A stretch of 64,000 bases of DNA from NCBI GenBank assembly GCA_946965045.2, contig OX337231.1, positions 2,418,001-2,482,000 on the forward strand, in the 5' to 3' direction. Both the position numbers and the translations under genes were made by a program. Shown one piece after another: positions 1 to 64,000 of this stretch. This DNA comes from Epithemia pelagica (lineage: Eukaryota; Protista; Bacillariophyta). The notes beneath the pieces are model-generated. The model saw only the letters and a program-made list of their open reading frames with translations, was not told the DNA's origin and made no database searches. Positions within the stretch are counted from its first letter, which is position 1; each line of letters begins with the position of its first letter.

Positions 1-98
1 AATTCGGAGGAACCCGACAATGGCAGCGTAGGTACGACGAGTGTGTGTGTCTTTTTCTCGTGGATCGATGCACCACGTGTTGATGTCTTGTGTCTCGT

Positions 99-635
99 TG
101 TGGTTTGTGGTCCGTTGCGCGCACCCGAGTCGTTGTGGGGGACCAACTGCGCACGCCCCAACCTTGGCGTGCTCGTAGGGGGAGACGGAACGCACAAGAT
201 ACAAGTCTAAACCCTAGCCTTATCAACGCTTTTAACCCCATTGCCAAAACTACATACATATACCTAGAGTTATATCGACGGCTCTCTCCATATCTTACAA
301 TATACTCAACCCCCTTTAGAGAATTCCGGAATGATGGATCCCTTTCAATGTTGTTGTCGTCCAGCCCAAGAGGAGACTCCTGTGGCGGGAGACTTTTTGG
401 TGGCGACTCGTTTGTTCTGTTTGGGTTTGTGCAACAAGGACAACCCCCTCTCATAGCTAGAGAGAAATGCTCGTTCTTGATCCGTCTACATCCGTGCCTG
501 CCTCTCTCCCTCGAGAGCAAGGAATGCGACTTGTGGTGGCACCATTAACATTGTTTGTCGCCTGGCCGTATTCGTGGTTCCTCGGGTTTGGGGGGAGTCC
601 TTCCTCTTCTTCCCCAATAAGAATCGACCACAAGC
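99..635. repeat. Direct repeat copy A (~535 bp), paralogous to 3175-3700
   Basis: Aligns by eye with 3175-3700 along its whole length. Near-identical blocks include TGGTCCGTTGCGCGCACCCGAGTCGTTG...TTGGCGTGCTCGTAGGGG and GATCCGTCTACATCCGTGCC...GGCACCATTAAC. Both copies end in AATAAGAATCGACCACAAGC, and the middle carries indels. Confidence 0.95.
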
Positions 636-715
636 TCGATCGGCACCTCTTTTTTGCCATGGCCTCGTACACCATATATACAGAAGGTTGCCCGTACGAA
701 CAATTCCCCTCGTTA

Positions 716-3151
716 TTATCCACCGAAAGTAATGCAAGAGATGTTTTTGCCCTTTGACCAAACTTGGCATCCGGTAAACTTCTCGTCGAATGCGACAACC
801 AGTCTAAATTCATCGTTATCCTTCGGTCTGAAGCCTGGTTTTCTGAAATCAACTATCCGAAAGTCTTGAATAGATGGAGTGAAGTATTTCCCTCTGTTTG
901 GTTGTCCTGGTCCCGTTGGTTCCAAAAACCTTTCCTTATGCTCTCTGAAGCTACTGCCCTCTCGCATCAGCTCGATCCCATAGTAGTAGTCACTGTTCAC
1001 ATAGAAATCAAGTTCGCCTTTTTTTCCATCTCCACGATCAGGCAGTACAGCACTCATTTCAGACACAACCTCGGTGCTAGCCGGAAGACATGATGTAAGA
1101 CCTTTGAAAAACATTTGTTGAAGTGAGCTCTCTTTGGGGAAACCACCGTCTGAAGCTTTGCAGCTCTGACACAGATCTACTCGTTTGAAAGTTTGCAAAG
1201 ATGCGAGAACAATGTCCAATATACTTTTGAAAGTGGTTCCGTCATCAGCTCGGTTTTGAAACAATGCGGAATACAGTCGTCTTGATGATAGCTTGAACGC
1301 AACTTGTTGCCTCATCTCAGCCCAAGTTTTTGACTTTATTTGTTGGTTCAAGTCTTGCACGAAGTAAACCTTTAGTAGCAACAGCACAAGATCGATACTG
1401 AGTTGCTTTGAATCGTCAATCATGGCATCTTGCAATTCCGTTCGCTGCTCATCTGAGAAATCATCACAATTCGGTGGCCAAATTCTGGTGTAGGTATGGT
1501 CCAAAAACTTCTTTGAAAGCAAAAAGGATATCATTGCCCCAGCATCCAGGTTCTTCCGCAACCTTGCAAATTCATCAAGTTTGTCCAGTGATACTTGTAA
1601 CGCAAACACGTGCCCCCCACACTGATCGGTTACGGCGTTGACTACCACGCACATTGACTTCTCGTCAAGTCTTTTCAGATCATCTTTCTCGTCCAGTAGG
1701 CCTGCGACAAAAACCTTTTCCTCCTCGGGCGTGAGGCGTAGGTCCTTAAACGAGATTACGGCATCAGTGGAGAGAATGGGGGAAGCGGGATCGCTAGCAC
1801 ATCGACGCGTCGTGGCTCCTACGATCCGTAACTTGTGATCTTTAAGAAATCGCCCGTTGACAAGTTGCTCCCAAAAATGGGATTCCACGTTTTGAATATC
1901 ATCGCAAAAAAGTAAACGCACTTGATTTTCAAACTGTTGGTCCATTTGGGATACAGCTTGCCTTAGTTGCTCGAGTGGGGGTTTATCTTTTTCCATGAAC
2001 GTGTAGGCCGTTACAGGCAGTGGGCCTCCTTTCGCATTGTTCTTGGCTGTGCGACAAAAGTGGTCGATGAGATTCATTAGGCTGGATTTACCGACACCAG
2101 CTGGTCCCTTCAGCAAAACAAGTTCGTGGCGCTCGATCAGATCCAAAACCTTCGCAACAAGATGATCTCTCTGAAGAGTCTTCTTGTCTTTTGGATCAAT
2201 TCCTTTGGTGTATCGCAGTGTCCGTTGCCTCCTTGGTTTATTTGGCATAATCGGACCCAGTGTGTACGTGCCGCCATCCACGAGGGATGCCTTGAATCCA
2301 TCTTCTAACCCATAACAACTAATCCACTCCTTGAGTAGCGTCTCCACAACAGCATCGTTTGACCCAAAGCGGAGCAGGAACTCTTCCATCGTCCACTCTC
2401 GGGCACCTCTCCATGTCAGGTTGCCGTATTCTGACCGGAATTTGGCTTCCACTAGCAAACGAAACTTGCCATTCTCACCGACAAGCGTCGACAAGTCTGT
2501 TTCATCATGTACTACTAGCGTATCAGTCATTTCTCGGTTGAAGATGAACCTTTGTCGTCCTTGATCTTTTCTTCTGCTGAGGATGTTTTTGTTATGGTTC
2601 GATTCCTGTGAATCATCGTTGGAAGCGGTGGCTTGGGAGGGTGACCAAGGAGAAAAGGGAGATTGGGTGCCTTGCGAGCTATCGCTACCACCAGACTTGG
2701 AAGGAGACCATGGCGAGAGGGATGATTTCCCTGAATCGGATCCGCCGGATGGTGGACCTGGCTCGTACGAAAACGTTGACTGGGAAGCCTCGCTGTCCGT
2801 GCTTGCTTCGGCCGACCCGTCTCCACTGCTTCCATTAATGTCCCCATTGGTACCACTGCTATCCTGCTCCGAGTCAGTGGTACTGCCACCGGAAGGTGAC
2901 CACTGTGAGAGTGGGTTTCCACCGCCACCACCTCCTCCTCCTCCACCGCCACCAGACGACCATGCTTTCTTGACCTGTGACGAGCCACCCGCCGGTGGAA
3001 TGGATGAACTTAGCACTAGACCTTCTTTGTGCCTGTTGTTGCCTTCCACTGGGCGACTTTTTGATCGACAAGTAAACGATTGGAAAAAGCCTCCAAATCC
3101 AGTGACCCTCGTTGGACTCGACGACAAGACCGCCAAAACGAAAATCCTCAT
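716..3151 (-). CDS. Crinkler/RHS (CR)-type protein: hydrophobic N-terminus, S/G-rich linker, header domain, P-loop NTPase, C-terminal restriction-endonuclease-fold domain (~811 aa, intronless)
   Basis: Long ORF; first likely ATG at 3151 (MRIFVLAVLSSSP). Walker A GPAGVGKSS and Walker B-like LLFCDDIQ. The C-terminal KESSLQQMFF / GELDFYV / YGIELMREG / EHKERF motifs resemble CR-REase nucleases. LVDGGTYTLGP precedes the NTPase, as in CR header domains. Confidence 0.75.
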   Translation of the reverse strand: MRIFVLAVLSSSPTRVTGFGGFFQSFTCRSKSRPVEGNNRHKEGLVLSSSIPPAGGSSQVKKAWSSGGGGGGGGGGGGNPLSQWSPSGGSTTDSEQDSSGTNGDINGSSGDGSAEASTDSEASQSTFSYEPGPPSGGSDSGKSSLSPWSPSKSGGSDSSQGTQSPFSPWSPSQATASNDDSQESNHNKNILSRRKDQGRQRFIFNREMTDTLVVHDETDLSTLVGENGKFRLLVEAKFRSEYGNLTWRGAREWTMEEFLLRFGSNDAVVETLLKEWISCYGLEDGFKASLVDGGTYTLGPIMPNKPRRQRTLRYTKGIDPKDKKTLQRDHLVAKVLDLIERHELVLLKGPAGVGKSSLMNLIDHFCRTAKNNAKGGPLPVTAYTFMEKDKPPLEQLRQAVSQMDQQFENQVRLLFCDDIQNVESHFWEQLVNGRFLKDHKLRIVGATTRRCASDPASPILSTDAVISFKDLRLTPEEEKVFVAGLLDEKDDLKRLDEKSMCVVVNAVTDQCGGHVFALQVSLDKLDEFARLRKNLDAGAMISFLLSKKFLDHTYTRIWPPNCDDFSDEQRTELQDAMIDDSKQLSIDLVLLLLKVYFVQDLNQQIKSKTWAEMRQQVAFKLSSRRLYSALFQNRADDGTTFKSILDIVLASLQTFKRVDLCQSCKASDGGFPKESSLQQMFFKGLTSCLPASTEVVSEMSAVLPDRGDGKKGELDFYVNSDYYYGIELMREGSSFREHKERFLEPTGPGQPNRGKYFTPSIQDFRIVDFRKPGFRPKDNDEFRLVVAFDEKFTGCQVWSKGKNISCITFGG

Positions 3152-3174
3152 GATGATGACCCCAATGTCGATCT

Positions 3175-3700
3175 TTGTGGTTTTGGTCCGTTGCGCGCAC
3201 CCGAGTCGTTGTAGGGGACCAACTGCGCACGCCCCAACCTTGGCGTGCTCGTAGGGGGCAGATACACTCCTATCCAAACCCTAACCTCATGAACGCTTGT
3301 AACCCCGTTGCCAAAACTACCTCTATACACCTTCCTACTACCTAGGTAGAGTCATATCGACAGCTCTCTACAATACTCATCCCAATTGCGAAATGCTGGA
3401 TCCCTTTCAATGTTGTTGCCGTCTAGCCCAGGAGGAGACTCTTGTGGCGGATGATGTTTTTGGTGGCAACTCGTTTGTTCCGCTTGGGTTTGTGCATCAA
3501 GGACAACCCCCTCTAATAGCTAGAAAGAAATTCTCGTTCTCTCGATCCGTCTACATCCGTGCCTGCCTCTCTCCCTCGAGAGCAAGGAATGCGACTTGTG
3601 GTGGCACCATTAACTTTGTTTGTCGCTTGACCGCATCTTTGGTTCCTCGGGTTTGAGGGGAGTCCTTCCCCTTCTTTTCCAATAAGAATCGACCACAAGC
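3175..3700. repeat. Direct repeat copy B (~525 bp); holds the last ~30 codons of the PTS-like gene and the intergenic region upstream of the CR gene
   Basis: Same alignment as copy A. The stop codon of the 3610..5730 gene lies inside this copy. Confidence 0.95.
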
Positions 3701-5730
3701 GTCGTGACAAAGGGAATGACAAAGGCCACACAACTGGCTTGCATCATGGCATACCAATGAGGACCTGCCACTACCACCGAGACAATCCAGGGCAAATAGG
3801 CCATACTGGCGGGTGGTTGTACGAAGAACAATGGTGGTACTACTGTCGTTGTTGTTGTTGTTGTTGTCGAGGAACCCAAACTGGTCCACACGGCCGAGGG
3901 TGTACACGCCATCATGGACGACAATGACGTTGTTGACGATGCAATACTGTGACTGTGAGTCCAGACCAAGACGGCACAGGACAAACCACTGGCCACATAT
4001 CCACTAACATTGATCCACCGGGATTCTTCCATGTATGGGTAACACACTTCGACAAAGTCACCAAACATTAGATTGATCCACAAGCCTCGTTGACACAAGG
4101 CTCGATCGGCGACTCTGGCGGCCTGGTTGTGGTGGTTCGTACTCGTACTAGACTGGCCCGCAGTCACGAGTACCTTGGCGGCACAAATACCGGCACAGAC
4201 CACGACCAGCGTCAATTCGTCCACGGCACCCAAAAAACTCGCCGTCGACCCTGGTTGTTCCAATTCCACGAGAATCAAGGGCAAGTGCACGGCATGGTAA
4301 TATCCCACCTTGGACGAGGCACACGACAAACAGCCCCACGCACCGGCGGCCACCAAGGGCGCATACCACACGCCGGTACACACGGCCGAATCTGTCACGG
4401 TCCAAGAAAGCACTCGTCGCAGCAACGCCGTACTCGATCGGGCCAGAGGTGTCACGGTACAGGCCATGAGACTGCCCACGAGACTGCCCCACCCTCCGGC
4501 GGCCAACAAGGTGGTCATGGTGGCGGGGACATTGGCCACGAGACTGGGAATCATGACCCAGGGTTCCATCCAGGCTTGAATCACATGACCTGCAATCAAC
4601 CCCGCCACAATGGAACCGCGGCACCCAATGGCACTGGCCACCGTGGCAGCCATGACTAAGGATGCCGTGGCGGATTCCTTGGACGTGCATGACGACGACA
4701 AGAGCGACGAGGAACTTGTCGTCGTCTTGGAGTTGGCGACTCGTGTGGCCATGAGAATGGCACAGACTGTCGGTAAGACAAAATGATTCAAGGTGGATTG
4801 GATCAAATCCAATTCTGCCGAAATGGATTCCCGCGTCACGGGAAGGTAGGACAAGAATGGAACCACGACCGTCGGGGGTTCTTGTTCCAATAACGTTTGC
4901 ACATTTTGTAGGAAAAAGCGAGACAGGGCCACGGCCCAAAATGCCGGCAAGGAGGCATTGAGCGTACTCGTCCACGATGCCGTAGATTCTGGTCCCGTGT
5001 TTCCGTCATTGTCGTCGTCCTGTTTTGTAGATGGTTTCCATGGCTTGTACAGATGGGTTCGTCCAAACGTTTGGGCCAGACTGTACGTATAGGACAAGGC
5101 CCGTGTTTGTGTCGTGGTGGCAATGGATCCCCCGGCATTGCCCACCAATCGGACTCCCAGAGCAGCGGCATGGGCCAGCGAGGATCCTCCACTGCCTGTG
5201 AGGGGAATCTTGGATTGAACGGCGGCATCCAACACGGATCGACACAAGGGCACATGCATGGAAATCCCAATCAAGGCATGAATCGTCCCCGTGCGAATCG
5301 CTCGCGCCAGTACAGTGTCCAACCACGGTTGGGCATACAACCGATTGATCCGATCCAATGTGTCCGTGGCCACGACTTGAATGTGCAAGACGTGGGTACC
5401 TACTGTCGTAGTGGTGGTGGTCGAATTCTTTGGGTCGTCCTGGTTGTCGTCGGTCGATTCGGTGAATGGTTGGAGCGTTGCCACAATCCATTGCGCCAGG
5501 TCCGTGTCGGCTCGGACGGAATCCATGGATTTGCCCTGCAACAAGGAAATGTACATGGCATGGACCAACCGTGCGCGAATCAAGGACAAGTGGTACTGAA
5601 TGGTCTGCAACAAGTGAGCCGCATGTTCCTGTCCCAGGGTTGCCAGGCCACCTCCCGAACTCCCCATCAAGGCCACATTGAGAATCGACAATGGTTCTTG
5701 GGTTTTGGTGGTTTCGCCGGGGTTTGCCAT
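3610..5730 (-). CDS. Multi-pass membrane protein resembling bacterial single-chain PTS EIIC-like sugar permeases, with an N-terminal soluble domain
   Basis: Intronless ORF with likely ATG at 5730. Motifs NVALMGSSGG, IPLTGSGGSS, TTTQTRALSY, GYYHAVHLPLILVELE...SFLGAVDELTLVVVCAGI and INLMFGDFVEVCYPYM match my recollection of a Firmicutes 'PTS sugar transporter' family. The C-terminal half has many hydrophobic segments. Confidence 0.6.
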   Translation of the reverse strand: MANPGETTKTQEPLSILNVALMGSSGGGLATLGQEHAAHLLQTIQYHLSLIRARLVHAMYISLLQGKSMDSVRADTDLAQWIVATLQPFTESTDDNQDDPKNSTTTTTTVGTHVLHIQVVATDTLDRINRLYAQPWLDTVLARAIRTGTIHALIGISMHVPLCRSVLDAAVQSKIPLTGSGGSSLAHAAALGVRLVGNAGGSIATTTQTRALSYTYSLAQTFGRTHLYKPWKPSTKQDDDNDGNTGPESTASWTSTLNASLPAFWAVALSRFFLQNVQTLLEQEPPTVVVPFLSYLPVTRESISAELDLIQSTLNHFVLPTVCAILMATRVANSKTTTSSSSLLSSSCTSKESATASLVMAATVASAIGCRGSIVAGLIAGHVIQAWMEPWVMIPSLVANVPATMTTLLAAGGWGSLVGSLMACTVTPLARSSTALLRRVLSWTVTDSAVCTGVWYAPLVAAGAWGCLSCASSKVGYYHAVHLPLILVELEQPGSTASFLGAVDELTLVVVCAGICAAKVLVTAGQSSTSTNHHNQAARVADRALCQRGLWINLMFGDFVEVCYPYMEESRWINVSGYVASGLSCAVLVWTHSHSIASSTTSLSSMMACTPSAVWTSLGSSTTTTTTTTVVPPLFFVQPPASMAYLPWIVSVVVAGPHWYAMMQASCVAFVIPFVTTLVVDSYWKRRGRTPLKPEEPKMRSSDKQS

Positions 5731-6016
5731 GGTTGTTGTGGTTCCCTGCAGCGCCAAAGCTGGAACGAGACGTTTTGATCTTGGCAGCCTCTCAAGAGTT
5801 CGTTTTGTTGGTCGGCACTTTGTCTTCCCGGTTCTCGAACCTTTGCTGTGGTTCCGAGTTCCGTGCACCCTTGATGTTGTGGGTTATGAGTTGTGAGGTA
5901 GCTTCGAGTCGCACATTGTTTGTGTGCATCTGTCGAAATCAGTCGCTCATCATTTCATGGATCGTTCCACAAAGAGTTTGGTTGTGTGGTTGTCTAGAGT
6001 ATTCTTGTGAAGGACC

Positions 6017-6868
6017 ATGTCAGCCTCCCCCAACGAAGAGGAAGCAAAGGAAATGAAGAAGCATGTAGAGGAAGAAGAAGGGGCAGAACGGGCAAAAGAC
6101 GGACTTGCCCAACGAAGACGGTTACCAGCAGCACCCGAACAACTCCCGACCAATGCCTCCACCAGCAGCACCACAACGTCCACGTCCCACGTGGATGCTC
6201 CTGGTTCGACTCCCCCAACCAAACAGGACGACGACGACGACACGATTCCACCAAGTACAGCAACGAATGATCATGAGAATGAGCAAAGGAATCGTTCCTG
6301 GGAAGATCGGATTCTGTTGGTTCGAAGGTATTATGAAGGTCAAGGATACCGTGTCCATTCGGGATTGCAATTTGGATGTGAACTCGTTTTGTATGCCGAT
6401 GATCCCAGTAAGGTTCATTCCGATTTTTGCGTCCATGTGGTTCCCGAAGGTACGATTAAAAAATCCCAAGAAGAATGACCTGAAAATTGAGACATCTGAC
6501 GACGTATTTTGATTTTGTCTATTTTCCATGGATAATGTGCTTACTTTTATGTACACATCACAGATGGCCTGTTGGATTGGCGCATGATGCAATCCTTGGT
6601 TCGATCCATGCCCGATTTGCACAAGACATTGATTTTGGCCAATCCTATTCTAGTGGAACCAGTCACGGATGAAACCACCAGCGGCAGCGCCACAACGGCA
6701 CTCCCCCAACTGGTACGGGTGGACGAATTGGCCTTTGCCACGGAACATGCACCCTTTCGTCATCGCAAAACACGAGGCGAAGTAGGATCGCAACGCAAAA
6801 GCAAAAAATCCAAACGGAACGAACAAGAACAACAACAGCAGCCAACTGCTGCAGCCGAAAACCCGTAA
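6017..6868 (+). CDS. tRNA-splicing endonuclease subunit (SEN2/SEN34-like), 2 exons
   Basis: YRVHSGLQFGCELVLYADDPSKVHSDFCV is the tRNA intron endonuclease catalytic signature. A GT-AG intron at 6450-6563 joins in frame to DGLLDWRMMQSLVR...KTLILA. Confidence 0.85.
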
Positions 6869-7965
6869 CATGAGAGCGTCCGTGCGGCACCGGTTCCTGC
6901 CCTGCTCTGTCGACTGTTGTACTCCAGTTACTACCTACCCGGTCCAAACTCGACGACTGCAACCGGCTCGGCTGTGAAACCAAACCATGGATTCTTCTTC
7001 CAGTGTTGGTGATGCCACCATGTCCAATCCTGTTCCCTTTCTTTTTCGGAAAGGACACACCAAGAACTGAACACACCCATGACATTCGTTCCAGTCCATG
7101 GCTACATGTTTTTAATCCACCAACACTCGACTATATTCCATGGCGATGGGTCCATCCAGCTTTGCTCTAGCTTTGAAACAGTACCGAAATGCCAACGAAA
7201 TTGCAAGCTACAAAAGAAATTGCAAGCTACCAAAGCAAGTCGATTCCAACATCCATGGTCCAATCCACTTCTGTGAAATTGTGAAAAGCACACGTGTTCG
7301 CTTGTGCCTCGGTTCATTCCCGCTACAATGTAGGAGGGGTACCAGCTCATAGGAACAGTTGCAGAGCTCCGCCACTCACTCGGATGAACCGTAGGTTGTA
7401 CAATCACAAAGGGTCAATTCTTTTTAAGAGAATTGGATGCCTCATGATATCTGTTACTTACGGCCAACTGGAACGTGCAATCCCCTTGTTGCTTTCGTCT
7501 ACTAGGTAGGAGTAGAGCTTTCCAAAATGGAGTTGTTGCAAGCTATGTGGGCGGCGTTCGTCTCTAGGAGTATACATAGGTACCTACTCCTACCTAGTTT
7601 GTTGGGCAATTGCCGAATGCCGAACTCACAAAAGATACCTTTCAAGGTTTGGCAAGATTTATATTATAATAGATATACAATAGAATTTTGTTGGTCGCAT
7701 ACCAGCCCCACCTACAAACTATCTGTCTCTTATTGGATCCGTATCTCCCCCACTCCGATGGGCATGGGGCAATACAAAAAACGGCGAGCAAAAAATGAGG
7801 CCACAAAGATCCAACAAAGAATTCACGCGATGTTGACCAAAAAAAAAAAGATATCGTTGTTCTCGGTGCTTCTTTGGCGCATTGTGAATCTCGACGCCTT
7901 GTTGGCCCTCCATTGGACTTGGGAAAACGAAAATAAATAGTCCACAGACACCACCACCACACACC

Positions 7966-10900
7966 ATGCCAATTGAAGTGGTGGAAGAGGTTGGCGGTGG
8001 CGTAGGCGTGTACGCCTCCGCCACGGATTTGACTCCGGAAGAAAAGGAGGAAAAACTCAAGGCGAAGATCAAGGAGCTCTTGGCTCTGTGTGCCGAGTAC
8101 GTGTTGGGTCAACAAGGTTTGACATGTTCGCGAGTCGCAAAGCTTGTCTTGTCTCATCGATCCGATTTTCACTATACAGAAATGAAGTGGATGTCCCCTT
8201 TCAGCTCAAAAAGGCTCTATTGGGCGACGAAGTCGAAGAGGGAGAAGCAGCCCGTCAACGCCATGTTTTGGTCGACGAATCGGAACGTGCCTCGTTGCGG
8301 GTTGACGAGCACCAGCTCATTAAGGATTTTCGTGCTAAGATGAGCGTCTTGCAAGGACAATTGCCCAATTTTGATTTGCGCATCGAAGATGGCTCCTATA
8401 CAGTCTTGATTCCCGATGTGGCCAATGATCCCTTGTATAAGAGTAGTCATTCGCTCGATGCCTCGCGACACAGCAGTGGCGGCGGTGCCACTCAAAACAT
8501 TGCCACAATTCGAAACACCAATCCTCTCTATGCCTTGGGATCCTCCTTGATTCGATGCTTTCGGGGAGGGGGTGACCCCAAAATACCCAAAAAGGAAAAA
8601 CAAATCATGAGTGGCGTCAACCTGGTCTTTGAACCTGGCAAAATGTATTTGGTGCTGTAAGTAGAAACCAGTGAAATCACCATGTCTTGTTGTTGGCCAA
8701 AGCAAGAACACATTCTCATCATGATGGGGTTTGCTTTGGAATCACAGTGGTGCGCCAGGATCTGGCAAGTCGACCTTGTTGAAAATGATTGCTCAGAAAC
8801 TAAACTTGGATGGTGGGTCCACAGAAGGTACGTGTCGGCAGAACCGTCTTTTCCATTGGCGAAAGAGAGTTTGTAAGTCTGTTTCTTGGACTAACGGGAC
8901 CGTCGTGAATATGTTTTGTTAGGTGGCAAGGTGAGCATCAATGGAGTGGCCAAGGACAAGGAGGTGATCTGGAACAACCTAGTAGGATACATTGATCAGA
9001 TTGACCGTCTTCATCCCTGGTTGACGGTATGGGAAACGTGCGAATTTGCCTTTCAATGTCGTAGTGGAGGAACGCACCGCCAACCATGGTATAACACATC
9101 GGAGGAGGCCAACAAACTCATTGAACAAATGGACGAAGAACGAACCTTGGTCACCAAGGTTTTGGAAGGTCTCGGTCTCACACGGGTCAAGGATACCTTT
9201 GTGGGAGATCCCAAAGTGGTCCGTGGTGTGAGTGGTGGAGAAAAGAAACGCGTGACACTCGCCGGTACGTAACAACACCAACAAGTGCATTTGACGCCTG
9301 CTGCTGTCTCATACGATATTTTGGATGTCGTCCTAGAAATGCTTTGTGGCAACTACCCGGTCTTGTGTTGTGATGAAATCAGTACTGGACTTGATGGTAC
9401 GTACCCCTTCTTGGTTTGTTATATCCATTCCAATGGTGTCCAACGACGATATGTCGTCAACCAATGAAAAACACCCTCTGTCTCTCACGCACACCTCTGC
9501 CTACTCGGTTTTCAGCGGCCACCACCTACGATATCACCAAGCTCATGGTTCAAGCTGCCAGGGTAAAACAATCCATTTCGGTTGTTTCCTTGCTTCAACC
9601 TCCTCCCGAAACGGTTGCGAATTTTGACGAGTTGATCTTGATTAGTGATGGAATGATTATTTACAGGTTGGTAGAATAGAGTCCGGGGAACCATTTTTGA
9701 AACGTTGTGCAAGGGAGGGCGACTCAGCAATTGTGTGCTTGTTTGTGCGTGTGTCTTTGTTATTAGTGGCCCTGTCGACGAAGTATTGGATCACTTTCAA
9801 TCCTATGGATATTTCCTTCCCGATCGAATGGATGTCGCAGGTACGTGATAAAACCTCTCTTGTTCATTGTCTTGGTTTGAATCTTTACAACTCAAGCGTC
9901 GGTTGATTGTGTGGGCACCCAGATTGGCTGCAGGTAAGCGAGATAATAACGAGTTGATGTGGAATCTGACAAGACACGTGACTCTGACCCTCCATCTGTT
10001 TGTTCAAATTGCACACAGACACTTCCCACACCGGATGGTGCAGCGTTTTTGAACGAGGCCAAAGACGCCCAGCTTTCCATGTCGGATCTCAAGACGAGAC
10101 ATTTAACCACAGAAGAATTCAGCCAAAAGTTTTACGAGTCAGACCGGGGACAGGAAATACTCGACAAGTTAAAGTCACCCTACAACGAAAAGGACGCCGA
10201 GTTTGTCCGTACCATTGCCAAAGCAAAGTTTGCCAACACCCAGCAGAGGTCCCTCGGTCTCGTGATGCGTAGAGAACTGTTGCTGTGGCGGCGAGACACC
10301 TATCAAATTCGCTCAAAGATTGGACGAAGTATGTATACACAGAATTTTGCATTTCTGGCCGTGTTAGAGATGCTTCATAAGATCTCACCATCCAATGTTG
10401 TCTGTGACAGATTTAATTTTGGCTCTTGTCGTGGGAACCCTCTTCTGGTCCGCTGATACGGACTCCATCATTGGTGTACTTTTTCAGTCCATGTTTATCA
10501 ACGTCTTGGGTAAGTTTCCGTTGCAATTGGATGACAATGTCGTTCACGGGATTTCTCACGCGTGTCATATTCGAAAGGTGCCATGCTTTTAATTGTCAAA
10601 CAGTTTCCAGCTCGTGCAGTCTTTTACAAACAACAGGATGCAAACTTCTTTCCGACATGGACTTATGTAATGGGTCGATACGTCGCCAACATTCCCAACT
10701 CGTTGATTGATTCGGTCATGTACGGAGTAATTGTTTACTGGTTTGTGGGTCTGGCATTTGGTAACGGAGCGACAATTGGACCGTTTTTCATGTTTCTCTT
10801 GATTCTTTTCATGACGTCGACAGCATGCGGTCTGATTTTTGGAATGTTCCCGGCAATTGTAAGTGGTCGCATCGAGTCCGGTATGTCAGGTTAACGTTCC

Positions 10901-13900
10901 TTTCTCATTATTCACAATTTCTTGTTCAGATGGAAGTCATTACATTGGCTCAAGCTGCAATGGCCGTAGTCATTGTCATTATGATTCTTTTCTCAGGCTT
11001 CACCGTCCAGCCAGGTAAATAGTATGCGCTGATTATGTGTATTATACATGTCCCAGTTTCGTTTGTACTGACATTTACTTTGTTTTCTTTCGTGATATAC
11101 CAGACGTAAGATTCTCTGTTGCATTGTTGCCAAACAGGTCGTTCTTATTCCTATGCTTCGCTCACACATGTGCTGTATTGAATTTCGTCCACAGGTGATT
11201 CCGGACTACTGGATATGGGCATACTGGGTAAGTTACGCATTATACCTTATATTGGCGCAAGTTAGCAGTTTATGGCAGACAAGCTCACGCCTGTAACAAA
11301 TTTTGCCATTTGATTCAGATCAATCCCCTGGCCTGGACCTTCCGAGCATTGGCGGTGAATGAATTTGACAGCGGCGCGTATGATGACCCATCCGAAAATG
11401 ACCCCAATATTACGCGTGGAGAGTCCATCTTGATTCGGTTTGGTTTCACTTTTGGGGATGACAACGAACCGTTTACCTATGAGTGGGCTGGTTATGGTAT
11501 TCTCGTATTGTTGGGACTTTCTGTTATTTTCGCCTTCTTGACTGCCATTTTCTTCAACTGTATCCGGTTTGCGACTGGAAAGGTGCTCATCACAGAAGAG
11601 GAGGACGAAAGCGAAATTATGGAAGTGGATGATGAAGATATGTCACCAATTCCATTCAAACGTGCCGACCTGACCTTTCGCGACATGCACTATACTGTCA
11701 AATCATCGATTTCAGACGAGAAGTTGGAGCTGTTAAAGGGAATCAGTGGGATCGTGGAATCTGGAAGGGTACGTTGTCTTATGTTGCTCGAATGGCGTTT
11801 GCTCAAGCCGGACCTAAACTTTTCGGTAAAAATTTGCAGATGACGGCGCTCATGGGATCCAGTGGTGCCGGTAAGTCGCTCTGAAGAAGTTTTTGGGATT
11901 ACGGCTCTTGGCAATCCACTCATGCTGTTCCACTTGTTGATAGGTAAAACTACACTCATGGACGTGTTGGCTCTCCGTAAGACGTCTGGTGAGATTGAGG
12001 GTGAAGTATGGGTGAACGGACATCCACAAGAGGAAGAGTCATTCCGTAGATGCATGGGATATGTCGAACAATTTGATGAACAAAGTGAGCAACTGACGGT
12101 GCGAGAGACGGTGGGGTTCTCCGCTTTGCTTCGTCTCGACGAGAAGGACGACGCCGTAACGGAGGAGAGTCGAACCAAGTTTGTAGATACGACATTAAAC
12201 ATGCTTGAACTAACACCGATTCAGAACCTGCAAGTGGGAACGGACGAAACTGGCGGTTTGTCCTTTGAGCAGAGAAAGCGGTTGTCGATTGCCGTTGAAC
12301 TGTAAGTGATGGTGTGGAGAAAGGCAATTACAGATTCTATCACGACTAACGAAATTGTCTCTATGCAGCGTAGCCAATCCATCAATTTTGTTTTTGGGTA
12401 AGTTTGGTTGTGAAGGAACGGAACAGAACATTTGTTTCGTTTGGTTCATTCGTCTCATGTATTCCTTCATGCCATGGTTGTTTTGTATATAAATAGATGA
12501 GCCAACTTCGGGTTTGGATGCTCGAGCGGCCATGATTGTGATGCGTGGTCTTCGTCGCATTGCCAAATCTGGTCGTGCAGTCTGTGCCACTATCCATCAG
12601 CCGTCCATTTCCATCTTTTCAGACTTTGATAGTCTCTTATTGCTCAAGCGTGGAGGAGAGGTGGTCTTTTTTGGTGATCTTGGCGAGGGAAGTGTAAATC
12701 TCATTACGTACCTGGAACGATACGAAGCGACTCCCCGCATCCGATTGGGTGAGAATCCAGGTAAGATTGTGCTTCGGGGTGTGCATTGCTCATTTATGAA
12801 TTTTGTCTCTAACGACTATTGTTATAGCCACGTGGATGTTGACCACCATTGGCGCAGGAAGCGCCGGTGCTGGAAGTGGCAAGGCCTTTGACTATGCGGG
12901 AAGTTACCAAGAATCCAAACTTCGTATCCAATGTTTGGACAAGATTGAAACCATTAACCGCGGTGCCAACAACGACAACCTGGTGGCCTTTGAATCTCGT
13001 TATGCCACCAAGTTTTCGACGCAAATGAACGCTGTCTTGCATCGTGCCTTGACCATTTTTTATCGTTCTCCCAATTACAATGTCACCCGTAACGTTGTGT
13101 CCCTCGTGGTGGCCATCTTGTTTGGAAGTGTCTATGTGCAAGAACCGACACCCCAGGCGGAAGGAGACATTAACTCGATTATCAACTCACTCTTTGTGTC
13201 GATTCTCTTTGTGTCCGTCAGTGGACAAAATACCGTCTTGAGTTTCTTTGAAAAAGAACGCAACATGTATTATCGACACAAGGCTGCCAACATGTACAAC
13301 AGCTTGGCACTGCTGGGTGCCCACACGATTTCGGAATACCCATTTCTGCTCATTTCGTCAGCCATCTTTGTCGTTCCATTTTATTTCATGATGGGCTTTG
13401 AGTCGGATGCCGAAAAATTCTTTCTGTACGTGAACAGACGTTGTTACCATTGTTCGAACTAGAGTTTGCGGATTGAGCATTTGTTGCTCTACTGTTTGTG
13501 TTGGGGCTCAATGGTATGCTGGTTCTGCCTTGTTTTCTCTCTTGTTTCTCTGTGCATATAGGTTTTATACCTTTGTCTTTTTGGGCTTTACGAGTTTTAC
13601 CTTTTCGGGACAAATGTTCATGTCGCTGGTACGGGATTCGGAAACGGCCCAAGCCGTGGGTGGCATGTGGGTGACCTTTAGTGTCTTGTTTTCGGGTATC
13701 TTGATTCGTCCCGATGCCATTCCCGAGTTTTGGTACTTTGCCTATTGGATCTTTCCCGGTCACTACTTGTTTGAAGCTTTGTTAATGACACAATTTTCCG
13801 ACGACCAAACCTTGATTACCGCCTCGCCGGGAAGTGCCTTTTATGAATTTTTGCAATGTACTCCCCAAGATGATCCCTGTCAGGGCACAGTGGCCGACTT

Positions 13901-14033
13901 TATGAAGGCCAGCTTTCCCGACTATGATCGTGACAATGTGTATTATTGTGGAATTTACTTTGTGGCCTTGAATCTGGGCAGTCGGTTGGTGGCCTATTGG
14001 GCCTTGACCAGTTTGAATTATCGATCCACCTAA
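7966..14033 (+). CDS. Full-size ABCG/PDR-type ABC transporter (NBD-TMD-NBD-TMD), highly multi-exonic
   Basis: NBD1 has GAPGSGKST, VSGGEKKRVT and CCDEISTGLD. NBD2 has GSSGAG|KTTLMDVL (intron 11871-11943), LSFEQRKRLSIAVEL and DEPTSGLDARAA. The TMDs contain FYKQQDANF and ERNMYYRHKAANMY. Many GT-AG introns; stop at 14033. Confidence 0.95.
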
Positions 14034-14354
14034 GAGAGGCATGGGATGATCCTATATAATATAAATGGGAACAGAACCATTTGTGTGAGTGTCAAAGATT
14101 CAAGACCAGAGACAAGTCGACAAGAGAGAGGGAAAAGATCAATGTTATGGAAGAAAAAAGCAGAAGAGAAAGAACGGGGAAGTGGGATCAATCGGTCCCA
14201 GAACGGTTCGTTCGACACGAGCTACAGTTAGATGTGCGTGCCAGAAACAAACAGTTTTAGACTTGCTCTTTAGTTCTCTTGTGTTTTATTCTAGGGAATG
14301 GCACTGGGAGAAGCTTTTCTCTTTATCTTGACCCTTGTGTCTGGTGGTCACAAC

Positions 14355-14994
14355 GGAATCTGTTCCGCTTCGTTTGGCATGTGCCAATCCGGGCTGTGCC
14401 GTGTCGAAATCGGAACGACGGCATGCAAATAGGTATCCGTCACTTGTACGATCCGGACCGTCGGCAGGGATTGGACGACTTGGACGAGGGACTGCCAGGC
14501 CATTTGCGGATTGCTCGTTTCCGTCAAGTACGACCACGGGGGACTGTATCAGGCCGGATTGCGAATGGCGGACGTACTCACACCATTTTCCGTTGCCGCA
14601 ATCGACGACAAGGGACGGGTCGTCATTGTCGTCGTATCGGGCGTGGGGGTGGGAAGCAATTCTCCAAAACAGGAAACGGTCGTTTTGCTAGGATCGGACC
14701 GTGCATCCCTTGCGACCGGCCGATGTGGCAAAGTCTGTATCGGCCGCCCACGACGATGGAGTGGGCATCAAGAGGGAAACGGTCGTACCAACCACACCCA
14801 CCCACAAACAGGATCGTCGATCACAAGAAACAGGGGATTTCAAGGCGCTTGGCGGTGATGGAACTTGTGGTTTTTCGGGGGCCAATCCTTCCAGTCTGCA
14901 CGGTAATAGAACAAAAAGAAGCAGTGTTTTGGTGAAGGGCATTCGAATCGTCGTCGTCATGGTTAATGTAGAAGATGGATTGGCATGTGGATGG
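14355..14994 (-). pseudogene. Degenerate partial duplicate of the DUF1499-like gene at 22848-23970
   Basis: High identity to 22848-23970. Carries a 5-nt deletion frameshift near 14701, a CGA>TGA nonsense codon (PAR>PA*) near 14550, and an internal deletion of roughly 480 bp near 14405 that removes the 3' part of the CDS. Confidence 0.9.
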
Positions 14995-15050
14995 ACATAG
15001 AGGTCAACTATACTCCTATGTCATTGCGTTACCAGGCCATGATAAAGGAC

Positions 15051-15214
15051 TGTTGAGATACCGTGCAGACAGCGTCAATTCATTGATGAGGAAAAATTAT
15101 AAGTTATCGTGTTCGTCTAACTACATCGGCCCAGGTCACTGTCTTTTTGGTGCTGCGGCCAGTGTCATTGAGTCACGTGTTTCTCCGCGCCGGGCGACAT
15201 CCGCTTTCCCAATA
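15051..15214 (-). repeat. 3' LTR (164 bp)
   Basis: Matches 21711-21872 except for a 2-bp insertion (TTTTT vs TTT) and a TA rather than TG start on the element strand. Confidence 0.97.
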
Positions 15215-18200
15215 CCCCCCTGGTTCGGTATCACAGGAACGACAAGATCACGAAGCACGAGAAAGTGGGTGTCATCACGGTGTTCCTTCGTCAAGAGATC
15301 TGCAGGGTTAGTCTTTCCAGGGATATGGTGGACAGTCACTTCACCGGCCGCGATCGCGTCACGTACTGCGACCTGTCGCATGTTGAGGTGACGGAGACGC
15401 TTGGTGATGGCCCCAGTCCCACTCCAATCAACTGTCCCCTTATTGTCGTTGTAAATAGGGATAGGTTGCGATACATCAGACAGACCCATTTCTTCCATTA
15501 GGTAGGTGATATGTTGGCCTTCCTTAATAATCAAATCAATCGATTTGATTTCCGCTTCACAGGAACTGCGGCTACAGCGTTCCTCTCGTTCGACCTTCCA
15601 CCAGATAGGTCCGCCAGTACGCATCATCAAGGCACCTTGTACAGACTTACACTCGTCGTCGGTGACAGTGCGTGTTTCGATTTCCTCTGGCAACGGACGT
15701 GAGGCGTCTTGTGGTCCCCAGTTGGAATCTGTAAAGTCGCAAGTCTGATCGTGGTCTGGTGGAGAAACGTTGTGGGGCCACGCGACGAAGCCATGAAGTT
15801 GGCTGTCATCAGACCGTTCGACAAAGCATAGGCCACGTTCAGACGTACCGCGGATATATCGTAGTACGTGTTTTCCTGCTTCCATATGCTCCGGAGACGG
15901 ATTACTCATATGTCGACTGAGCAGTTTGTGGGCCACGGCGATGTCAGGCCGTGTACTAATTGTCAGCCAGGTGAGTCCGCCAATAAGCGATCGGTACTGC
16001 TTGACTAACTCCGAATTGGGATCGGCTGCCGTAGTAGGTGTAGGCAGACGATCGATAGGCAAGCCTGACCGATATGGTGTTTTGGCGGCGTTGCAATCTT
16101 GCATGTTGAACTTCTCGAGGAATCGCTCCACGAATCCAGGCTGAGAAATATGAACGCCCATCCCATTATTCTTGGTCTTGAACCATTGGTACCGGCATCC
16201 GAGGAAGTAGGTAACTGCGCCCATGAAATCGACCGTCAGCAGTTTGCCCAAAGACTCCTCGAACCACTTCTCAGTTTTGTCCGATGCGCTAAAATAGATG
16301 AAGTCATCGACGTAGACACCAACGTAGACTGGGGCTTCGTCCTCAAAAGGTTTACCCACTAAGACACATGGGTCATTAGCGCACTGTGTGAATCCCAAAT
16401 CATTGACAAGGACAGCAATAAACTTATCGTACCAATGTCGTGGGCTACGACGAAGCCCGTATAATGTTTTCTTCAATTTCCAATACGTTCCCGGCTCACT
16501 GATAGGGCATCCGCGTGGTGGTTCGCATATCACGACTTCATCCTCGGGCAGTTCCGGTTGACAGAACGCATTCTTGCAGTCGCCTTGCTTAGCTATCTTG
16601 CCGTGCTGTATGGCAAGAGATATAAGTAAGCGGCAACTGGTTGATTGTAGTACCGGCGCATACCGTTCCGAGTTCGACCATATACGTTCCTCCAAGTTTC
16701 CCAGCACAACTATGCGACTCTTGGCTCGATACGGGTTTCCAAGTTCATCTGGCTTTACCGTAAATATATTCATTGTAGGTATGGCCTTGAATCCTTGGGC
16801 CCTGTAGCGCGCATATTCTGCACCACTAATCACATCAAACACATCCATGGTCTTGAGACTGCCATGTTCCTCGGAGTAAGCGTCCCCCCATACAATTTGA
16901 TCGGTTGGATGTAGCTTAGGGAGATGAAGAAGGCAACTGGGAGCGCACTTCGAGATCAATTTGGCTGCGGACACGAATCGTCCGACCAGTTGGGGTGCAC
17001 CGGGGTTGGCGGGCCATCCCACTTGTAAGGTGCCCTCTCGTAATCGCTCCAAGTAGGTTTGGAGTAGATCCGGGAGCGGGATGATCGGTCGTTGATTGTT
17101 GTTCTGTTTGGCACGGGCGACAAATTCCCAATCACCGTCAGAATCCTGCCGTAATCGGCCGTGAAGGAACCCATGTACGTCCGAATAGAGGGTCACGGCC
17201 TCGTCAGCTCGTATCCACGACGGACGGAGTGGATGGTCGGCCGTGATATCAGAAACATGGTCGGCATCAGCAGTTTCGGTCGAGTGAAGGGGGCTGTCTC
17301 CTTTGAGGGGTAGGACCCCCCACACCATATCCGGATCGACTTCCACGGTGGTGTTGTCTGGCGTCTGTAGACTGTAACTAGGAGTCTGACTCGTAGGAAC
17401 TTGAAGGACGACGCCAGAGTGTCGGTCAGTAGAGCCTGGAGAGCTCCAGTACACCGAGGATCCAGGAGGATGCAGAACCTTGGCCTCAGTACGATCCAAT
17501 AAAGATAGTTGGAGCCCCCCATCGTACACGAGCGAAGGGAAGGCATCTGAGACACCACGGTCCACATCCAGAGTGTAGTCACTGGAAACGGAGAACGAGT
17601 GTTGGTCGGGGTTGTAAAAGACCACACCATTACAAAAGTCACTGCGACCCAGAGCAATACCGACAAAACTATGGGATTCGAAAGTGCGACGTTGCCGAGG
17701 ACCATCAGTCGGACGATTGAAGTAACCGATGGCGCCGAACTCAAAGAGAACCCGGTAGTCAGGTCGCTGGCCGTAAAATAAAGTGAGGGGAGTAGTCCAT
17801 TCTCCCGGGGACTCCTTCTCGGTGGAGAGCGACTGGACCGGCAGGAGATTCATCCGTTGGAAGGCAGTGCGCAATGCCCAAAACCAAAACCGAGCAGGAA
17901 GTTTAGCCTCGGCAAGGTAGGAGCGTGCCATACGGACACCAGTCCGCCAATACCGTTCCACGAGACCGTTGGAGGATTGGCGACGAGGTGCCGCAGAGCG
18001 GACACGAATTCGGAGACTGCGGAGAAACCGAGCAACGCCGCCACCCAGGAACCGACTGTCAAAGTCACACTGGATGACCTTGGGCATACCGCCCGCGTCC
18101 ACTATAAAACGCCAGAGAGCATCTTGAATGTCAGCGTGGCCGAGACTCCGTAGGCCATAACAAAACACCATGCGAGTGGCCGAGTCGACGAGGGTGAGAC

Positions 18201-21200
18201 AATAGTTGTACCCCCCGGGGGAGGTCCCATTGCCGTAGCCGATATCCATACCCACTAACTCCAACTTGTGGGCCCGACGACGTTGAGAGGGACCACGACG
18301 GCGCTGGTCAACTGTAACAAAATCACCAGCAGTAGCCGTAGGTTCCTGAGCCAACGTGACGGAAATGCCACGGCCCACATCGCCAAGTAAAGAGTATTCC
18401 TTGAGATTCCGATTGCCGAACAAACGGTGAAGAGCGAATGGAGTGACGCGGCGAGTCTCTCGAGAACCAGTGTCAGCGGTGTAGCAAGGTGGGAGAGAAC
18501 AATCGGTCGTGGACGTGGGTTGGTTGGTGGACGGAGAAGAAGGTGCATTGGCCGACGACGCCGGCAATGGAGATTCTCCGGTTGATTGAGACATAGAACG
18601 CGTTTGCATGCGGCGGAGCATGTTTTGTGCTCGACCATAGAGAACGCTGCCATTGGTATCGCTATAGACGGGAGTCTGGCTGGGCTCCACACACGGGGTG
18701 GCATCAATCAAGGCATCATCGGTATCGTCGACGTGGAGGACGAAGGTCGGGAAGGTCAAGTACATGCCATCATCATCGGCAATAAAGCTACAACCACTCC
18801 CTCGACGTCGATGTACACGAATGGATAGAAGATGCACATCCAACGTGGGAACGTGTAAGCAGTCCGCAAGTCGAACGTGATGCCCATCGAGACACACATT
18901 CACGGTACCACGACCCTCAATGGCCACGCGACTACCGTCACCCATTTCCACGTAATGATCGGTGAGCGGGGTGTAGGTGGCATCATCGAATAAAGAACGG
19001 TCCCAAAACATATCTGCCGTGGCCCCAGAGTCTGGGCAAACCAATGGTCGCGAACTCACAGCTGTAGGACTCCAACTACGACGACATGTAGGGGAAGATA
19101 GCTCGTTTAAATCACTTATGTCTAGCTCTCCTTCCTCAGGGGATGACTCTCTCAGATGTAGATAGGATGGGACGTCGCCGTCGCTACTGGTGCCATCGGT
19201 GAACGACGAAGAGTAGGACCAGATATCGGAATCATCACTCAGATCCTGTGTGGGAGAGAGAGAGGGTCGGTGAGTAGGAGAGCTAGCGTGATTGCTTGAG
19301 GCTTGATACGAGCACTTACGTCCAGGAGTAGGACTGGGACTGTCTTGAAGAGGGGACTCAGGGACACGACGGGCGGCCGCAGCGGTAGGAGTCGACGGCG
19401 GAATCGACGAGGAGTCGCCAGCGGAGGCGCGACGACCACGACCACTATTGGGGAAGGAGGAAGGTTTCCCGTCAGGGTTGAGGACACGGTCTTGTTCATA
19501 ATCATACTGAATGGTGAATCCGCACTCCTTCAGAATGGGGCATTTGGCAGTGGAATGTATGCCAGGAGCATGTTTCCGATTCCCCTTTCGATAAATCTTG
19601 CAGAGGAGGCACTTGAAGTCACGGTGATTTTGACGAGCGTCATCAGGACTGAGAGTGGCACCCACGGTGGTGAAGCCATCCGAACCAGGAGACTCTTGAA
19701 CTCGGCGACCCGTGGCAGCACCCACAGGGGCCTTCCCCTCAACCACGTCCATGGTAGACCGGTTCTTATAGCACTTTTCCCGAAACTCCTGGTGCATCAT
19801 CATGAACAGGTCTTGGGTGGTGATGGTAGCTAGGTCAATACGTCCACACTTGAGTTCTTCTTCTATCGTACCCATGGCGTGGCCATAGGGCCCCTTGATA
19901 ACCAAATAGTAGAGACGGGTACGGAACTGGAAGTCTGTCATAGTGTAGGAGTGAGTACTGAGTCTGTGACGCGCTTCCTTGGCCCGCCGATAAAACGTTG
20001 TAAGTTCCTCCTTGTTACGGTGACTGAGGCGGCTCCAAGTATCGAAGTCGTGCAAGAACGAACTAGTGGTCGTGGGATATGCAATTGCGCGAAGAGACGC
20101 AAGAAGCTTGATGCCGTTGCCATAGTCGTCAGTGGATCGAAGTTCCGACAAGACTCCGAGCGCAACAGGGTTGCGATGGACCTGGATGGAAATCACCAAA
20201 TGATAATGAAGGTGACTGGAAATTTCTCGATCGCGGGCGTTGTCTGGGGTGTCAGTATGAGAAGTAATGTCACTCCCATCAGAGAGCAACCAATGACCCA
20301 TGTGCACAATGTTGCGAACCGCCTCGTAGAAGACGTCAAACAATTCGCCGGTAAAAGCCGTGGCAGGGAATTCCGGAAATCCCTTTTGTTCCCGACGAAG
20401 TTTCCCATCGTTGGCCTCAATGGTACGTGGCTGCTCTTCCCCACGAGTGGATGCGGGAGTATTGACCACAGGAGCTGGATCCCCCCCGGACGCAACACGA
20501 GACGGGGCCGAGAAGTAAGAGTCCTGTAAACGGCGGACAACCTCGTCGACCGTAGCCGAGGGAAGAGAGGAAGAGCGAAGAGACGATGCGACCTGAGCGG
20601 GGAGAGACGAGGGAGGAACAACCGGACCACGAACAAAAGGAACCGAAGGTGGAGGAGGGAAGGGACCAGTGGGAGAGGATTGGTGGGAAGGGTCCCAACC
20701 AAGGAATCGCACGGCAGCTTGGTAGGTGCTGGCACTGGCAAATTCGGCACCATGCCCTGAGACGGCCTTAAAATCAATGGTACGTACCCAAGCCGCAGCC
20801 CAAGAGGTGAAAATGCCCGGATTCCACCCAGTCTTGACCACATAAAAGCGTTTCTGGGACCGTTGTTGACTACGATCCGGACCAACATAACCTCGTAGAT
20901 AGGGATGGCCAATACCTTCATAGGAGTCCTGAACGACGACTGCCTGAGGAGGGACGGAAGTACTAGTGCGAGCGTAGACAAGAAGGTCCGTCGGCCCCAA
21001 GGTTAAACCAGAGGGAATAGGACAGTTGGACAAAGGGCTGGAGAAACTCACATCAGGGACGGACTCCACACTGGTGTCAGAGCCAAAGGATGCAGTGAGT
21101 GGTGAAGGGGCAGTGGGAGCAGGCGCCGTGATGAGGTGTGGTGGAGGTGACTGGGCCTCTGGGAGGGTCCCATCAGTCATGTCATACGCAGCATCTTCTG

Positions 21201-21639
21201 CAGCTTCAATAGTGTCCACAAGGTACGAACTACGGTTGGTGGATCGGATAACGGATTGGTCGCCACCCGCAAGAATAACGGCTTGAGTGTAGGGACTGTA
21301 AACGCTGAGAGGGTCTTCATCGGCCGCGATAGGCGAGTACGTAGGTGGGGAAGGACCACTAGGTGCAGGATCCGGACGGACCCGAGGTCGTTCACTGGTT
21401 GTATTGGAGTCGACGGTCTCCACAGTGACTGGGTGAACAGCATTCGCTAGTTCTTCTTGTAGGGTTTCAATGTTACGTCCAACAACGGAGGTGCGAAGAT
21501 CCGACGATTGAGGGCTTGTAGGGACAGTGGTACCCTGCCATCCATTGAGGATGCGTTGAAATGGGGTACGGCGAAGTAAATTACCAAACGGAGTAGTGTG
21601 TCCTGGGGGATCCTCGTTGGATCGACCCGAGGTTGTCAT
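15136..21639 (-). CDS. Copia gag-pol polyprotein (2167 aa)
   Basis: Zn-knuckle-like CLLC...HSTAKC; protease CPDSGAT; integrase MDIG / QCDFDSRF / SNGLVER; RT RAKSRIVVLG, DCKNAF, YVDD; RNase H TDSNWG, SSCEAEI, DNKG, NPADLLTK. No internal stops. Confidence 0.97.
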   Translation of the reverse strand: MTTSGRSNEDPPGHTTPFGNLLRRTPFQRILNGWQGTTVPTSPQSSDLRTSVVGRNIETLQEELANAVHPVTVETVDSNTTSERPRVRPDPAPSGPSPPTYSPIAADEDPLSVYSPYTQAVILAGGDQSVIRSTNRSSYLVDTIEAAEDAAYDMTDGTLPEAQSPPPHLITAPAPTAPSPLTASFGSDTSVESVPDVSFSSPLSNCPIPSGLTLGPTDLLVYARTSTSVPPQAVVVQDSYEGIGHPYLRGYVGPDRSQQRSQKRFYVVKTGWNPGIFTSWAAAWVRTIDFKAVSGHGAEFASASTYQAAVRFLGWDPSHQSSPTGPFPPPPSVPFVRGPVVPPSSLPAQVASSLRSSSLPSATVDEVVRRLQDSYFSAPSRVASGGDPAPVVNTPASTRGEEQPRTIEANDGKLRREQKGFPEFPATAFTGELFDVFYEAVRNIVHMGHWLLSDGSDITSHTDTPDNARDREISSHLHYHLVISIQVHRNPVALGVLSELRSTDDYGNGIKLLASLRAIAYPTTTSSFLHDFDTWSRLSHRNKEELTTFYRRAKEARHRLSTHSYTMTDFQFRTRLYYLVIKGPYGHAMGTIEEELKCGRIDLATITTQDLFMMMHQEFREKCYKNRSTMDVVEGKAPVGAATGRRVQESPGSDGFTTVGATLSPDDARQNHRDFKCLLCKIYRKGNRKHAPGIHSTAKCPILKECGFTIQYDYEQDRVLNPDGKPSSFPNSGRGRRASAGDSSSIPPSTPTAAAARRVPESPLQDSPSPTPGRKCSYQASSNHASSPTHRPSLSPTQDLSDDSDIWSYSSSFTDGTSSDGDVPSYLHLRESSPEEGELDISDLNELSSPTCRRSWSPTAVSSRPLVCPDSGATADMFWDRSLFDDATYTPLTDHYVEMGDGSRVAIEGRGTVNVCLDGHHVRLADCLHVPTLDVHLLSIRVHRRRGSGCSFIADDDGMYLTFPTFVLHVDDTDDALIDATPCVEPSQTPVYSDTNGSVLYGRAQNMLRRMQTRSMSQSTGESPLPASSANAPSSPSTNQPTSTTDCSLPPCYTADTGSRETRRVTPFALHRLFGNRNLKEYSLLGDVGRGISVTLAQEPTATAGDFVTVDQRRRGPSQRRRAHKLELVGMDIGYGNGTSPGGYNYCLTLVDSATRMVFCYGLRSLGHADIQDALWRFIVDAGGMPKVIQCDFDSRFLGGGVARFLRSLRIRVRSAAPRRQSSNGLVERYWRTGVRMARSYLAEAKLPARFWFWALRTAFQRMNLLPVQSLSTEKESPGEWTTPLTLFYGQRPDYRVLFEFGAIGYFNRPTDGPRQRRTFESHSFVGIALGRSDFCNGVVFYNPDQHSFSVSSDYTLDVDRGVSDAFPSLVYDGGLQLSLLDRTEAKVLHPPGSSVYWSSPGSTDRHSGVVLQVPTSQTPSYSLQTPDNTTVEVDPDMVWGVLPLKGDSPLHSTETADADHVSDITADHPLRPSWIRADEAVTLYSDVHGFLHGRLRQDSDGDWEFVARAKQNNNQRPIIPLPDLLQTYLERLREGTLQVGWPANPGAPQLVGRFVSAAKLISKCAPSCLLHLPKLHPTDQIVWGDAYSEEHGSLKTMDVFDVISGAEYARYRAQGFKAIPTMNIFTVKPDELGNPYRAKSRIVVLGNLEERIWSNSERYAPVLQSTSCRLLISLAIQHGKIAKQGDCKNAFCQPELPEDEVVICEPPRGCPISEPGTYWKLKKTLYGLRRSPRHWYDKFIAVLVNDLGFTQCANDPCVLVGKPFEDEAPVYVGVYVDDFIYFSASDKTEKWFEESLGKLLTVDFMGAVTYFLGCRYQWFKTKNNGMGVHISQPGFVERFLEKFNMQDCNAAKTPYRSGLPIDRLPTPTTAADPNSELVKQYRSLIGGLTWLTISTRPDIAVAHKLLSRHMSNPSPEHMEAGKHVLRYIRGTSERGLCFVERSDDSQLHGFVAWPHNVSPPDHDQTCDFTDSNWGPQDASRPLPEEIETRTVTDDECKSVQGALMMRTGGPIWWKVEREERCSRSSCEAEIKSIDLIIKEGQHITYLMEEMGLSDVSQPIPIYNDNKGTVDWSGTGAITKRLRHLNMRQVAVRDAIAAGEVTVHHIPGKTNPADLLTKEHRDDTHFLVLRDLVVPVIPNQGGIGKADVARRGETRDSMTLAAAPKRQ

Positions 21640-21692
21640 GATGGGCTATTACCCACCACAGGGACGTTGCCCGCCGTGTAGGAAGCAATCGA

Positions 21693-21710
21693 CAGTTGGG
21701 CTCAATAACC
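21693..21710 (-). promoter_or_regulatory. Primer-binding site GGTTATTGAGCCC (internal/half tRNA-iMet type)
   Basis: Directly follows the ...CAACA end of the 5' LTR and resembles the GGTTATGGGCCC-type PBS of copia elements primed by tRNA-Met fragments. Confidence 0.6.
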
Positions 21711-21872
21711 TGTTGAGATACCGTGCAGACAGCGTCAATTCATTGATGAGGAAAAATTATAAGTTATCGTGTTCGTCTAACTACATCGGCCCAGGTCACT
21801 GTCTTTGGTGCTGCGGCCAGTGTCATTGAGTCACGTGTTTCTCCGCGCCGGGCGACATCCGCTTTCCCAACA
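21711..21872 (-). repeat. 5' LTR (162 bp), TG...CA termini
   Basis: Reads TGTTGGGAAAG...ATCTCAACA on the minus strand with terminal TGTTG/CAACA inverted ends, and is flanked by the TSD. Confidence 0.97.
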
Positions 21873-21944
21873 AGGACATAGTATGCATACCACGCTAAAA
21901 TTTTGTTTCAGACTTTTCGGAAATTGTGCTTCGAGCTGTACACC

Positions 21945-22670
21945 ATGGATGCTCCTTCGACTATGGCTCCTCCATCAGCTAATTACATTGGGGCGACAAT
22001 GGAGCAGGCTGACGACGCTGTAATGTCGGATACACAGCCTCAGGAGGAGAAGTCTGCATTTGAGTCTGTGCTTGTCCAATCTTCTCCTGACGAGAACAGG
22101 GTCCAACGTTTGCCATCTGGACGAAAGAAACGAATAGCTGCGAAATCTCTGTTGGTTGACAAATCTCAGGATCAAGAATCTTCGTTAACTGGTGGGCCTC
22201 CACCCACCGTATCGAGCACTGTAAGCACACGCAGCCCCAAACGATCCGTCAGCAAAAGAAAGTCTGTGGCTCCATCGCCTCGAAAGGAATCATCTTCTCC
22301 TACTCCTTCTTCGGTTACATCACCTGTCAAGGCGAAAAAGACTGTCAAGAAAACAACGCCTGCGAAAGCAAAGAAGGAAACGGTGAAGCGGCAGACAAAA
22401 GCTTCCACAGACAAGTCAGCAAGTGATCCAGTGTATGTGGGTGTACCTACGAAATTCCTACGTGAAGAGGGTTGGCCCGAAGGTTGGGTGGAGAGGCAGT
22501 ATGAACGACAAAGCGGAATGACAAAAAGTCGCGTAGACTTCTACTGGTTCCCTCCTTCGACGGACGGAAGAGAGCGGAAACTCCGTAGTATCGTGGAAGT
22601 CAAAAGGTACCTTGGCGTACTTGCAAGGACAGGAAGTGAAGATAAAGCTTTTGCTGCTCGCAAGGGATAA
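21945..22670 (+). CDS. Methyl-CpG-binding-domain (MBD) protein with a basic S/T/K/P-rich N-terminal region
   Basis: C-terminal GWPEGWVERQYERQSG...VDFYWFPP...RKLRSIVEVKRYL is the MBD fold pattern. ATG at 21945. Confidence 0.8.
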   Translation: MDAPSTMAPPSANYIGATMEQADDAVMSDTQPQEEKSAFESVLVQSSPDENRVQRLPSGRKKRIAAKSLLVDKSQDQESSLTGGPPPTVSSTVSTRSPKRSVSKRKSVAPSPRKESSSPTPSSVTSPVKAKKTVKKTTPAKAKKETVKRQTKASTDKSASDPVYVGVPTKFLREEGWPEGWVERQYERQSGMTKSRVDFYWFPPSTDGRERKLRSIVEVKRYLGVLARTGSEDKAFAARKG

Positions 22671-23036
22671 ACCAATTTGAGATGATTAACTGGTCTGGAA
22701 TCTTGGGGATGATGCGTGGTATGTTGCATCTTTGTGGCACGGATACAATGTTTTAGTACCTTGTCAGATCATAGGTAGGAGCATCTAAGGATAATCTAGT
22801 TGCGGTGTCATGAACAAGCTACGAGGCAGAAAATGAGTCTAGGGAAGGAAACCTGCTCCGTTTTCGATTGGTATGTGTCAATCCGGGCTGTGCCGTGCGG
22901 AAAAAGGCTCTTACACGATTGCAAGGTGTGGAGTCTTTTGTTTCTCAGCCTTTTTTTTGTTTTGGGGAGTTTCCCCCTCGGGGTGTGGTTCGTTTTTCCC
23001 CATTTTGATGGTAATGATTGTGTGTATGTTGGTTGG

Positions 23037-23936
23037 TTAGACACCACCACTCAAGAGGGACCATCCGAGTTTGGTTCGAATTTGATCCATGCGTTTTTGA
23101 TTGGAATTGCCATCGGCCACGGGTTGTGTGAGGGGATACACAAAGACGGCCGTCCGACTGGCCGATCGATACAGGACCAAGGAATCTTCCGGACGCAACA
23201 AAAATTCCAAATCGTCCAAGCCGGGTTCCGTGGCCAAGAACTTGGATTGTTCCGGTGTCAAGGGGGAGGGTGGTGCGGATTGTGGTTTCAGTGCGTCGTC
23301 GTCTTGCTTGTCTTGCAACAAGATACTGAGCGCCTGCGGACTGAGCAAGCCCGGTGGTTGTACCGTCGGAACGACGGCATGCAAATAGGTATCCGTCACT
23401 TGCACGATCCGGACCGTCGGCAGGGATTGGACGACTTGGACGAGGGACTGCCAGGCCATTTGCGGATTGCTCGTTTCCGTCAAGTACGACCACGGGGGAC
23501 TGTATCGGGCCGGATTGCGAATGGCGGACGTACTCACACCATTTTCCGTTGCCGCAATCGACGACAAGCGACGGGTCGTTATTGTCGTCGTTGTCGTAGT
23601 TGCGTCGGGCGTGGGGGTGGGAAGCAATTCTCCAAAACACGACACCGTCGTTTTGCTAGGATCGGACCGTGTGATACATCCCTTGCGACCGGCCGATGTG
23701 GCAAAGTCTGTATCGGCCGCCCACGACGATGGAGTGGGCGTCAAGAGTGAAACGGTCGTACCGACCACTCCTGCCCACAAACAGGATCGTCGATCACAAT
23801 TAGAAACAGGGGATTTCAAGGCGCTTGGCGGTGATGGAACTTGTGGTTTTTCGGGGGCCAATCCTTCCAGTCTGAATGGTAACAGAACCAAGAGAATCAG
23901 TGTTTTGGTGAAGGGCATTCGAATCGTCGTCGTCAT
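23037..23936 (-). CDS. DUF1499-like protein, probably plastid/thylakoid-lumen targeted
   Basis: Signal-like N-terminus, RR motif and SWA cleavage. Contains [41 protein letters not shown] and [15 protein letters not shown]. Confidence 0.75.
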
Positions 23937-24363
23937 GGTGGATGTAATAGGTAGATGGATTGGCATGTGGATTGTGGATGGATGTGACGTGTTTGCGAGA
24001 GACAAAAGATCTCGGAGAAAGATCCCGTCCGTACGTCATCCGAAGATCTTTGCCTCGTAACGCGACCCATTCGCGTCCTCATTTTGTCGAGCCATCGCCA
24101 CGTGGCGCAGTTCACGCCAAAAACCACACAGAGGAAGCCTCACGTCAATTCAATGGACGTCGTCGGAACACAGTTTCCATCCACAAAATATAAAGGCTTC
24201 TGTCAAACAACAACGCCACACACCTGTGGGTGTTGTTTAGGAAACGACGCATTATCATAATACGCAGTGCCACAACCAAGGTCGTGGATTGTTTCGTGAC
24301 GGGGTCGGCGTTGTTGTTGTTTGTGTATAGTGGAGACCCCAAGATCTCCGGATTGTGCCCGCC

Positions 24364-25704
24364 ATGGAAAATCACGACTTTTCCGACCCCCTTCCCTATC
24401 CACAAGGTTCGATTCAACCCTGTTGGAAGGTACATGTGTATCGTCGAGGTGTCCCGGAACCAGTGGCCAGTTTGGAGGTGCATGCGCAAAGTTTGCCGCC
24501 TCGGTTGGGCAAAAAATCCAAAGTCTTGTGGAAATTACCGGACCGCTTGGAAGATACACCTCACTTTGGTGGATTGGAAAAGGAACGATTGTGGCAATTG
24601 TTTAAACGAGAAAAGAAAAATCGAAGAAAAAGCAACAAGCAGCAACAACCACCGCAACTACCACCACCAACTGCAACCTCCGATGCGGATGCGGCGCCGA
24701 CCTCCTCCTCTCTGGAGAAGGACCCGAAAAAACCACCACGACCACCACAAGAAGTCCAGGAGGAAAGCGACCAGGTGGCGGACAACAACAACGACGACGA
24801 CGACAAGCCGGATTCTCCTTCGTCTTCCTCGGCACTGCCTCCACCTCCTGGATTTGGTAGGGGCCAGGCGTCCCCGCACGACGACCCGAAGGATGAGCCA
24901 GACGGTGCCAACCCACCTAGTCCTGCGGCTACCACTCCTTCCTCTTCCACTGCAACAGCAGCATCTGCTGCTGCACCACCAGGATTATCTTCTCCCGATG
25001 CAGCAGCCTCAGCAGCAACAACAGCTCCGCCTCCACCACCACCACCCCCGGGCCTGTCGTCTCCCCCACCTCCATCCGCACCACCGTCGTCCTCTGGGTT
25101 TGTCTTTGGCTCCTTACAAGGGTCCGATATTGTCACTTTACCCCATCATGTCTTGGCCCAAGTGATTGGTCATGTCTTGGCGCAATTTTTTATTTCGTGC
25201 CTGACCACACCGGGACACTTGGCCCAGTGGTTGGCCAAATACCACGCCAGTGCCTTGAAATTGTTGCTCTTTGGCACGGCCCAAGCCCAAGCCCAAACCC
25301 CGGCCGATCGACAACAACAATGGGAATCCCTCTTGTACAATCCCCATCCCCACCACAACAACAATAATAGCAATACGTCAACGGGAGAATCCTCCTCGCA
25401 ACAAGCCGCAGCTGCGCCACCCATTACGACGACAACGACAACCATGACGCCATGGGATTGTCAAGGATGGGCGGTCCAACCACTGCTTAGTCCACCTCCC
25501 CAATCCTCCTCATTGTTGGAGGGACTGTTGGTGGTCTTAACGGGACGGACCGTCCAACAAGGCGAAGTCTTGACCTATCACTTGACCTTGACCCTCCGTC
25601 CCCTCACCACCACCATGAGTGGTGGTGGTGGTGGAACGCCCTTTCACATTACCAATGAAATTTTGAGCTTGACCCGGGCCACACCACCATCATCATCCTC
25701 ATGA
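24364..25704 (+). CDS. Pro-rich protein with a C-terminal NTF2-like domain
   Basis: Long ORF with poly-Pro. The C-terminal AQFFISCL...WAVQP...LLVVLTGRT...YHLTLTL...FHITNEILSL pattern suggests an NTF2 fold. Confidence 0.5.
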   Translation: MENHDFSDPLPYPQGSIQPCWKVHVYRRGVPEPVASLEVHAQSLPPRLGKKSKVLWKLPDRLEDTPHFGGLEKERLWQLFKREKKNRRKSNKQQQPPQLPPPTATSDADAAPTSSSLEKDPKKPPRPPQEVQEESDQVADNNNDDDDKPDSPSSSSALPPPPGFGRGQASPHDDPKDEPDGANPPSPAATTPSSSTATAASAAAPPGLSSPDAAASAATTAPPPPPPPPGLSSPPPPSAPPSSSGFVFGSLQGSDIVTLPHHVLAQVIGHVLAQFFISCLTTPGHLAQWLAKYHASALKLLLFGTAQAQAQTPADRQQQWESLLYNPHPHHNNNNSNTSTGESSSQQAAAAPPITTTTTTMTPWDCQGWAVQPLLSPPPQSSSLLEGLLVVLTGRTVQQGEVLTYHLTLTLRPLTTTMSGGGGGTPFHITNEILSLTRATPPSSSS

Positions 25705-26709
25705 TCGACTAGCTAACACACGATGCGACAAGGCCCCCAAACGACACGACAACCGCAACAGCCAAAACTGTTGGGACCCTGCCAGCCAGCCACAAATAGG
25801 ACGCCTCGGTTGTGTTCTTGATTTTGTGACCCCCATTGTCGGGAGTGTGTCCTCAATACTATGCATGGACTTGTCGTCCAAACGTCGAGTTTGGTTCATT
25901 CTCGTTGCGGAATTCTATTCTACCGAGAGAGGACGGACCCAAATGGAGTCTTGTTGTTGTTTCGATTATTCCAGTGAGACACACATCCGTACAGAAAACA
26001 CTTTTTTTGCGTCGCGAAACAGTGGGTCCAAAGGTTCAGAGGTTTGCTCCCATGAGAATAATCCACTCTCATGACTCGTTCCAACGCAGCCACACACAAG
26101 AAACAGACACACGTCCAGGGGCTGAATGGGACTGGTGGTACGGTCTCTGGCGTCTCACATACAACTCCATGGCTCTTCGAACGATGAGGATCGAGACGTG
26201 CCGAAATGTCTATTTCTAGGAGTAATCGGAAATAAGAGACCGGAACCAAGATAGTTTTTGGTTTACCATGCATCCCACATAGCTATTCGTCATTCGAGTT
26301 TTGGAAATGCGACCGTTGCTGCGAGATCCTGCGAGCACAGCAGCCACATTACGCGACTGCCGAACGAGAAGGCGGCATCTGTCCGGAAGCAGCCGAGTTC
26401 TGTTCTGTCAACCAAAAAATGGGAACAACCGAAAAACAGAACTTTTGGTTTGACGTCATGATGTGTTGTTGTCTCTGATTGCAAACAAGATTGCGTTGTT
26501 CTCTCTCTTGCCTAATCTAACAAAAGAGAAGAAAAACAGAGAGCTTCCCCCTTCCTACGACGACACCGACAAAAACAACCGAGAGAAAGAGAGAGAGAGC
26601 GACGGGCTATCAATTTGCAATCAAGCGCCCATTGTTTCTCCATTCTGCAGTGTTCGAGGTGGTGAAACTTTTACCAACAACGAGCAACCATAGCCGACGA
26701 GAGCAAAAT

Positions 26710-28476
26710 ATGGCCACCATTCGACTTTCCTCCACAACGTCGTCCTTGTCCTGGACGACAGGCAAGTTTCGTCCCGTATCCTATCAGGTCTACCGCACGG
26801 TTCGACACAGTCTTGTTGGCCGCCACGGCCCAAAGCCTTGTTGGGATGGTCGTTCCTTGCCACCAAGAACCTTGAATCATTCCTTTTCCTCCTTGTCCGT
26901 GTCGTGTCGTCGTCCGGATGACACCAGGAGAACATCATCCAGAGCAGGCTCGCTTCACGGCGGTACCAATCCTACAAGGTCCACATCGTATGATTCTATT
27001 CCACCACAACGAGCACGCTGCAAAAGTTCGGTCGCCTTGGCGGTGGACGACGACGAGTCGGAACGTGGTAACAACAGCAACAATGACCATGACCCTAATA
27101 CAACAGTCGTTCCCTTTTTGTTGGCCGACATTGGAGAAGGCATTCGAGAAGTGCAAGTCTTGCAATGGCATGTCTCTGTGGGCGATACGGTCCAAGAATT
27201 TGATACCATTTGTCAAGTCCAATCGGACAAGGCGACGGTCGACATTACCAGTCGCTATGCCGGAACCATTGTCGACATGGCCGCCGATTCCACCATTTTG
27301 GTTGGACAACCCCTGGTTCATATTGCCACGACCAAACACAACAATGACAACAAGGACGACAGGGCCCTGGAACATGCACCGACTCCCGAAACACCTGTTG
27401 CCCCGTCCCGGTCACCCACTTCCCAACAACCACAAAATGAGCATGTCGAGACTCCGCGATCGGATGGAAACAACCAAAAGTACTTGGCCAGTCCAGCGGT
27501 GCGCAAATTGGCGGCCGATCATGGCATTGATCCAACCACCCTCACCGGAACGGGTCCCCATGGACGCGTCCTCAAAGGAGATGTCTTGCACTATATATCA
27601 GCAGGAGCAGCGACAGCCAACGCCACCACAACCGCTCCCGTGCCCAACTCCATCCAGGAAAATGACAACGACAACAACAATGGCCAACGCATTGTGACAC
27701 TTTCGGGATACAATCGTTCCATGGTCCAAAGCATGACGGATTCCTTACAAATTCCACACATGGCCTTGGGCGATGAAATTGTCGTCGATAAGCTTTTGCA
27801 GTTTCGTCAGGAATGGAATGCTCACGTGGCCGCACAACCACCACAACCACAATCGTCGCACGGCCCGGAAACGACTCCTTCCACCCCAATGACCAAGTTG
27901 GGCTTGCAAACCCTCTTGGTCAAGGCGTGTAGTTTGGCCCTGACCGAGTTTCCCGCCGTCAATACCAAGGTCCACAATGCCGCCGACTGTCAAGTTTGTT
28001 ATCACGACCATCACGATATTGGCGTCGCCATGGATACTCCCCATGGTTTGGTGGTGCCCGTGATTCGCAGTGTCGAACTGAAGAGTTTGCTGCAACTCCA
28101 ACACGAAGTGGATCGTCTCAAAACAGCCGCCGCCACGGGTCGCACCGCCTTGTCCGATTTGAGTCCATCGCCCACCTTTACCTTGAGTAACATTGGGGCC
28201 ATTGGCGTTGGGACCCACATGTCGCCCGTATTGGTCCCACCCCTTGTGGCCATGGGAGCCTTGGGACGGATTCACAAAGTACCACGGTATCCTTCGTCGT
28301 CCATGTCCATGGACCATGCGACCGTGGAGGAAGAACAGCCGGTTCCGACCAATGTCTTGTATGTGAGTTGGGTGGCCGATCATCGATTCTTGGATGGAGC
28401 CACCTTGGCACGCTTTCATCAAGCCTTTGCGCGATATGCCTCCAATCCACTCCTCATGCTTCCCCAACTCAAATAA
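26710..28476 (+). CDS. DBT: Branched-chain 2-oxoacid dehydrogenase E2 (dihydrolipoamide acyltransferase), mitochondrial
   Basis: Lipoyl domain DIGEGI...VQSDKA; E3-binding ASPAVRKLA...GTGPHGRVLKGD; catalytic DHRFLDGA; R/S-rich transit peptide. Confidence 0.9.
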   Translation: MATIRLSSTTSSLSWTTGKFRPVSYQVYRTVRHSLVGRHGPKPCWDGRSLPPRTLNHSFSSLSVSCRRPDDTRRTSSRAGSLHGGTNPTRSTSYDSIPPQRARCKSSVALAVDDDESERGNNSNNDHDPNTTVVPFLLADIGEGIREVQVLQWHVSVGDTVQEFDTICQVQSDKATVDITSRYAGTIVDMAADSTILVGQPLVHIATTKHNNDNKDDRALEHAPTPETPVAPSRSPTSQQPQNEHVETPRSDGNNQKYLASPAVRKLAADHGIDPTTLTGTGPHGRVLKGDVLHYISAGAATANATTTAPVPNSIQENDNDNNNGQRIVTLSGYNRSMVQSMTDSLQIPHMALGDEIVVDKLLQFRQEWNAHVAAQPPQPQSSHGPETTPSTPMTKLGLQTLLVKACSLALTEFPAVNTKVHNAADCQVCYHDHHDIGVAMDTPHGLVVPVIRSVELKSLLQLQHEVDRLKTAAATGRTALSDLSPSPTFTLSNIGAIGVGTHMSPVLVPPLVAMGALGRIHKVPRYPSSSMSMDHATVEEEQPVPTNVLYVSWVADHRFLDGATLARFHQAFARYASNPLLMLPQLK

Positions 28477-29099
28477 TAATAACGACACAGCATCCATCCA
28501 GGAGAACTAACACGAGAACACTCCAAACACAGGACAACAAGAATCAACGATGGGACAGACGATGCAGGGGTTGAGCGATTCGGGTAGGTGCCGCAGTCAC
28601 CAGAGAAATCTCAACCACACAAAACGCGCTATTATCACCAAATACAACAGTCCGCACTCAAATGAAGAAGATACTCACAAGCACAAAAAAGCTCATTGTT
28701 TGTTCAACACCACACAAGTCATTCCAGTCAAAGAAGGGATCCCCAGCTAACATCTAAACATAGAATTTCATTGTTGAAAACAAAACGCCCGACAAATCAT
28801 TCAAGTCTACGATCCGAACTAGAACTTTATTGTTGAATGAAAAACCCCGACAAGGACGTGATACTCCTCCCTTGCCGCAACTGGAACTGTTGGTCAAAAC
28901 CACATGGGTCGTCTTGCCGCGTTGTTGTGCTACCGAGAGTTTGCAATCTCATCCAACGTTTCTCCCCACGGAACCATCAAATTCTCAGTCTCAAACAGGA
29001 ACGTAAAAAAGGTGTTGTGTATCTTTGGAGAAAGTGGACGGCTTGGAGTTATTGTGGGTCACCACAAGCCAAACCAAAGTACCTCCTCCTTATTGCTCG

Positions 29100-30742
29100 T
29101 CACACTACTTGGGAGCGAAACCACGGCGATTGGACCAAGTCGGGGTGTTGCAGCATGTGCTGGTAAATATGCGTACACCACAAGGCTTCCACACGGTTCC
29201 ACCAGCAACCATCACGATCCGTTTTCGTATCATGGTGATTGTCCCAATTCGTGGGATCTACCGTCAACGAACTAGACGTCGTCGTCGTCATGGCTCGACG
29301 AGCTTGTTGACGGGCTCGTTCGAGCGTCTCCCAGGAACCCGTATCGGCAAATCGCATTGTTTCCACCGACACGACACAGGGTCTTGATGTTCTTCCACAC
29401 ACTCCTCCCACCACTACCAATCGATTCCCCCAAATCACCATACAACACGAAGATCGTGGTTCCGAAAGAGGAGGAAGGTTCCAGGACCACGAGGATGGTC
29501 GTAATGGTGATGATGATGAGGAGGAGGATGATAAAACTGTCGACGACAGGGTTGACGCCTGTTTGCCGTTCCAAGTATGCGGCAATGGAGGACGGACAAC
29601 TTCGACCGACGACAAGGACTGCAACCGAGCCGGTCGTCCTCCTTGTCCGGGACAAATCTCCAACCCTCCGGCCACCACCAGACAAGAAGAAGACGAGGAG
29701 GATCCCAGAGCTGCGACGCCATGCCGAATCCGTCCCGTGGACAATTTCCAATCCCTTCTCCGTTCCCATGTACCACATTTCAGGGCCTCCAAAAGCTGTA
29801 CCGATGGGTCGTCGATGGAGTTGCCGTTGCCGTAGTGTCACTCGTATTGTTTTGGGTTTTGTTGTCGTTGTCGGGATCATCAAAGGTGAAACAATCCATG
29901 GTATTCCATGCCTCGTCGGGTTGCGGCATTCTTCCCGTACTGGTACCTCCCACCACCACAATGTGAGTTCCTCCTCCCACAACAGCTGCTCCCAACCATT
30001 GTCGGGGCAGTGGCATGACCGGTCCCGCCGTTACCGTGACGGAAGCATGATGTGACCCCGTCACATGGACAAGATCGACTGTGTTTAAAATGTGGGTACT
30101 GTACGAGTCTCGGACACTGCCACCCAAGACAACAATCACCTCATTTCGAACCACAACCGCGGCAGCATCTCTCCGAATGGTACTCAAACGACCATCCAAA
30201 ATGGTCCACAATGATGATGATGATGATGATGATGATGAGGGGTTCTTGGTCACAGCTGGTTTGGTGGATGGTGACAATGGTGATGATGATGTGGTGGTCG
30301 TCGTGGACGAGACATGTTCCAGCAGAGTGGCAACCGACAGTCGGACGATTGTCGTATCTCGTTGGAAGGATACCCAGGTGTGATTGGCACATTTTCCTCC
30401 CACAACATAAATGAATCCATTGCAAACAACGGCACAATGATCGATTCGACCTCCTTGGGGAAGATTGGGTCCTACGGTCCATGTCTTGTCGTCATGCCAG
30501 ATCCAGACTCGTTCCGGGTGGTCCTTGCCGCCTCCCACGACCACCAAGGTAGAATCGTCCAGGGCCACCACACTGGCAGGAGACGCGACTTCTTGGGGTA
30601 GAGTAGGTAAGGTTTCGGAGGGACACGTTTGTTCGTTGGTCCACTCTGTGAGGGATTCAAAGGCAAGGTTGGATTTGTGCGATTGCTCCATTCTATGTTT
30701 CATGACATTGTCTGCAACAGTGGTCTCGTCTGGACTCGTCAT
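29100..30742 (-). CDS. Kelch-repeat protein split by an apparent -1 frameshift near 29790-29835
   Basis: Repeated VVVGG / YVVGG / VVLGG / VVAGG motifs with W...P.L...R spacing occur in both ORFs (29780..30742 and 29100..29792). Confidence 0.75.
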
Positions 30743-31044
30743 GTTTTCTGGAAGTTCTTCCCTCTATACAACGCTCATGTGTGGATGATCGATTCAAGCT
30801 TCCTTTGGGGGATGATGGCATCTTCACAGAATAGTCATGGTCGGTCTCGGATTCTGATTCGGATGCATGTCAAAAGTCTGATGTCTCCCGGCAGTCGCAC
30901 AGATGTCTCGGATTTGTATGCAAACCACAAAATTCTATCAGGGCTATCTGTACTCCTAACAGATATACGACCATAGGCACTTTTGTTTTCAGATTTCAGA
31001 TTTCTAAAGCAGTAACAAACGGCCCTCCTCCTCTCTCCTCCTCT

Positions 31045-31400
31045 ATACAAAATCGTGTTTCTTCAATGTTGCTCTTGACCATGATATCCCTCTTGTTCCG
31101 TTTGTTCCGTTTGTAGCGCGATTCCTTCTTGCTGCGCTTCCTTCTAGGATTAACTATTATTAGGTAGGTACTTGTGGATCGAGCAGAGTATTCCGGTCGT
31201 CCTGGATCGTCGTCATCGTATTGTACACGAATCAAAGGGATCCAAAGGTTTGCCCAACAATTGCCGTGCATTGGGCCATTGCCAATTGTTATCCAAAGGG
31301 GTAAAGACGGTACTGGTTCCACACGTTGTCCGGCAATGGCTGTTCGTCCCATACACGACGAATGCACGGCCTTTTCGGATTTTTTCTTTCCCGAATGACA
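31045..31400 (-). pseudogene. Degenerate copy of the 3' end of the DEAD-box helicase gene (36917-37243)
   Basis: Shared blocks TCTTCAAT.TTGCTCTTGACCATGATATCCCTCT, ACGAATCAAAGGGATCCAA.GGTTTG and AAAGACGGTACTGGTTCCAC, with indels and no intact ORF. Confidence 0.85.
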
Positions 31401-31734
31401 TTCTAGTTTGGATATCCCGCTTTGACTTGAATGATGATTGTTTGTTTTCTACAATGAAATTCTAGTTTTACTTGTCGGGGATCCCTTCTTTGACTTGTGT
31501 AGTATCCGTTGGAACACCAAATGAGCTTTCGTGCGTGTCTCTATCTGTCTCCTCTCTGAGCGGCCACTCCTTTGGTTCCCCGCGCGCTCTCTGGGGGATG
31601 CCTCACCACCATTTCGGTAGAAGAAGTTGTGGCCTCTACGACGTTTCTACCTAGTCACGAATACTTGTTCCAGAGTACCACTCCTCGGCATCCCCACCAC
31701 CCCCGTATCTATCGAGTCGTCTCCACCTACCTCT

Positions 31735-32754
31735 CTAGGAGGAGGCGGCAACGACCGTGTCGCGCACGACATCATCTTGCGATTTGCGGTTCGTGACACG
31801 AATTTCTTCTTCTTCGAGAATCCAGTCCTCCTGGGAGAGGGTCCCTTCGCGGTGACGCCACTTGCGAGCCATGTTGCCGCGCAGCTGTCCCACACAAATG
31901 CCACCCAAGTACTGACGCGGTTCCGCATCCCGTACGACGGGTTCCAAGGCCGTGTCGGCCTGTTTGGGCGCACAAAAGAGAATGGACGAGAAGCGACTGG
32001 TATCGTGCGTCACGCGATGCAGGGCGGCGGGAATGCGAGCATTGGACCGAATCTGCGTACACCAACCAAAGAGCAACAGGGCACTGTTGGGGTGGGTCGG
32101 AGGAACCACGTCCATCCACTGCGGGTTGTCGTCGTTGGGACGACGGACTTGCAAACCCGGGGAGGTGCGAAAAATGAGGGTAAAGGTTCCAAAGTCCCGG
32201 TGTTCTCCGCAGCGGGGCGGGGCGGCGGCAGCAGCCGCCGAGTGGTGGGAGCGTTGCTGGTAATAGTCGACCATGCGGTAGTTAAAGGCATAATCCTGGA
32301 GCACGTCCTCGCTGCCCGTCGCTTGCGCCACGGCCTGGAGAATCTTGACTCCGACCGTTTCTTGCAGCGTCTTCCAAAAGTCCAGGTTCTGGGCCAGAGA
32401 CTGCGTGAGAACCGCATACAACTCGGGATCGGCCTGTTGAATGGCCTCGAGACGTTCGGGAGAGAGATCCAAGACTCGTTTCAAGTCCACAGTGGGTCCA
32501 CCATGGCCCGCCGCAAAGGAATCCTTGTAGACCAGGTTCTTGGGGTACGCTTGATTGATCCGCTCCGGGTACGACGACGAGTGCATTGTTCCTGCTTGTT
32601 GCGAGAGAAAATCAAAGGCCGAGGCGAGCTCGGCAAGGTCGGGAGCTTGAGGAAGATCCTGGACCAGGAGGATGCCATCCTTGGCAGTTTCAATGGCCTC
32701 GGCGAGTGTCGAGAGGGACGAACGGAACGAAACGCAAGGGGGTGAGAGCTTCAT
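31735..32754 (-). CDS. 2-oxoglutarate/Fe(II) dioxygenase (IPNS/DIOX-like)
   Basis: RCGEHRDFGTFTL (HxD), GLQV, AALHRV (distal His) and RFSSILF (RxS). Confidence 0.85.
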   Translation of the reverse strand: MKLSPPCVSFRSSLSTLAEAIETAKDGILLVQDLPQAPDLAELASAFDFLSQQAGTMHSSSYPERINQAYPKNLVYKDSFAAGHGGPTVDLKRVLDLSPERLEAIQQADPELYAVLTQSLAQNLDFWKTLQETVGVKILQAVAQATGSEDVLQDYAFNYRMVDYYQQRSHHSAAAAAAPPRCGEHRDFGTFTLIFRTSPGLQVRRPNDDNPQWMDVVPPTHPNSALLLFGWCTQIRSNARIPAALHRVTHDTSRFSSILFCAPKQADTALEPVVRDAEPRQYLGGICVGQLRGNMARKWRHREGTLSQEDWILEEEEIRVTNRKSQDDVVRDTVVAASS

Positions 32755-33469
32755 GGTGGTGGTGACGGTACTACTACGGGAGTGAGGAACTGCAAAGTTC
32801 TGAAAAGTGAGAGTTCTTTTTGGTGGAGGGCAAAGACATGATCCGCATTGCTTGGATCTTGTGTGGTGTCATTTTTTTGGGTTCTTCGGATACGAAAAGA
32901 TCTCGGAGTGTGTCTGACCGCCAACCTAAACCTAACCTCTCCCGTGGGAAAACTGCCTACGGTAGGTATCCTCCCACCGTTCCTCTATCACAAAACCAAG
33001 AACCAAGTGGGAATATAGGATCCTACATGAGTTTGTCAAAGGATAATAATAATGGACCAAACATGAAGGGAACCCGCCAATCCTCCAAGGTAGAAACAAA
33101 GCTAAGAGTGAAAACCTCTTCGAATATCATCCGAACAACGTTGCTTAAGCAACTTGCTGTAGAGGACAGACATCAACTATACAAAAACAATACAGCGAGC
33201 CCATTGGTATTGCTTATATGGTATGGAGCCATTTCATTGGAGATGCACATCCTGTGATCCCATCCTGTTTCTCCATGGAATGGGCATTCAACAATATGTG
33301 TTGTGTGTGTATGTACAACATGCACCGCGATCGGAAGCAATCCTAGGAATCTACGGGTCCCACACACAAGACCGTTGGACTCATTCACCACCACAAATAC
33401 TACACAACAAAAACACCATTCCCCAAACACAATCCACTCCATCAAACAATGGTGTCCCATCGTTCCCAC

Positions 33470-34204
33470 TCAGATTCGAGCTACAGGATCAATCTTCATG
33501 GAATCCGGTGCGATTTTCAAGTGCTGCATGATAAGATCCTGCCAGACAAAAGAGGGGAGTAGTATCGGTGTGAGTTGGCCGTTCGACGACACAGGATGAT
33601 TTCACACGCCAAATATAAATTCTCGTTGGCAGAATAAAAAAGCCTCTCAATGACTTTTATACGTACCAGTTTGGCGTCGAGTTTGTCCAGACGCTGCAGA
33701 GTCTCCTCGGAGCGAAGAATTTGTGCCGTGTCCCCTCGTGCCCGCATTCGCGTTTTGAGTTCCGTCACAATTTCGTCCACACGAGCTTCGTCGCAGCCAC
33801 ATCCCGGCTGAATTTCCCCCAACCCCGAATTGGCCGACACGCAACAACAACAGTTGCCCTTGGAGACACTGCCCAATTCACCGTAGGGCCGCTTTTCCAC
33901 ATGCGTCCCACAAATGGACCTGAAAACAAAAAAGACCACCACCACCAAGTCACGACGACACAAGCAAGAAAAAGAGGAATATGAGAGATTAGACGTCGTG
34001 AAACCCTTGGGCCACGCCATATTACCGCTTTTGCACACACACTCACACATCGGTTTTGGTGACTTCTTCCTGTTCCAGCAACAGAACCGTCTTGAACGGA
34101 CAGGCCCCAAAATGGCATGGGAGGAATGCCAGCCAGTAGCAAAAGTCTACGCTCGCATCAATCTCCTTATCTTCAAAGTCTTGTTGTTGTTCCACAGCGC
34201 CCAT
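33470..34204 (-). CDS. Small Cys-rich uncharacterised protein, 3 exons
   Basis: GT-AG introns at 33920-34046 and 33539-33666 give a continuous frame MGAVEQQ...SICGTHVEKRPYGELGSV...NCCCCV...PGCGCDEARV...LDAKL-DLIMQHLK...ARI*. Confidence 0.7.
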
Positions 34205-34510
34205 CTTGCACAACCGGTGTATAGAGATTATTAGAGATTCAGGGCCAACTCTTTTGTGAGAGTGTGGTGAATCCGACAGGATGCGCAAAAGGATTCGGAT
34301 TGCGATCAAAGCGGACGCTACCGCGACTGCACGGGCCGCGCGGGATTGAGCCCCCAGTCCCCCAGAAGTACTTTCTTTCCCAGTCAGATTGCGATCTTTC
34401 AGTCGTGGACCTGAACCGTTGCGAGAGGAGCGGAGTAGCCCCAGCAAAAAGCGCGCGAGAGGATTCGACAAAAGATCCAAAGATTCCAAAAAGATCTTCT
34501 AGTTGAAACC

Positions 34511-36444
34511 ATGCCGCCGCCTACGCCTACAACAACAGGTCCGGAACCACTCCCTCGTTGGGACTTGATGAGTGCACAGTTTGGCTTTGCGTCTCCGTTG
34601 GACCCTGCCATTGACCGGCACATGGAGGAAACCAAGAAACGGGCCATTTGCTTTCAGGAAACCTACCAAAACAAATTGTTGTTGTTGCCGCACGACGACG
34701 ACGACGACGACAACGCAGAAACAGAAAGCACGTGTAATTTGTTCGAGGCACTGGTCGAATTTGAACAAATTGCCATTCGTCGGAGGTTGGTGTCGAGTTT
34801 TCTCAGTCTTTCGTACGATGTGGCCTTGGACAATGACACGCTCCAAAAGCGCAAGGGCCAGGTGAAGCAGTTCCAGAGCCAAGTGCAGGCCGACCATCTC
34901 GAATGGTTTGAGCTGGATGTGGCCCGCCTGTCGCCCGAGAGGCTCCATCAACAGTTGGAGCGCCATGCCGAGTTGAAGCAGCGCTATCAGGCCTATTTGG
35001 ACGAGTTGCGGCGGGAACGGCCGCATCATTTGGAACCGGCCGTCGAACGTGCCCTCACTCTTCGTCAGCCCTATTCCGGCACTCGACCGCTGGCGTCCTT
35101 TTTGGACAAGGAACTTTGCTTGCTACGCTTTACTATCCAAGGAGAAACCGATTCGTCCCTTACCTTGGAATCGTTGCTGAGTCGGCTCTCGTCGTCCAAG
35201 TGCGAGCCACGTGTCTTCAGACACTCAACAATGGCCTCGGCGGAACGGTCTCTCGCGTCGCCGCACTTTCACTCAGCAGTGTGACGGGATCGTGGTGGAT
35301 TGAGAATCAGGAACGATCCTATACGAGTCTTCGCAGTCGTCGCAACTTGGAAAACAATTGTCCCGACGCGGTGGTGGACACCTTGTTACAGGCGGTACGA
35401 ACGGCCGCCGTCCCGCTGGGCAAGCGATACTACCAACTCAAGAAGCAAATCCTCCAGAAATCACAAGGACTGGACACCTTTCGTTGGAGTGATCGCAACG
35501 CTCCCATTGATATCATGGCAACGACCGACCACAACAACAACAACAACAAGATTTCCTGGCCACAAGCCGTGAAAATCGTCGAACGCGGCTATCGCAAGTT
35601 CAGTCCTCAAATGGCAGATCTCTTTTTGGACATGGTCCACGAAAAGCGCATTCATGCTCCGGTGGTCGACCACAAGAGAGGTGGTGCGTACTGTCATGCC
35701 GTGGTTCCAGGAGTGGGACCCTTTCTGCTCCTCAACTTTGATGGTACCAAGGAGGATGTGGCCACACTGGCCCACGAAAGCGGGCACGGCTGCCACGATA
35801 TTCTCGCGGCTCGGCGGCAAGGATATTTGCAGTGTGATCCACCCTTGACGCTTGCCGAGACGGCGTCGATTTTTGGTGAAATGATGGTATTCCGTGATTT
35901 GCTGGCCCTCGCCACGAGCCCCGAGGAGAAACTCACGCTTCTCATGGCCAAGACGGACGACGTCATCAACTCGGTGATTCGGCAGTGTTCCCTGGATCGA
36001 TTTGAGGAACTGGCGCACACGGCTCGGGCCGACGGCGAATTGAGTGCTGAGGAACTCGATTCATTTTGGCTGCAAGCAGTCCAAGAATATTACGGCAAGG
36101 TGGGGGAGGATTCTCCCTTTGTCAGCTACGATAACCTGGTCCATTTGTGGAGCTACATTACACACTTTCACCACGTCCCATTCTACGTTTACTCGTACGC
36201 CTTTGCCGACTTGGTCGTGGGTACCCTGTACCACAGCTTTCAGACGAATCCAGAGGGATTCGAGGACCGGTTACTGACGTTGTTGTCGTCGGGCGGCACG
36301 CTCGACTTGGCAACGGCACTCCAACCGTTTGGCTTGGATCCGACCGATCCCAAGTTCTGGGAAGAAGCGATTCAAGCGCATCTTGGTGGGCTCGTCCAAG
36401 AGGCCGAAGCTCTTGCCGTCGAAATGGGGTTCGTGTCCGAATGA
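34511..36444 (+). CDS. pepF: Oligoendopeptidase F (M3B metallopeptidase), with an apparent -1 frameshift near 35200
   Basis: N-terminal PRWDL, zinc motif HESGH, AETASIFGEM and HVPFYVYSYAF. The homology switches between frames at 35190-35205 with no intron available. Confidence 0.85.
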
Positions 36445-36914
36445 GAGATGCGGACGATTTGTCTTTCTGCAAAGACAAGAGGAATTGGGCGTTGCCCATG
36501 GAATTTTGTAGCTACAAGAAAGGCTACCAATCAAAGGTTGTGGCTACAAGCAACTTCGGCTGCCCATGGAAGAAGGTGGCGCGGTGGCCCACGGGAGAGC
36601 TGCCCCATAGAATATAGATAACGTTCGAAAAGCTAGATGCAATGCACGGAGCCCATCAGCATGAGTATCTACAAACCTCCTTACTCCTCCTTCTGATGCT
36701 ATGTCCAGTTCGCAATCGTTGCTTTGACCGACTTGACGTGGACGAGAAGCGAAAAAGCCCAAAACAATATGGATATTGCTTGCAAAAGAGCAAAAGATAG
36801 ATACACATTCTCTTTCGAGAAATCTGACGGCAAAGTCTAAGAGGGCTCCGAAAATAGCAACCTATATACAGATCTCGGTGTAGGTCAATAGAAAGTGATC
36901 TAGTATCTTTGAGG

Positions 36915-38843
36915 CTAAATCCAAAATCGCTTTTCTTCAATATTGCTCTTGACCATGATATCCCTCTCATTCCGTTTGTGGCGCGATCCCTTGCTGCGCT
37001 TCGTTCGAGGATGGGTGGTGGATCGAGCCGCGTGTTGGGGTCGTCCAGGATCGTCATTGTCCTTGTCATTGTCGCTCTGGTACGAATCAAAGGGATCCAA
37101 GGGTTTGCTTAACACTTGTCGTGCAATGGGCAATTGCCATCCAAAGGCAAAGACGGTACTGGTTCCACCTCGTCCGGCACGGGCGGTTCGTCCCACGCGA
37201 CGAATGTATTCGGCGGGATCCTTGGGAAAATCAAAAATGACGACATGATCCACGGGAGATGCATCAAAGTCGACCCCCCGCGCGGCTCGATCGGTACACA
37301 CCAACACATAGTCTGCCGTGTCGTCGTCTGAGTGTCCGGTGGAAAAGAGACGGAGATTGTCATTGCGGACTTCGGGTGTCAAGGCATTGTGATAGGGAAT
37401 GACTTCCAAGACTTGTCCCCGTCGATCGGATCGTTTCAAAAAATTTTCCACCTTGCGACAACTTTCGACTGTATTGCAAAAAATCAAGGTTCGTCGACAT
37501 CTGGTTTCTCTTAAGGCCTTGGATAAGTGATCGGCCTTGACCTCAAAACAATAATTGGCGTTGCGATTTTGACTGGGTGGGACCGACACATCCACCAATC
37601 GTTCTTGTACGATTGGTGCAACGCGATGCAAGCCCGGTCCTCGGGCTTGCACGACTCCGGGAAATTCCCGTTCAATGGTTTCCACAATGTCATTGGGTAG
37701 GGTGGCAGTGACAAAGACAAATTGGGTTTGATCGACCGGTGCGGCTGCTCCCACAGTCCGCAATTGAGGACCAAAGGTTTCATCCACCATCAACACATCT
37801 ACTTCGTCCAAGACAATGGCGGACAATTGACTCAAATCCAAACCGGCATTGCGGGTACGAAGAATGGTGGACAATCGACCCGGTGTCGAAATGAGAACAT
37901 CCACGGACGTTCGTTGCAACAATCGAATTTGATCGCGAATCGAAGTCGAGAATTTTCCCTGCGCTGTGACGACCATGGTCCGAAAGGGCACATGCATGGA
38001 TAATTTGTCACACACGGCCCGTGTTTGATCGGCCAGTTCTGCCGTTGGACTGAGAATGAGGATCCGAGGCGTCCCGGCCGGAGCTCGTTGGATACGGATC
38101 CCACCATCCTCTGTAGAAGACGACGACGACGAAAATTGGAGCGCCCGCATCAATAAGGGAATGAGATAGGCCAATGTTTTGCCACTGCCGGTTTGATCGG
38201 CGACAATGGAATGTTTGCCTTGCGAGAGAATGGGCCAGGCCAAACTCTGAATTTTGGATGGTCGTTGAATGCCTGCGCCTCGACATAGATTGACAAAGAG
38301 GAGGGAATCTGGAAATGCCTGACTTTGGACTTGTTGGAGTGATTTGCGACTAAAGAAATGGCTAATGGGAGTCGCCGTATCAACGCCCGGTTGTTCGGTT
38401 GTGGGTGAATGGAATAGTTGTTTTCTTGGAGAGGAGGATATTGTGGATGTTGAACGTTGCGGTTCAGACCTTCGGGATTGGTATGAAGCGGAAGGGTTGT
38501 TCCACATAAAATCGTCGTCGTGGTCGTCGAAATCACTGTCCCTCCAATCGTCGTCATCGTTGTCATATTCGTCGTCCTGACTGTCGTCGAATCGATTCGA
38601 TCGATTCGGGCGTCTTTGTGATGGTGTCCCTCGTCGAGCCCAACAAGAGGATGGTGATGAATATCGTGTCACAGAATACGACGACGGTCTTGGACCAATC
38701 GTAGGGTGGAATCCAAAACACAACACCAACGTGCCAGTGTTGGGAGAGACAGCCATCCACAACAGGGCGACTCCAACGAACCATCGCATTCGACTCTGGT
38801 AGCCCTCCAGTTGACCAGATTTTGTGAACGTTTCCGCAACCAT
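36915..38843 (-). CDS. DEAD-box RNA helicase, probably organellar
   Basis: Q-motif PSKIQ, QTGSGKT, DEVD, TAT, RGVDF and [12 protein letters not shown]. The N-terminus is signal-like. Confidence 0.92.
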
Positions 38844-39319
38844 GGTGTATTGATCTTCTTCTCGTAGTAACAGTCTTGTGGTCTCGTTCGAACAACAAGG
38901 ATGACTCCAAGGAACAACACACAAAAAGAAAACAAAAATTTGCACATCGTTTGATGGTTCCGAACGGTCCCCTCAAAACGGGCTGCAGGACAGACGGAAA
39001 GAGATCATCTGGCCGTCGTCGGAAAAGTTCTCCATCTGGCCTTTGTCGAATTGGTCGCGGAAACCTCTTTCACGTTTGCTGCACAAAGAAGGCCATTTCT
39101 TGCAGCAACAATGGTTGGAGGTCGGGACGAGTATCGGGATTCGGGAGATACGTACAAATTGACGAGGAATCTCAAGTAAAACCCCGTTCCTTGGTCGAAC
39201 CAACCATCAGAGTCCAGTACGTACCTAATAATCACTACAAAGAGAACAGGTGATTGTTGGGAGACCCAATAATTTTCGTTCCCAAGATCGTGCTGTGTGC
39301 ACAGTTTTTCTGCGCTCTC

Positions 39320-41404
39320 ATGACCACCACATCGGACAGCCTCGTGGTGGCCCACCCGGTTCTTTCCGAGAGCAGCAGCAGCAGCAGCATTACCACCGCG
39401 GAACCTGCCTTTGAGGAGGAGGATCGTCGTCACTGTCGCGGGTGTGCCTCGACTGCTTTGCGGGTGGATTGGGCGGCCGGAGACCGGGTGTGTACCAATT
39501 GTGGATTGGTCGATGAAGAACGGTTGTTGGAAGAACGTCCAGAATGGCGCGATTTTGACGATGATAATGATTTGGTTCGCAATGCCTTTCGGGGAGGATC
39601 ATCCTTGGGTCGATGTGGTTTGATCCCCAACAATGAAGGACGATGGATTGGGGGATTGCCACCCACCTCGCTGTCCAAATACACGTTTGGACGAGGAGGG
39701 GCCAGTGCACAGCAGACACGCAAACAATTGATCAAGACCAGTCAACGAATTGAACGTCAAATGGAAAAGAGACATGAGCGTGATTTGAAAACGGCCAAAC
39801 TGTCCATGCAAATCCGCAAGCGCAAACGACAGTCCGCGAGGATGGACGACCATATCCAAGAAACTGACCAAGACATGGTGGACGACGACGACCATGACGT
39901 TTCGGTCCGACCGGAACTAGAACGGTTGCTAGTACAAGAAGAAGAAACTGCCCTGGCGGCGACTGCTACATTGTATGCGGAGAAATGGTCGTTGCAGCGA
40001 GCCATTCGAATGTTTGGCAATGGACATGAAGTTGCCGCCTTGGAGGAGGATGGTCCTCGAATGCATCATGACGACGACGAAGAAGAAGGACAGAAAAAGT
40101 TGGATGCAACCTTGACGAATGCATCTAGGGATTTGTACGAGGCCTATGGTATGCTGCTGCAGACGGCGAAAGGATTGCAAGTGCCGGATCGGGTCACCAA
40201 TGAGGCAAGTGCTACCTTGGTCCAGTATGCCTCGCGACGGGACGGTTTGACCGTGCGGGGTGTTTCCAGTCAATTCAAGCCTCAATCGCGAAAAAACGTC
40301 CAGGAGGAGAAATCTCGGGCATTGTACGATCAAGAAGAACGTGAGGCCAAAGCATTGCTTCGACAAATCAATAAACTGAAACAAATGGGCTCTCTGGTGG
40401 CGGCCATTTTGTTTTATACCTGTCGAACCATGAACGTACCCAGATCGCTGGTCCAGGTATGTGCCAGTGTCGAAACCCCCGCAGTAGTCAACGAGTGTCG
40501 GGTGAATCGCGTGGGCGGCAAAGAGGATGCCTTTATCAAAAAGAAGCATTGTTCCAAGGCAATGAATGAAATTCGCCAAGTGCTTCCAGATATTGCTCGA
40601 ACGATTCCTGTTGCGACCGACACGAACGGAGTATTGGTATCATCCTTGACTACTCGTAATGGCGACAATCTCCAATCCACGGAAAGTTGCGTCGAGCACA
40701 TGGCTCGTAAATTGAGACTCCCTCCCGTGGCAGAAGCCTCGGTCCGTGTCCTGGTAGCCCATTGCCAAGAACACTTGGGGGGTTCATCCGCTGTCGAAGC
40801 GGTACTCAATACCCAAAAACGATTTGTGCTTTGCGCGGCCGTCTCGTACTTTATTTGTCAAATGGGAGAAATTATGCAGAACCTGGCAAAACAGGCCTCG
40901 GCCTCCAAAGGGGCCCGACCCGCCATTGTTCCTCGGAAACAACGAAAATTAGAAAAAGGATCTAGTTCCTCCTCGCTCGAAAGCGACAAGACGGCGTCGA
41001 CGCAACAGGTGGATATGTTCAATGACGACGACGAAGCCAAGGTGGCCGCCATGGAACACAAAGCCTATGAGATGCGCCGTGTTTGGGACGCGTGGAAGGA
41101 ACAGACACAGTGGCATCGGAATCCTACGGAAATTGAACGCGTTGCCAATGTCTCACAGTCGTCCATGCAGGAATATTTCAAGACTCTGTTGTTCCCGAAC
41201 CGAAAGTCGTTGTTGGAGGCACTGGCTCAAAAGGCCAAGCTCCGTTCTACTACCGAGGAAGCAAACGCAACTCATGGCGATTACCATTTGTACCAGGTTC
41301 CACTCGCCTCCGTACTACTTCCCCATGTGACGATCGCCGAACCCTTGATGAAAGAAACTGTTCGTCAAAAGGACTTTGACAGTGCGACAAGAACTACGCC
41401 TTGA
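39320..41404 (+). CDS. TFIIB/Brf-related protein with an N-terminal Zn ribbon
   Basis: CRGC...VCTNCGLV...EERPEWRDF matches the TFIIB zinc ribbon and B-reader. Two cyclin-fold-like regions follow (AAILFYTCRTMNVPRSL; AVSYFIC). Confidence 0.7.
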   Translation: MTTTSDSLVVAHPVLSESSSSSSITTAEPAFEEEDRRHCRGCASTALRVDWAAGDRVCTNCGLVDEERLLEERPEWRDFDDDNDLVRNAFRGGSSLGRCGLIPNNEGRWIGGLPPTSLSKYTFGRGGASAQQTRKQLIKTSQRIERQMEKRHERDLKTAKLSMQIRKRKRQSARMDDHIQETDQDMVDDDDHDVSVRPELERLLVQEEETALAATATLYAEKWSLQRAIRMFGNGHEVAALEEDGPRMHHDDDEEEGQKKLDATLTNASRDLYEAYGMLLQTAKGLQVPDRVTNEASATLVQYASRRDGLTVRGVSSQFKPQSRKNVQEEKSRALYDQEEREAKALLRQINKLKQMGSLVAAILFYTCRTMNVPRSLVQVCASVETPAVVNECRVNRVGGKEDAFIKKKHCSKAMNEIRQVLPDIARTIPVATDTNGVLVSSLTTRNGDNLQSTESCVEHMARKLRLPPVAEASVRVLVAHCQEHLGGSSAVEAVLNTQKRFVLCAAVSYFICQMGEIMQNLAKQASASKGARPAIVPRKQRKLEKGSSSSSLESDKTASTQQVDMFNDDDEAKVAAMEHKAYEMRRVWDAWKEQTQWHRNPTEIERVANVSQSSMQEYFKTLLFPNRKSLLEALAQKAKLRSTTEEANATHGDYHLYQVPLASVLLPHVTIAEPLMKETVRQKDFDSATRTTP

Positions 41405-41715
41405 CCAAGAACAAGGTCAAGAACAGCAGAGCGTTCTCGATATCAATAGTTTGTGAATGGACACGATTCACGTCAAATGTATGGGAGGAAGCTCTATAAT
41501 GCAGAGGTACGTAAACTACTTGGAATTGTGCTGTGTAAAGTAGGCGACTAATTGTAATGAATTACTACTTTCCGGACCGCTCCAGTGTTGTTTGTCCAGC
41601 GACGAGCCACCCTTTCATTCTCCCCAGCTCAATGGGACTATCTGAATCGTTCGGAAAATGGATTCATCAGAGTCAAAGCGAAGCAAGGACTACAACTTGC
41701 AACACGATCTCAGTT

Positions 41716-44192
41716 TTAGAAACCAAGCATGTACCCGATAAAGCTTGGTTCAGGCAGCGGTTGAATTTCAGCTTGAATGCTCATGATATGCCACGGGTCA
41801 TCAAGCACGCACATGTTGACCCAATATAGTACAGCAAAGAACAGCGCCAAAAGCAGGATCGCTCCAATAGAGTCAACCAGGAAGCTGGATTCGTCATCAT
41901 CTTGTGAGTCATTGACAGCACCATGTAGAACGTCTGCTAAAGTCATTTGATCCTGTTCCTTCGGCAAGTTGCTGTTTCCTGGAGATTCATCCTCTATTAT
42001 TACAGACTCATCATGGCACCCGAAAAAGACATCATGAAACAGAACAAACAGGGAAACTTGCAACGATGTCGTTCCATCGACATCTCCCTCGTCAACCATA
42101 GTTGGATCATCGTGACGCACGCTTTCATTCTCCGATTCGGCAATGTCAACGATTTCGTCATCAGAACAATGACGAGTCGACTGATGAGGGGAATGCGGAT
42201 GAGCTGGAGTTACGAGGTGTTTCTGTATTTCCGATTTCGTTTGTCCCTTCTCGTCCGTGTCGAAATGGACACGAAGCGGGCTTTGCGGTATTGCTGGTTT
42301 CGTTGTCCACGCCGGAGTATCTACGGGTATAGTATTGGTTAGAGATTGATGTTGTATGAAGTGATTTGTTTCTGGCGCGGATCTGCTGGTCTGAAGATCC
42401 GTTGGTGAACTGACAGGTCTTGATGTAATAGCAGCGATAGTCCTGTCAGAGCTTTGACACTCCGCAACAATCAGCTCGCTTTCTGTAAAACTTTTCATAG
42501 AGAGAACGCGAACTATGGGGGGATCAGGTTTCGAGCTGTCGTCTTTCTTTGTTGGCCCGCTGCGATTTCCCTGGATTTTGTTGACGTGGCCTGACGGGAG
42601 CGACGATACTCTACGTGGCTTATTCTTCCGCTTTTTAGCAGTACTCGTTGCACGGGTGGATATCATCCTTACATGTTGATCAAAACATGTGCTCTTTGTC
42701 GTTCCGGGCAACGAGCGTTTTCGACGTTTCCTGGTTTCATATTCACAGCATTGGTGACGTTCCAAGGACGGCTTGGACGGCCTTTCAATTTGGCTTTGCG
42801 GTGGGATACTTGGTGGTCGCTTGAGCTTGTCTTTGGTAAGAGGAAGTTGCTTATTGGACATATCCTTCTTCGCGCATTCGTACACAGAGCCAGGGATCCT
42901 TTTGCCCGCTGGGAAGGTAGCTGAACAACAAACGTCCATGATCAGAAACCACGATGACGCGTATCACTTGTCCATTTTGACGTACCATCAACTGCCACAA
43001 TGTCTTGGGTTTTCTTATCAAGTGCCACAACGATACAGTTACATGCTTCCAACGTCCTCGGGAGGGTAAATGTTACTCCAGCGATAGCTCCAAAGGTTTT
43101 GTCATGCAGTTGAGAGATGTGGAGATCATTTTTGGTACTTTCGGTGGTATGAGTTGGTGGTAGAATGAGATTCGCAAGTTCTTTTGAATGATTGCGGCAC
43201 TCCGAGCTTGACGAAAATCCTCTGAATGCGAAGAGAGACAAGGACGCAACCTTGACAAAGCATAGATCTTCTTCTTTGAGACTAGTCTGACTGGTGATTC
43301 CGGTCGGTCTTCCTTGTGCTGGGTCAATAATGCGGAGCTCCAAATTGTCATGCGACGATGCTGAAAGAGGAGCATCGGGTTCTAGATCGCAATTTTCATC
43401 GCTGAAATAGCCAGTATGTCTGAGACAGATATGAATCGTGCAGTCCTTGGTGCTGTCCTTTGCTTTTTTGTTGCTCTCGCCTTGTGATGTTGTCTTCACG
43501 GTCCAATCTCCTTTTCTCATTGGGTTAAGAGGATCTACTTCGAAGATCCTACCTTGTCGTGTAAACTTCTCATCATCAAGTCGCAATCCATCCATAAATC
43601 CCTCCAACAAGCAAAGGGTTCCGTTTTCCTTACCAACGTGGAAAGTACAGCTCTCTTCCATCTTCTGCCTCTTCCTAGATTTTCCTCTAAACGTGCGTCC
43701 TTTTCTTTTTCGTAGGATGGACGTTTTCAACATCGCCCTTGAGTCCGAATCACGGTAAGGGGCATGCCAAAGACCCTTCCTCTCACTATGCCTAGGTGAA
43801 TCTTCGTGGTGTGACAGCTTCATTTTCGCCTTGGAATGTTGAACCTTGTCAGGGTCGGAGACTATCAATCCCACCTCTCGTTGCTTTTCTTTGCAATCGC
43901 GACCTTCGTCCTTGCTGTTTTTATTGTGTTCTACTGTCTCGTTGTTGGCCGAGTCACTGTTTAGGAAATCGTTCACCCCTTCGATGTACGGACACAAAAC
44001 GAAGCTATCTGACGAGACGGTTGTAAGGGTGGAACAGACCGACGAATCATCATCCTCAGGTGGAATAGTTACGCTCGTCTTTGAATCCATCGCCGCTTTC
44101 TCGTGCTGCATGGTAAGTTTCTTCACAAGGGCGTTTCCTTGCATCACCCATTCTTGGAAGTTTACACTTGGATGGCCGCCGGTGGACTTCAT
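41716..44192 (-). CDS. Hypothetical protein (~800 aa), 2 exons, C-terminal transmembrane helix
   Basis: A 65-nt GTACGT...TTCAG intron (42921-42985) joins the two ORFs in frame (VD-A-TFPAG). Hydrophobic IGAILLLALFFAVLYW lies near the end. Confidence 0.6.
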
Positions 44193-44787
44193 GGTTCCTA
44201 TCCCGTGACGGTAATCACAACGAATTGGAGAGCAATAAGACCAATGATTCCCAGTGTTCGTCTTCAGCAGCTGATCCACTCTTACCTCAATGAATGTTCG
44301 AATGCAGGAGGGAAATTTGATCGTTGTGTTTTGTTGCTATTGTTCCTCTTCCCTCTTCCACGGGACAACCAAAGCATTGGATGGAAATCTGAAGGAAGGA
44401 GAAAAAGTGCGCGTTCTGCCAATTTGTCAGATGCGCCTTGCGTGCGGTGATTCTGGCGCACAGGTCGCGCGAGCCGAGTCGATAAGACCTCAAACGCTTT
44501 GATCCCGGAGACATTTGAATAATTCCCCCAAGTAGCGTTTCCATTTAAGCCACTTTAGTGCGACCTCGGTCGAGGTAAACAGGGCAATGGTAACAAATCG
44601 AGTTTCTATTGCCCCCAGATTTGAACAAAGCGGCGAAAATTTTCTGATGGGAGAAATTGAGAAATGAGAAATCTTTGCTCGAGTGTCGAGTGTCGAGGGT
44701 TACTCCAAAGGACTCACAAATTCTACGGACTACGGATACGAGATACATCATTCATTCGACTGACAACCAAGGATAGAACTTAATGCG

Positions 44788-45171
44788 ATGATGGATGTGA
44801 AAAGAACTGAGGACAACAAGGCAACAGGAGATGCTCCATGTCTTCCTGTACCTTTTGAGGAAGGTACAATCCGCGATGATGGAATGAAAGAGGAACCAGC
44901 GTCAAACAAGGGAGAAATAGATGGATTCTTGACTCTTCAAACTGGAAATGGGGGCGAAACGAATAGCAATGGCACAAAAGTTGACTCTCATGCAAGAAGT
45001 CTGATCAAGGGCCTTACATGGCGGTGTCTCGCTACTGCAACTACGACCATAATTGCATGGATTGTGACGGGTCAAGTTGAATCTGCCCTTCAGATTGGGC
45101 TTTTTGAATTTTTTGCCAAGCTTCTTATTTACTATCTTCATGAGCGCATATGGACTCGGATTAATCTTTAA
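44788..45171 (+). CDS. DUF2061-like small membrane protein
   Basis: RSLIKGLTWRCLAT...IGLFEFFAKLLIYYLHERIW matches the DUF2061 pattern. Confidence 0.8.
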   Translation: MMDVKRTEDNKATGDAPCLPVPFEEGTIRDDGMKEEPASNKGEIDGFLTLQTGNGGETNSNGTKVDSHARSLIKGLTWRCLATATTTIIAWIVTGQVESALQIGLFEFFAKLLIYYLHERIWTRINL

Positions 45172-45748
45172 CTTCAAATGATCAGCAGCGGTTCGACTCT
45201 TTCCCATCTCTTTCCTTGTCTCGGATCTGTTCCCACAATTATATTTATGCATCTACTCCTACATCTACTATGGTAATGTTCTGCGAGCAAACCTTAATGT
45301 TCTCCTCAAATTTATCTCAGCCATAGGGTGATTAAGAATTACAGAGCATTCAAACACTCTACCTACTTTCCTTGTTTCTGTGCCAGATGATCGATCGTGG
45401 ACATCGACATCTGAATCTGATGGAGATGACCTCAGGTGGAGTTTAAGGAAAAAGAATGGACGAATAAGCCGCGCCAGTAGTTGATACGGGCTGACGCGGA
45501 ATGCGCGCATGTCGGCCTTCACCCTTTCAAAGCGCTCTTTTTTCCGTTTGTCCTTTTCAGACTCGTGAAATCAACAACGTGTTTCATGTTGATGGGAACT
45601 GTGGAAAGAGCAATCGCTGCGTAACCTTTTCATCCTTTCTTACCGTGAAGCATACCTTATACCTTTTCCGGAGGGATCTTTGTCGTTTGCAGTCACATAG
45701 GTAGTCCTTTGTTTTTGAATCAAGAATCAAAGCAACGATCAGTCGACC

Positions 45749-48700
45749 ATGCATATTCTAAAGATCATAGTCGATGGGTTCAAATCATATGCTCACCGGA
45801 CCGAGATAGATGGGTACGTTGGAAAATGAACTTGCTAGGAGAGCAGCATGAAGCCGTAAACCTCATGAGCTTCTCTCGTCGTTCTTCTCAGGTTTGATCC
45901 TCATTTCAATGCGATTACTGGACTGAATGGATCCGGAAAATCGAATATCCTTGATTCCATCTGCTTCGTCCTTGGCATCACAAACTTGAGCCATGTTCGA
46001 GCTGGAAATCTTTCAGAGCTTGTCTACAAACAAGGACAAGCAGGTGTGAATAAGGCTGTCGTTACCATTGTTTTCGACAACAGTGATAGAGAGAGTAGCC
46101 CAGTTGGATACGAGTCATGTCAAGAGGTGACGGTCACGAGACAGGTCCTCCTGGGCGGCAAGTCAAAATATTTTATCAATGGGAGAGTGTCCCCAGTTGG
46201 ACAAGTTCAGAATCTCTTTCACAGCGTTCAGCTCAATGTCAACAACCCTCATTTTCTAATTATGCAAGGACGCATCACAAAAGTCTTGAACATGAAGCCT
46301 CACGAGATTCTCGGAATGGTGGAAGAAGCTGCGGGGACTCGAATGTACGAAACGAAGCGAGTCGCCGCACTGAAAACGATTGAAAAGAAGCAGGTCAAGC
46401 TCGACGAACTCAACCGAGTACTGGCCGAAGAAATCACCCCCACCTTGGAGCGGCTCCGTGGTGAGAAAGAAGGATATTTGCAGTGGAGCAAGAATAGCGC
46501 AGACATTGAACGAATGGAGCGCTTCGTTGTGGCATTTCAGTACTACGAAGCCAAAAAAGCTCTAGAACAGGATACCGAAGGATCCGAATCAAGTCAGGAG
46601 AAACTGGAATCTGTAAAAGAACAACTCCATGTGAAGACAGAACGGCTTCTACAAATCGAAAATGAGATTGCAGAACGACACGTTCAACTAGAGGGAGCAT
46701 TCAAAGACCAACTCGAGGAAGCGAAGCTAACAGCAGACACAAAATCCAAAGCACTGGTAAAAGCTACGTCAGCATGGCAAAATGCACAACAGACTTCGAA
46801 AAAAGCACAAAGCGATCTTGAGGCAGCGCAGAGTCTTCTTCAAGAAGCGGAACACGTGGTTGCGGCCAAAGAAGAGCAGATTTCTGAAGAGACGAGTCAA
46901 AATGAGCTAGTTCGGAAAGAAACAGAGGAGGCGGAAAGTCGCCTTGCATCTCTGAAAGAAACGTACCAAAACATGTCGGCTGGAATCAGCACTTCACAGG
47001 GTGACGACGGAGGTACTCTACCAGAACAAATCAGCAGGGCGCACTCGGATTCCAAGATCGCCGAATCAAAAGCGAAACAAGCCAAGATGAAAATTGAACA
47101 TTTGTCAAAGGAACTGAAGGTAAGACTGAAGTGAACACTGAAAACATCCTCGAATGGCAAGTACACCTCACACATGGACTTTGCACTCTTCAGCTTGTAG
47201 AGAATGAGCTGTCGAAAGGACAAAAATCTGCGCAGAAGCTCGGTGAAACAAGAGACAAGGCAAAGGAAAAAGTTGAAACTCTTCGGAACCAGATCAACGC
47301 CTTGGATTTCTCTACGGAAGGCTATGAGGCCATGGAGCATGAGCGGTCTGAACTCGCTAGCGCTGTGCATGACTTGAGGAACTCTCTAGATAGTCTCACT
47401 GCACAGTTGGAAAGCCGCCTGGCCTTTCAGTATTCCGACCCCGTTGCGGGCTTTGACAGGAGCAAGGTGAAAGGCATGGTCGCAAAGCTGGTGGATGTGA
47501 AAGACCGGAAATACTCAACTGCACTCGAAGTCGTAGCTGGAGGGAAGCTCCACCAGGTTGTCGTTGACGAAGCAATCACAGCCAAGGCTCTGTTGAACAA
47601 TGGTAAGCTCACAAGAAGAGCAACTATCATTCCCCTCGACAAAATCCGACCGCGACATGTAAGTGCCTCAGCATGCAGTAAGGCAGTCGACATAGCAGAA
47701 AAGCTTAATTCGAAAGCAAGCCCAGCGATCGATCTTGTTGAATTTGACGAAGAAGTTCGTAATGCCATCGAGTATGTGTTTGGTGCAAGCATCGTAGTCG
47801 ATGGAACAAAACCAGCGAATCAAATCTGCGACATCACAAAAACTCGAACTGTCACGGTGCAAGGTGACGTATACGAGCCTTCTGGAACTATATCCGGTGG
47901 ATCCAGTAACCAGGCTGGAAGAACATTGGCCGATCTCAACGAAGCCCGCGAATTCTCGGCGCAACTTGATTCGAAGTCGAAACGTCTTGAAACTCTTGAC
48001 TCCAAACTTAGAGAATTAAAGTCAAGACACCGCGAATACGAGAAACTGTCAGAGCGGCTTGTCGTTGCGGAGGCAGAGCTTGCTACAGTTATAAAGAGTC
48101 TTTCACAAACTAGTACGGGCATTCTCCTTGAGAAACGTGAGCGAATGATGAAAGAGATTCAAGACGCTGAAACTGAATACGAAGAAATGGAGAATGAAAA
48201 AGATGATAAATGGAACAGGTACACACAGCTTCAATCACAAGAAACGGAGTTGTCGCAGGAACGTGAGCAAAAGTTTGAAAAAATTGAACGTGAAATGAAA
48301 GACGCAAAGGCCGACCTTGATAGAAAACTGAAGCTATCGAATGAAGTAAGTACAGACAGTCTTCACGCCTTCGACACTGATAGGCCTCTCACTTTTGTTG
48401 CGAGAACAAACAGGCAGACGCCCGATCCCAAACACTATCCCTGGAACTGGAAAGTCTTCGATCTGAACTTGGTGCAGCTCGAGACGCGGTATCTGTTGCA
48501 ATGAAAACTGTGGAATCCGCTAATGAGTGCGAATCCGATCTCGAAATGCAGGTGGGCCATGCCCGAGCATGTTATGAAGAAGAAAAGAGTGCTTTAGAGG
48601 ATATCAAACGACAGATGGAAAGCCAGCAAGCCGATCTTGTGTCTCTCAGCCAAGAACGATCCACGCTTCAGAAAGCTGCAGGAAAAGACGAAATCGAAAT

Positions 48701-49610
48701 TAAGAAGCTCACAGCAGAAATCTCCAGGGTAGAGAAAGAAAGGGCGGCAGCAGAAAAACTTGTGTCATCAATCGAAAGCAAACATCTTTGGATTGCCACA
48801 GAGATGAGCTCATTTGGTGTGAGGGGTGGGGACTATGACTTCGAATCACATGACCCAAATGAAGCAAATGTCGCCTTGAAAAAGCTTCAAGAAGAAACAG
48901 AACAATTGTCGCGAAAAATCAACAAGAAAGTAATGGGCATGATCGAAAAAGCAGAAACAGAGTACATGGACTTACTACGAAAACGGAAAGTGGTCGAGAA
49001 CGACAAAAAGAAGATCCAAGCTGTAATTGAGGAGCTTGATATCAAAAAGAAGGCCGAGATTGAAAGGACATGGCGCAAAGTCAACAAGGACTTTGGTTCC
49101 ATTTTCTCAACACTTTTACCCGGTGCCTCTGCCAAGCTAGAACCACCCGAAGGTATGGAATCATGGGAAGGACTTGAAGTCAAGGTTGCCTTTGGTGAAG
49201 TTTGGAAGGAAAGTCTAAGCGAATTGAGTGGGGGGCAGCGATCGCTTTTGGCTCTTTCACTTATCCTGGCCATGCTTCTGTTCCGTCCAGCTCCAATGTA
49301 TATTCTCGACGAAGTCGATGCTGCACTTGATCTCAGTCACACGCAGAACATTGGGAATATGCTCAAGACACATTTCTCACAAAGTCAATTTATCGTGGTA
49401 TCTCTCAAAGAAGGAATGTTCAATAACGCAAATGTCATTTTCAAGACACGATTTGTCGATGGGATTTCCACCGTCACCAGAACAATCGGTTCTGGATCCA
49501 GTCGAGCAACCAATGCTACCGGAGCTCTCACGGAACACTTGGGTTCCCGCAGCAAGATTGCTCACTCTCGTGAAACTGATCCAAGCAACAAAGAAAATAT
49601 GATGGAATAA
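45749..49610 (+). CDS. SMC2: Condensin subunit SMC2 (multi-exon)
   Basis: [14 protein letters not shown] | [42 protein letters not shown], hinge [12 protein letters not shown], and [12 protein letters not shown] / [15 protein letters not shown]. Confidence 0.96.
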
Positions 49611-49698
49611 TGAGTTCTCGTAACCGCAATTATTAGCACTTTAGAGTTGATCAATCATCTGTCTTACAGTTGTAATTATGTCATTATCCTACAATGGC

Positions 49699-52227
49699 CT
49701 ACGTATTGTTTCTCACATCTGCGACGACTTTCTCTATGAGAGCACAAGCCGTCGCAGGTGTCGTCTGTCTTAAAGCGATATTGATACGACGCACCGCATT
49801 CAGTGTCTGCATTTGCACAGCAGGATCAGCACTCATAGCTCTTTGCACCAGCTCGCCACAAGCAGACCATATGTTCGTTCCTATATTCAGTTCTGCAGTT
49901 CGACCAGCACTCTCCCTTGGCACTTGTTTCGCCTCTTCGATAGGCGTGTTGGCAGCGTTATTGGCGGGTAAAGACTCGTGAGCAGTAGCCCTCTCGTCTT
50001 GATCATAGTCCTCGGGAGTCTCAGGCTCATCATCCCCGTCATTATTCTCATACTCCGTTTCTTGTTTCGAAGCCTCCTTATCAACATCATCCACTATGTT
50101 ACCGGCATTTGTAGCACTCTTGCCATCTCCTTTCGAAGCTCCATCCTCGGAGGGCCCAGGCCTATTCTTTCGCGATTCCCGCCGTCGATCGTGTTCCTTC
50201 GCGACTCCCAATATGGGCACATACGTCTGGGTTTTTGGCTCATAGACGAAGGATTCCGAAAAATCCGGGAACCACAAACAAAATGTCTCTCGAAGGCATT
50301 TGATATTGGATAAATTATCGCGCCAGTCACCCGAAGTGCCGTATAGTGGTCCGTATGTGGCCATGAGATCTTTCATGGTTTCTCCAGAGAGTTTGAGTGG
50401 ATCCTCCATATGCTCTTCTTTCTCCTCAGGTGGCTTATCGGTTTCAGTTGCTTCTTCCCCATCACTTTCTTCCTCCTCAAGAAGACTTTTGGCTACCGTA
50501 TGAGCCTGTGCCCGTAATCTTGCAACTTGTCGTCGCTTCATCTCCCCCTCGACCCCCAATCTGGGTTCATAAGAGTTGGTTTGAGGATCATACACGAACG
50601 TCTTGGCAAAATCAGGGAACCAGCGACGAAACCTCGTGCGAATCGATTTCATATTTGACTCAGTATAATCACGATTTCGGGCATCAAAGTGCAACGGCCC
50701 GTACTTTTTCATGAGTTCTATCATGGCTGTTCGGGAAACGACATGAGTTTGACAAGCATATTTTCTTAGAGCCTCATCACTTTCATCGTCGCCCTCCGTC
50801 GTGGCATCCCCTAGAGAAGCAGTATCCTGTTCATCAGGCGGCTTGGTGGCCTTGGACTTTGAAGAAAGCAATTTCTGTACCTGATCCTTTTTCATCATTA
50901 CTTTCATTCTCGACTGTTCACGTCGCTGAAGTTCTTTCTCCACGCCAAGCCTGGGTTCATAGGTGTCTGTTTCGTGATTATACACAAACGACTCCGCAAA
51001 ATCGGGGAACCAGCGACGAAACCTCACCCGAATGGTTTTAACATTTGACTCAGTATAATCACGAAATCGGGCAGTAGAATGCAGCGGTCCGTACTTTTTC
51101 ATGAGTTCTATCATGGCTGCCGCTGGAATTGGAATGGCAAAAGATTGACGGGCGTGTTTTTCTAATGGCTCATCACTTTCACCGTCGTCCGTCGCGCAAT
51201 CCCCATCAGGCTGCTTCGTAGTCTTGGACTTTAAAGGCTGCTGTCTCAACTTCTGCGCCTTTTCCTTTTGCATCATTACTTTCATTCTCGACTGTTCACG
51301 TCGCTGAAGTTCTTTCTCCACGCCAAGCCTGGGTTCATAGGTGTCTGTTTCGTGATTATACACAAACGACTCCGCAAAATCGGGGAACCAGCGACGAAAC
51401 CTCATCCGAATGGATTGTACATTTGACTCAGTGTACTTGTAATCATGAAATCGGGCAGTAGAATGCAGCGGTCCGTACTTTTTCATGAGTTCTATCATGG
51501 CTGCCGCTGGAACAGCACAAGATTGACGGGCGTGTTTTCCTAATAACTCATCACTTTCACCGTCGTCCGAAGAGCCATCCCCATTAGACGGCTTGGTGGT
51601 CTTGGACCTTAAAGGTAGCTGTCTCAACCTCTGTGCCTGTTCCTTTTGCATCACTACTTTCATTCTCGACTGTTCACGTCGCTGAAGTTCTTTCTCCACG
51701 CCAAGCCTGGGTTCATAGGTGTCTGTTTCGTGATTATACACAAACGACTCAGCAAAATCGGGGAACCAGCGACGAAACCTCACCCGAATGGTTTTAACAT
51801 TTGACTCCGTGTACTTGTAATCACGAAATCGGGCAGTAGAATGCAGAGGTCCGTACTTTTTCATGAGTTCTATCATAGCTGCCGATGGAATTGGAATGGC
51901 ATGAGATTGACAGGCATACTTTTCTGATGGTTCATCACTTTCATTCATGAGATCCTCCATATTTTCGTCTGGGATAGAATCCACCCCGGCGGAAGGTGCA
52001 TTGTTATCATTATTATTTGTGTTGGTACTATTGTTGGTCTTGTTCTGGTCGGTCACCGCCGCCGAGTTACCTCTGAGAGAGGATAGCTTGGCAAGTGCTG
52101 GTTTCTTTCGACTACATAGTGGTGACTCTTCAAGAGCTCGCTTGGCCTTGTCCCTTCGTCTAGAGGTTTTCGTCTTCGTTGCAGTTTCAGAAGTAGCAAT
52201 AGCTGAAGCCGTCGTCGACAGCGACAT
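49699..52227 (-). CDS. Uncharacterised 842-aa protein with 4 near-identical plus 1 degenerate tandem domains
   Basis: Repeated unit AMIELMKKYGPLH...RFRRWFPDF...FVY...YEPRLGVEKE. Confidence 0.85.
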   Translation of the reverse strand: MSLSTTASAIATSETATKTKTSRRRDKAKRALEESPLCSRKKPALAKLSSLRGNSAAVTDQNKTNNSTNTNNNDNNAPSAGVDSIPDENMEDLMNESDEPSEKYACQSHAIPIPSAAMIELMKKYGPLHSTARFRDYKYTESNVKTIRVRFRRWFPDFAESFVYNHETDTYEPRLGVEKELQRREQSRMKVVMQKEQAQRLRQLPLRSKTTKPSNGDGSSDDGESDELLGKHARQSCAVPAAAMIELMKKYGPLHSTARFHDYKYTESNVQSIRMRFRRWFPDFAESFVYNHETDTYEPRLGVEKELQRREQSRMKVMMQKEKAQKLRQQPLKSKTTKQPDGDCATDDGESDEPLEKHARQSFAIPIPAAAMIELMKKYGPLHSTARFRDYTESNVKTIRVRFRRWFPDFAESFVYNHETDTYEPRLGVEKELQRREQSRMKVMMKKDQVQKLLSSKSKATKPPDEQDTASLGDATTEGDDESDEALRKYACQTHVVSRTAMIELMKKYGPLHFDARNRDYTESNMKSIRTRFRRWFPDFAKTFVYDPQTNSYEPRLGVEGEMKRRQVARLRAQAHTVAKSLLEEEESDGEEATETDKPPEEKEEHMEDPLKLSGETMKDLMATYGPLYGTSGDWRDNLSNIKCLRETFCLWFPDFSESFVYEPKTQTYVPILGVAKEHDRRRESRKNRPGPSEDGASKGDGKSATNAGNIVDDVDKEASKQETEYENNDGDDEPETPEDYDQDERATAHESLPANNAANTPIEEAKQVPRESAGRTAELNIGTNIWSACGELVQRAMSADPAVQMQTLNAVRRINIALRQTTPATACALIEKVVADVRNNT
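50170..51910 (-). repeat. Coding tandem repeat array, periods 390/384/378 bp
   Basis: The anchor ATGAGTTCTATCAT recurs at 50711, 51101, 51485 and 51863. A diverged fifth unit lies around 50170-50380. Confidence 0.95.
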
Positions 52228-52346
52228 TAGGAGTGTCCGTATTTATGGAGACTGGAGACGCATACCCAATTGTACTCCTGGCCACTTGCCATTAGCCATT
52301 AGCCATTACCTCGGTTTTGTTGGCCAAGTCGCGGTAAAATCGCACC

Positions 52347-52466
52347 TTCTGATGGCCATTTGACCGACAATTTTGCGATGACTAGAAATAGTCGACCTGG
52401 GTAGCTCCGTAGTAATTGGTAATGATCAGCGTCTTGAAAGTTATGTTGGCCGAATGGCCATCAGAA
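52347..52466. repeat. 23-bp imperfect inverted repeat (20/23) enclosing 74 bp
   Basis: TTCTGATGGCCATTTGACCGACA (52347-52369) versus TGTTGGCCGAATGGCCATCAGAA (52444-52466). Confidence 0.75.
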
Positions 52467-53486
52467 TTTCTGGTAGGTAAGCTACGTACAGACCAGATTC
52501 GGCAATGGAATCATTCTAACTGCAACAGACCATATCTAGAGTAGTGTCTGCGAGTACCTACTAGCTAGAACAATGCAATCGAAGTAGATACGAAAGGCTA
52601 CTGGCAATAGAGTAGCTTGCCGTAGATGATACGGACTGTCTCTCTTGTGGTTGTCACTACATTGTGTAGAACAGAAAAGGGAAAGGATGAAAGCAGAGCC
52701 CATACCATGTAGGTCGACTTGAGGATGCCCCAGGAAAGAGGCATGTCCGGCAGGATCCCTTGCCAGCACCACCCATGTCACCAGTGGATCAACAACCAAC
52801 CATGGAGATGTATGGGGTAGGGGGTGAGTGTCTAATGATACAACAGTGTAGTCCAATTTAGAACTGTTCTACGGTTAGCCGGACTCTTTGCTTCCCTGTC
52901 GGTTTTAAACTAGCCATGTTGATTGATGAGGATTCATCTACTGGCAACCAATGGAAATATACAAGAACAAGGCAGACACTAGAGCTATACATTATACTGG
53001 GAGTAGGCAGAGAAGGTTGATACCTCTCATACGATAGCTACCAGAACAATCTTGTTTCTCGTCTGGTTCAAGGATCTCCCGGAACTCAAAGTATGTGGAT
53101 TGCCACCACGGAATGGTAAAGTGGGTGGTAGTTCTTGGTCGTCTTATTGTAGAATTGTAGTTGTAGTGGGGTGGATGGGGTGGGTGTTGGAAATGCGACT
53201 GAAGCAAGCGGCGGAACGCTCAACTCGTGACTGAAGAACGAGTTACCGGCCAATCTACCATAAACTCCGCCGCATTTCACGCAAGCACTATCAGTCCAAA
53301 GTCATGCCCATTGCCCATTGCGCATGCCTGACAAGGGAGAGCGACCTAATGGTGACCCCTTAGCCCTACGTCAGACTCGCAATCGTCAGTACCAAGTCAG
53401 TGCCAACGCACACCATATCTTTAGGCCCTACTACATTTCGTAATACATTTACTTAGTCATAATTTTTACAAACCATTCCCTTTTCA

Positions 53487-54056
53487 ATGCCCAAGCAATC
53501 CAATCAAAGAACCGCAAGTACAGCGGCCAATAAGAGAGGCAAGAAACGACCCGCGAGAGTTCCACAATTGGTGTTGGAGGCGGCGGAAAAGGCTGGGGCC
53601 GTCCGTGAAAATTGTCCCGGGGAAGACCTGTGCATTATGCGAATGACATACGGAGACCCAGCTTGGAATGTCTTCAAGGAATGGATCGATCAATTGGATG
53701 CGGACCCTGGAGTGCTGGCAATTTTTGCTCCTTCCGCAGCCATTGCGAACACGGTACTGACGCCCGGCAACGGACTCGCCGTTCAAAACGAAGCCAATTC
53801 AATCATCAACCACTATGCTCCTCTGTTGGAAGCAGACTTTCCCAATCCTAACATACCGGGCCCTCTCGTCGCTCCCATTATGCCCATCAATGTTCATCAC
53901 GCCAAGATTGCCTTGAACGGAATTTTTGAGCGCATTCAGTCTATCCAAGATGCAAACTATCCTGTTCTTTCGAACCTTCCTTCTGGATCCTACATTTGCA
54001 ATGTTCTCATTCAGTGGGCAAATGTAGCCCACACGACGGCGCTCTTTAAGCCTTAG
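53487..54056 (+). CDS. Hypothetical 189-aa protein with a basic N-terminal arm
   Basis: ATG-initiated ORF after an AT-rich leader, with protein-like composition. No recognisable domain. Confidence 0.55.
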   Translation: MPKQSNQRTASTAANKRGKKRPARVPQLVLEAAEKAGAVRENCPGEDLCIMRMTYGDPAWNVFKEWIDQLDADPGVLAIFAPSAAIANTVLTPGNGLAVQNEANSIINHYAPLLEADFPNPNIPGPLVAPIMPINVHHAKIALNGIFERIQSIQDANYPVLSNLPSGSYICNVLIQWANVAHTTALFKP

Positions 54057-54652
54057 CGAGAGGAAAGGTCTTACTCGGACACGTCTGGTATTGCAAAGCA
54101 GAGGGAGAACAGTCAAACTTGAGAAGGAGTTTAGTTCGGCATCTCAAAGCCCCCTTGGCTTGGCAAAGATTCAGTTTCGTTCGTCACCAGCCCATCGACT
54201 CCTCCAACGTTTTCAAGGCGGCGGAAAGAAGGAACAACAGGCAGAGGCCTCTTCCACAAATCCAACATCGGATACGCATACCAAGCCCAAAAGCCAAAGG
54301 AGCTTTGCTTCACTCAAAAACTTGACATCTCCTTTGTGACGACGGGTAGTTTTCACGCATCGAAGCCAGAGATAGTCTTTTCCTTTTTCAGCAAGACACA
54401 GTCCCTCTTGGTTAATAAGGCCTACTACAGAACGAGAAATTTTAGGCCAATGCTTACAAGTCGCCAATGACATCGCGCCAACATTCCTCTAGCTAGGGCC
54501 CAACAATCCGCAAATTACGGTAGTAGACCCTATTCTACGCATACTTCGGGTGGGCGGGCTGATCCGACTCGCGCGCACTCCTGTCCAATGCTACCCCAGC
54601 TACCTCTTCTTCCTTGACAAGTCGTCATAGTGCGAACTATATTTCCTTTGCC

Positions 54653-55621
54653 ATGATGATGATCGTATTATTCTTTTTCGTGCAAGTATCCAAGCAGTTT
54701 TCCGTGCCGCCCTGTAGCGTATGGACGAGGCATCGAGGATGGAATAGTCCGACGTCGTCTGTGAAGCATCAAAACTTTTGTTCGGCACAGGATAGCGTGA
54801 CGAGAGCCAAGGAGGCCTTCTCCAAACTGGCCATTTCCACTCGGACCTGGAGGCGATTTGAACACGTGGTGGAACTTGTCGTGCAAGCACAAGGTGACCA
54901 AGAATGCCAATCCTTTGTGGACGTGGGGACAGATCATGGAATACTCGCGCTAGGAATGGCGTTGACAGGATGTTTTGACAAGGTGATTGGAGTTGATGCC
55001 TCGGCGGAAGCTCTAGAAGAAGGCGGACTCAAGTTACAGCAAAAGCTGCTAGACATCCACAAACCAACTGTGGAGCAATCTCTGGTTGACTTTCGTTGCG
55101 GCGACGGCCTCACTGCACTGGAGCCTAAGGAAGCCGATGTGGTATGTATTGCAGGAATGGGAGTCGTCACCATGGCGGACATTCTTTGTTCCAGAAAGGA
55201 TCCACCACCTCTTCTTTTGGACGAATTGCAAAGCAGTGCCTTGGTCCTTCAACCAACCAATACCAAACCTCGTAATCTTTGTTTGTTGTATCAAGCCCTT
55301 CATAACATTGGGTGGATGCCCCAACAAGAACGGATCCAGTACATATCCGGGCGGTGGTATATCACGTCCTTGTTCTATCGTCAGCGTTCGGTCCAATCCG
55401 TCATCCACAACAACAACGACGACAATCGACAAGTAGAACCAATTGTGCCATGCTCACTTGTTGCTCAAGATGATCCGGCGACAGACAAGTCGGAATCTTT
55501 CACGCTTCTCCGTCAGTATGTACAACACCACCGAAATTGGATACAAAGTAATCAGAAATATTCTGGAAATAGGCCGACGGAGGGTGAAATCCACTGGCAT
55601 GAATACTTTAATCACTTTTGA
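54653..55621 (+). CDS. trmK: TrmK-like tRNA m1A22 methyltransferase, probably organelle-targeted
   Basis: DVGTDHG, GDGLTAL, CIAGMG, LVLQP and ERIQYISGRWY. Hydrophobic signal-like N-terminus. Confidence 0.8.
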   Translation: MMMIVLFFFVQVSKQFSVPPCSVWTRHRGWNSPTSSVKHQNFCSAQDSVTRAKEAFSKLAISTRTWRRFEHVVELVVQAQGDQECQSFVDVGTDHGILALGMALTGCFDKVIGVDASAEALEEGGLKLQQKLLDIHKPTVEQSLVDFRCGDGLTALEPKEADVVCIAGMGVVTMADILCSRKDPPPLLLDELQSSALVLQPTNTKPRNLCLLYQALHNIGWMPQQERIQYISGRWYITSLFYRQRSVQSVIHNNNDDNRQVEPIVPCSLVAQDDPATDKSESFTLLRQYVQHHRNWIQSNQKYSGNRPTEGEIHWHEYFNHF

Positions 55622-55827
55622 TGACACTCATCAATGGACGATGCCACAGTAGATTCTTTGGAATCTTGGTATTGGCCTGTTTTGTGTGCCTACGACTATC
55701 CAATTGTACGGCTTCGTCTTTGAGCATGATCGTATGCGCCACTGTTCTGTTCTAAAGTGTAACTGTTCACTACTACCTACGTAGCATTTGTTTTACAAGG
55801 GTACCTTTGAACTGAAGAGACTGAGTT

Positions 55828-55888
55828 TTGGTATCATTTATTGTCAAGAGACGTTCCGGCTCTGAAACGCCTCTGTCATTCATACCAA
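55828..55888 (-). promoter_or_regulatory. SECIS element in the 3' UTR of the thioredoxin reductase gene
   Basis: Helix I TTGGTAT/ATACCAA; core AUGAC...UGAC; 11-bp helix II AGAGGCGTTTC/GGAACGTCTCT; loop AGAGCC. Lies ~140 nt downstream of the in-frame UGA. Confidence 0.85.
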
Positions 55889-56014
55889 GTCCCACACATG
55901 CCTCAACCGTCATGTACATTCACTGGAGTGGACTCTTGTCCACTTCATAGCCCTTCGAGAAAGCCTGGAAGACAAAAATTGATTTCGTCTCCAGACTAAT
56001 GTTCATCGAAGGGC

Positions 56015-58192
56015 TTAGCCTCAGCAGCCCCCAGCAGCAGCATCTTCTCCGCTGCTTTTTGTGACGGAAAGCGTCACAATCTCCTCTGAACTCGTGGGAT
56101 GAATTCCTACCGTATCGGTCAAACCCTTGAAAGTCAGACCTTGTTTCATGGCAACGCCATAACCCTGCATGACCTCGCCAGCGTTTGGACCCACGAAATG
56201 CATACCAAGGACATTTTCTTGCGGAGTTTTGTCTACAATCACTTTGGTATAGGCAAAGCTATGTCCGCGACCAAGCGAGAGGGACCACTCGAGTGGAAGG
56301 AACTCACGGTGATACACTTCAATGGCATCTTCGCCAAACTTTTCGATTGCTTCGTCTTCTGAATATCCAACACAAGAATACTCAATCGGGGTAAAGACTG
56401 TTGTACAGACGTTTCGGTAATCCATGGGTTCCTTAGACCCACCAAACAGGCGACGAGAAAGCAAGATTCCGGCTTGAATCGCCACTGGAGTGAGCTCAGG
56501 TGTGCCATCAAGAACATCTCCGACTGCGTATACGTTGGGACACTTTGTTTGTTCGTATTTGCCCAATATACGCTTGTTTTTCGGGTTCACTTCCACTCCA
56601 ATCTTTTCTAAACCGAGCTTGTCGGTATCCGCTTGTCTCCCAATCGCAGTCAGAACAGTGTTGTACGTGTCCTGCGAACCATCCGAAAAGGTCACTTTGA
56701 TTTCTCCCGATTCCACCTTTTCAAGCTTGGAAGGAGAAACTTGCCGTTTGAACTGAACACCATGGTCTTGCATGTACTCATCAATCTTGTCAGCACACTG
56801 GCGGTCAAACCCACGCAACAAGATACTACGAACGGCAACAGTCACATCAAGTCCAAGGCCTGCAAGGAAACCAGCGCATTCCAAACTAATGTAGGAAGCA
56901 CCGATGCAGAGAGTTTTTCCTGGACTCGACTCCAAGGAGAAAACATCATCCGATGAAATGGCCAAGTCTCCTCCCTCACAGTCTAGCGGGGTAGGACGAC
57001 CACCCGTGGCAATGAGAAACCGAGAGGCAGTAAATGTATCCACCTTTCCCTTTTTATCAACAACTTCCACGGTATGCTCGTCAACAAATTTTGCGAGCTT
57101 GTTCTGATATGACACCTCTTTTTCTCCTGTTTCACGAAATAGACGGTGAGAAATGTCCCACATCTCACTCTCCTATCAATAGCCACGAGTCTGTCTGCAC
57201 AACTTACGTAAGCGAACTCGGTATTTGAAGTTCAGTCCACGAATATAATTTTGGATGTTCTCTCTGATTACACTCCAATGAATGTTCGTAGACGTTTCTG
57301 CAAGAAGGCCGTCAGGACCAGGACCCTTGTCTGATTTTGCTTCGATTCCAAAGAACGACGCATCCTTTTTGAAAGCCTCGTTCAACAGGCTCCCTGCATG
57401 AAAGAGCTTCTTTGGAATACATCCGACGTTGACGCAAGTGCCACCTAGTCCCCACGTTGTACCTTTGGGTGAAGGCTTCACAAAGTCAAGACAAGCGACT
57501 TTGGCGCCCAACTCGGCAGCCTCTTTGGATGCCTGACAAGAAGCAAATTATCATATGCACCTGTGAGAAAAATAAGGGAAAGTTGTTTCGTGACAGGATC
57601 CAAGAAACGACTTACAGCCATTCCACCAGAGCCACCGCCAATGACAATCAAGTCATAGTCGTAGCCATGGTCAGCAGTGTAACCATCTGCTTCCATTTCA
57701 ATGCCATTGGTGTCCTTCTCTTCGCAAGGGGCCATGAACGATCGGCACCACGCAAGTGTATCATCATGACCACCAAGGAAGGCCTCAATATCTTCAGCTT
57801 TGGGATCTGGTCCCTGGTTTCCAAAATTGTTGGTTTCGCAAGGTTTTTCCAACCAGCAAAAGGGCGATGTCGCATGATCCTTGACGCGAGGGTCGGTAAA
57901 TTGGCTTTTGAGACCGGATTCGAGAAGCCATTTCCGGTACGAAGTTCGATCCACAAATTCATGAGGAATAATTTCAATACGCGTGGGAAACAAGACTGTG
58001 AGGGATCGCAGAATGTTCAAAACTCGAGTGTAAAACCCGCCTGCAAAATCACAAAACCACCAAGTGAGAATAATGGGAATGTGATTGACGGCACACAAAG
58101 AATCACACTCTCAAAAACAGCCAATCGAATCCATGTAACCTACAGCTCCCATAGCCTGCTATATGCACCGTCTTTCGAGAGACGGATGCCAT
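56015..58192 (-). CDS. TXNRD: Selenoprotein thioredoxin reductase with an N-terminal glutaredoxin-like domain (TGR-like), 4 exons
   Basis: FAD motif IGGGSGG, redox centre CVNVGC, NADPH motif GASYISLEC and GIHPT. The C-terminus reads GGC TGC TGA GGC TAA = Gly-Cys-Sec-Gly-stop. Exon 1 (58192-58144) splices to 58040, giving GYGSCGFY. Confidence 0.92.
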
Positions 58193-58556
58193 TGTGGATA
58201 TATTCGGATGCCGTTGCCTGGTCTGCCTCAACACAACAACGACGATCTTGGACGAACATGAGAGCATTGACCTCCATCCAAGACGCGACGTTCGGGGTCG
58301 CGTATCACGAATCACGAATCCTATGCGCGGTGCGCGGTTCGTTGCGCATGCTCGCAGGCGGATGAAAGATGGCGCGAAAATCAAAGGGGGAGCTATGTCC
58401 ACTAATGTGTTTCCCTTTCCCATAGAGGCGAAGGAGTACCTTCCGTTGGAACGATGTAAGGAGAAGACTACAGGAGAGAGTGACTGCCTTGTTTCCAAAG
58501 AAGCAAATTAAACGATCTCGCTAATCTAATCTCACATAATATCTAGGTAGCTTCAT

Positions 58557-59347
58557 TTACATTTTCATTTCTTGAAGAACACCAACAAAGTGGCTGATTT
58601 GGTTGCCTTCGTAGATTGGGCCCACTCGAACACGGTTGCGGAATCGACGGCCATCTTTTGTATAATTTATGAGGACAGTACCCGCCTCCTCACCTTTTAG
58701 GAGATTGGATATCAGACCTGTTGCGGCAAGCTGATCAGTCTCTGGACCGCGCAAGAGATCACCCAGAGATTTCCCTTTTGATTCTCCCAGTGTATAGCCA
58801 CAGAGGTTTTCCCATGCTGTGTTCACGTCGACAACTCGGAATGGGGCCACTTTCTCCGTCACGACAATTGCTCGGTTTGATTGAAGGCGGGTGTCTTGCA
58901 GTGTCCTCGGTAAAGGAGCCGTGTCTGTATGTTCCGGAAGTTGCTCTTGTCGTACTTTGAGCTGTCGTTTGCTCTCTCGTATCTGAGCTTGCATCAATGG
59001 GTCAGTCAACACACTAAACCTCCACGCTTCCTCGTCGGACGCTTGGTCATGTGTAAACGAAAGACCATAGACCAGTTCGCTATGCTTATCGTCATCCTGT
59101 AAGATGTATAGAAAAGTTAGATGCCATCACGCACATATGCGAAATGCGAACAAGTTACTCTCCAATGCGCAAGGCCGTATGACAGTTCTTGGCTTACCTC
59201 CATGGCCATGGAATGGAAGACTTTGGCCACCTCTTCGCTTCTCAGTTGCGCTTCGGATGCAGACACGGTCGTCCGAGGAACTGTCGCCGTTGTCGCAAAC
59301 ATCCGACGGGCTATGGTCGAAGATCGAAGCAATCGTGACATCATCAT
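58557..59347 (-). CDS. PAS-domain protein with a mitochondrial-like presequence (multi-exon; exon limits approximate)
   Basis: N-terminus MMMSRLLRSSTIARRMFATT. C-terminal VVDVNTAWENLCGY...LRGPETD...LINYTKDGRRFRN...GP...FVGVL is a PAS/LOV-like fold. Confidence 0.75.
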
Positions 59348-59806
59348 TGTGAATGTTTCGTTTGATAATGTTTTCGTTGTTCTAATGTGTTGCAAGTTGC
59401 AAGGGTTTGTTGTGATGGGGGTCGGAAGCGCTTTTCGGAAGCGCTTTTGTATGATCTATGATCAATGGCAGTAGAAAGCGAAAAGAGAAAAGGGATGGAG
59501 AGACAGAAGTGTTGTCACTGATGGATTTGTGTTCTTTGGTGCATGTTAAAGCCGTACCATCTGATTTTGTGTCTTGATTGTGGTTTGGGCTTCGGGAAAT
59601 CAAAACTTCAACCCTCTGACCGGCGTACGTATATCCCAGATGTCCCAGATGTCCGATTTCTCGGACTAAGTTCAGTCACACAAGATTCAGCTATGAGCTA
59701 CCGAGTGTTGCCATCGATATCATTGAATCAAATAATAGAGCAAAGCAGAAGGAGGTACTTCTATTACTAGGACCAAACTCTTCTAGAGTCTTTCACAGTC
59801 TGTGTA

Positions 59807-61237
59807 TTACTGCGTTGTGCTTATGCTTTCCTTCAGAACGAATGTTCCGTTCTCCAGACGAATCAATCGTTTACATGGGTCGAACTTGTAAGCTTCCACA
59901 AGGTTGCGGAAATTCTCTGGTCTGGGTATTACCACATCATTACGATTCGGATCCGTTGACAATGGAATAAAGTACTTCAGTAGCCACGTTGACAAGTCGT
60001 AGGATTCCGGCATTAGCAAGGCCCGCAGGTCGTCAAACTTTTGGTCGCAAATATTGATTGCCTTTGTCTTGTTCTTTCCATGGGAGCCTTTGTAAATGGA
60101 ATTAGGAATGTCATTTGGATATTGCAAATACTTCGCCATTTCATCCCAGACATAATCTTTATTCAACTCAGTCATTTCATATACAAATATTGAGTTTGAT
60201 ATATTGTGGCTTTGTAAATTCATGCCTCCACCAATGGGATAAGTCTTGGCGGAGAGAAGTTGTCGCTCCTCGGTGGACAGTTCAGTTTTCCCCAGTCTGG
60301 CCAATGCGACATGAAAGCTCGCACGTTGAGTACAAAAGACCTGTCTTGCGGGGCAATCCCCTCTGCAGCCTCCCCTTTTGCTGTTGCATGGTTCCGTAAT
60401 ATTGTATGGGTCGATGTTCGAAAACTTTGAGTACTCATTGCCAGTCAACATGTTCCAAAAGCTTTGAAACCACAACACTGGATGCCGGATTCCAAGAATA
60501 AGCTTCGTCTTAGGAAGGTACAGCGACCATTCTTTTAACCATGCCCCATCGATAAAAGCAGGACATTTGGTCCCTCGGAGCACCTTTGATTCACTGCCGT
60601 ACTTTTTCGGCCAGTTTTTGTACGCATAGTATATAGTTTGATGGACAGGAGTACAAATGTCTCCAATCGGCAGCGGTGCAATCTGGCCCAAGTTCGCTTC
60701 AACTGTTGTTGTTCCACATTTGGGAAAGCCAACAACTGCAAAATCAATGATCGGGCCATCCTTATCGGCGTTGACGCGAAGTGTTGTTCCGTTTACAAAC
60801 CATGAGTCAAAATTGTCGACTCGTCTCCGTCGATACTCTTGGCTTACAGCTTCCTCTACCGGAGCAACAACTTCTATTGGTGGCTTGTCAAGCGTCTGAC
60901 GCTCGCGCGAAACATTCCCAAGGATTTTTTCCTGCTGCTGCTTCCGTTTAATCTTTGCCTGATAACGTGAAGAACTGCGCAGTTTAGAGACGAGAACTTC
61001 TATTGGTTGCTTGTCAAGCGTCTGACGCTCGCGCGAAACATTCCCAAGGATTTTTTTCTGCTGCTGGAACCGTTTAATTTTTGCCTTATACCGTGAAGAA
61101 TTGCGCAATTGTTCCATGTGCCAGTGCACTTCAGCTTTGTGGGTGGGAGAAAAACTGGGCGAATGCCATAAGTTAACTGCAACCATGATCAACCCAACCC
61201 AACATGTTCCTACCAGCCAACATCGGGAAAGCTTCAT
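59807..61237 (-). CDS. Type II membrane sulfotransferase-like protein
   Basis: N-terminal TM helix; 5'-PSB-like FAVVGFPKCGTTT; 3'-PB-like KLILGIRHPVLWFQSFWN. Confidence 0.75.
   Translation of the reverse strand: MKLSRCWLVGTCWVGLIMVAVNLWHSPSFSPTHKAEVHWHMEQLRNSSRYKAKIKRFQQQKKILGNVSRERQTLDKQPIEVLVSKLRSSSRYQAKIKRKQQQEKILGNVSRERQTLDKPPIEVVAPVEEAVSQEYRRRRVDNFDSWFVNGTTLRVNADKDGPIIDFAVVGFPKCGTTTVEANLGQIAPLPIGDICTPVHQTIYYAYKNWPKKYGSESKVLRGTKCPAFIDGAWLKEWSLYLPKTKLILGIRHPVLWFQSFWNMLTGNEYSKFSNIDPYNITEPCNSKRGGCRGDCPARQVFCTQRASFHVALARLGKTELSTEERQLLSAKTYPIGGGMNLQSHNISNSIFVYEMTELNKDYVWDEMAKYLQYPNDIPNSIYKGSHGKNKTKAINICDQKFDDLRALLMPESYDLSTWLLKYFIPLSTDPNRNDVVIPRPENFRNLVEAYKFDPCKRLIRLENGTFVLKESISTTQ
60869..61107 (-). 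repeat. In-frame 126-bp tandem duplication in the sulfotransferase stem
   Basis: AACTTCTATTGG starts at 60869 and 60995, encoding a 42-aa repeat SSRY.AKIKR.QQQ.KILGNVSRERQTLDK.PIEV. Confidence 0.95.
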
Positions 61238-61718
61238 CTCCAAAACAACAGCAATCTAACAACGATCACTTGTTCTCTGTAAATGATGAATGACACAACA
61301 TACCGTACCATGGTCATGATTGTTTTGATTGGGACGAAAAGACCGGGCATAATTGTTCAGTCGCGGTTATATGTCCCTCCATCATCCCCGCCAAATTTGC
61401 ATAGTAGTTTTCGAAGTAACGAAGGCAAGACAATGGCGATGATTGCCGAAATCGTTCTGAAACTTTCTCAAGGAGGTAGTTTGGATAAAATTGGACAGAA
61501 GAAATCTGACAGCTGTGCTCGCTACGCGAATATAGACAGAAAGCGAGGCTTGACGAACATTAAATCTAGGAGTAGTAGGGAGTTGTGATGTATCTATACG
61601 GTGAAATGACCTCGAGTCTAACCAGTGATGGGCAACTGTCCTCGACCTTCTAACCACTGGTGATTTGTTTCCTAAGCGACAACTGTCAATCCGAGATGAA
61701 CGGCATCGGCTCAGAAAA

Positions 61719-62933
61719 CTAGACGGCGTATGACAATGATCCTGGTTGTGTTATCGCTCGAAAAACAGTGGTGGGAATCGAACGGTATGCGGGCAAGAAG
61801 GCAATCATTGCTGCCACCACAACCCAGAGAATAGAGAGCGGCAGTAATCCTCCCTTACTTGACTTGGTACCAAATCCCATTGCATCCCGATAATCTTTTG
61901 GTTCCTGATCGACATAGGTACTCCATTTGCGTCGCATGGCATAGCTGACACTGTATGAAGGACCAAACAAGAGGCCACAAAACGTTCCTGAAATAAAGCC
62001 TCCAAGATGAGCAGCATTGCTGACACCATTCAAGAGGAAACTATACAAGACCACAACTCCCATTCCAAAAAGGGCCCTGTAGGAAGGACCTGCTTTACCC
62101 ATTTTGGCCAGTGATACCCACATGAGACCGTACAGTCCGCATATACCAGGGCTCGCTCCAAGCAAGATGGGTTCTGATCCAGTGGAAGCCCATGCCGAGT
62201 GACCGAGGCCTCCAGCAACTGTTGACACCAGAAATGTTGTCAAGTAAAGAGGTCCTCCGAGACCAGTCTCGAGCCAACCTGGCTGTCTTCGGAGTTCATT
62301 CATATTCAGCAGCAGATGAAAAATACCTCGATGAAGAAGTCCGTGCGTGATGTATCGATGGGGTTGGATCTTTGCCAATCTATGGTGATAGCAAAAGTCG
62401 CGTTCAAAAGGACCTGGTGAAGCATTGGCCAACAACAGGTCCCACAACATGTAAGGTGCACTTTGAGGCCAATGAGTTGGATATTGTTTGACAATGTATC
62501 GCAGTGTATCGAGTGCTTGATACAAAGACACGAGGACACAGGAAATAATAATCATGCTCCGAACGGGGTGCCCCCCTCCACCTGGAGCAATAGATCGACG
62601 TAATCGTCTTTGAAGTCTTGACCAATACCTCAAATCGTCTCCATCCCAAGATATATTTCGATTTGACGAGAGCTTTGAAGATCTGCTTCTGTTTTCATCG
62701 GTTTCTCCATTTCTCGCATTTTGGCTGTTGATGGCACTCCCATGCCAAAGGCCCAAGTTTGGGTGATGCAGTGGTAAACCCTTTGAAAGAGATGCTGGTC
62801 TTCGGTGGTTCAGAACCAACTTTGCCGGTGCCAGTGCCAAGGCAACCGAAAAATTGGGCAAGCACGGTACAAGATATACCGATGCCGTCAGAAATACAAT
62901 CTGTACGAGTCGGAAGGCACTTCGCTCCATCAT
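61719..62933 (-). CDS. Rhomboid-family intramembrane protease
   Basis: LLHRGIFHLLLNM, LGASPGICG and SNAAHLGGFISG, with multiple TM helices. Confidence 0.82.
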   Translation of the reverse strand: MMERSAFRLVQIVFLTASVYLVPCLPNFSVALALAPAKLVLNHRRPASLSKGLPLHHPNLGLWHGSAINSQNARNGETDENRSRSSKLSSNRNISWDGDDLRYWSRLQRRLRRSIAPGGGGHPVRSMIIISCVLVSLYQALDTLRYIVKQYPTHWPQSAPYMLWDLLLANASPGPFERDFCYHHRLAKIQPHRYITHGLLHRGIFHLLLNMNELRRQPGWLETGLGGPLYLTTFLVSTVAGGLGHSAWASTGSEPILLGASPGICGLYGLMWVSLAKMGKAGPSYRALFGMGVVVLYSFLLNGVSNAAHLGGFISGTFCGLLFGPSYSVSYAMRRKWSTYVDQEPKDYRDAMGFGTKSSKGGLLPLSILWVVVAAMIAFLPAYRSIPTTVFRAITQPGSLSYAV

Positions 62934-63243
62934 GACAAGTTGTCTCATGGATGGAGAGACGCGAAACCATCAACACAAAAAAGGTATCAAACAGAAATCG
63001 ACAGAAAACACGTATGTCTCTCTTGTAGTCAAACTCTCCAGAATGATGGGATGTAGTATGTTTCGTGATTTATGATTAGTAGAAGCACGACGCTCTAGCG
63101 CTCTTCAAATTAATGAGTGAGGTGGTAGTGCGTGGTATGATTATGGAGGGAGTTCTTGCCTCCACTGAGTCGATCATTATCATCTCAATGGCATGTTCTT
63201 TGGTTGTGATTAAACAAAGAGGTCACATTTGGATATCATGACA

Positions 63244-64000
63244 ATGTTCGGGGTTCTGGTACTTTTAGTATGGCTTCAAGTCTCACTGCACTCGTTGGCC
63301 TTTACGCCATCGCCGACGACTACGCGGAGCCTTGCCCGGTCGATACACGTCGTGTCGAAAAACGACGAACAGTGGTTTCTGGTTCGTTCAAGTCGATTGG
63401 CTGCCACTTCCAGTGACGACGAGGACGAAGACGATGATGAAGATGAGGACGATGATGAAGATGAAGCGAACCCTCTCAGCAGTGGTGTGTCTTCAGTTTC
63501 TTGGTTGCCTACCGTTGTCGGTGCCAAAGATATTGAAAATCCGCAAATCTCGAAAGCGGAATCCGAATTTCTCCCAATGTTTCCTTTGGGAGGTATTGTT
63601 TACACACCAAACTCCGAACATATATTGAATATTTTTGAACCTCGCTATCGACAAATGTACAGTGATATTCTCATGAATGGAACAAAGCGGTTCGTGGTAG
63701 CCATGTCTCACCCATCGGAATCGGGAAGATTTGCCAAAATGGGTGTTTTGTTTGAATTGGAAGATTTAAAAGAGGTGTCTGAACAAACTCGTGATCAGAT
63801 CAAGTATGTTTGCAATCACAAAGTCACAGGACGCGTCGAGATTCACCGCATTCTCAATCCGTCCGCATGGGAAAGCCGTGAGACCTATTTGCGAGTGGAG
63901 GGAACAATTACCGATGACAGTGGCAAAGAGGAAAAGAATGAAGAGTCTTCATCTTCGCCTGGATCATTCCTCACCAACCCCTTTGCCTCGAAAGGCGATT
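63244..64000 (+). CDS. LON substrate-binding-domain protein, plastid-targeted (partial; runs off the window)
   Basis: Frame open from ATG 63244 to the window end. Signal peptide ending SLA-FTP (ASAFAP-like), an acidic tract, then LPMFPLGGIVYTPNSEHILNIFEPRYRQM. Confidence 0.85.
   Translation, partial: MFGVLVLLVWLQVSLHSLAFTPSPTTTRSLARSIHVVSKNDEQWFLVRSSRLAATSSDDEDEDDDEDEDDDEDEANPLSSGVSSVSWLPTVVGAKDIENPQISKAESEFLPMFPLGGIVYTPNSEHILNIFEPRYRQMYSDILMNGTKRFVVAMSHPSESGRFAKMGVLFELEDLKEVSEQTRDQIKYVCNHKVTGRVEIHRILNPSAWESRETYLRVEGTITDDSGKEEKNEESSSSPGSFLTNPFASKGD

Follow-up and report, generated by a model that had tools for sequence, protein, structure and literature searches.

A probable single-gene insert between long direct repeats of host DNA in a diatom genome

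Main finding

Near the left end of the 64,000-nucleotide stretch of Epithemia pelagica DNA analysed here (the window), a gene for a predicted NTPase-nuclease occupies a ~2.5-kb insert with duplicated host DNA on either side. The inserted DNA is itself a mosaic, with pieces common to two other loci. Bracketing by other host DNA was found at two of the 17 further members of the gene's family that were examined, in what looks like a recurrent gene-insertion route with long target duplication. Insertion by host break repair with a long target duplication is the best reading and is held at a little over even confidence; no finding shows the gene to be self-mobile.

The flanking repeat and its source

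The repeat and its surroundings comprise the following features (window coordinates).

1..92, minus strand: unduplicated proximal upstream DNA of an MFS transporter gene, the first ATG of which lies ~30 bases left of the window
93..635, no strand: direct repeat copy A; 93-544, copy of intergenic DNA; 545-635, decayed permease-like 3' tail
3173..3700, no strand: direct repeat copy B; 3173-3609, intergenic; 3610-3700, working 3' tail of the permease-like gene (30 codons and stop)
3610..5730, minus strand: upstream neighbour, a multi-pass, permease-like membrane protein (PTS-EIIC-like in the preliminary description)

Copies A and B are a collinear direct repeat by both MAFFT and blastn; the refined limits are slightly wider than the 99-635 and 3175-3700 of the preliminary description. 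They are 89.3% identical over 513 aligned positions (55 substitutions, eight indel events, K2P 0.117), and a repeat search split the pair into five blocks of 83-97% identity at a spacing of 3062-3076. The repeat (~0.54 kb) derives from host DNA and has the make-up first proposed for it, a neighbour's 3' tail with intergenic DNA: it comprises the final 30 codons of the permease gene with their stop, and ~440 bp of spacer. In copy B this tail reads LVVDSYWKRRGRTPLKPEEPKMRSSDKQS, followed by the stop codon; the decayed version in copy A reads LVVDSYWGRRGRTPPKPEEPRIRPGDKQC, with its stop in register. When window positions 1-3800 were searched against the entire genome, no third copy was returned, so the repeat is locus-specific and no dispersed element. 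An LTR retrotransposon was ruled out, the repeats being single-locus host DNA with a neighbour's coding tail; no reverse transcriptase or integrase is present. A true LTR-type contrast is provided by a Ty1/copia element at window 15050-21870.

The permease-like neighbour (ORF 3610-5868, minus strand), whose 3' tail is the duplicated part, gave no Pfam match over 3610..5730. The left neighbour is an MFS transporter (Pfam MFS_1, E 6.8e-33; ORF at L007 5830-9204, minus strand, first Met at L007 8970) and no paralogue of the inserted gene, so there is no tandem array of the kind that had been considered; no trace of a second copy of the NTPase-nuclease gene was seen left of copy A. The intergenic part of copy B (3173-3609) now lies directly upstream of the inserted gene. 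The proposed gain of a host promoter holds in part: the distal ~437 bp of the spacer were duplicated, the 120 bp adjoining the MFS start were left out, and promoter capture is no general feature, because the duplicated DNA at family locus L035 sits between two convergent genes.

Composition of the insert

Four segments of the insert were delimited outside or across its domain boundaries.

636..715, minus strand: insert 3' end, 80 bases after the stop codon, with a CGATCG palindrome at the junction
1888..2584, minus strand: segment matching a contig 4 fragment, ~96% identical to a frameshifted 0.69-kb piece at C4:3036238-3036917
2585..2596, minus strand: junction or filler (~10-12 bases) between the two borrowed segments
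2597..3172, minus strand: 576-bp segment from the 5' end of a contig 2 ORF, source C2:3593593-3594172

As first described, the inserted ORF is intronless and lies between the repeats; it runs on the minus strand from an ATG at 3151 to a TAA at 716-718 (811 codons, no internal stops). Its 5' part was taken from a 1733-codon Ser/Gly-rich tandem-repeat ORF (a secreted repeat-protein gene), and contig 2 is regarded as the donor because the Ser/Gly-rich unit is repeated many times within that ORF. The segment holds a 21-base leader, the ATG, a signal-peptide-like start and one Ser/Gly-rich unit, fused in frame (dS 0.061, dN 0.024 against contig 2). The first 21 residues of the protein resemble a signal peptide and are of contig 2 origin; a 12-base deletion has removed four codons of its hydrophobic core, and the borrowed start may not be in use.

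The segment shared with contig 4 begins at an acceptor-like TCCTCAG, stops just past Walker B and covers the N-terminal domain (aa ~190-299) with Met208 (dS 0.026, dN 0.031). A 98% identical protein from another assembly (P0001) begins at Met208. Judged from these sequence distances, both borrowed-segment similarities are younger than the flank duplication, the divergence of the flanks being three to four times that of the borrowed segments; several events must therefore be assumed.

The encoded protein

Two domains were assigned, in agreement with the NTPase and restriction-endonuclease-fold (REase-fold) architecture read from the translation.

1235..2254, minus strand: P-loop NTPase of AAA+/STAND type with helical domains, aa 300-639 (weak Pfam matches, AF2 model, Foldseek)
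716..1234, minus strand: C-terminal restriction-endonuclease-fold domain, aa 640-811 (AF2 model, VIA-align, Foldseek)

The NTPase carries Walker A GPAGVGKS (2084-2107, aa 349-356) and Walker B LLFCDD (1898-1915, aa 413-418); in the family alignment, neither the G nor the K of Walker A varies, and Walker B keeps an acidic position. Pfam matches were weak (nSTAND1, AAA_16 and AAA_14, all under gathering scores). A Foldseek search with the AF2 model (pLDDT 83.8) returned NLR resistosomes, CED-4, RuvB, ORC and RFC (E 5e-7 to 4e-5), and the modelled domain is predicted to belong to the P-loop AAA+/STAND class.

For the C-terminal domain (pLDDT 88.6), nearly all of the top ~40 VIA-align matches were REase-fold nucleases, among them OkrAI, BglII, BamHI, NucC, McrC and Bax1, with 94-134 residues aligned at Z values of 5-7.6 that are middling singly, the fold call resting on the consistency of the match list. 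Foldseek returned PD-(D/E)xK nucleases as well, weakly. The model thus predicts the restriction-endonuclease (PD-(D/E)xK) core fold alpha-beta-beta-beta-alpha-beta. Family-conserved residues of this domain are E673 (PKE), E694, D715 (ELDFY), E727 (IELM), H738, K755 and D768, with D715 and E727 invariant in 25 sequences. Two residues past E727 stands M or L, not the signature K of (D/E)-x-K, and the nearly invariant K755 or else H738 might stand in for that K in the predicted nuclease.

The gene family and recurrence of the arrangement

The family comprises about 18 loci in the genome. It gains and loses copies, and its proteins join a P-loop NTPase to a domain of restriction-endonuclease fold, without the Crinkler header. 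Its members are 20-60% identical to each other, as in an old gene family, with G+C within the host range. When the 17 loci other than the window gene were searched for locus-specific direct repeats, as the preliminary description had suggested, L035 and L043 were found to have their own.

The L035 repeat (~0.7 kb, 92.8% identity, K2P 0.075) includes the last ~102 codons of a proteasome beta gene, and the 5' junction at this locus has a 10-base microhomology. The L043 repeat (~0.4 kb, ~64-71% identity, K2P ~0.5) abuts the start (promoter) of an Arf gene. Over the three sandwiched loci, repeat length is variable (0.36-0.7 kb) and the inserts measure ~2.0, 2.4 and 2.5 kb. The three genes fall in separate lineages of the family tree, and stop codons break two of the three copies. 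Neither near-identical copies nor a donor copy of any of the three was found in the assembly, and the best paralogues of two of them reach 58% and 52% protein identity.

In a small control, ~79 kb of other DNA contained no comparable repeat pair, as against two of the 17 family loci; this enrichment is not significant (Fisher p ~0.2, hand estimate). Two duplications were seen beside these loci. Near L035 lies an inverted proteasome gene paralogue (93%), its end within 40-80 bp of the end of the sandwich repeat, and window 14410-14992 holds a 0.6-kb copy of a gene fragment that has no connection with any insertion.

Origin of the arrangement

The locus is most economically read as an insertion with duplication; this is our inference, as are the mode of repair and the sequence of events. 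A stretch of ~2.5 kb carrying one gene would have been inserted between the permease-like and MFS transporter genes, with ~0.54 kb of target duplicated on both sides of it, and both neighbours would therefore have kept complete copies of what they need. Host break repair or replication, not the gene's own protein, would have driven the event. By one route, widely staggered breaks would be joined to a foreign piece and the gaps filled in; by another, a template-switching tract would exit the target, copy elsewhere and re-enter upstream of its exit point. In this compact genome, the survivors may be only those insertions in which the duplication spares both neighbours, which would explain why they carry long duplications. 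Later, the 5' end of the gene would have been overwritten by the 576-bp copy from contig 2, yielding the in-frame signal-peptide-like extension.

Several observations support host break repair. Sub-gene fragments were copied into the window gene with a donor still present; the scar recurs with different host DNA at L035 and L043, around genes of separate lineages; other host-DNA duplications lie nearby (the proteasome paralogue and the 0.6-kb fragment); and there are no inverted repeats, tRNA or Rfam features or shared ends, in a family of host-like G+C. The transposed genes of Arabidopsis (PMC2869330) offer a precedent by analogy. Against it, copy-and-paste repair should leave a donor unless this was later lost, and the assembly holds none for the three sandwiched genes; the control was small, and the divergence of the flanks relative to the borrowed segments calls for several events.

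An unlikely alternative is that the NTPase-nuclease gene is a (semi-)autonomous mobile unit, whose own nuclease, perhaps positioned by the NTPase, cuts the target at widely spaced points; cut-and-paste followed by fill-in would give target duplications of variable length, from tens of bases to kilobases. The scar at three of 18 family loci, the similar insert sizes and the combination of a restriction-endonuclease fold (with McrC among the fold matches) and an AAA+/STAND NTPase in one protein would fit such a unit, and the lack of a donor for any of the three genes is what cut-and-paste predicts. The hallmarks of a transposon were absent, however: no terminal inverted repeats were found at the insert ends, no common non-coding ends among 14 family members, and no transposase or recombinase domain by Pfam in the window protein or its relatives P0004, P0011 and P0014. 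The low identity among members, the broken state of two sandwiched copies, the piece of an unrelated contig 2 gene (donor intact) within the window insert and the lack of significant enrichment also count against it, and the earlier suggestion of a new type of mobile or selfish unit is not borne out. A class II DNA transposon was ruled out by the same lack of inverted repeats, transposase, shared ends and close copies, and by duplications that are variable and 0.36-0.7 kb long. Self-mobilisation keeps some probability because the cargo family encodes a nuclease. In its general form, nuclease-bearing Crinkler-type genes of this diatom would be self-mobilising single-gene elements without terminal repeats, whose own nuclease opens the target at two far points; this is a speculative proposal of low probability. 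Equally doubtful is its corollary, that each insertion would duplicate tens to thousands of host bases and so spare the neighbouring genes.

It is improbable that the arrangement arose without an insertion of this kind. In a first form of that reading, the gene would be old at its site and the 0.54-kb block copied later to the far side, through tandem duplication of block and gene after which the second gene disappeared; in another, the gene would have landed in a pre-existing tandem duplication. Further duplications of the same block near L035 and the insertion-unrelated fragment copy in the window speak for local duplication, but two precise events would be needed at each of three independent loci, and left of copy A no trace of a second gene remains.

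Integration of an extrachromosomal circle carrying the gene and a target-homologous stretch, by a single crossover, was raised in the preliminary description and also considered. An A-insert-A order is the exact product of such a crossover, and the model has been put forward in print for plant genes that transposed (PMC2869330). The repeat, however, is host DNA of one locus, which leaves the circle no second source of homology, and the three sandwiches involve three different locus-specific DNAs; we consider this course quite improbable.

Retroposition by a LINE-type enzyme, with an intronless mRNA as template and a target-site duplication of unusual length, would suit the intronless ORF and the sharp 5' end of the unit common to C4:3.036 Mb, but is very improbable given that the 3' junction lacks a poly(A) tail (all that is seen is six consecutive A, 13 bases inward of it), the genome holds no parent gene, the C4 fragment is truncated at its 3' and not its 5' end, and the insert includes a leader piece of another gene.

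Comparison with known systems

Direct repeats flanking transposed genes of Arabidopsis thaliana, single-copy at the orthologous target in A. lyrata, were described by Woodhouse, Pedersen and Freeling in 2010, who cite similar findings in Drosophila and discuss both circle integration and long target duplication, the mechanism not being settled (PMC2869330). Their screen took repeats of 15 bp and up, with an automated search of 30-400 bp (PMC2869330). The window gene and two family members fit the description of a non-transposon gene between host-DNA direct repeats: as in Arabidopsis, an ordinary single gene of a fast-turnover family is flanked by host, mostly genic, repeats and has no transposon ends. 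The present repeats differ in being longer (0.36-0.7 kb), in a diatom host, around nuclease-encoding cargo, and were seen in one assembly.

Templated insertions and tandem duplications with junction inserts arise from break repair or template switching (polymerase theta end joining, MMBIR/FoSTeS) and usually involve fragments of tens to hundreds of bases, with no whole working gene. The window gene resembles them in having pieces copied from other chromosomes with donors intact, in its short filler, in microhomology and in the target duplicated around the insert; it differs in that a whole working gene was inserted and its main body has no donor.

The preliminary label of Crinkler applies at most to the C-terminal module. 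CRN/CR effectors of oomycetes, chytrids and Mucoromycota are said by Zhang et al. in 2016 to have modular C-termini, for example P-loop NTPase plus REase, and the toxin modules were reportedly proposed there to derive from transposons. The window protein shares that C-terminal pairing, and in language-model features it scores 0.96 with a cluster that bears the name "Crinkler family protein"; the 24 relatives found by alignment are all unnamed or misnamed, with no named CRN among them. The defining N-terminal header (a ubiquitin-like domain, PF20147) gave no match at E <=0.1 on the whole window protein, nor at E <=1 on aa 188-306 or on P0004, P0011 and P0014, and a reading of the window protein translation revealed neither an LxLFLAK nor an HVLVxxP motif. 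Exchange of the N-terminus by recombination has been reported for Phytophthora CRNs, and the window protein is like them in this; unlike in pathogen Crinklers, the host is a free-living alga and the signal-peptide-like start was borrowed from another gene. Both the length and the ATPase-then-nuclease order also recall bacterial AAA_35/AAA-ATPase_like plus PD-(D/E)xK proteins of ~500-530 aa (PF14516, PF09820, PF13366), to which language-model feature scores were 0.94-0.96; none of these three Pfam entries matched the diatom protein significantly.

Significance

How ordinary genes reach new chromosomal sites is still unsettled, and the best-known data set, from Arabidopsis, contained target-derived flanking repeats yet left the choice between circle integration and long target duplication undecided. 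A 23-contig diatom assembly in which one family carries the scar at several ages (K2P 0.075, 0.117 and ~0.5) could make the mechanism tractable, to which sub-gene copy-and-paste with intact donors at the same genes adds. The window gene itself presents a predicted nuclease-ATPase whose secretion-type N-terminus came from an unrelated gene, like the header swap of Crinkler effectors in pathogens. If insertion turned out to be driven by the nuclease family itself, the family would count as a mobile element of a new kind that transposes in a hitherto undescribed way, and would provide a living link for the proposal that Crinkler toxin modules derive from transposons.

Direct repeats of host DNA around the predicted nuclease gene

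The assembly (G000; 60.5 Mb in 23 contigs) was searched from the window, which is contig 4 (C4), 2418001-2482000. Repeat search of the window returned five collinear direct-repeat blocks (105-635 versus 3181-3700; 83-97% identity, spacing 3062-3076), and alignment and inspection of the junctions placed the limits of the two copies at 93-635 (copy A) and 3173-3700 (copy B). These are 89.3% identical over 513 aligned positions, with 8 indel events and a K2P distance of 0.117. No further copy of the repeat block was found in the whole assembly with window 1-3800 as the query. The two copies enclose an 811-codon minus-strand ORF with no interruption (ATG at 3151, TAA at 716-718). Copy B takes in the 3' end of a permease-like ORF (3610-5868, minus strand), namely its final 30 codons and stop, and copy A contains a decayed yet recognisable version of that tail with the stop codon in register. 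On the same strand, left of the window, is a 1046-codon MFS transporter gene (Pfam MFS_1, E 6.8e-33), whose first ATG lies some 30 bases outside the window. Read along the minus strand, the order is:

Permease-like gene (3610-5868)
Copy B (3173-3700): the permease-like gene's own tail and about 437 bp of spacer
Insert, 3172 down to 636
Copy A (93-635): pseudo-tail and spacer
Proximal spacer of about 120 bp, unduplicated
MFS transporter gene

An insertion that duplicated 0.54 kb of the target would leave this layout. The repeat limits, the permease-like tail and the 811-codon frame agree with the preliminary description, which had placed the ORF between two direct repeats. An ordinary tandem array of paralogues sharing upstream DNA, raised there as the alternative, was rejected because the gene on the left encodes an MFS transporter and is no paralogue, and because no repeat family was found in the 9 kb to the left of the window (L007). 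A dispersed repeat or LTR was also rejected, since the repeat is confined to one locus and holds a host coding tail.

Predicted NTPase and nuclease domains

Pfam searches with the window protein gave P-loop matches to nSTAND1, AAA_16 and AAA_14, all sub-threshold. An AlphaFold2 model of residues 300-811, built from 23 sequences (pLDDT 83.8), matched STAND/AAA+ NTPases, including plant NLR resistosomes, CED-4, RuvB, ORC and RFC (E 5e-7 to 4e-5). Residues 640-811 were modelled separately (pLDDT 88.6); Foldseek returned weak matches only, and VIA-align against 48,161 chains returned nearly all PD-(D/E)xK nucleases, among them OkrAI, BglII, BamHI, BstYI, NucC, McrC, Bax1 and Card1, at Z scores of 5-7.6, each of them middling. 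The acidic residues D715 (ELDFY) and E727 (IELM) of this domain are invariant, and the canonical lysine two residues past the glutamate is missing. Because the VIA-align list is consistent and the acidic residues are invariant, a restriction-endonuclease fold is predicted, and the models thus bear out the NTPase and REase-fold assignment made from sequence. The name Crinkler, which had been given to the gene, may fit the predicted NTPase-nuclease module and does not fit the N-terminus, as no Crinkler header was found by Pfam in the window protein or in three relatives. Language-model features, which serve as a lead and not as a test, gave scores of 0.96 for a Mucoromycota cluster under the name 'Crinkler family protein' and of 0.94-0.96 for bacterial AAA_35 / PDDEXK proteins.

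Family members and relatives

Protein and profile searches of the assembly identified about 18 full or nearly full family loci, as well as fragments and remoter relatives that have the NTPase only. Members are 20-60% identical to each other, and a tree of the C-terminal 240 residues contains two deep clades. Family G+C (0.45-0.53) and GC3 (0.44-0.61) lie inside the range of neighbouring host genes, and a foreign or viral origin by composition was set aside on account of these host-like values.

Word-index protein searches returned 24 relatives from outside the genome, all unnamed or misnamed, with no named Crinkler relative among them. One, from another assembly (P0001), is 98% identical to the window protein and begins at Met208 of the window ORF. 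Another (P0006), as printed, is the same sequence as the paralogue ORF at C4:520 kb. A third (P0014; EukProt, Didymoeca costata), found in a choanoflagellate transcriptome, is an 874-residue relative extended at the N-terminus by a long additional region, and may be a true choanoflagellate gene or may derive from prey or contamination.

Flanking repeats at other family loci

For 16 paralogues, at least 1.5 kb on each side was taken and each locus was compared with itself. Locus-specific flanking direct repeats were present at 2 of 17 other family loci, so that the expectation of such repeats around paralogues held at these two; self-comparison of the remaining 15 gave nothing comparable in the flanks covered. 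The genes at the two loci are:

L035 (C4:751001-759000): gene from 5362 to 3885, minus strand, broken by one stop
L043 (contig 6, C6:3006671-3010372): gene from 2247 to 701, minus strand, with two stops

At L035 the copies (approximately 2867-3563 and 5598-6305) are 92.8% identical over 685 positions (K2P 0.075). The upstream copy holds the last approximately 102 codons of a proteasome beta-subunit gene, including its best Pfam stretch, and 10 bases of that coding tail are deleted in the downstream copy. On the side of the downstream copy the neighbouring gene is convergent, and the duplicated DNA is therefore no promoter. The 5' junction shows 10 bases of microhomology. At L043 the copies (approximately 150-575 and 2948-3310) are more diverged (blastn 70.8% over 171 bases, E 2e-13; about 64% in a wider alignment), and the start codon of an Arf-family GTPase gene marks the end of the upstream copy.

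The three sandwiched genes fall in separate lineages of the tree and are bracketed by three different pieces of host DNA, which makes these three independent events of three ages. Control DNA outside the family loci (about 79 kb, or about 18 equivalent frames, from the rest of the window, L007 and another stretch of the genome, L006) contained no pair of non-tandem direct repeats 100 bases or longer and spaced 1-4.4 kb apart. The comparison of 2/17 family loci with 0/~18 control frames is not significant alone (Fisher p approximately 0.2, estimated by hand), and statistical enrichment of the arrangement at family loci was not claimed, a control of about 79 kb being too small for significance.

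Mosaic structure of the insert

Read in the direction of the gene, the insert is composed of segments with different relatives. Window 3172-2597 matches the 5' end of a Ser/Gly-rich contig 2 (C2) ORF at approximately 96-97% identity; the leader (21 bases), the ATG and the signal-peptide-like start all belong to the shared part. That ORF (L003, C2:3592093-3595672; 1733 codons, no Pfam match) continues from its signal-peptide-like start into many 180-base Ser/Gly/Pro-rich tandem units, and because it holds the Ser/Gly unit in so many tandem copies, the window gene is taken to have received its N-terminus from contig 2. Some 10 bases of filler separate the contig 2 segment from window 2584-1888, for which the match is a frameshifted fragment at C4:3036238-3036917 (approximately 96% identity); the fragment stops just past Walker B, inside the NTPase domain, with no family similarity beyond. 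Window 1888-716 has no close relative in the assembly, the best paralogue being 58% identical in protein.

The segment common to the window and C4:3.036 Mb begins at an acceptor-like TCCTCAG; from this and from the start of P0001 at Met208, the native protein may be a 604-residue core, with the 811-codon in-frame fusion secondary. A second N-terminal (header) swap in the family, beside that of the window gene, is seen at L044 (C4:1040679-1045019) and L045 (C4:1211311-1215660). These loci are inverted, 170 kb apart and 99% identical over at least 2.86 kb, which takes in the gene and at least 1.4 kb downstream; the homology begins 41 bases inside the ORF, and the N-termini of the two proteins (504 and 597 residues) are unlike for that reason.

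Synonymous divergence is 0.061 in the contig 2 segment and 0.026 in the C4:3.036 Mb segment, overall divergence is about 0.03 in each, and the flanks stand at 0.117. As the shared segments are less diverged than the flanks, the remodelling, or a later gene conversion, would be younger than the flank duplication. C4:3.036 Mb was accordingly rejected as the donor of the original insertion, its fragment ending inside the NTPase domain and being 3-4 times less diverged than the flanks.

Other duplications and repeats near the loci

Host DNA is duplicated close to the window and L035 loci also where no family gene is involved. An inverted paralogue of the L035 proteasome beta-subunit gene lies 14 kb from L035 (C4:737927-739642; 93% over 1.7 kb), its homology ending within 40-80 bases of the end of the L035 flanking repeat. 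In the window, an internal part of a DUF1499 gene (23037-24005, minus strand) is present twice, as a 0.6-kb direct repeat (14410-14992 versus 23366-23972; 96% identical, K2P 0.041) with its copies 9 kb apart: the right copy is within the gene's coding sequence, and the left copy is a stray fragment 58 bases from a copia LTR. Because the 3' end of the DUF1499 gene lies between the copies, this is a gene-fragment duplication and no target-site duplication. The neighbouring element is:

15050-21870: Ty1/copia LTR retrotransposon, ORF on the minus strand, with 163-base LTRs (15050-15212 and 21710-21870) that are 98.8% identical

Its gag-pol ORF is intact (2167 codons, minus strand) and carries RVT_2, rve and Pol_BBD. 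Also present in the window are a tandem array at 50548-51944 (period about 390 bases, about 3.5 copies, 75-83% identity) and a direct repeat of 31045-31364 with 36919-37206 (73% identical, spacing 5874). At L035, 1240-1350 (C4:752240-752350) is a dispersed repeat about 110 bases long, found on many contigs in at least 30 copies (73-96% identity). It overlaps with the beginning of a 485-codon ORF and may be a miniature element or a shared leader/promoter module. The neighbouring block of 63 bases (L035 1162-1224) is seen again at 5476-5538, in the leader of the sandwiched gene.

Origin of the probable insertion

A gene-sized insertion with a long target duplication is likely, and its making by the host repair or replication machinery is the most economical account of these loci. 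In a compact genome, an event would survive selection only where the duplication left both neighbours unharmed.

Of the two parts of the preliminary reading, insertion with duplicated host DNA therefore stands as likely, and mobility of the unit itself was not borne out, the hallmarks of known mobile elements being absent. No inverted repeats were found at the ends of the window insert, no tRNA (as a target) or Rfam feature was found, and 14 family members share no non-coding ends. Pfam detected no transposase, integrase or reverse transcriptase domain in the window protein and three relatives, and the assembly searches gave no near-identical copies of the gene. In the window (636-641) and at L035 (approximately 3572-3577) the 3' junction has a CGATCG palindrome on it or no more than about 8 bases away; the palindrome was dropped as a shared end signal, since chance alone would put a common 6-mer near two junctions about 1 time in 10, and its presence at both is probably chance. 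That the gene is a self-mobilising nuclease is accordingly unlikely. In favour of that reading, the assembly contains no donor for any of the three sandwiched genes, which is the main weakness of passive insertion by the host machinery. Tandem duplication only, with no insertion, is quite improbable, as two precise events would be required per locus at three loci. Integration of a circle is more doubtful again, the source of homology that it requires not having been found, and retroposition, with neither a poly(A) tail at the 3' junction nor a parent gene, is highly implausible.

The closest published parallel is provided by transposed genes of Arabidopsis, especially those of fast-turnover families, which often lie between direct repeats whose counterpart at the orthologous target is single-copy; the authors preferred circle integration and also raised long target duplication (PMC2869330). 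The window locus would add a further case of gene transposition with target-derived flanking repeats, now in a diatom and in a nuclease-ATPase family.
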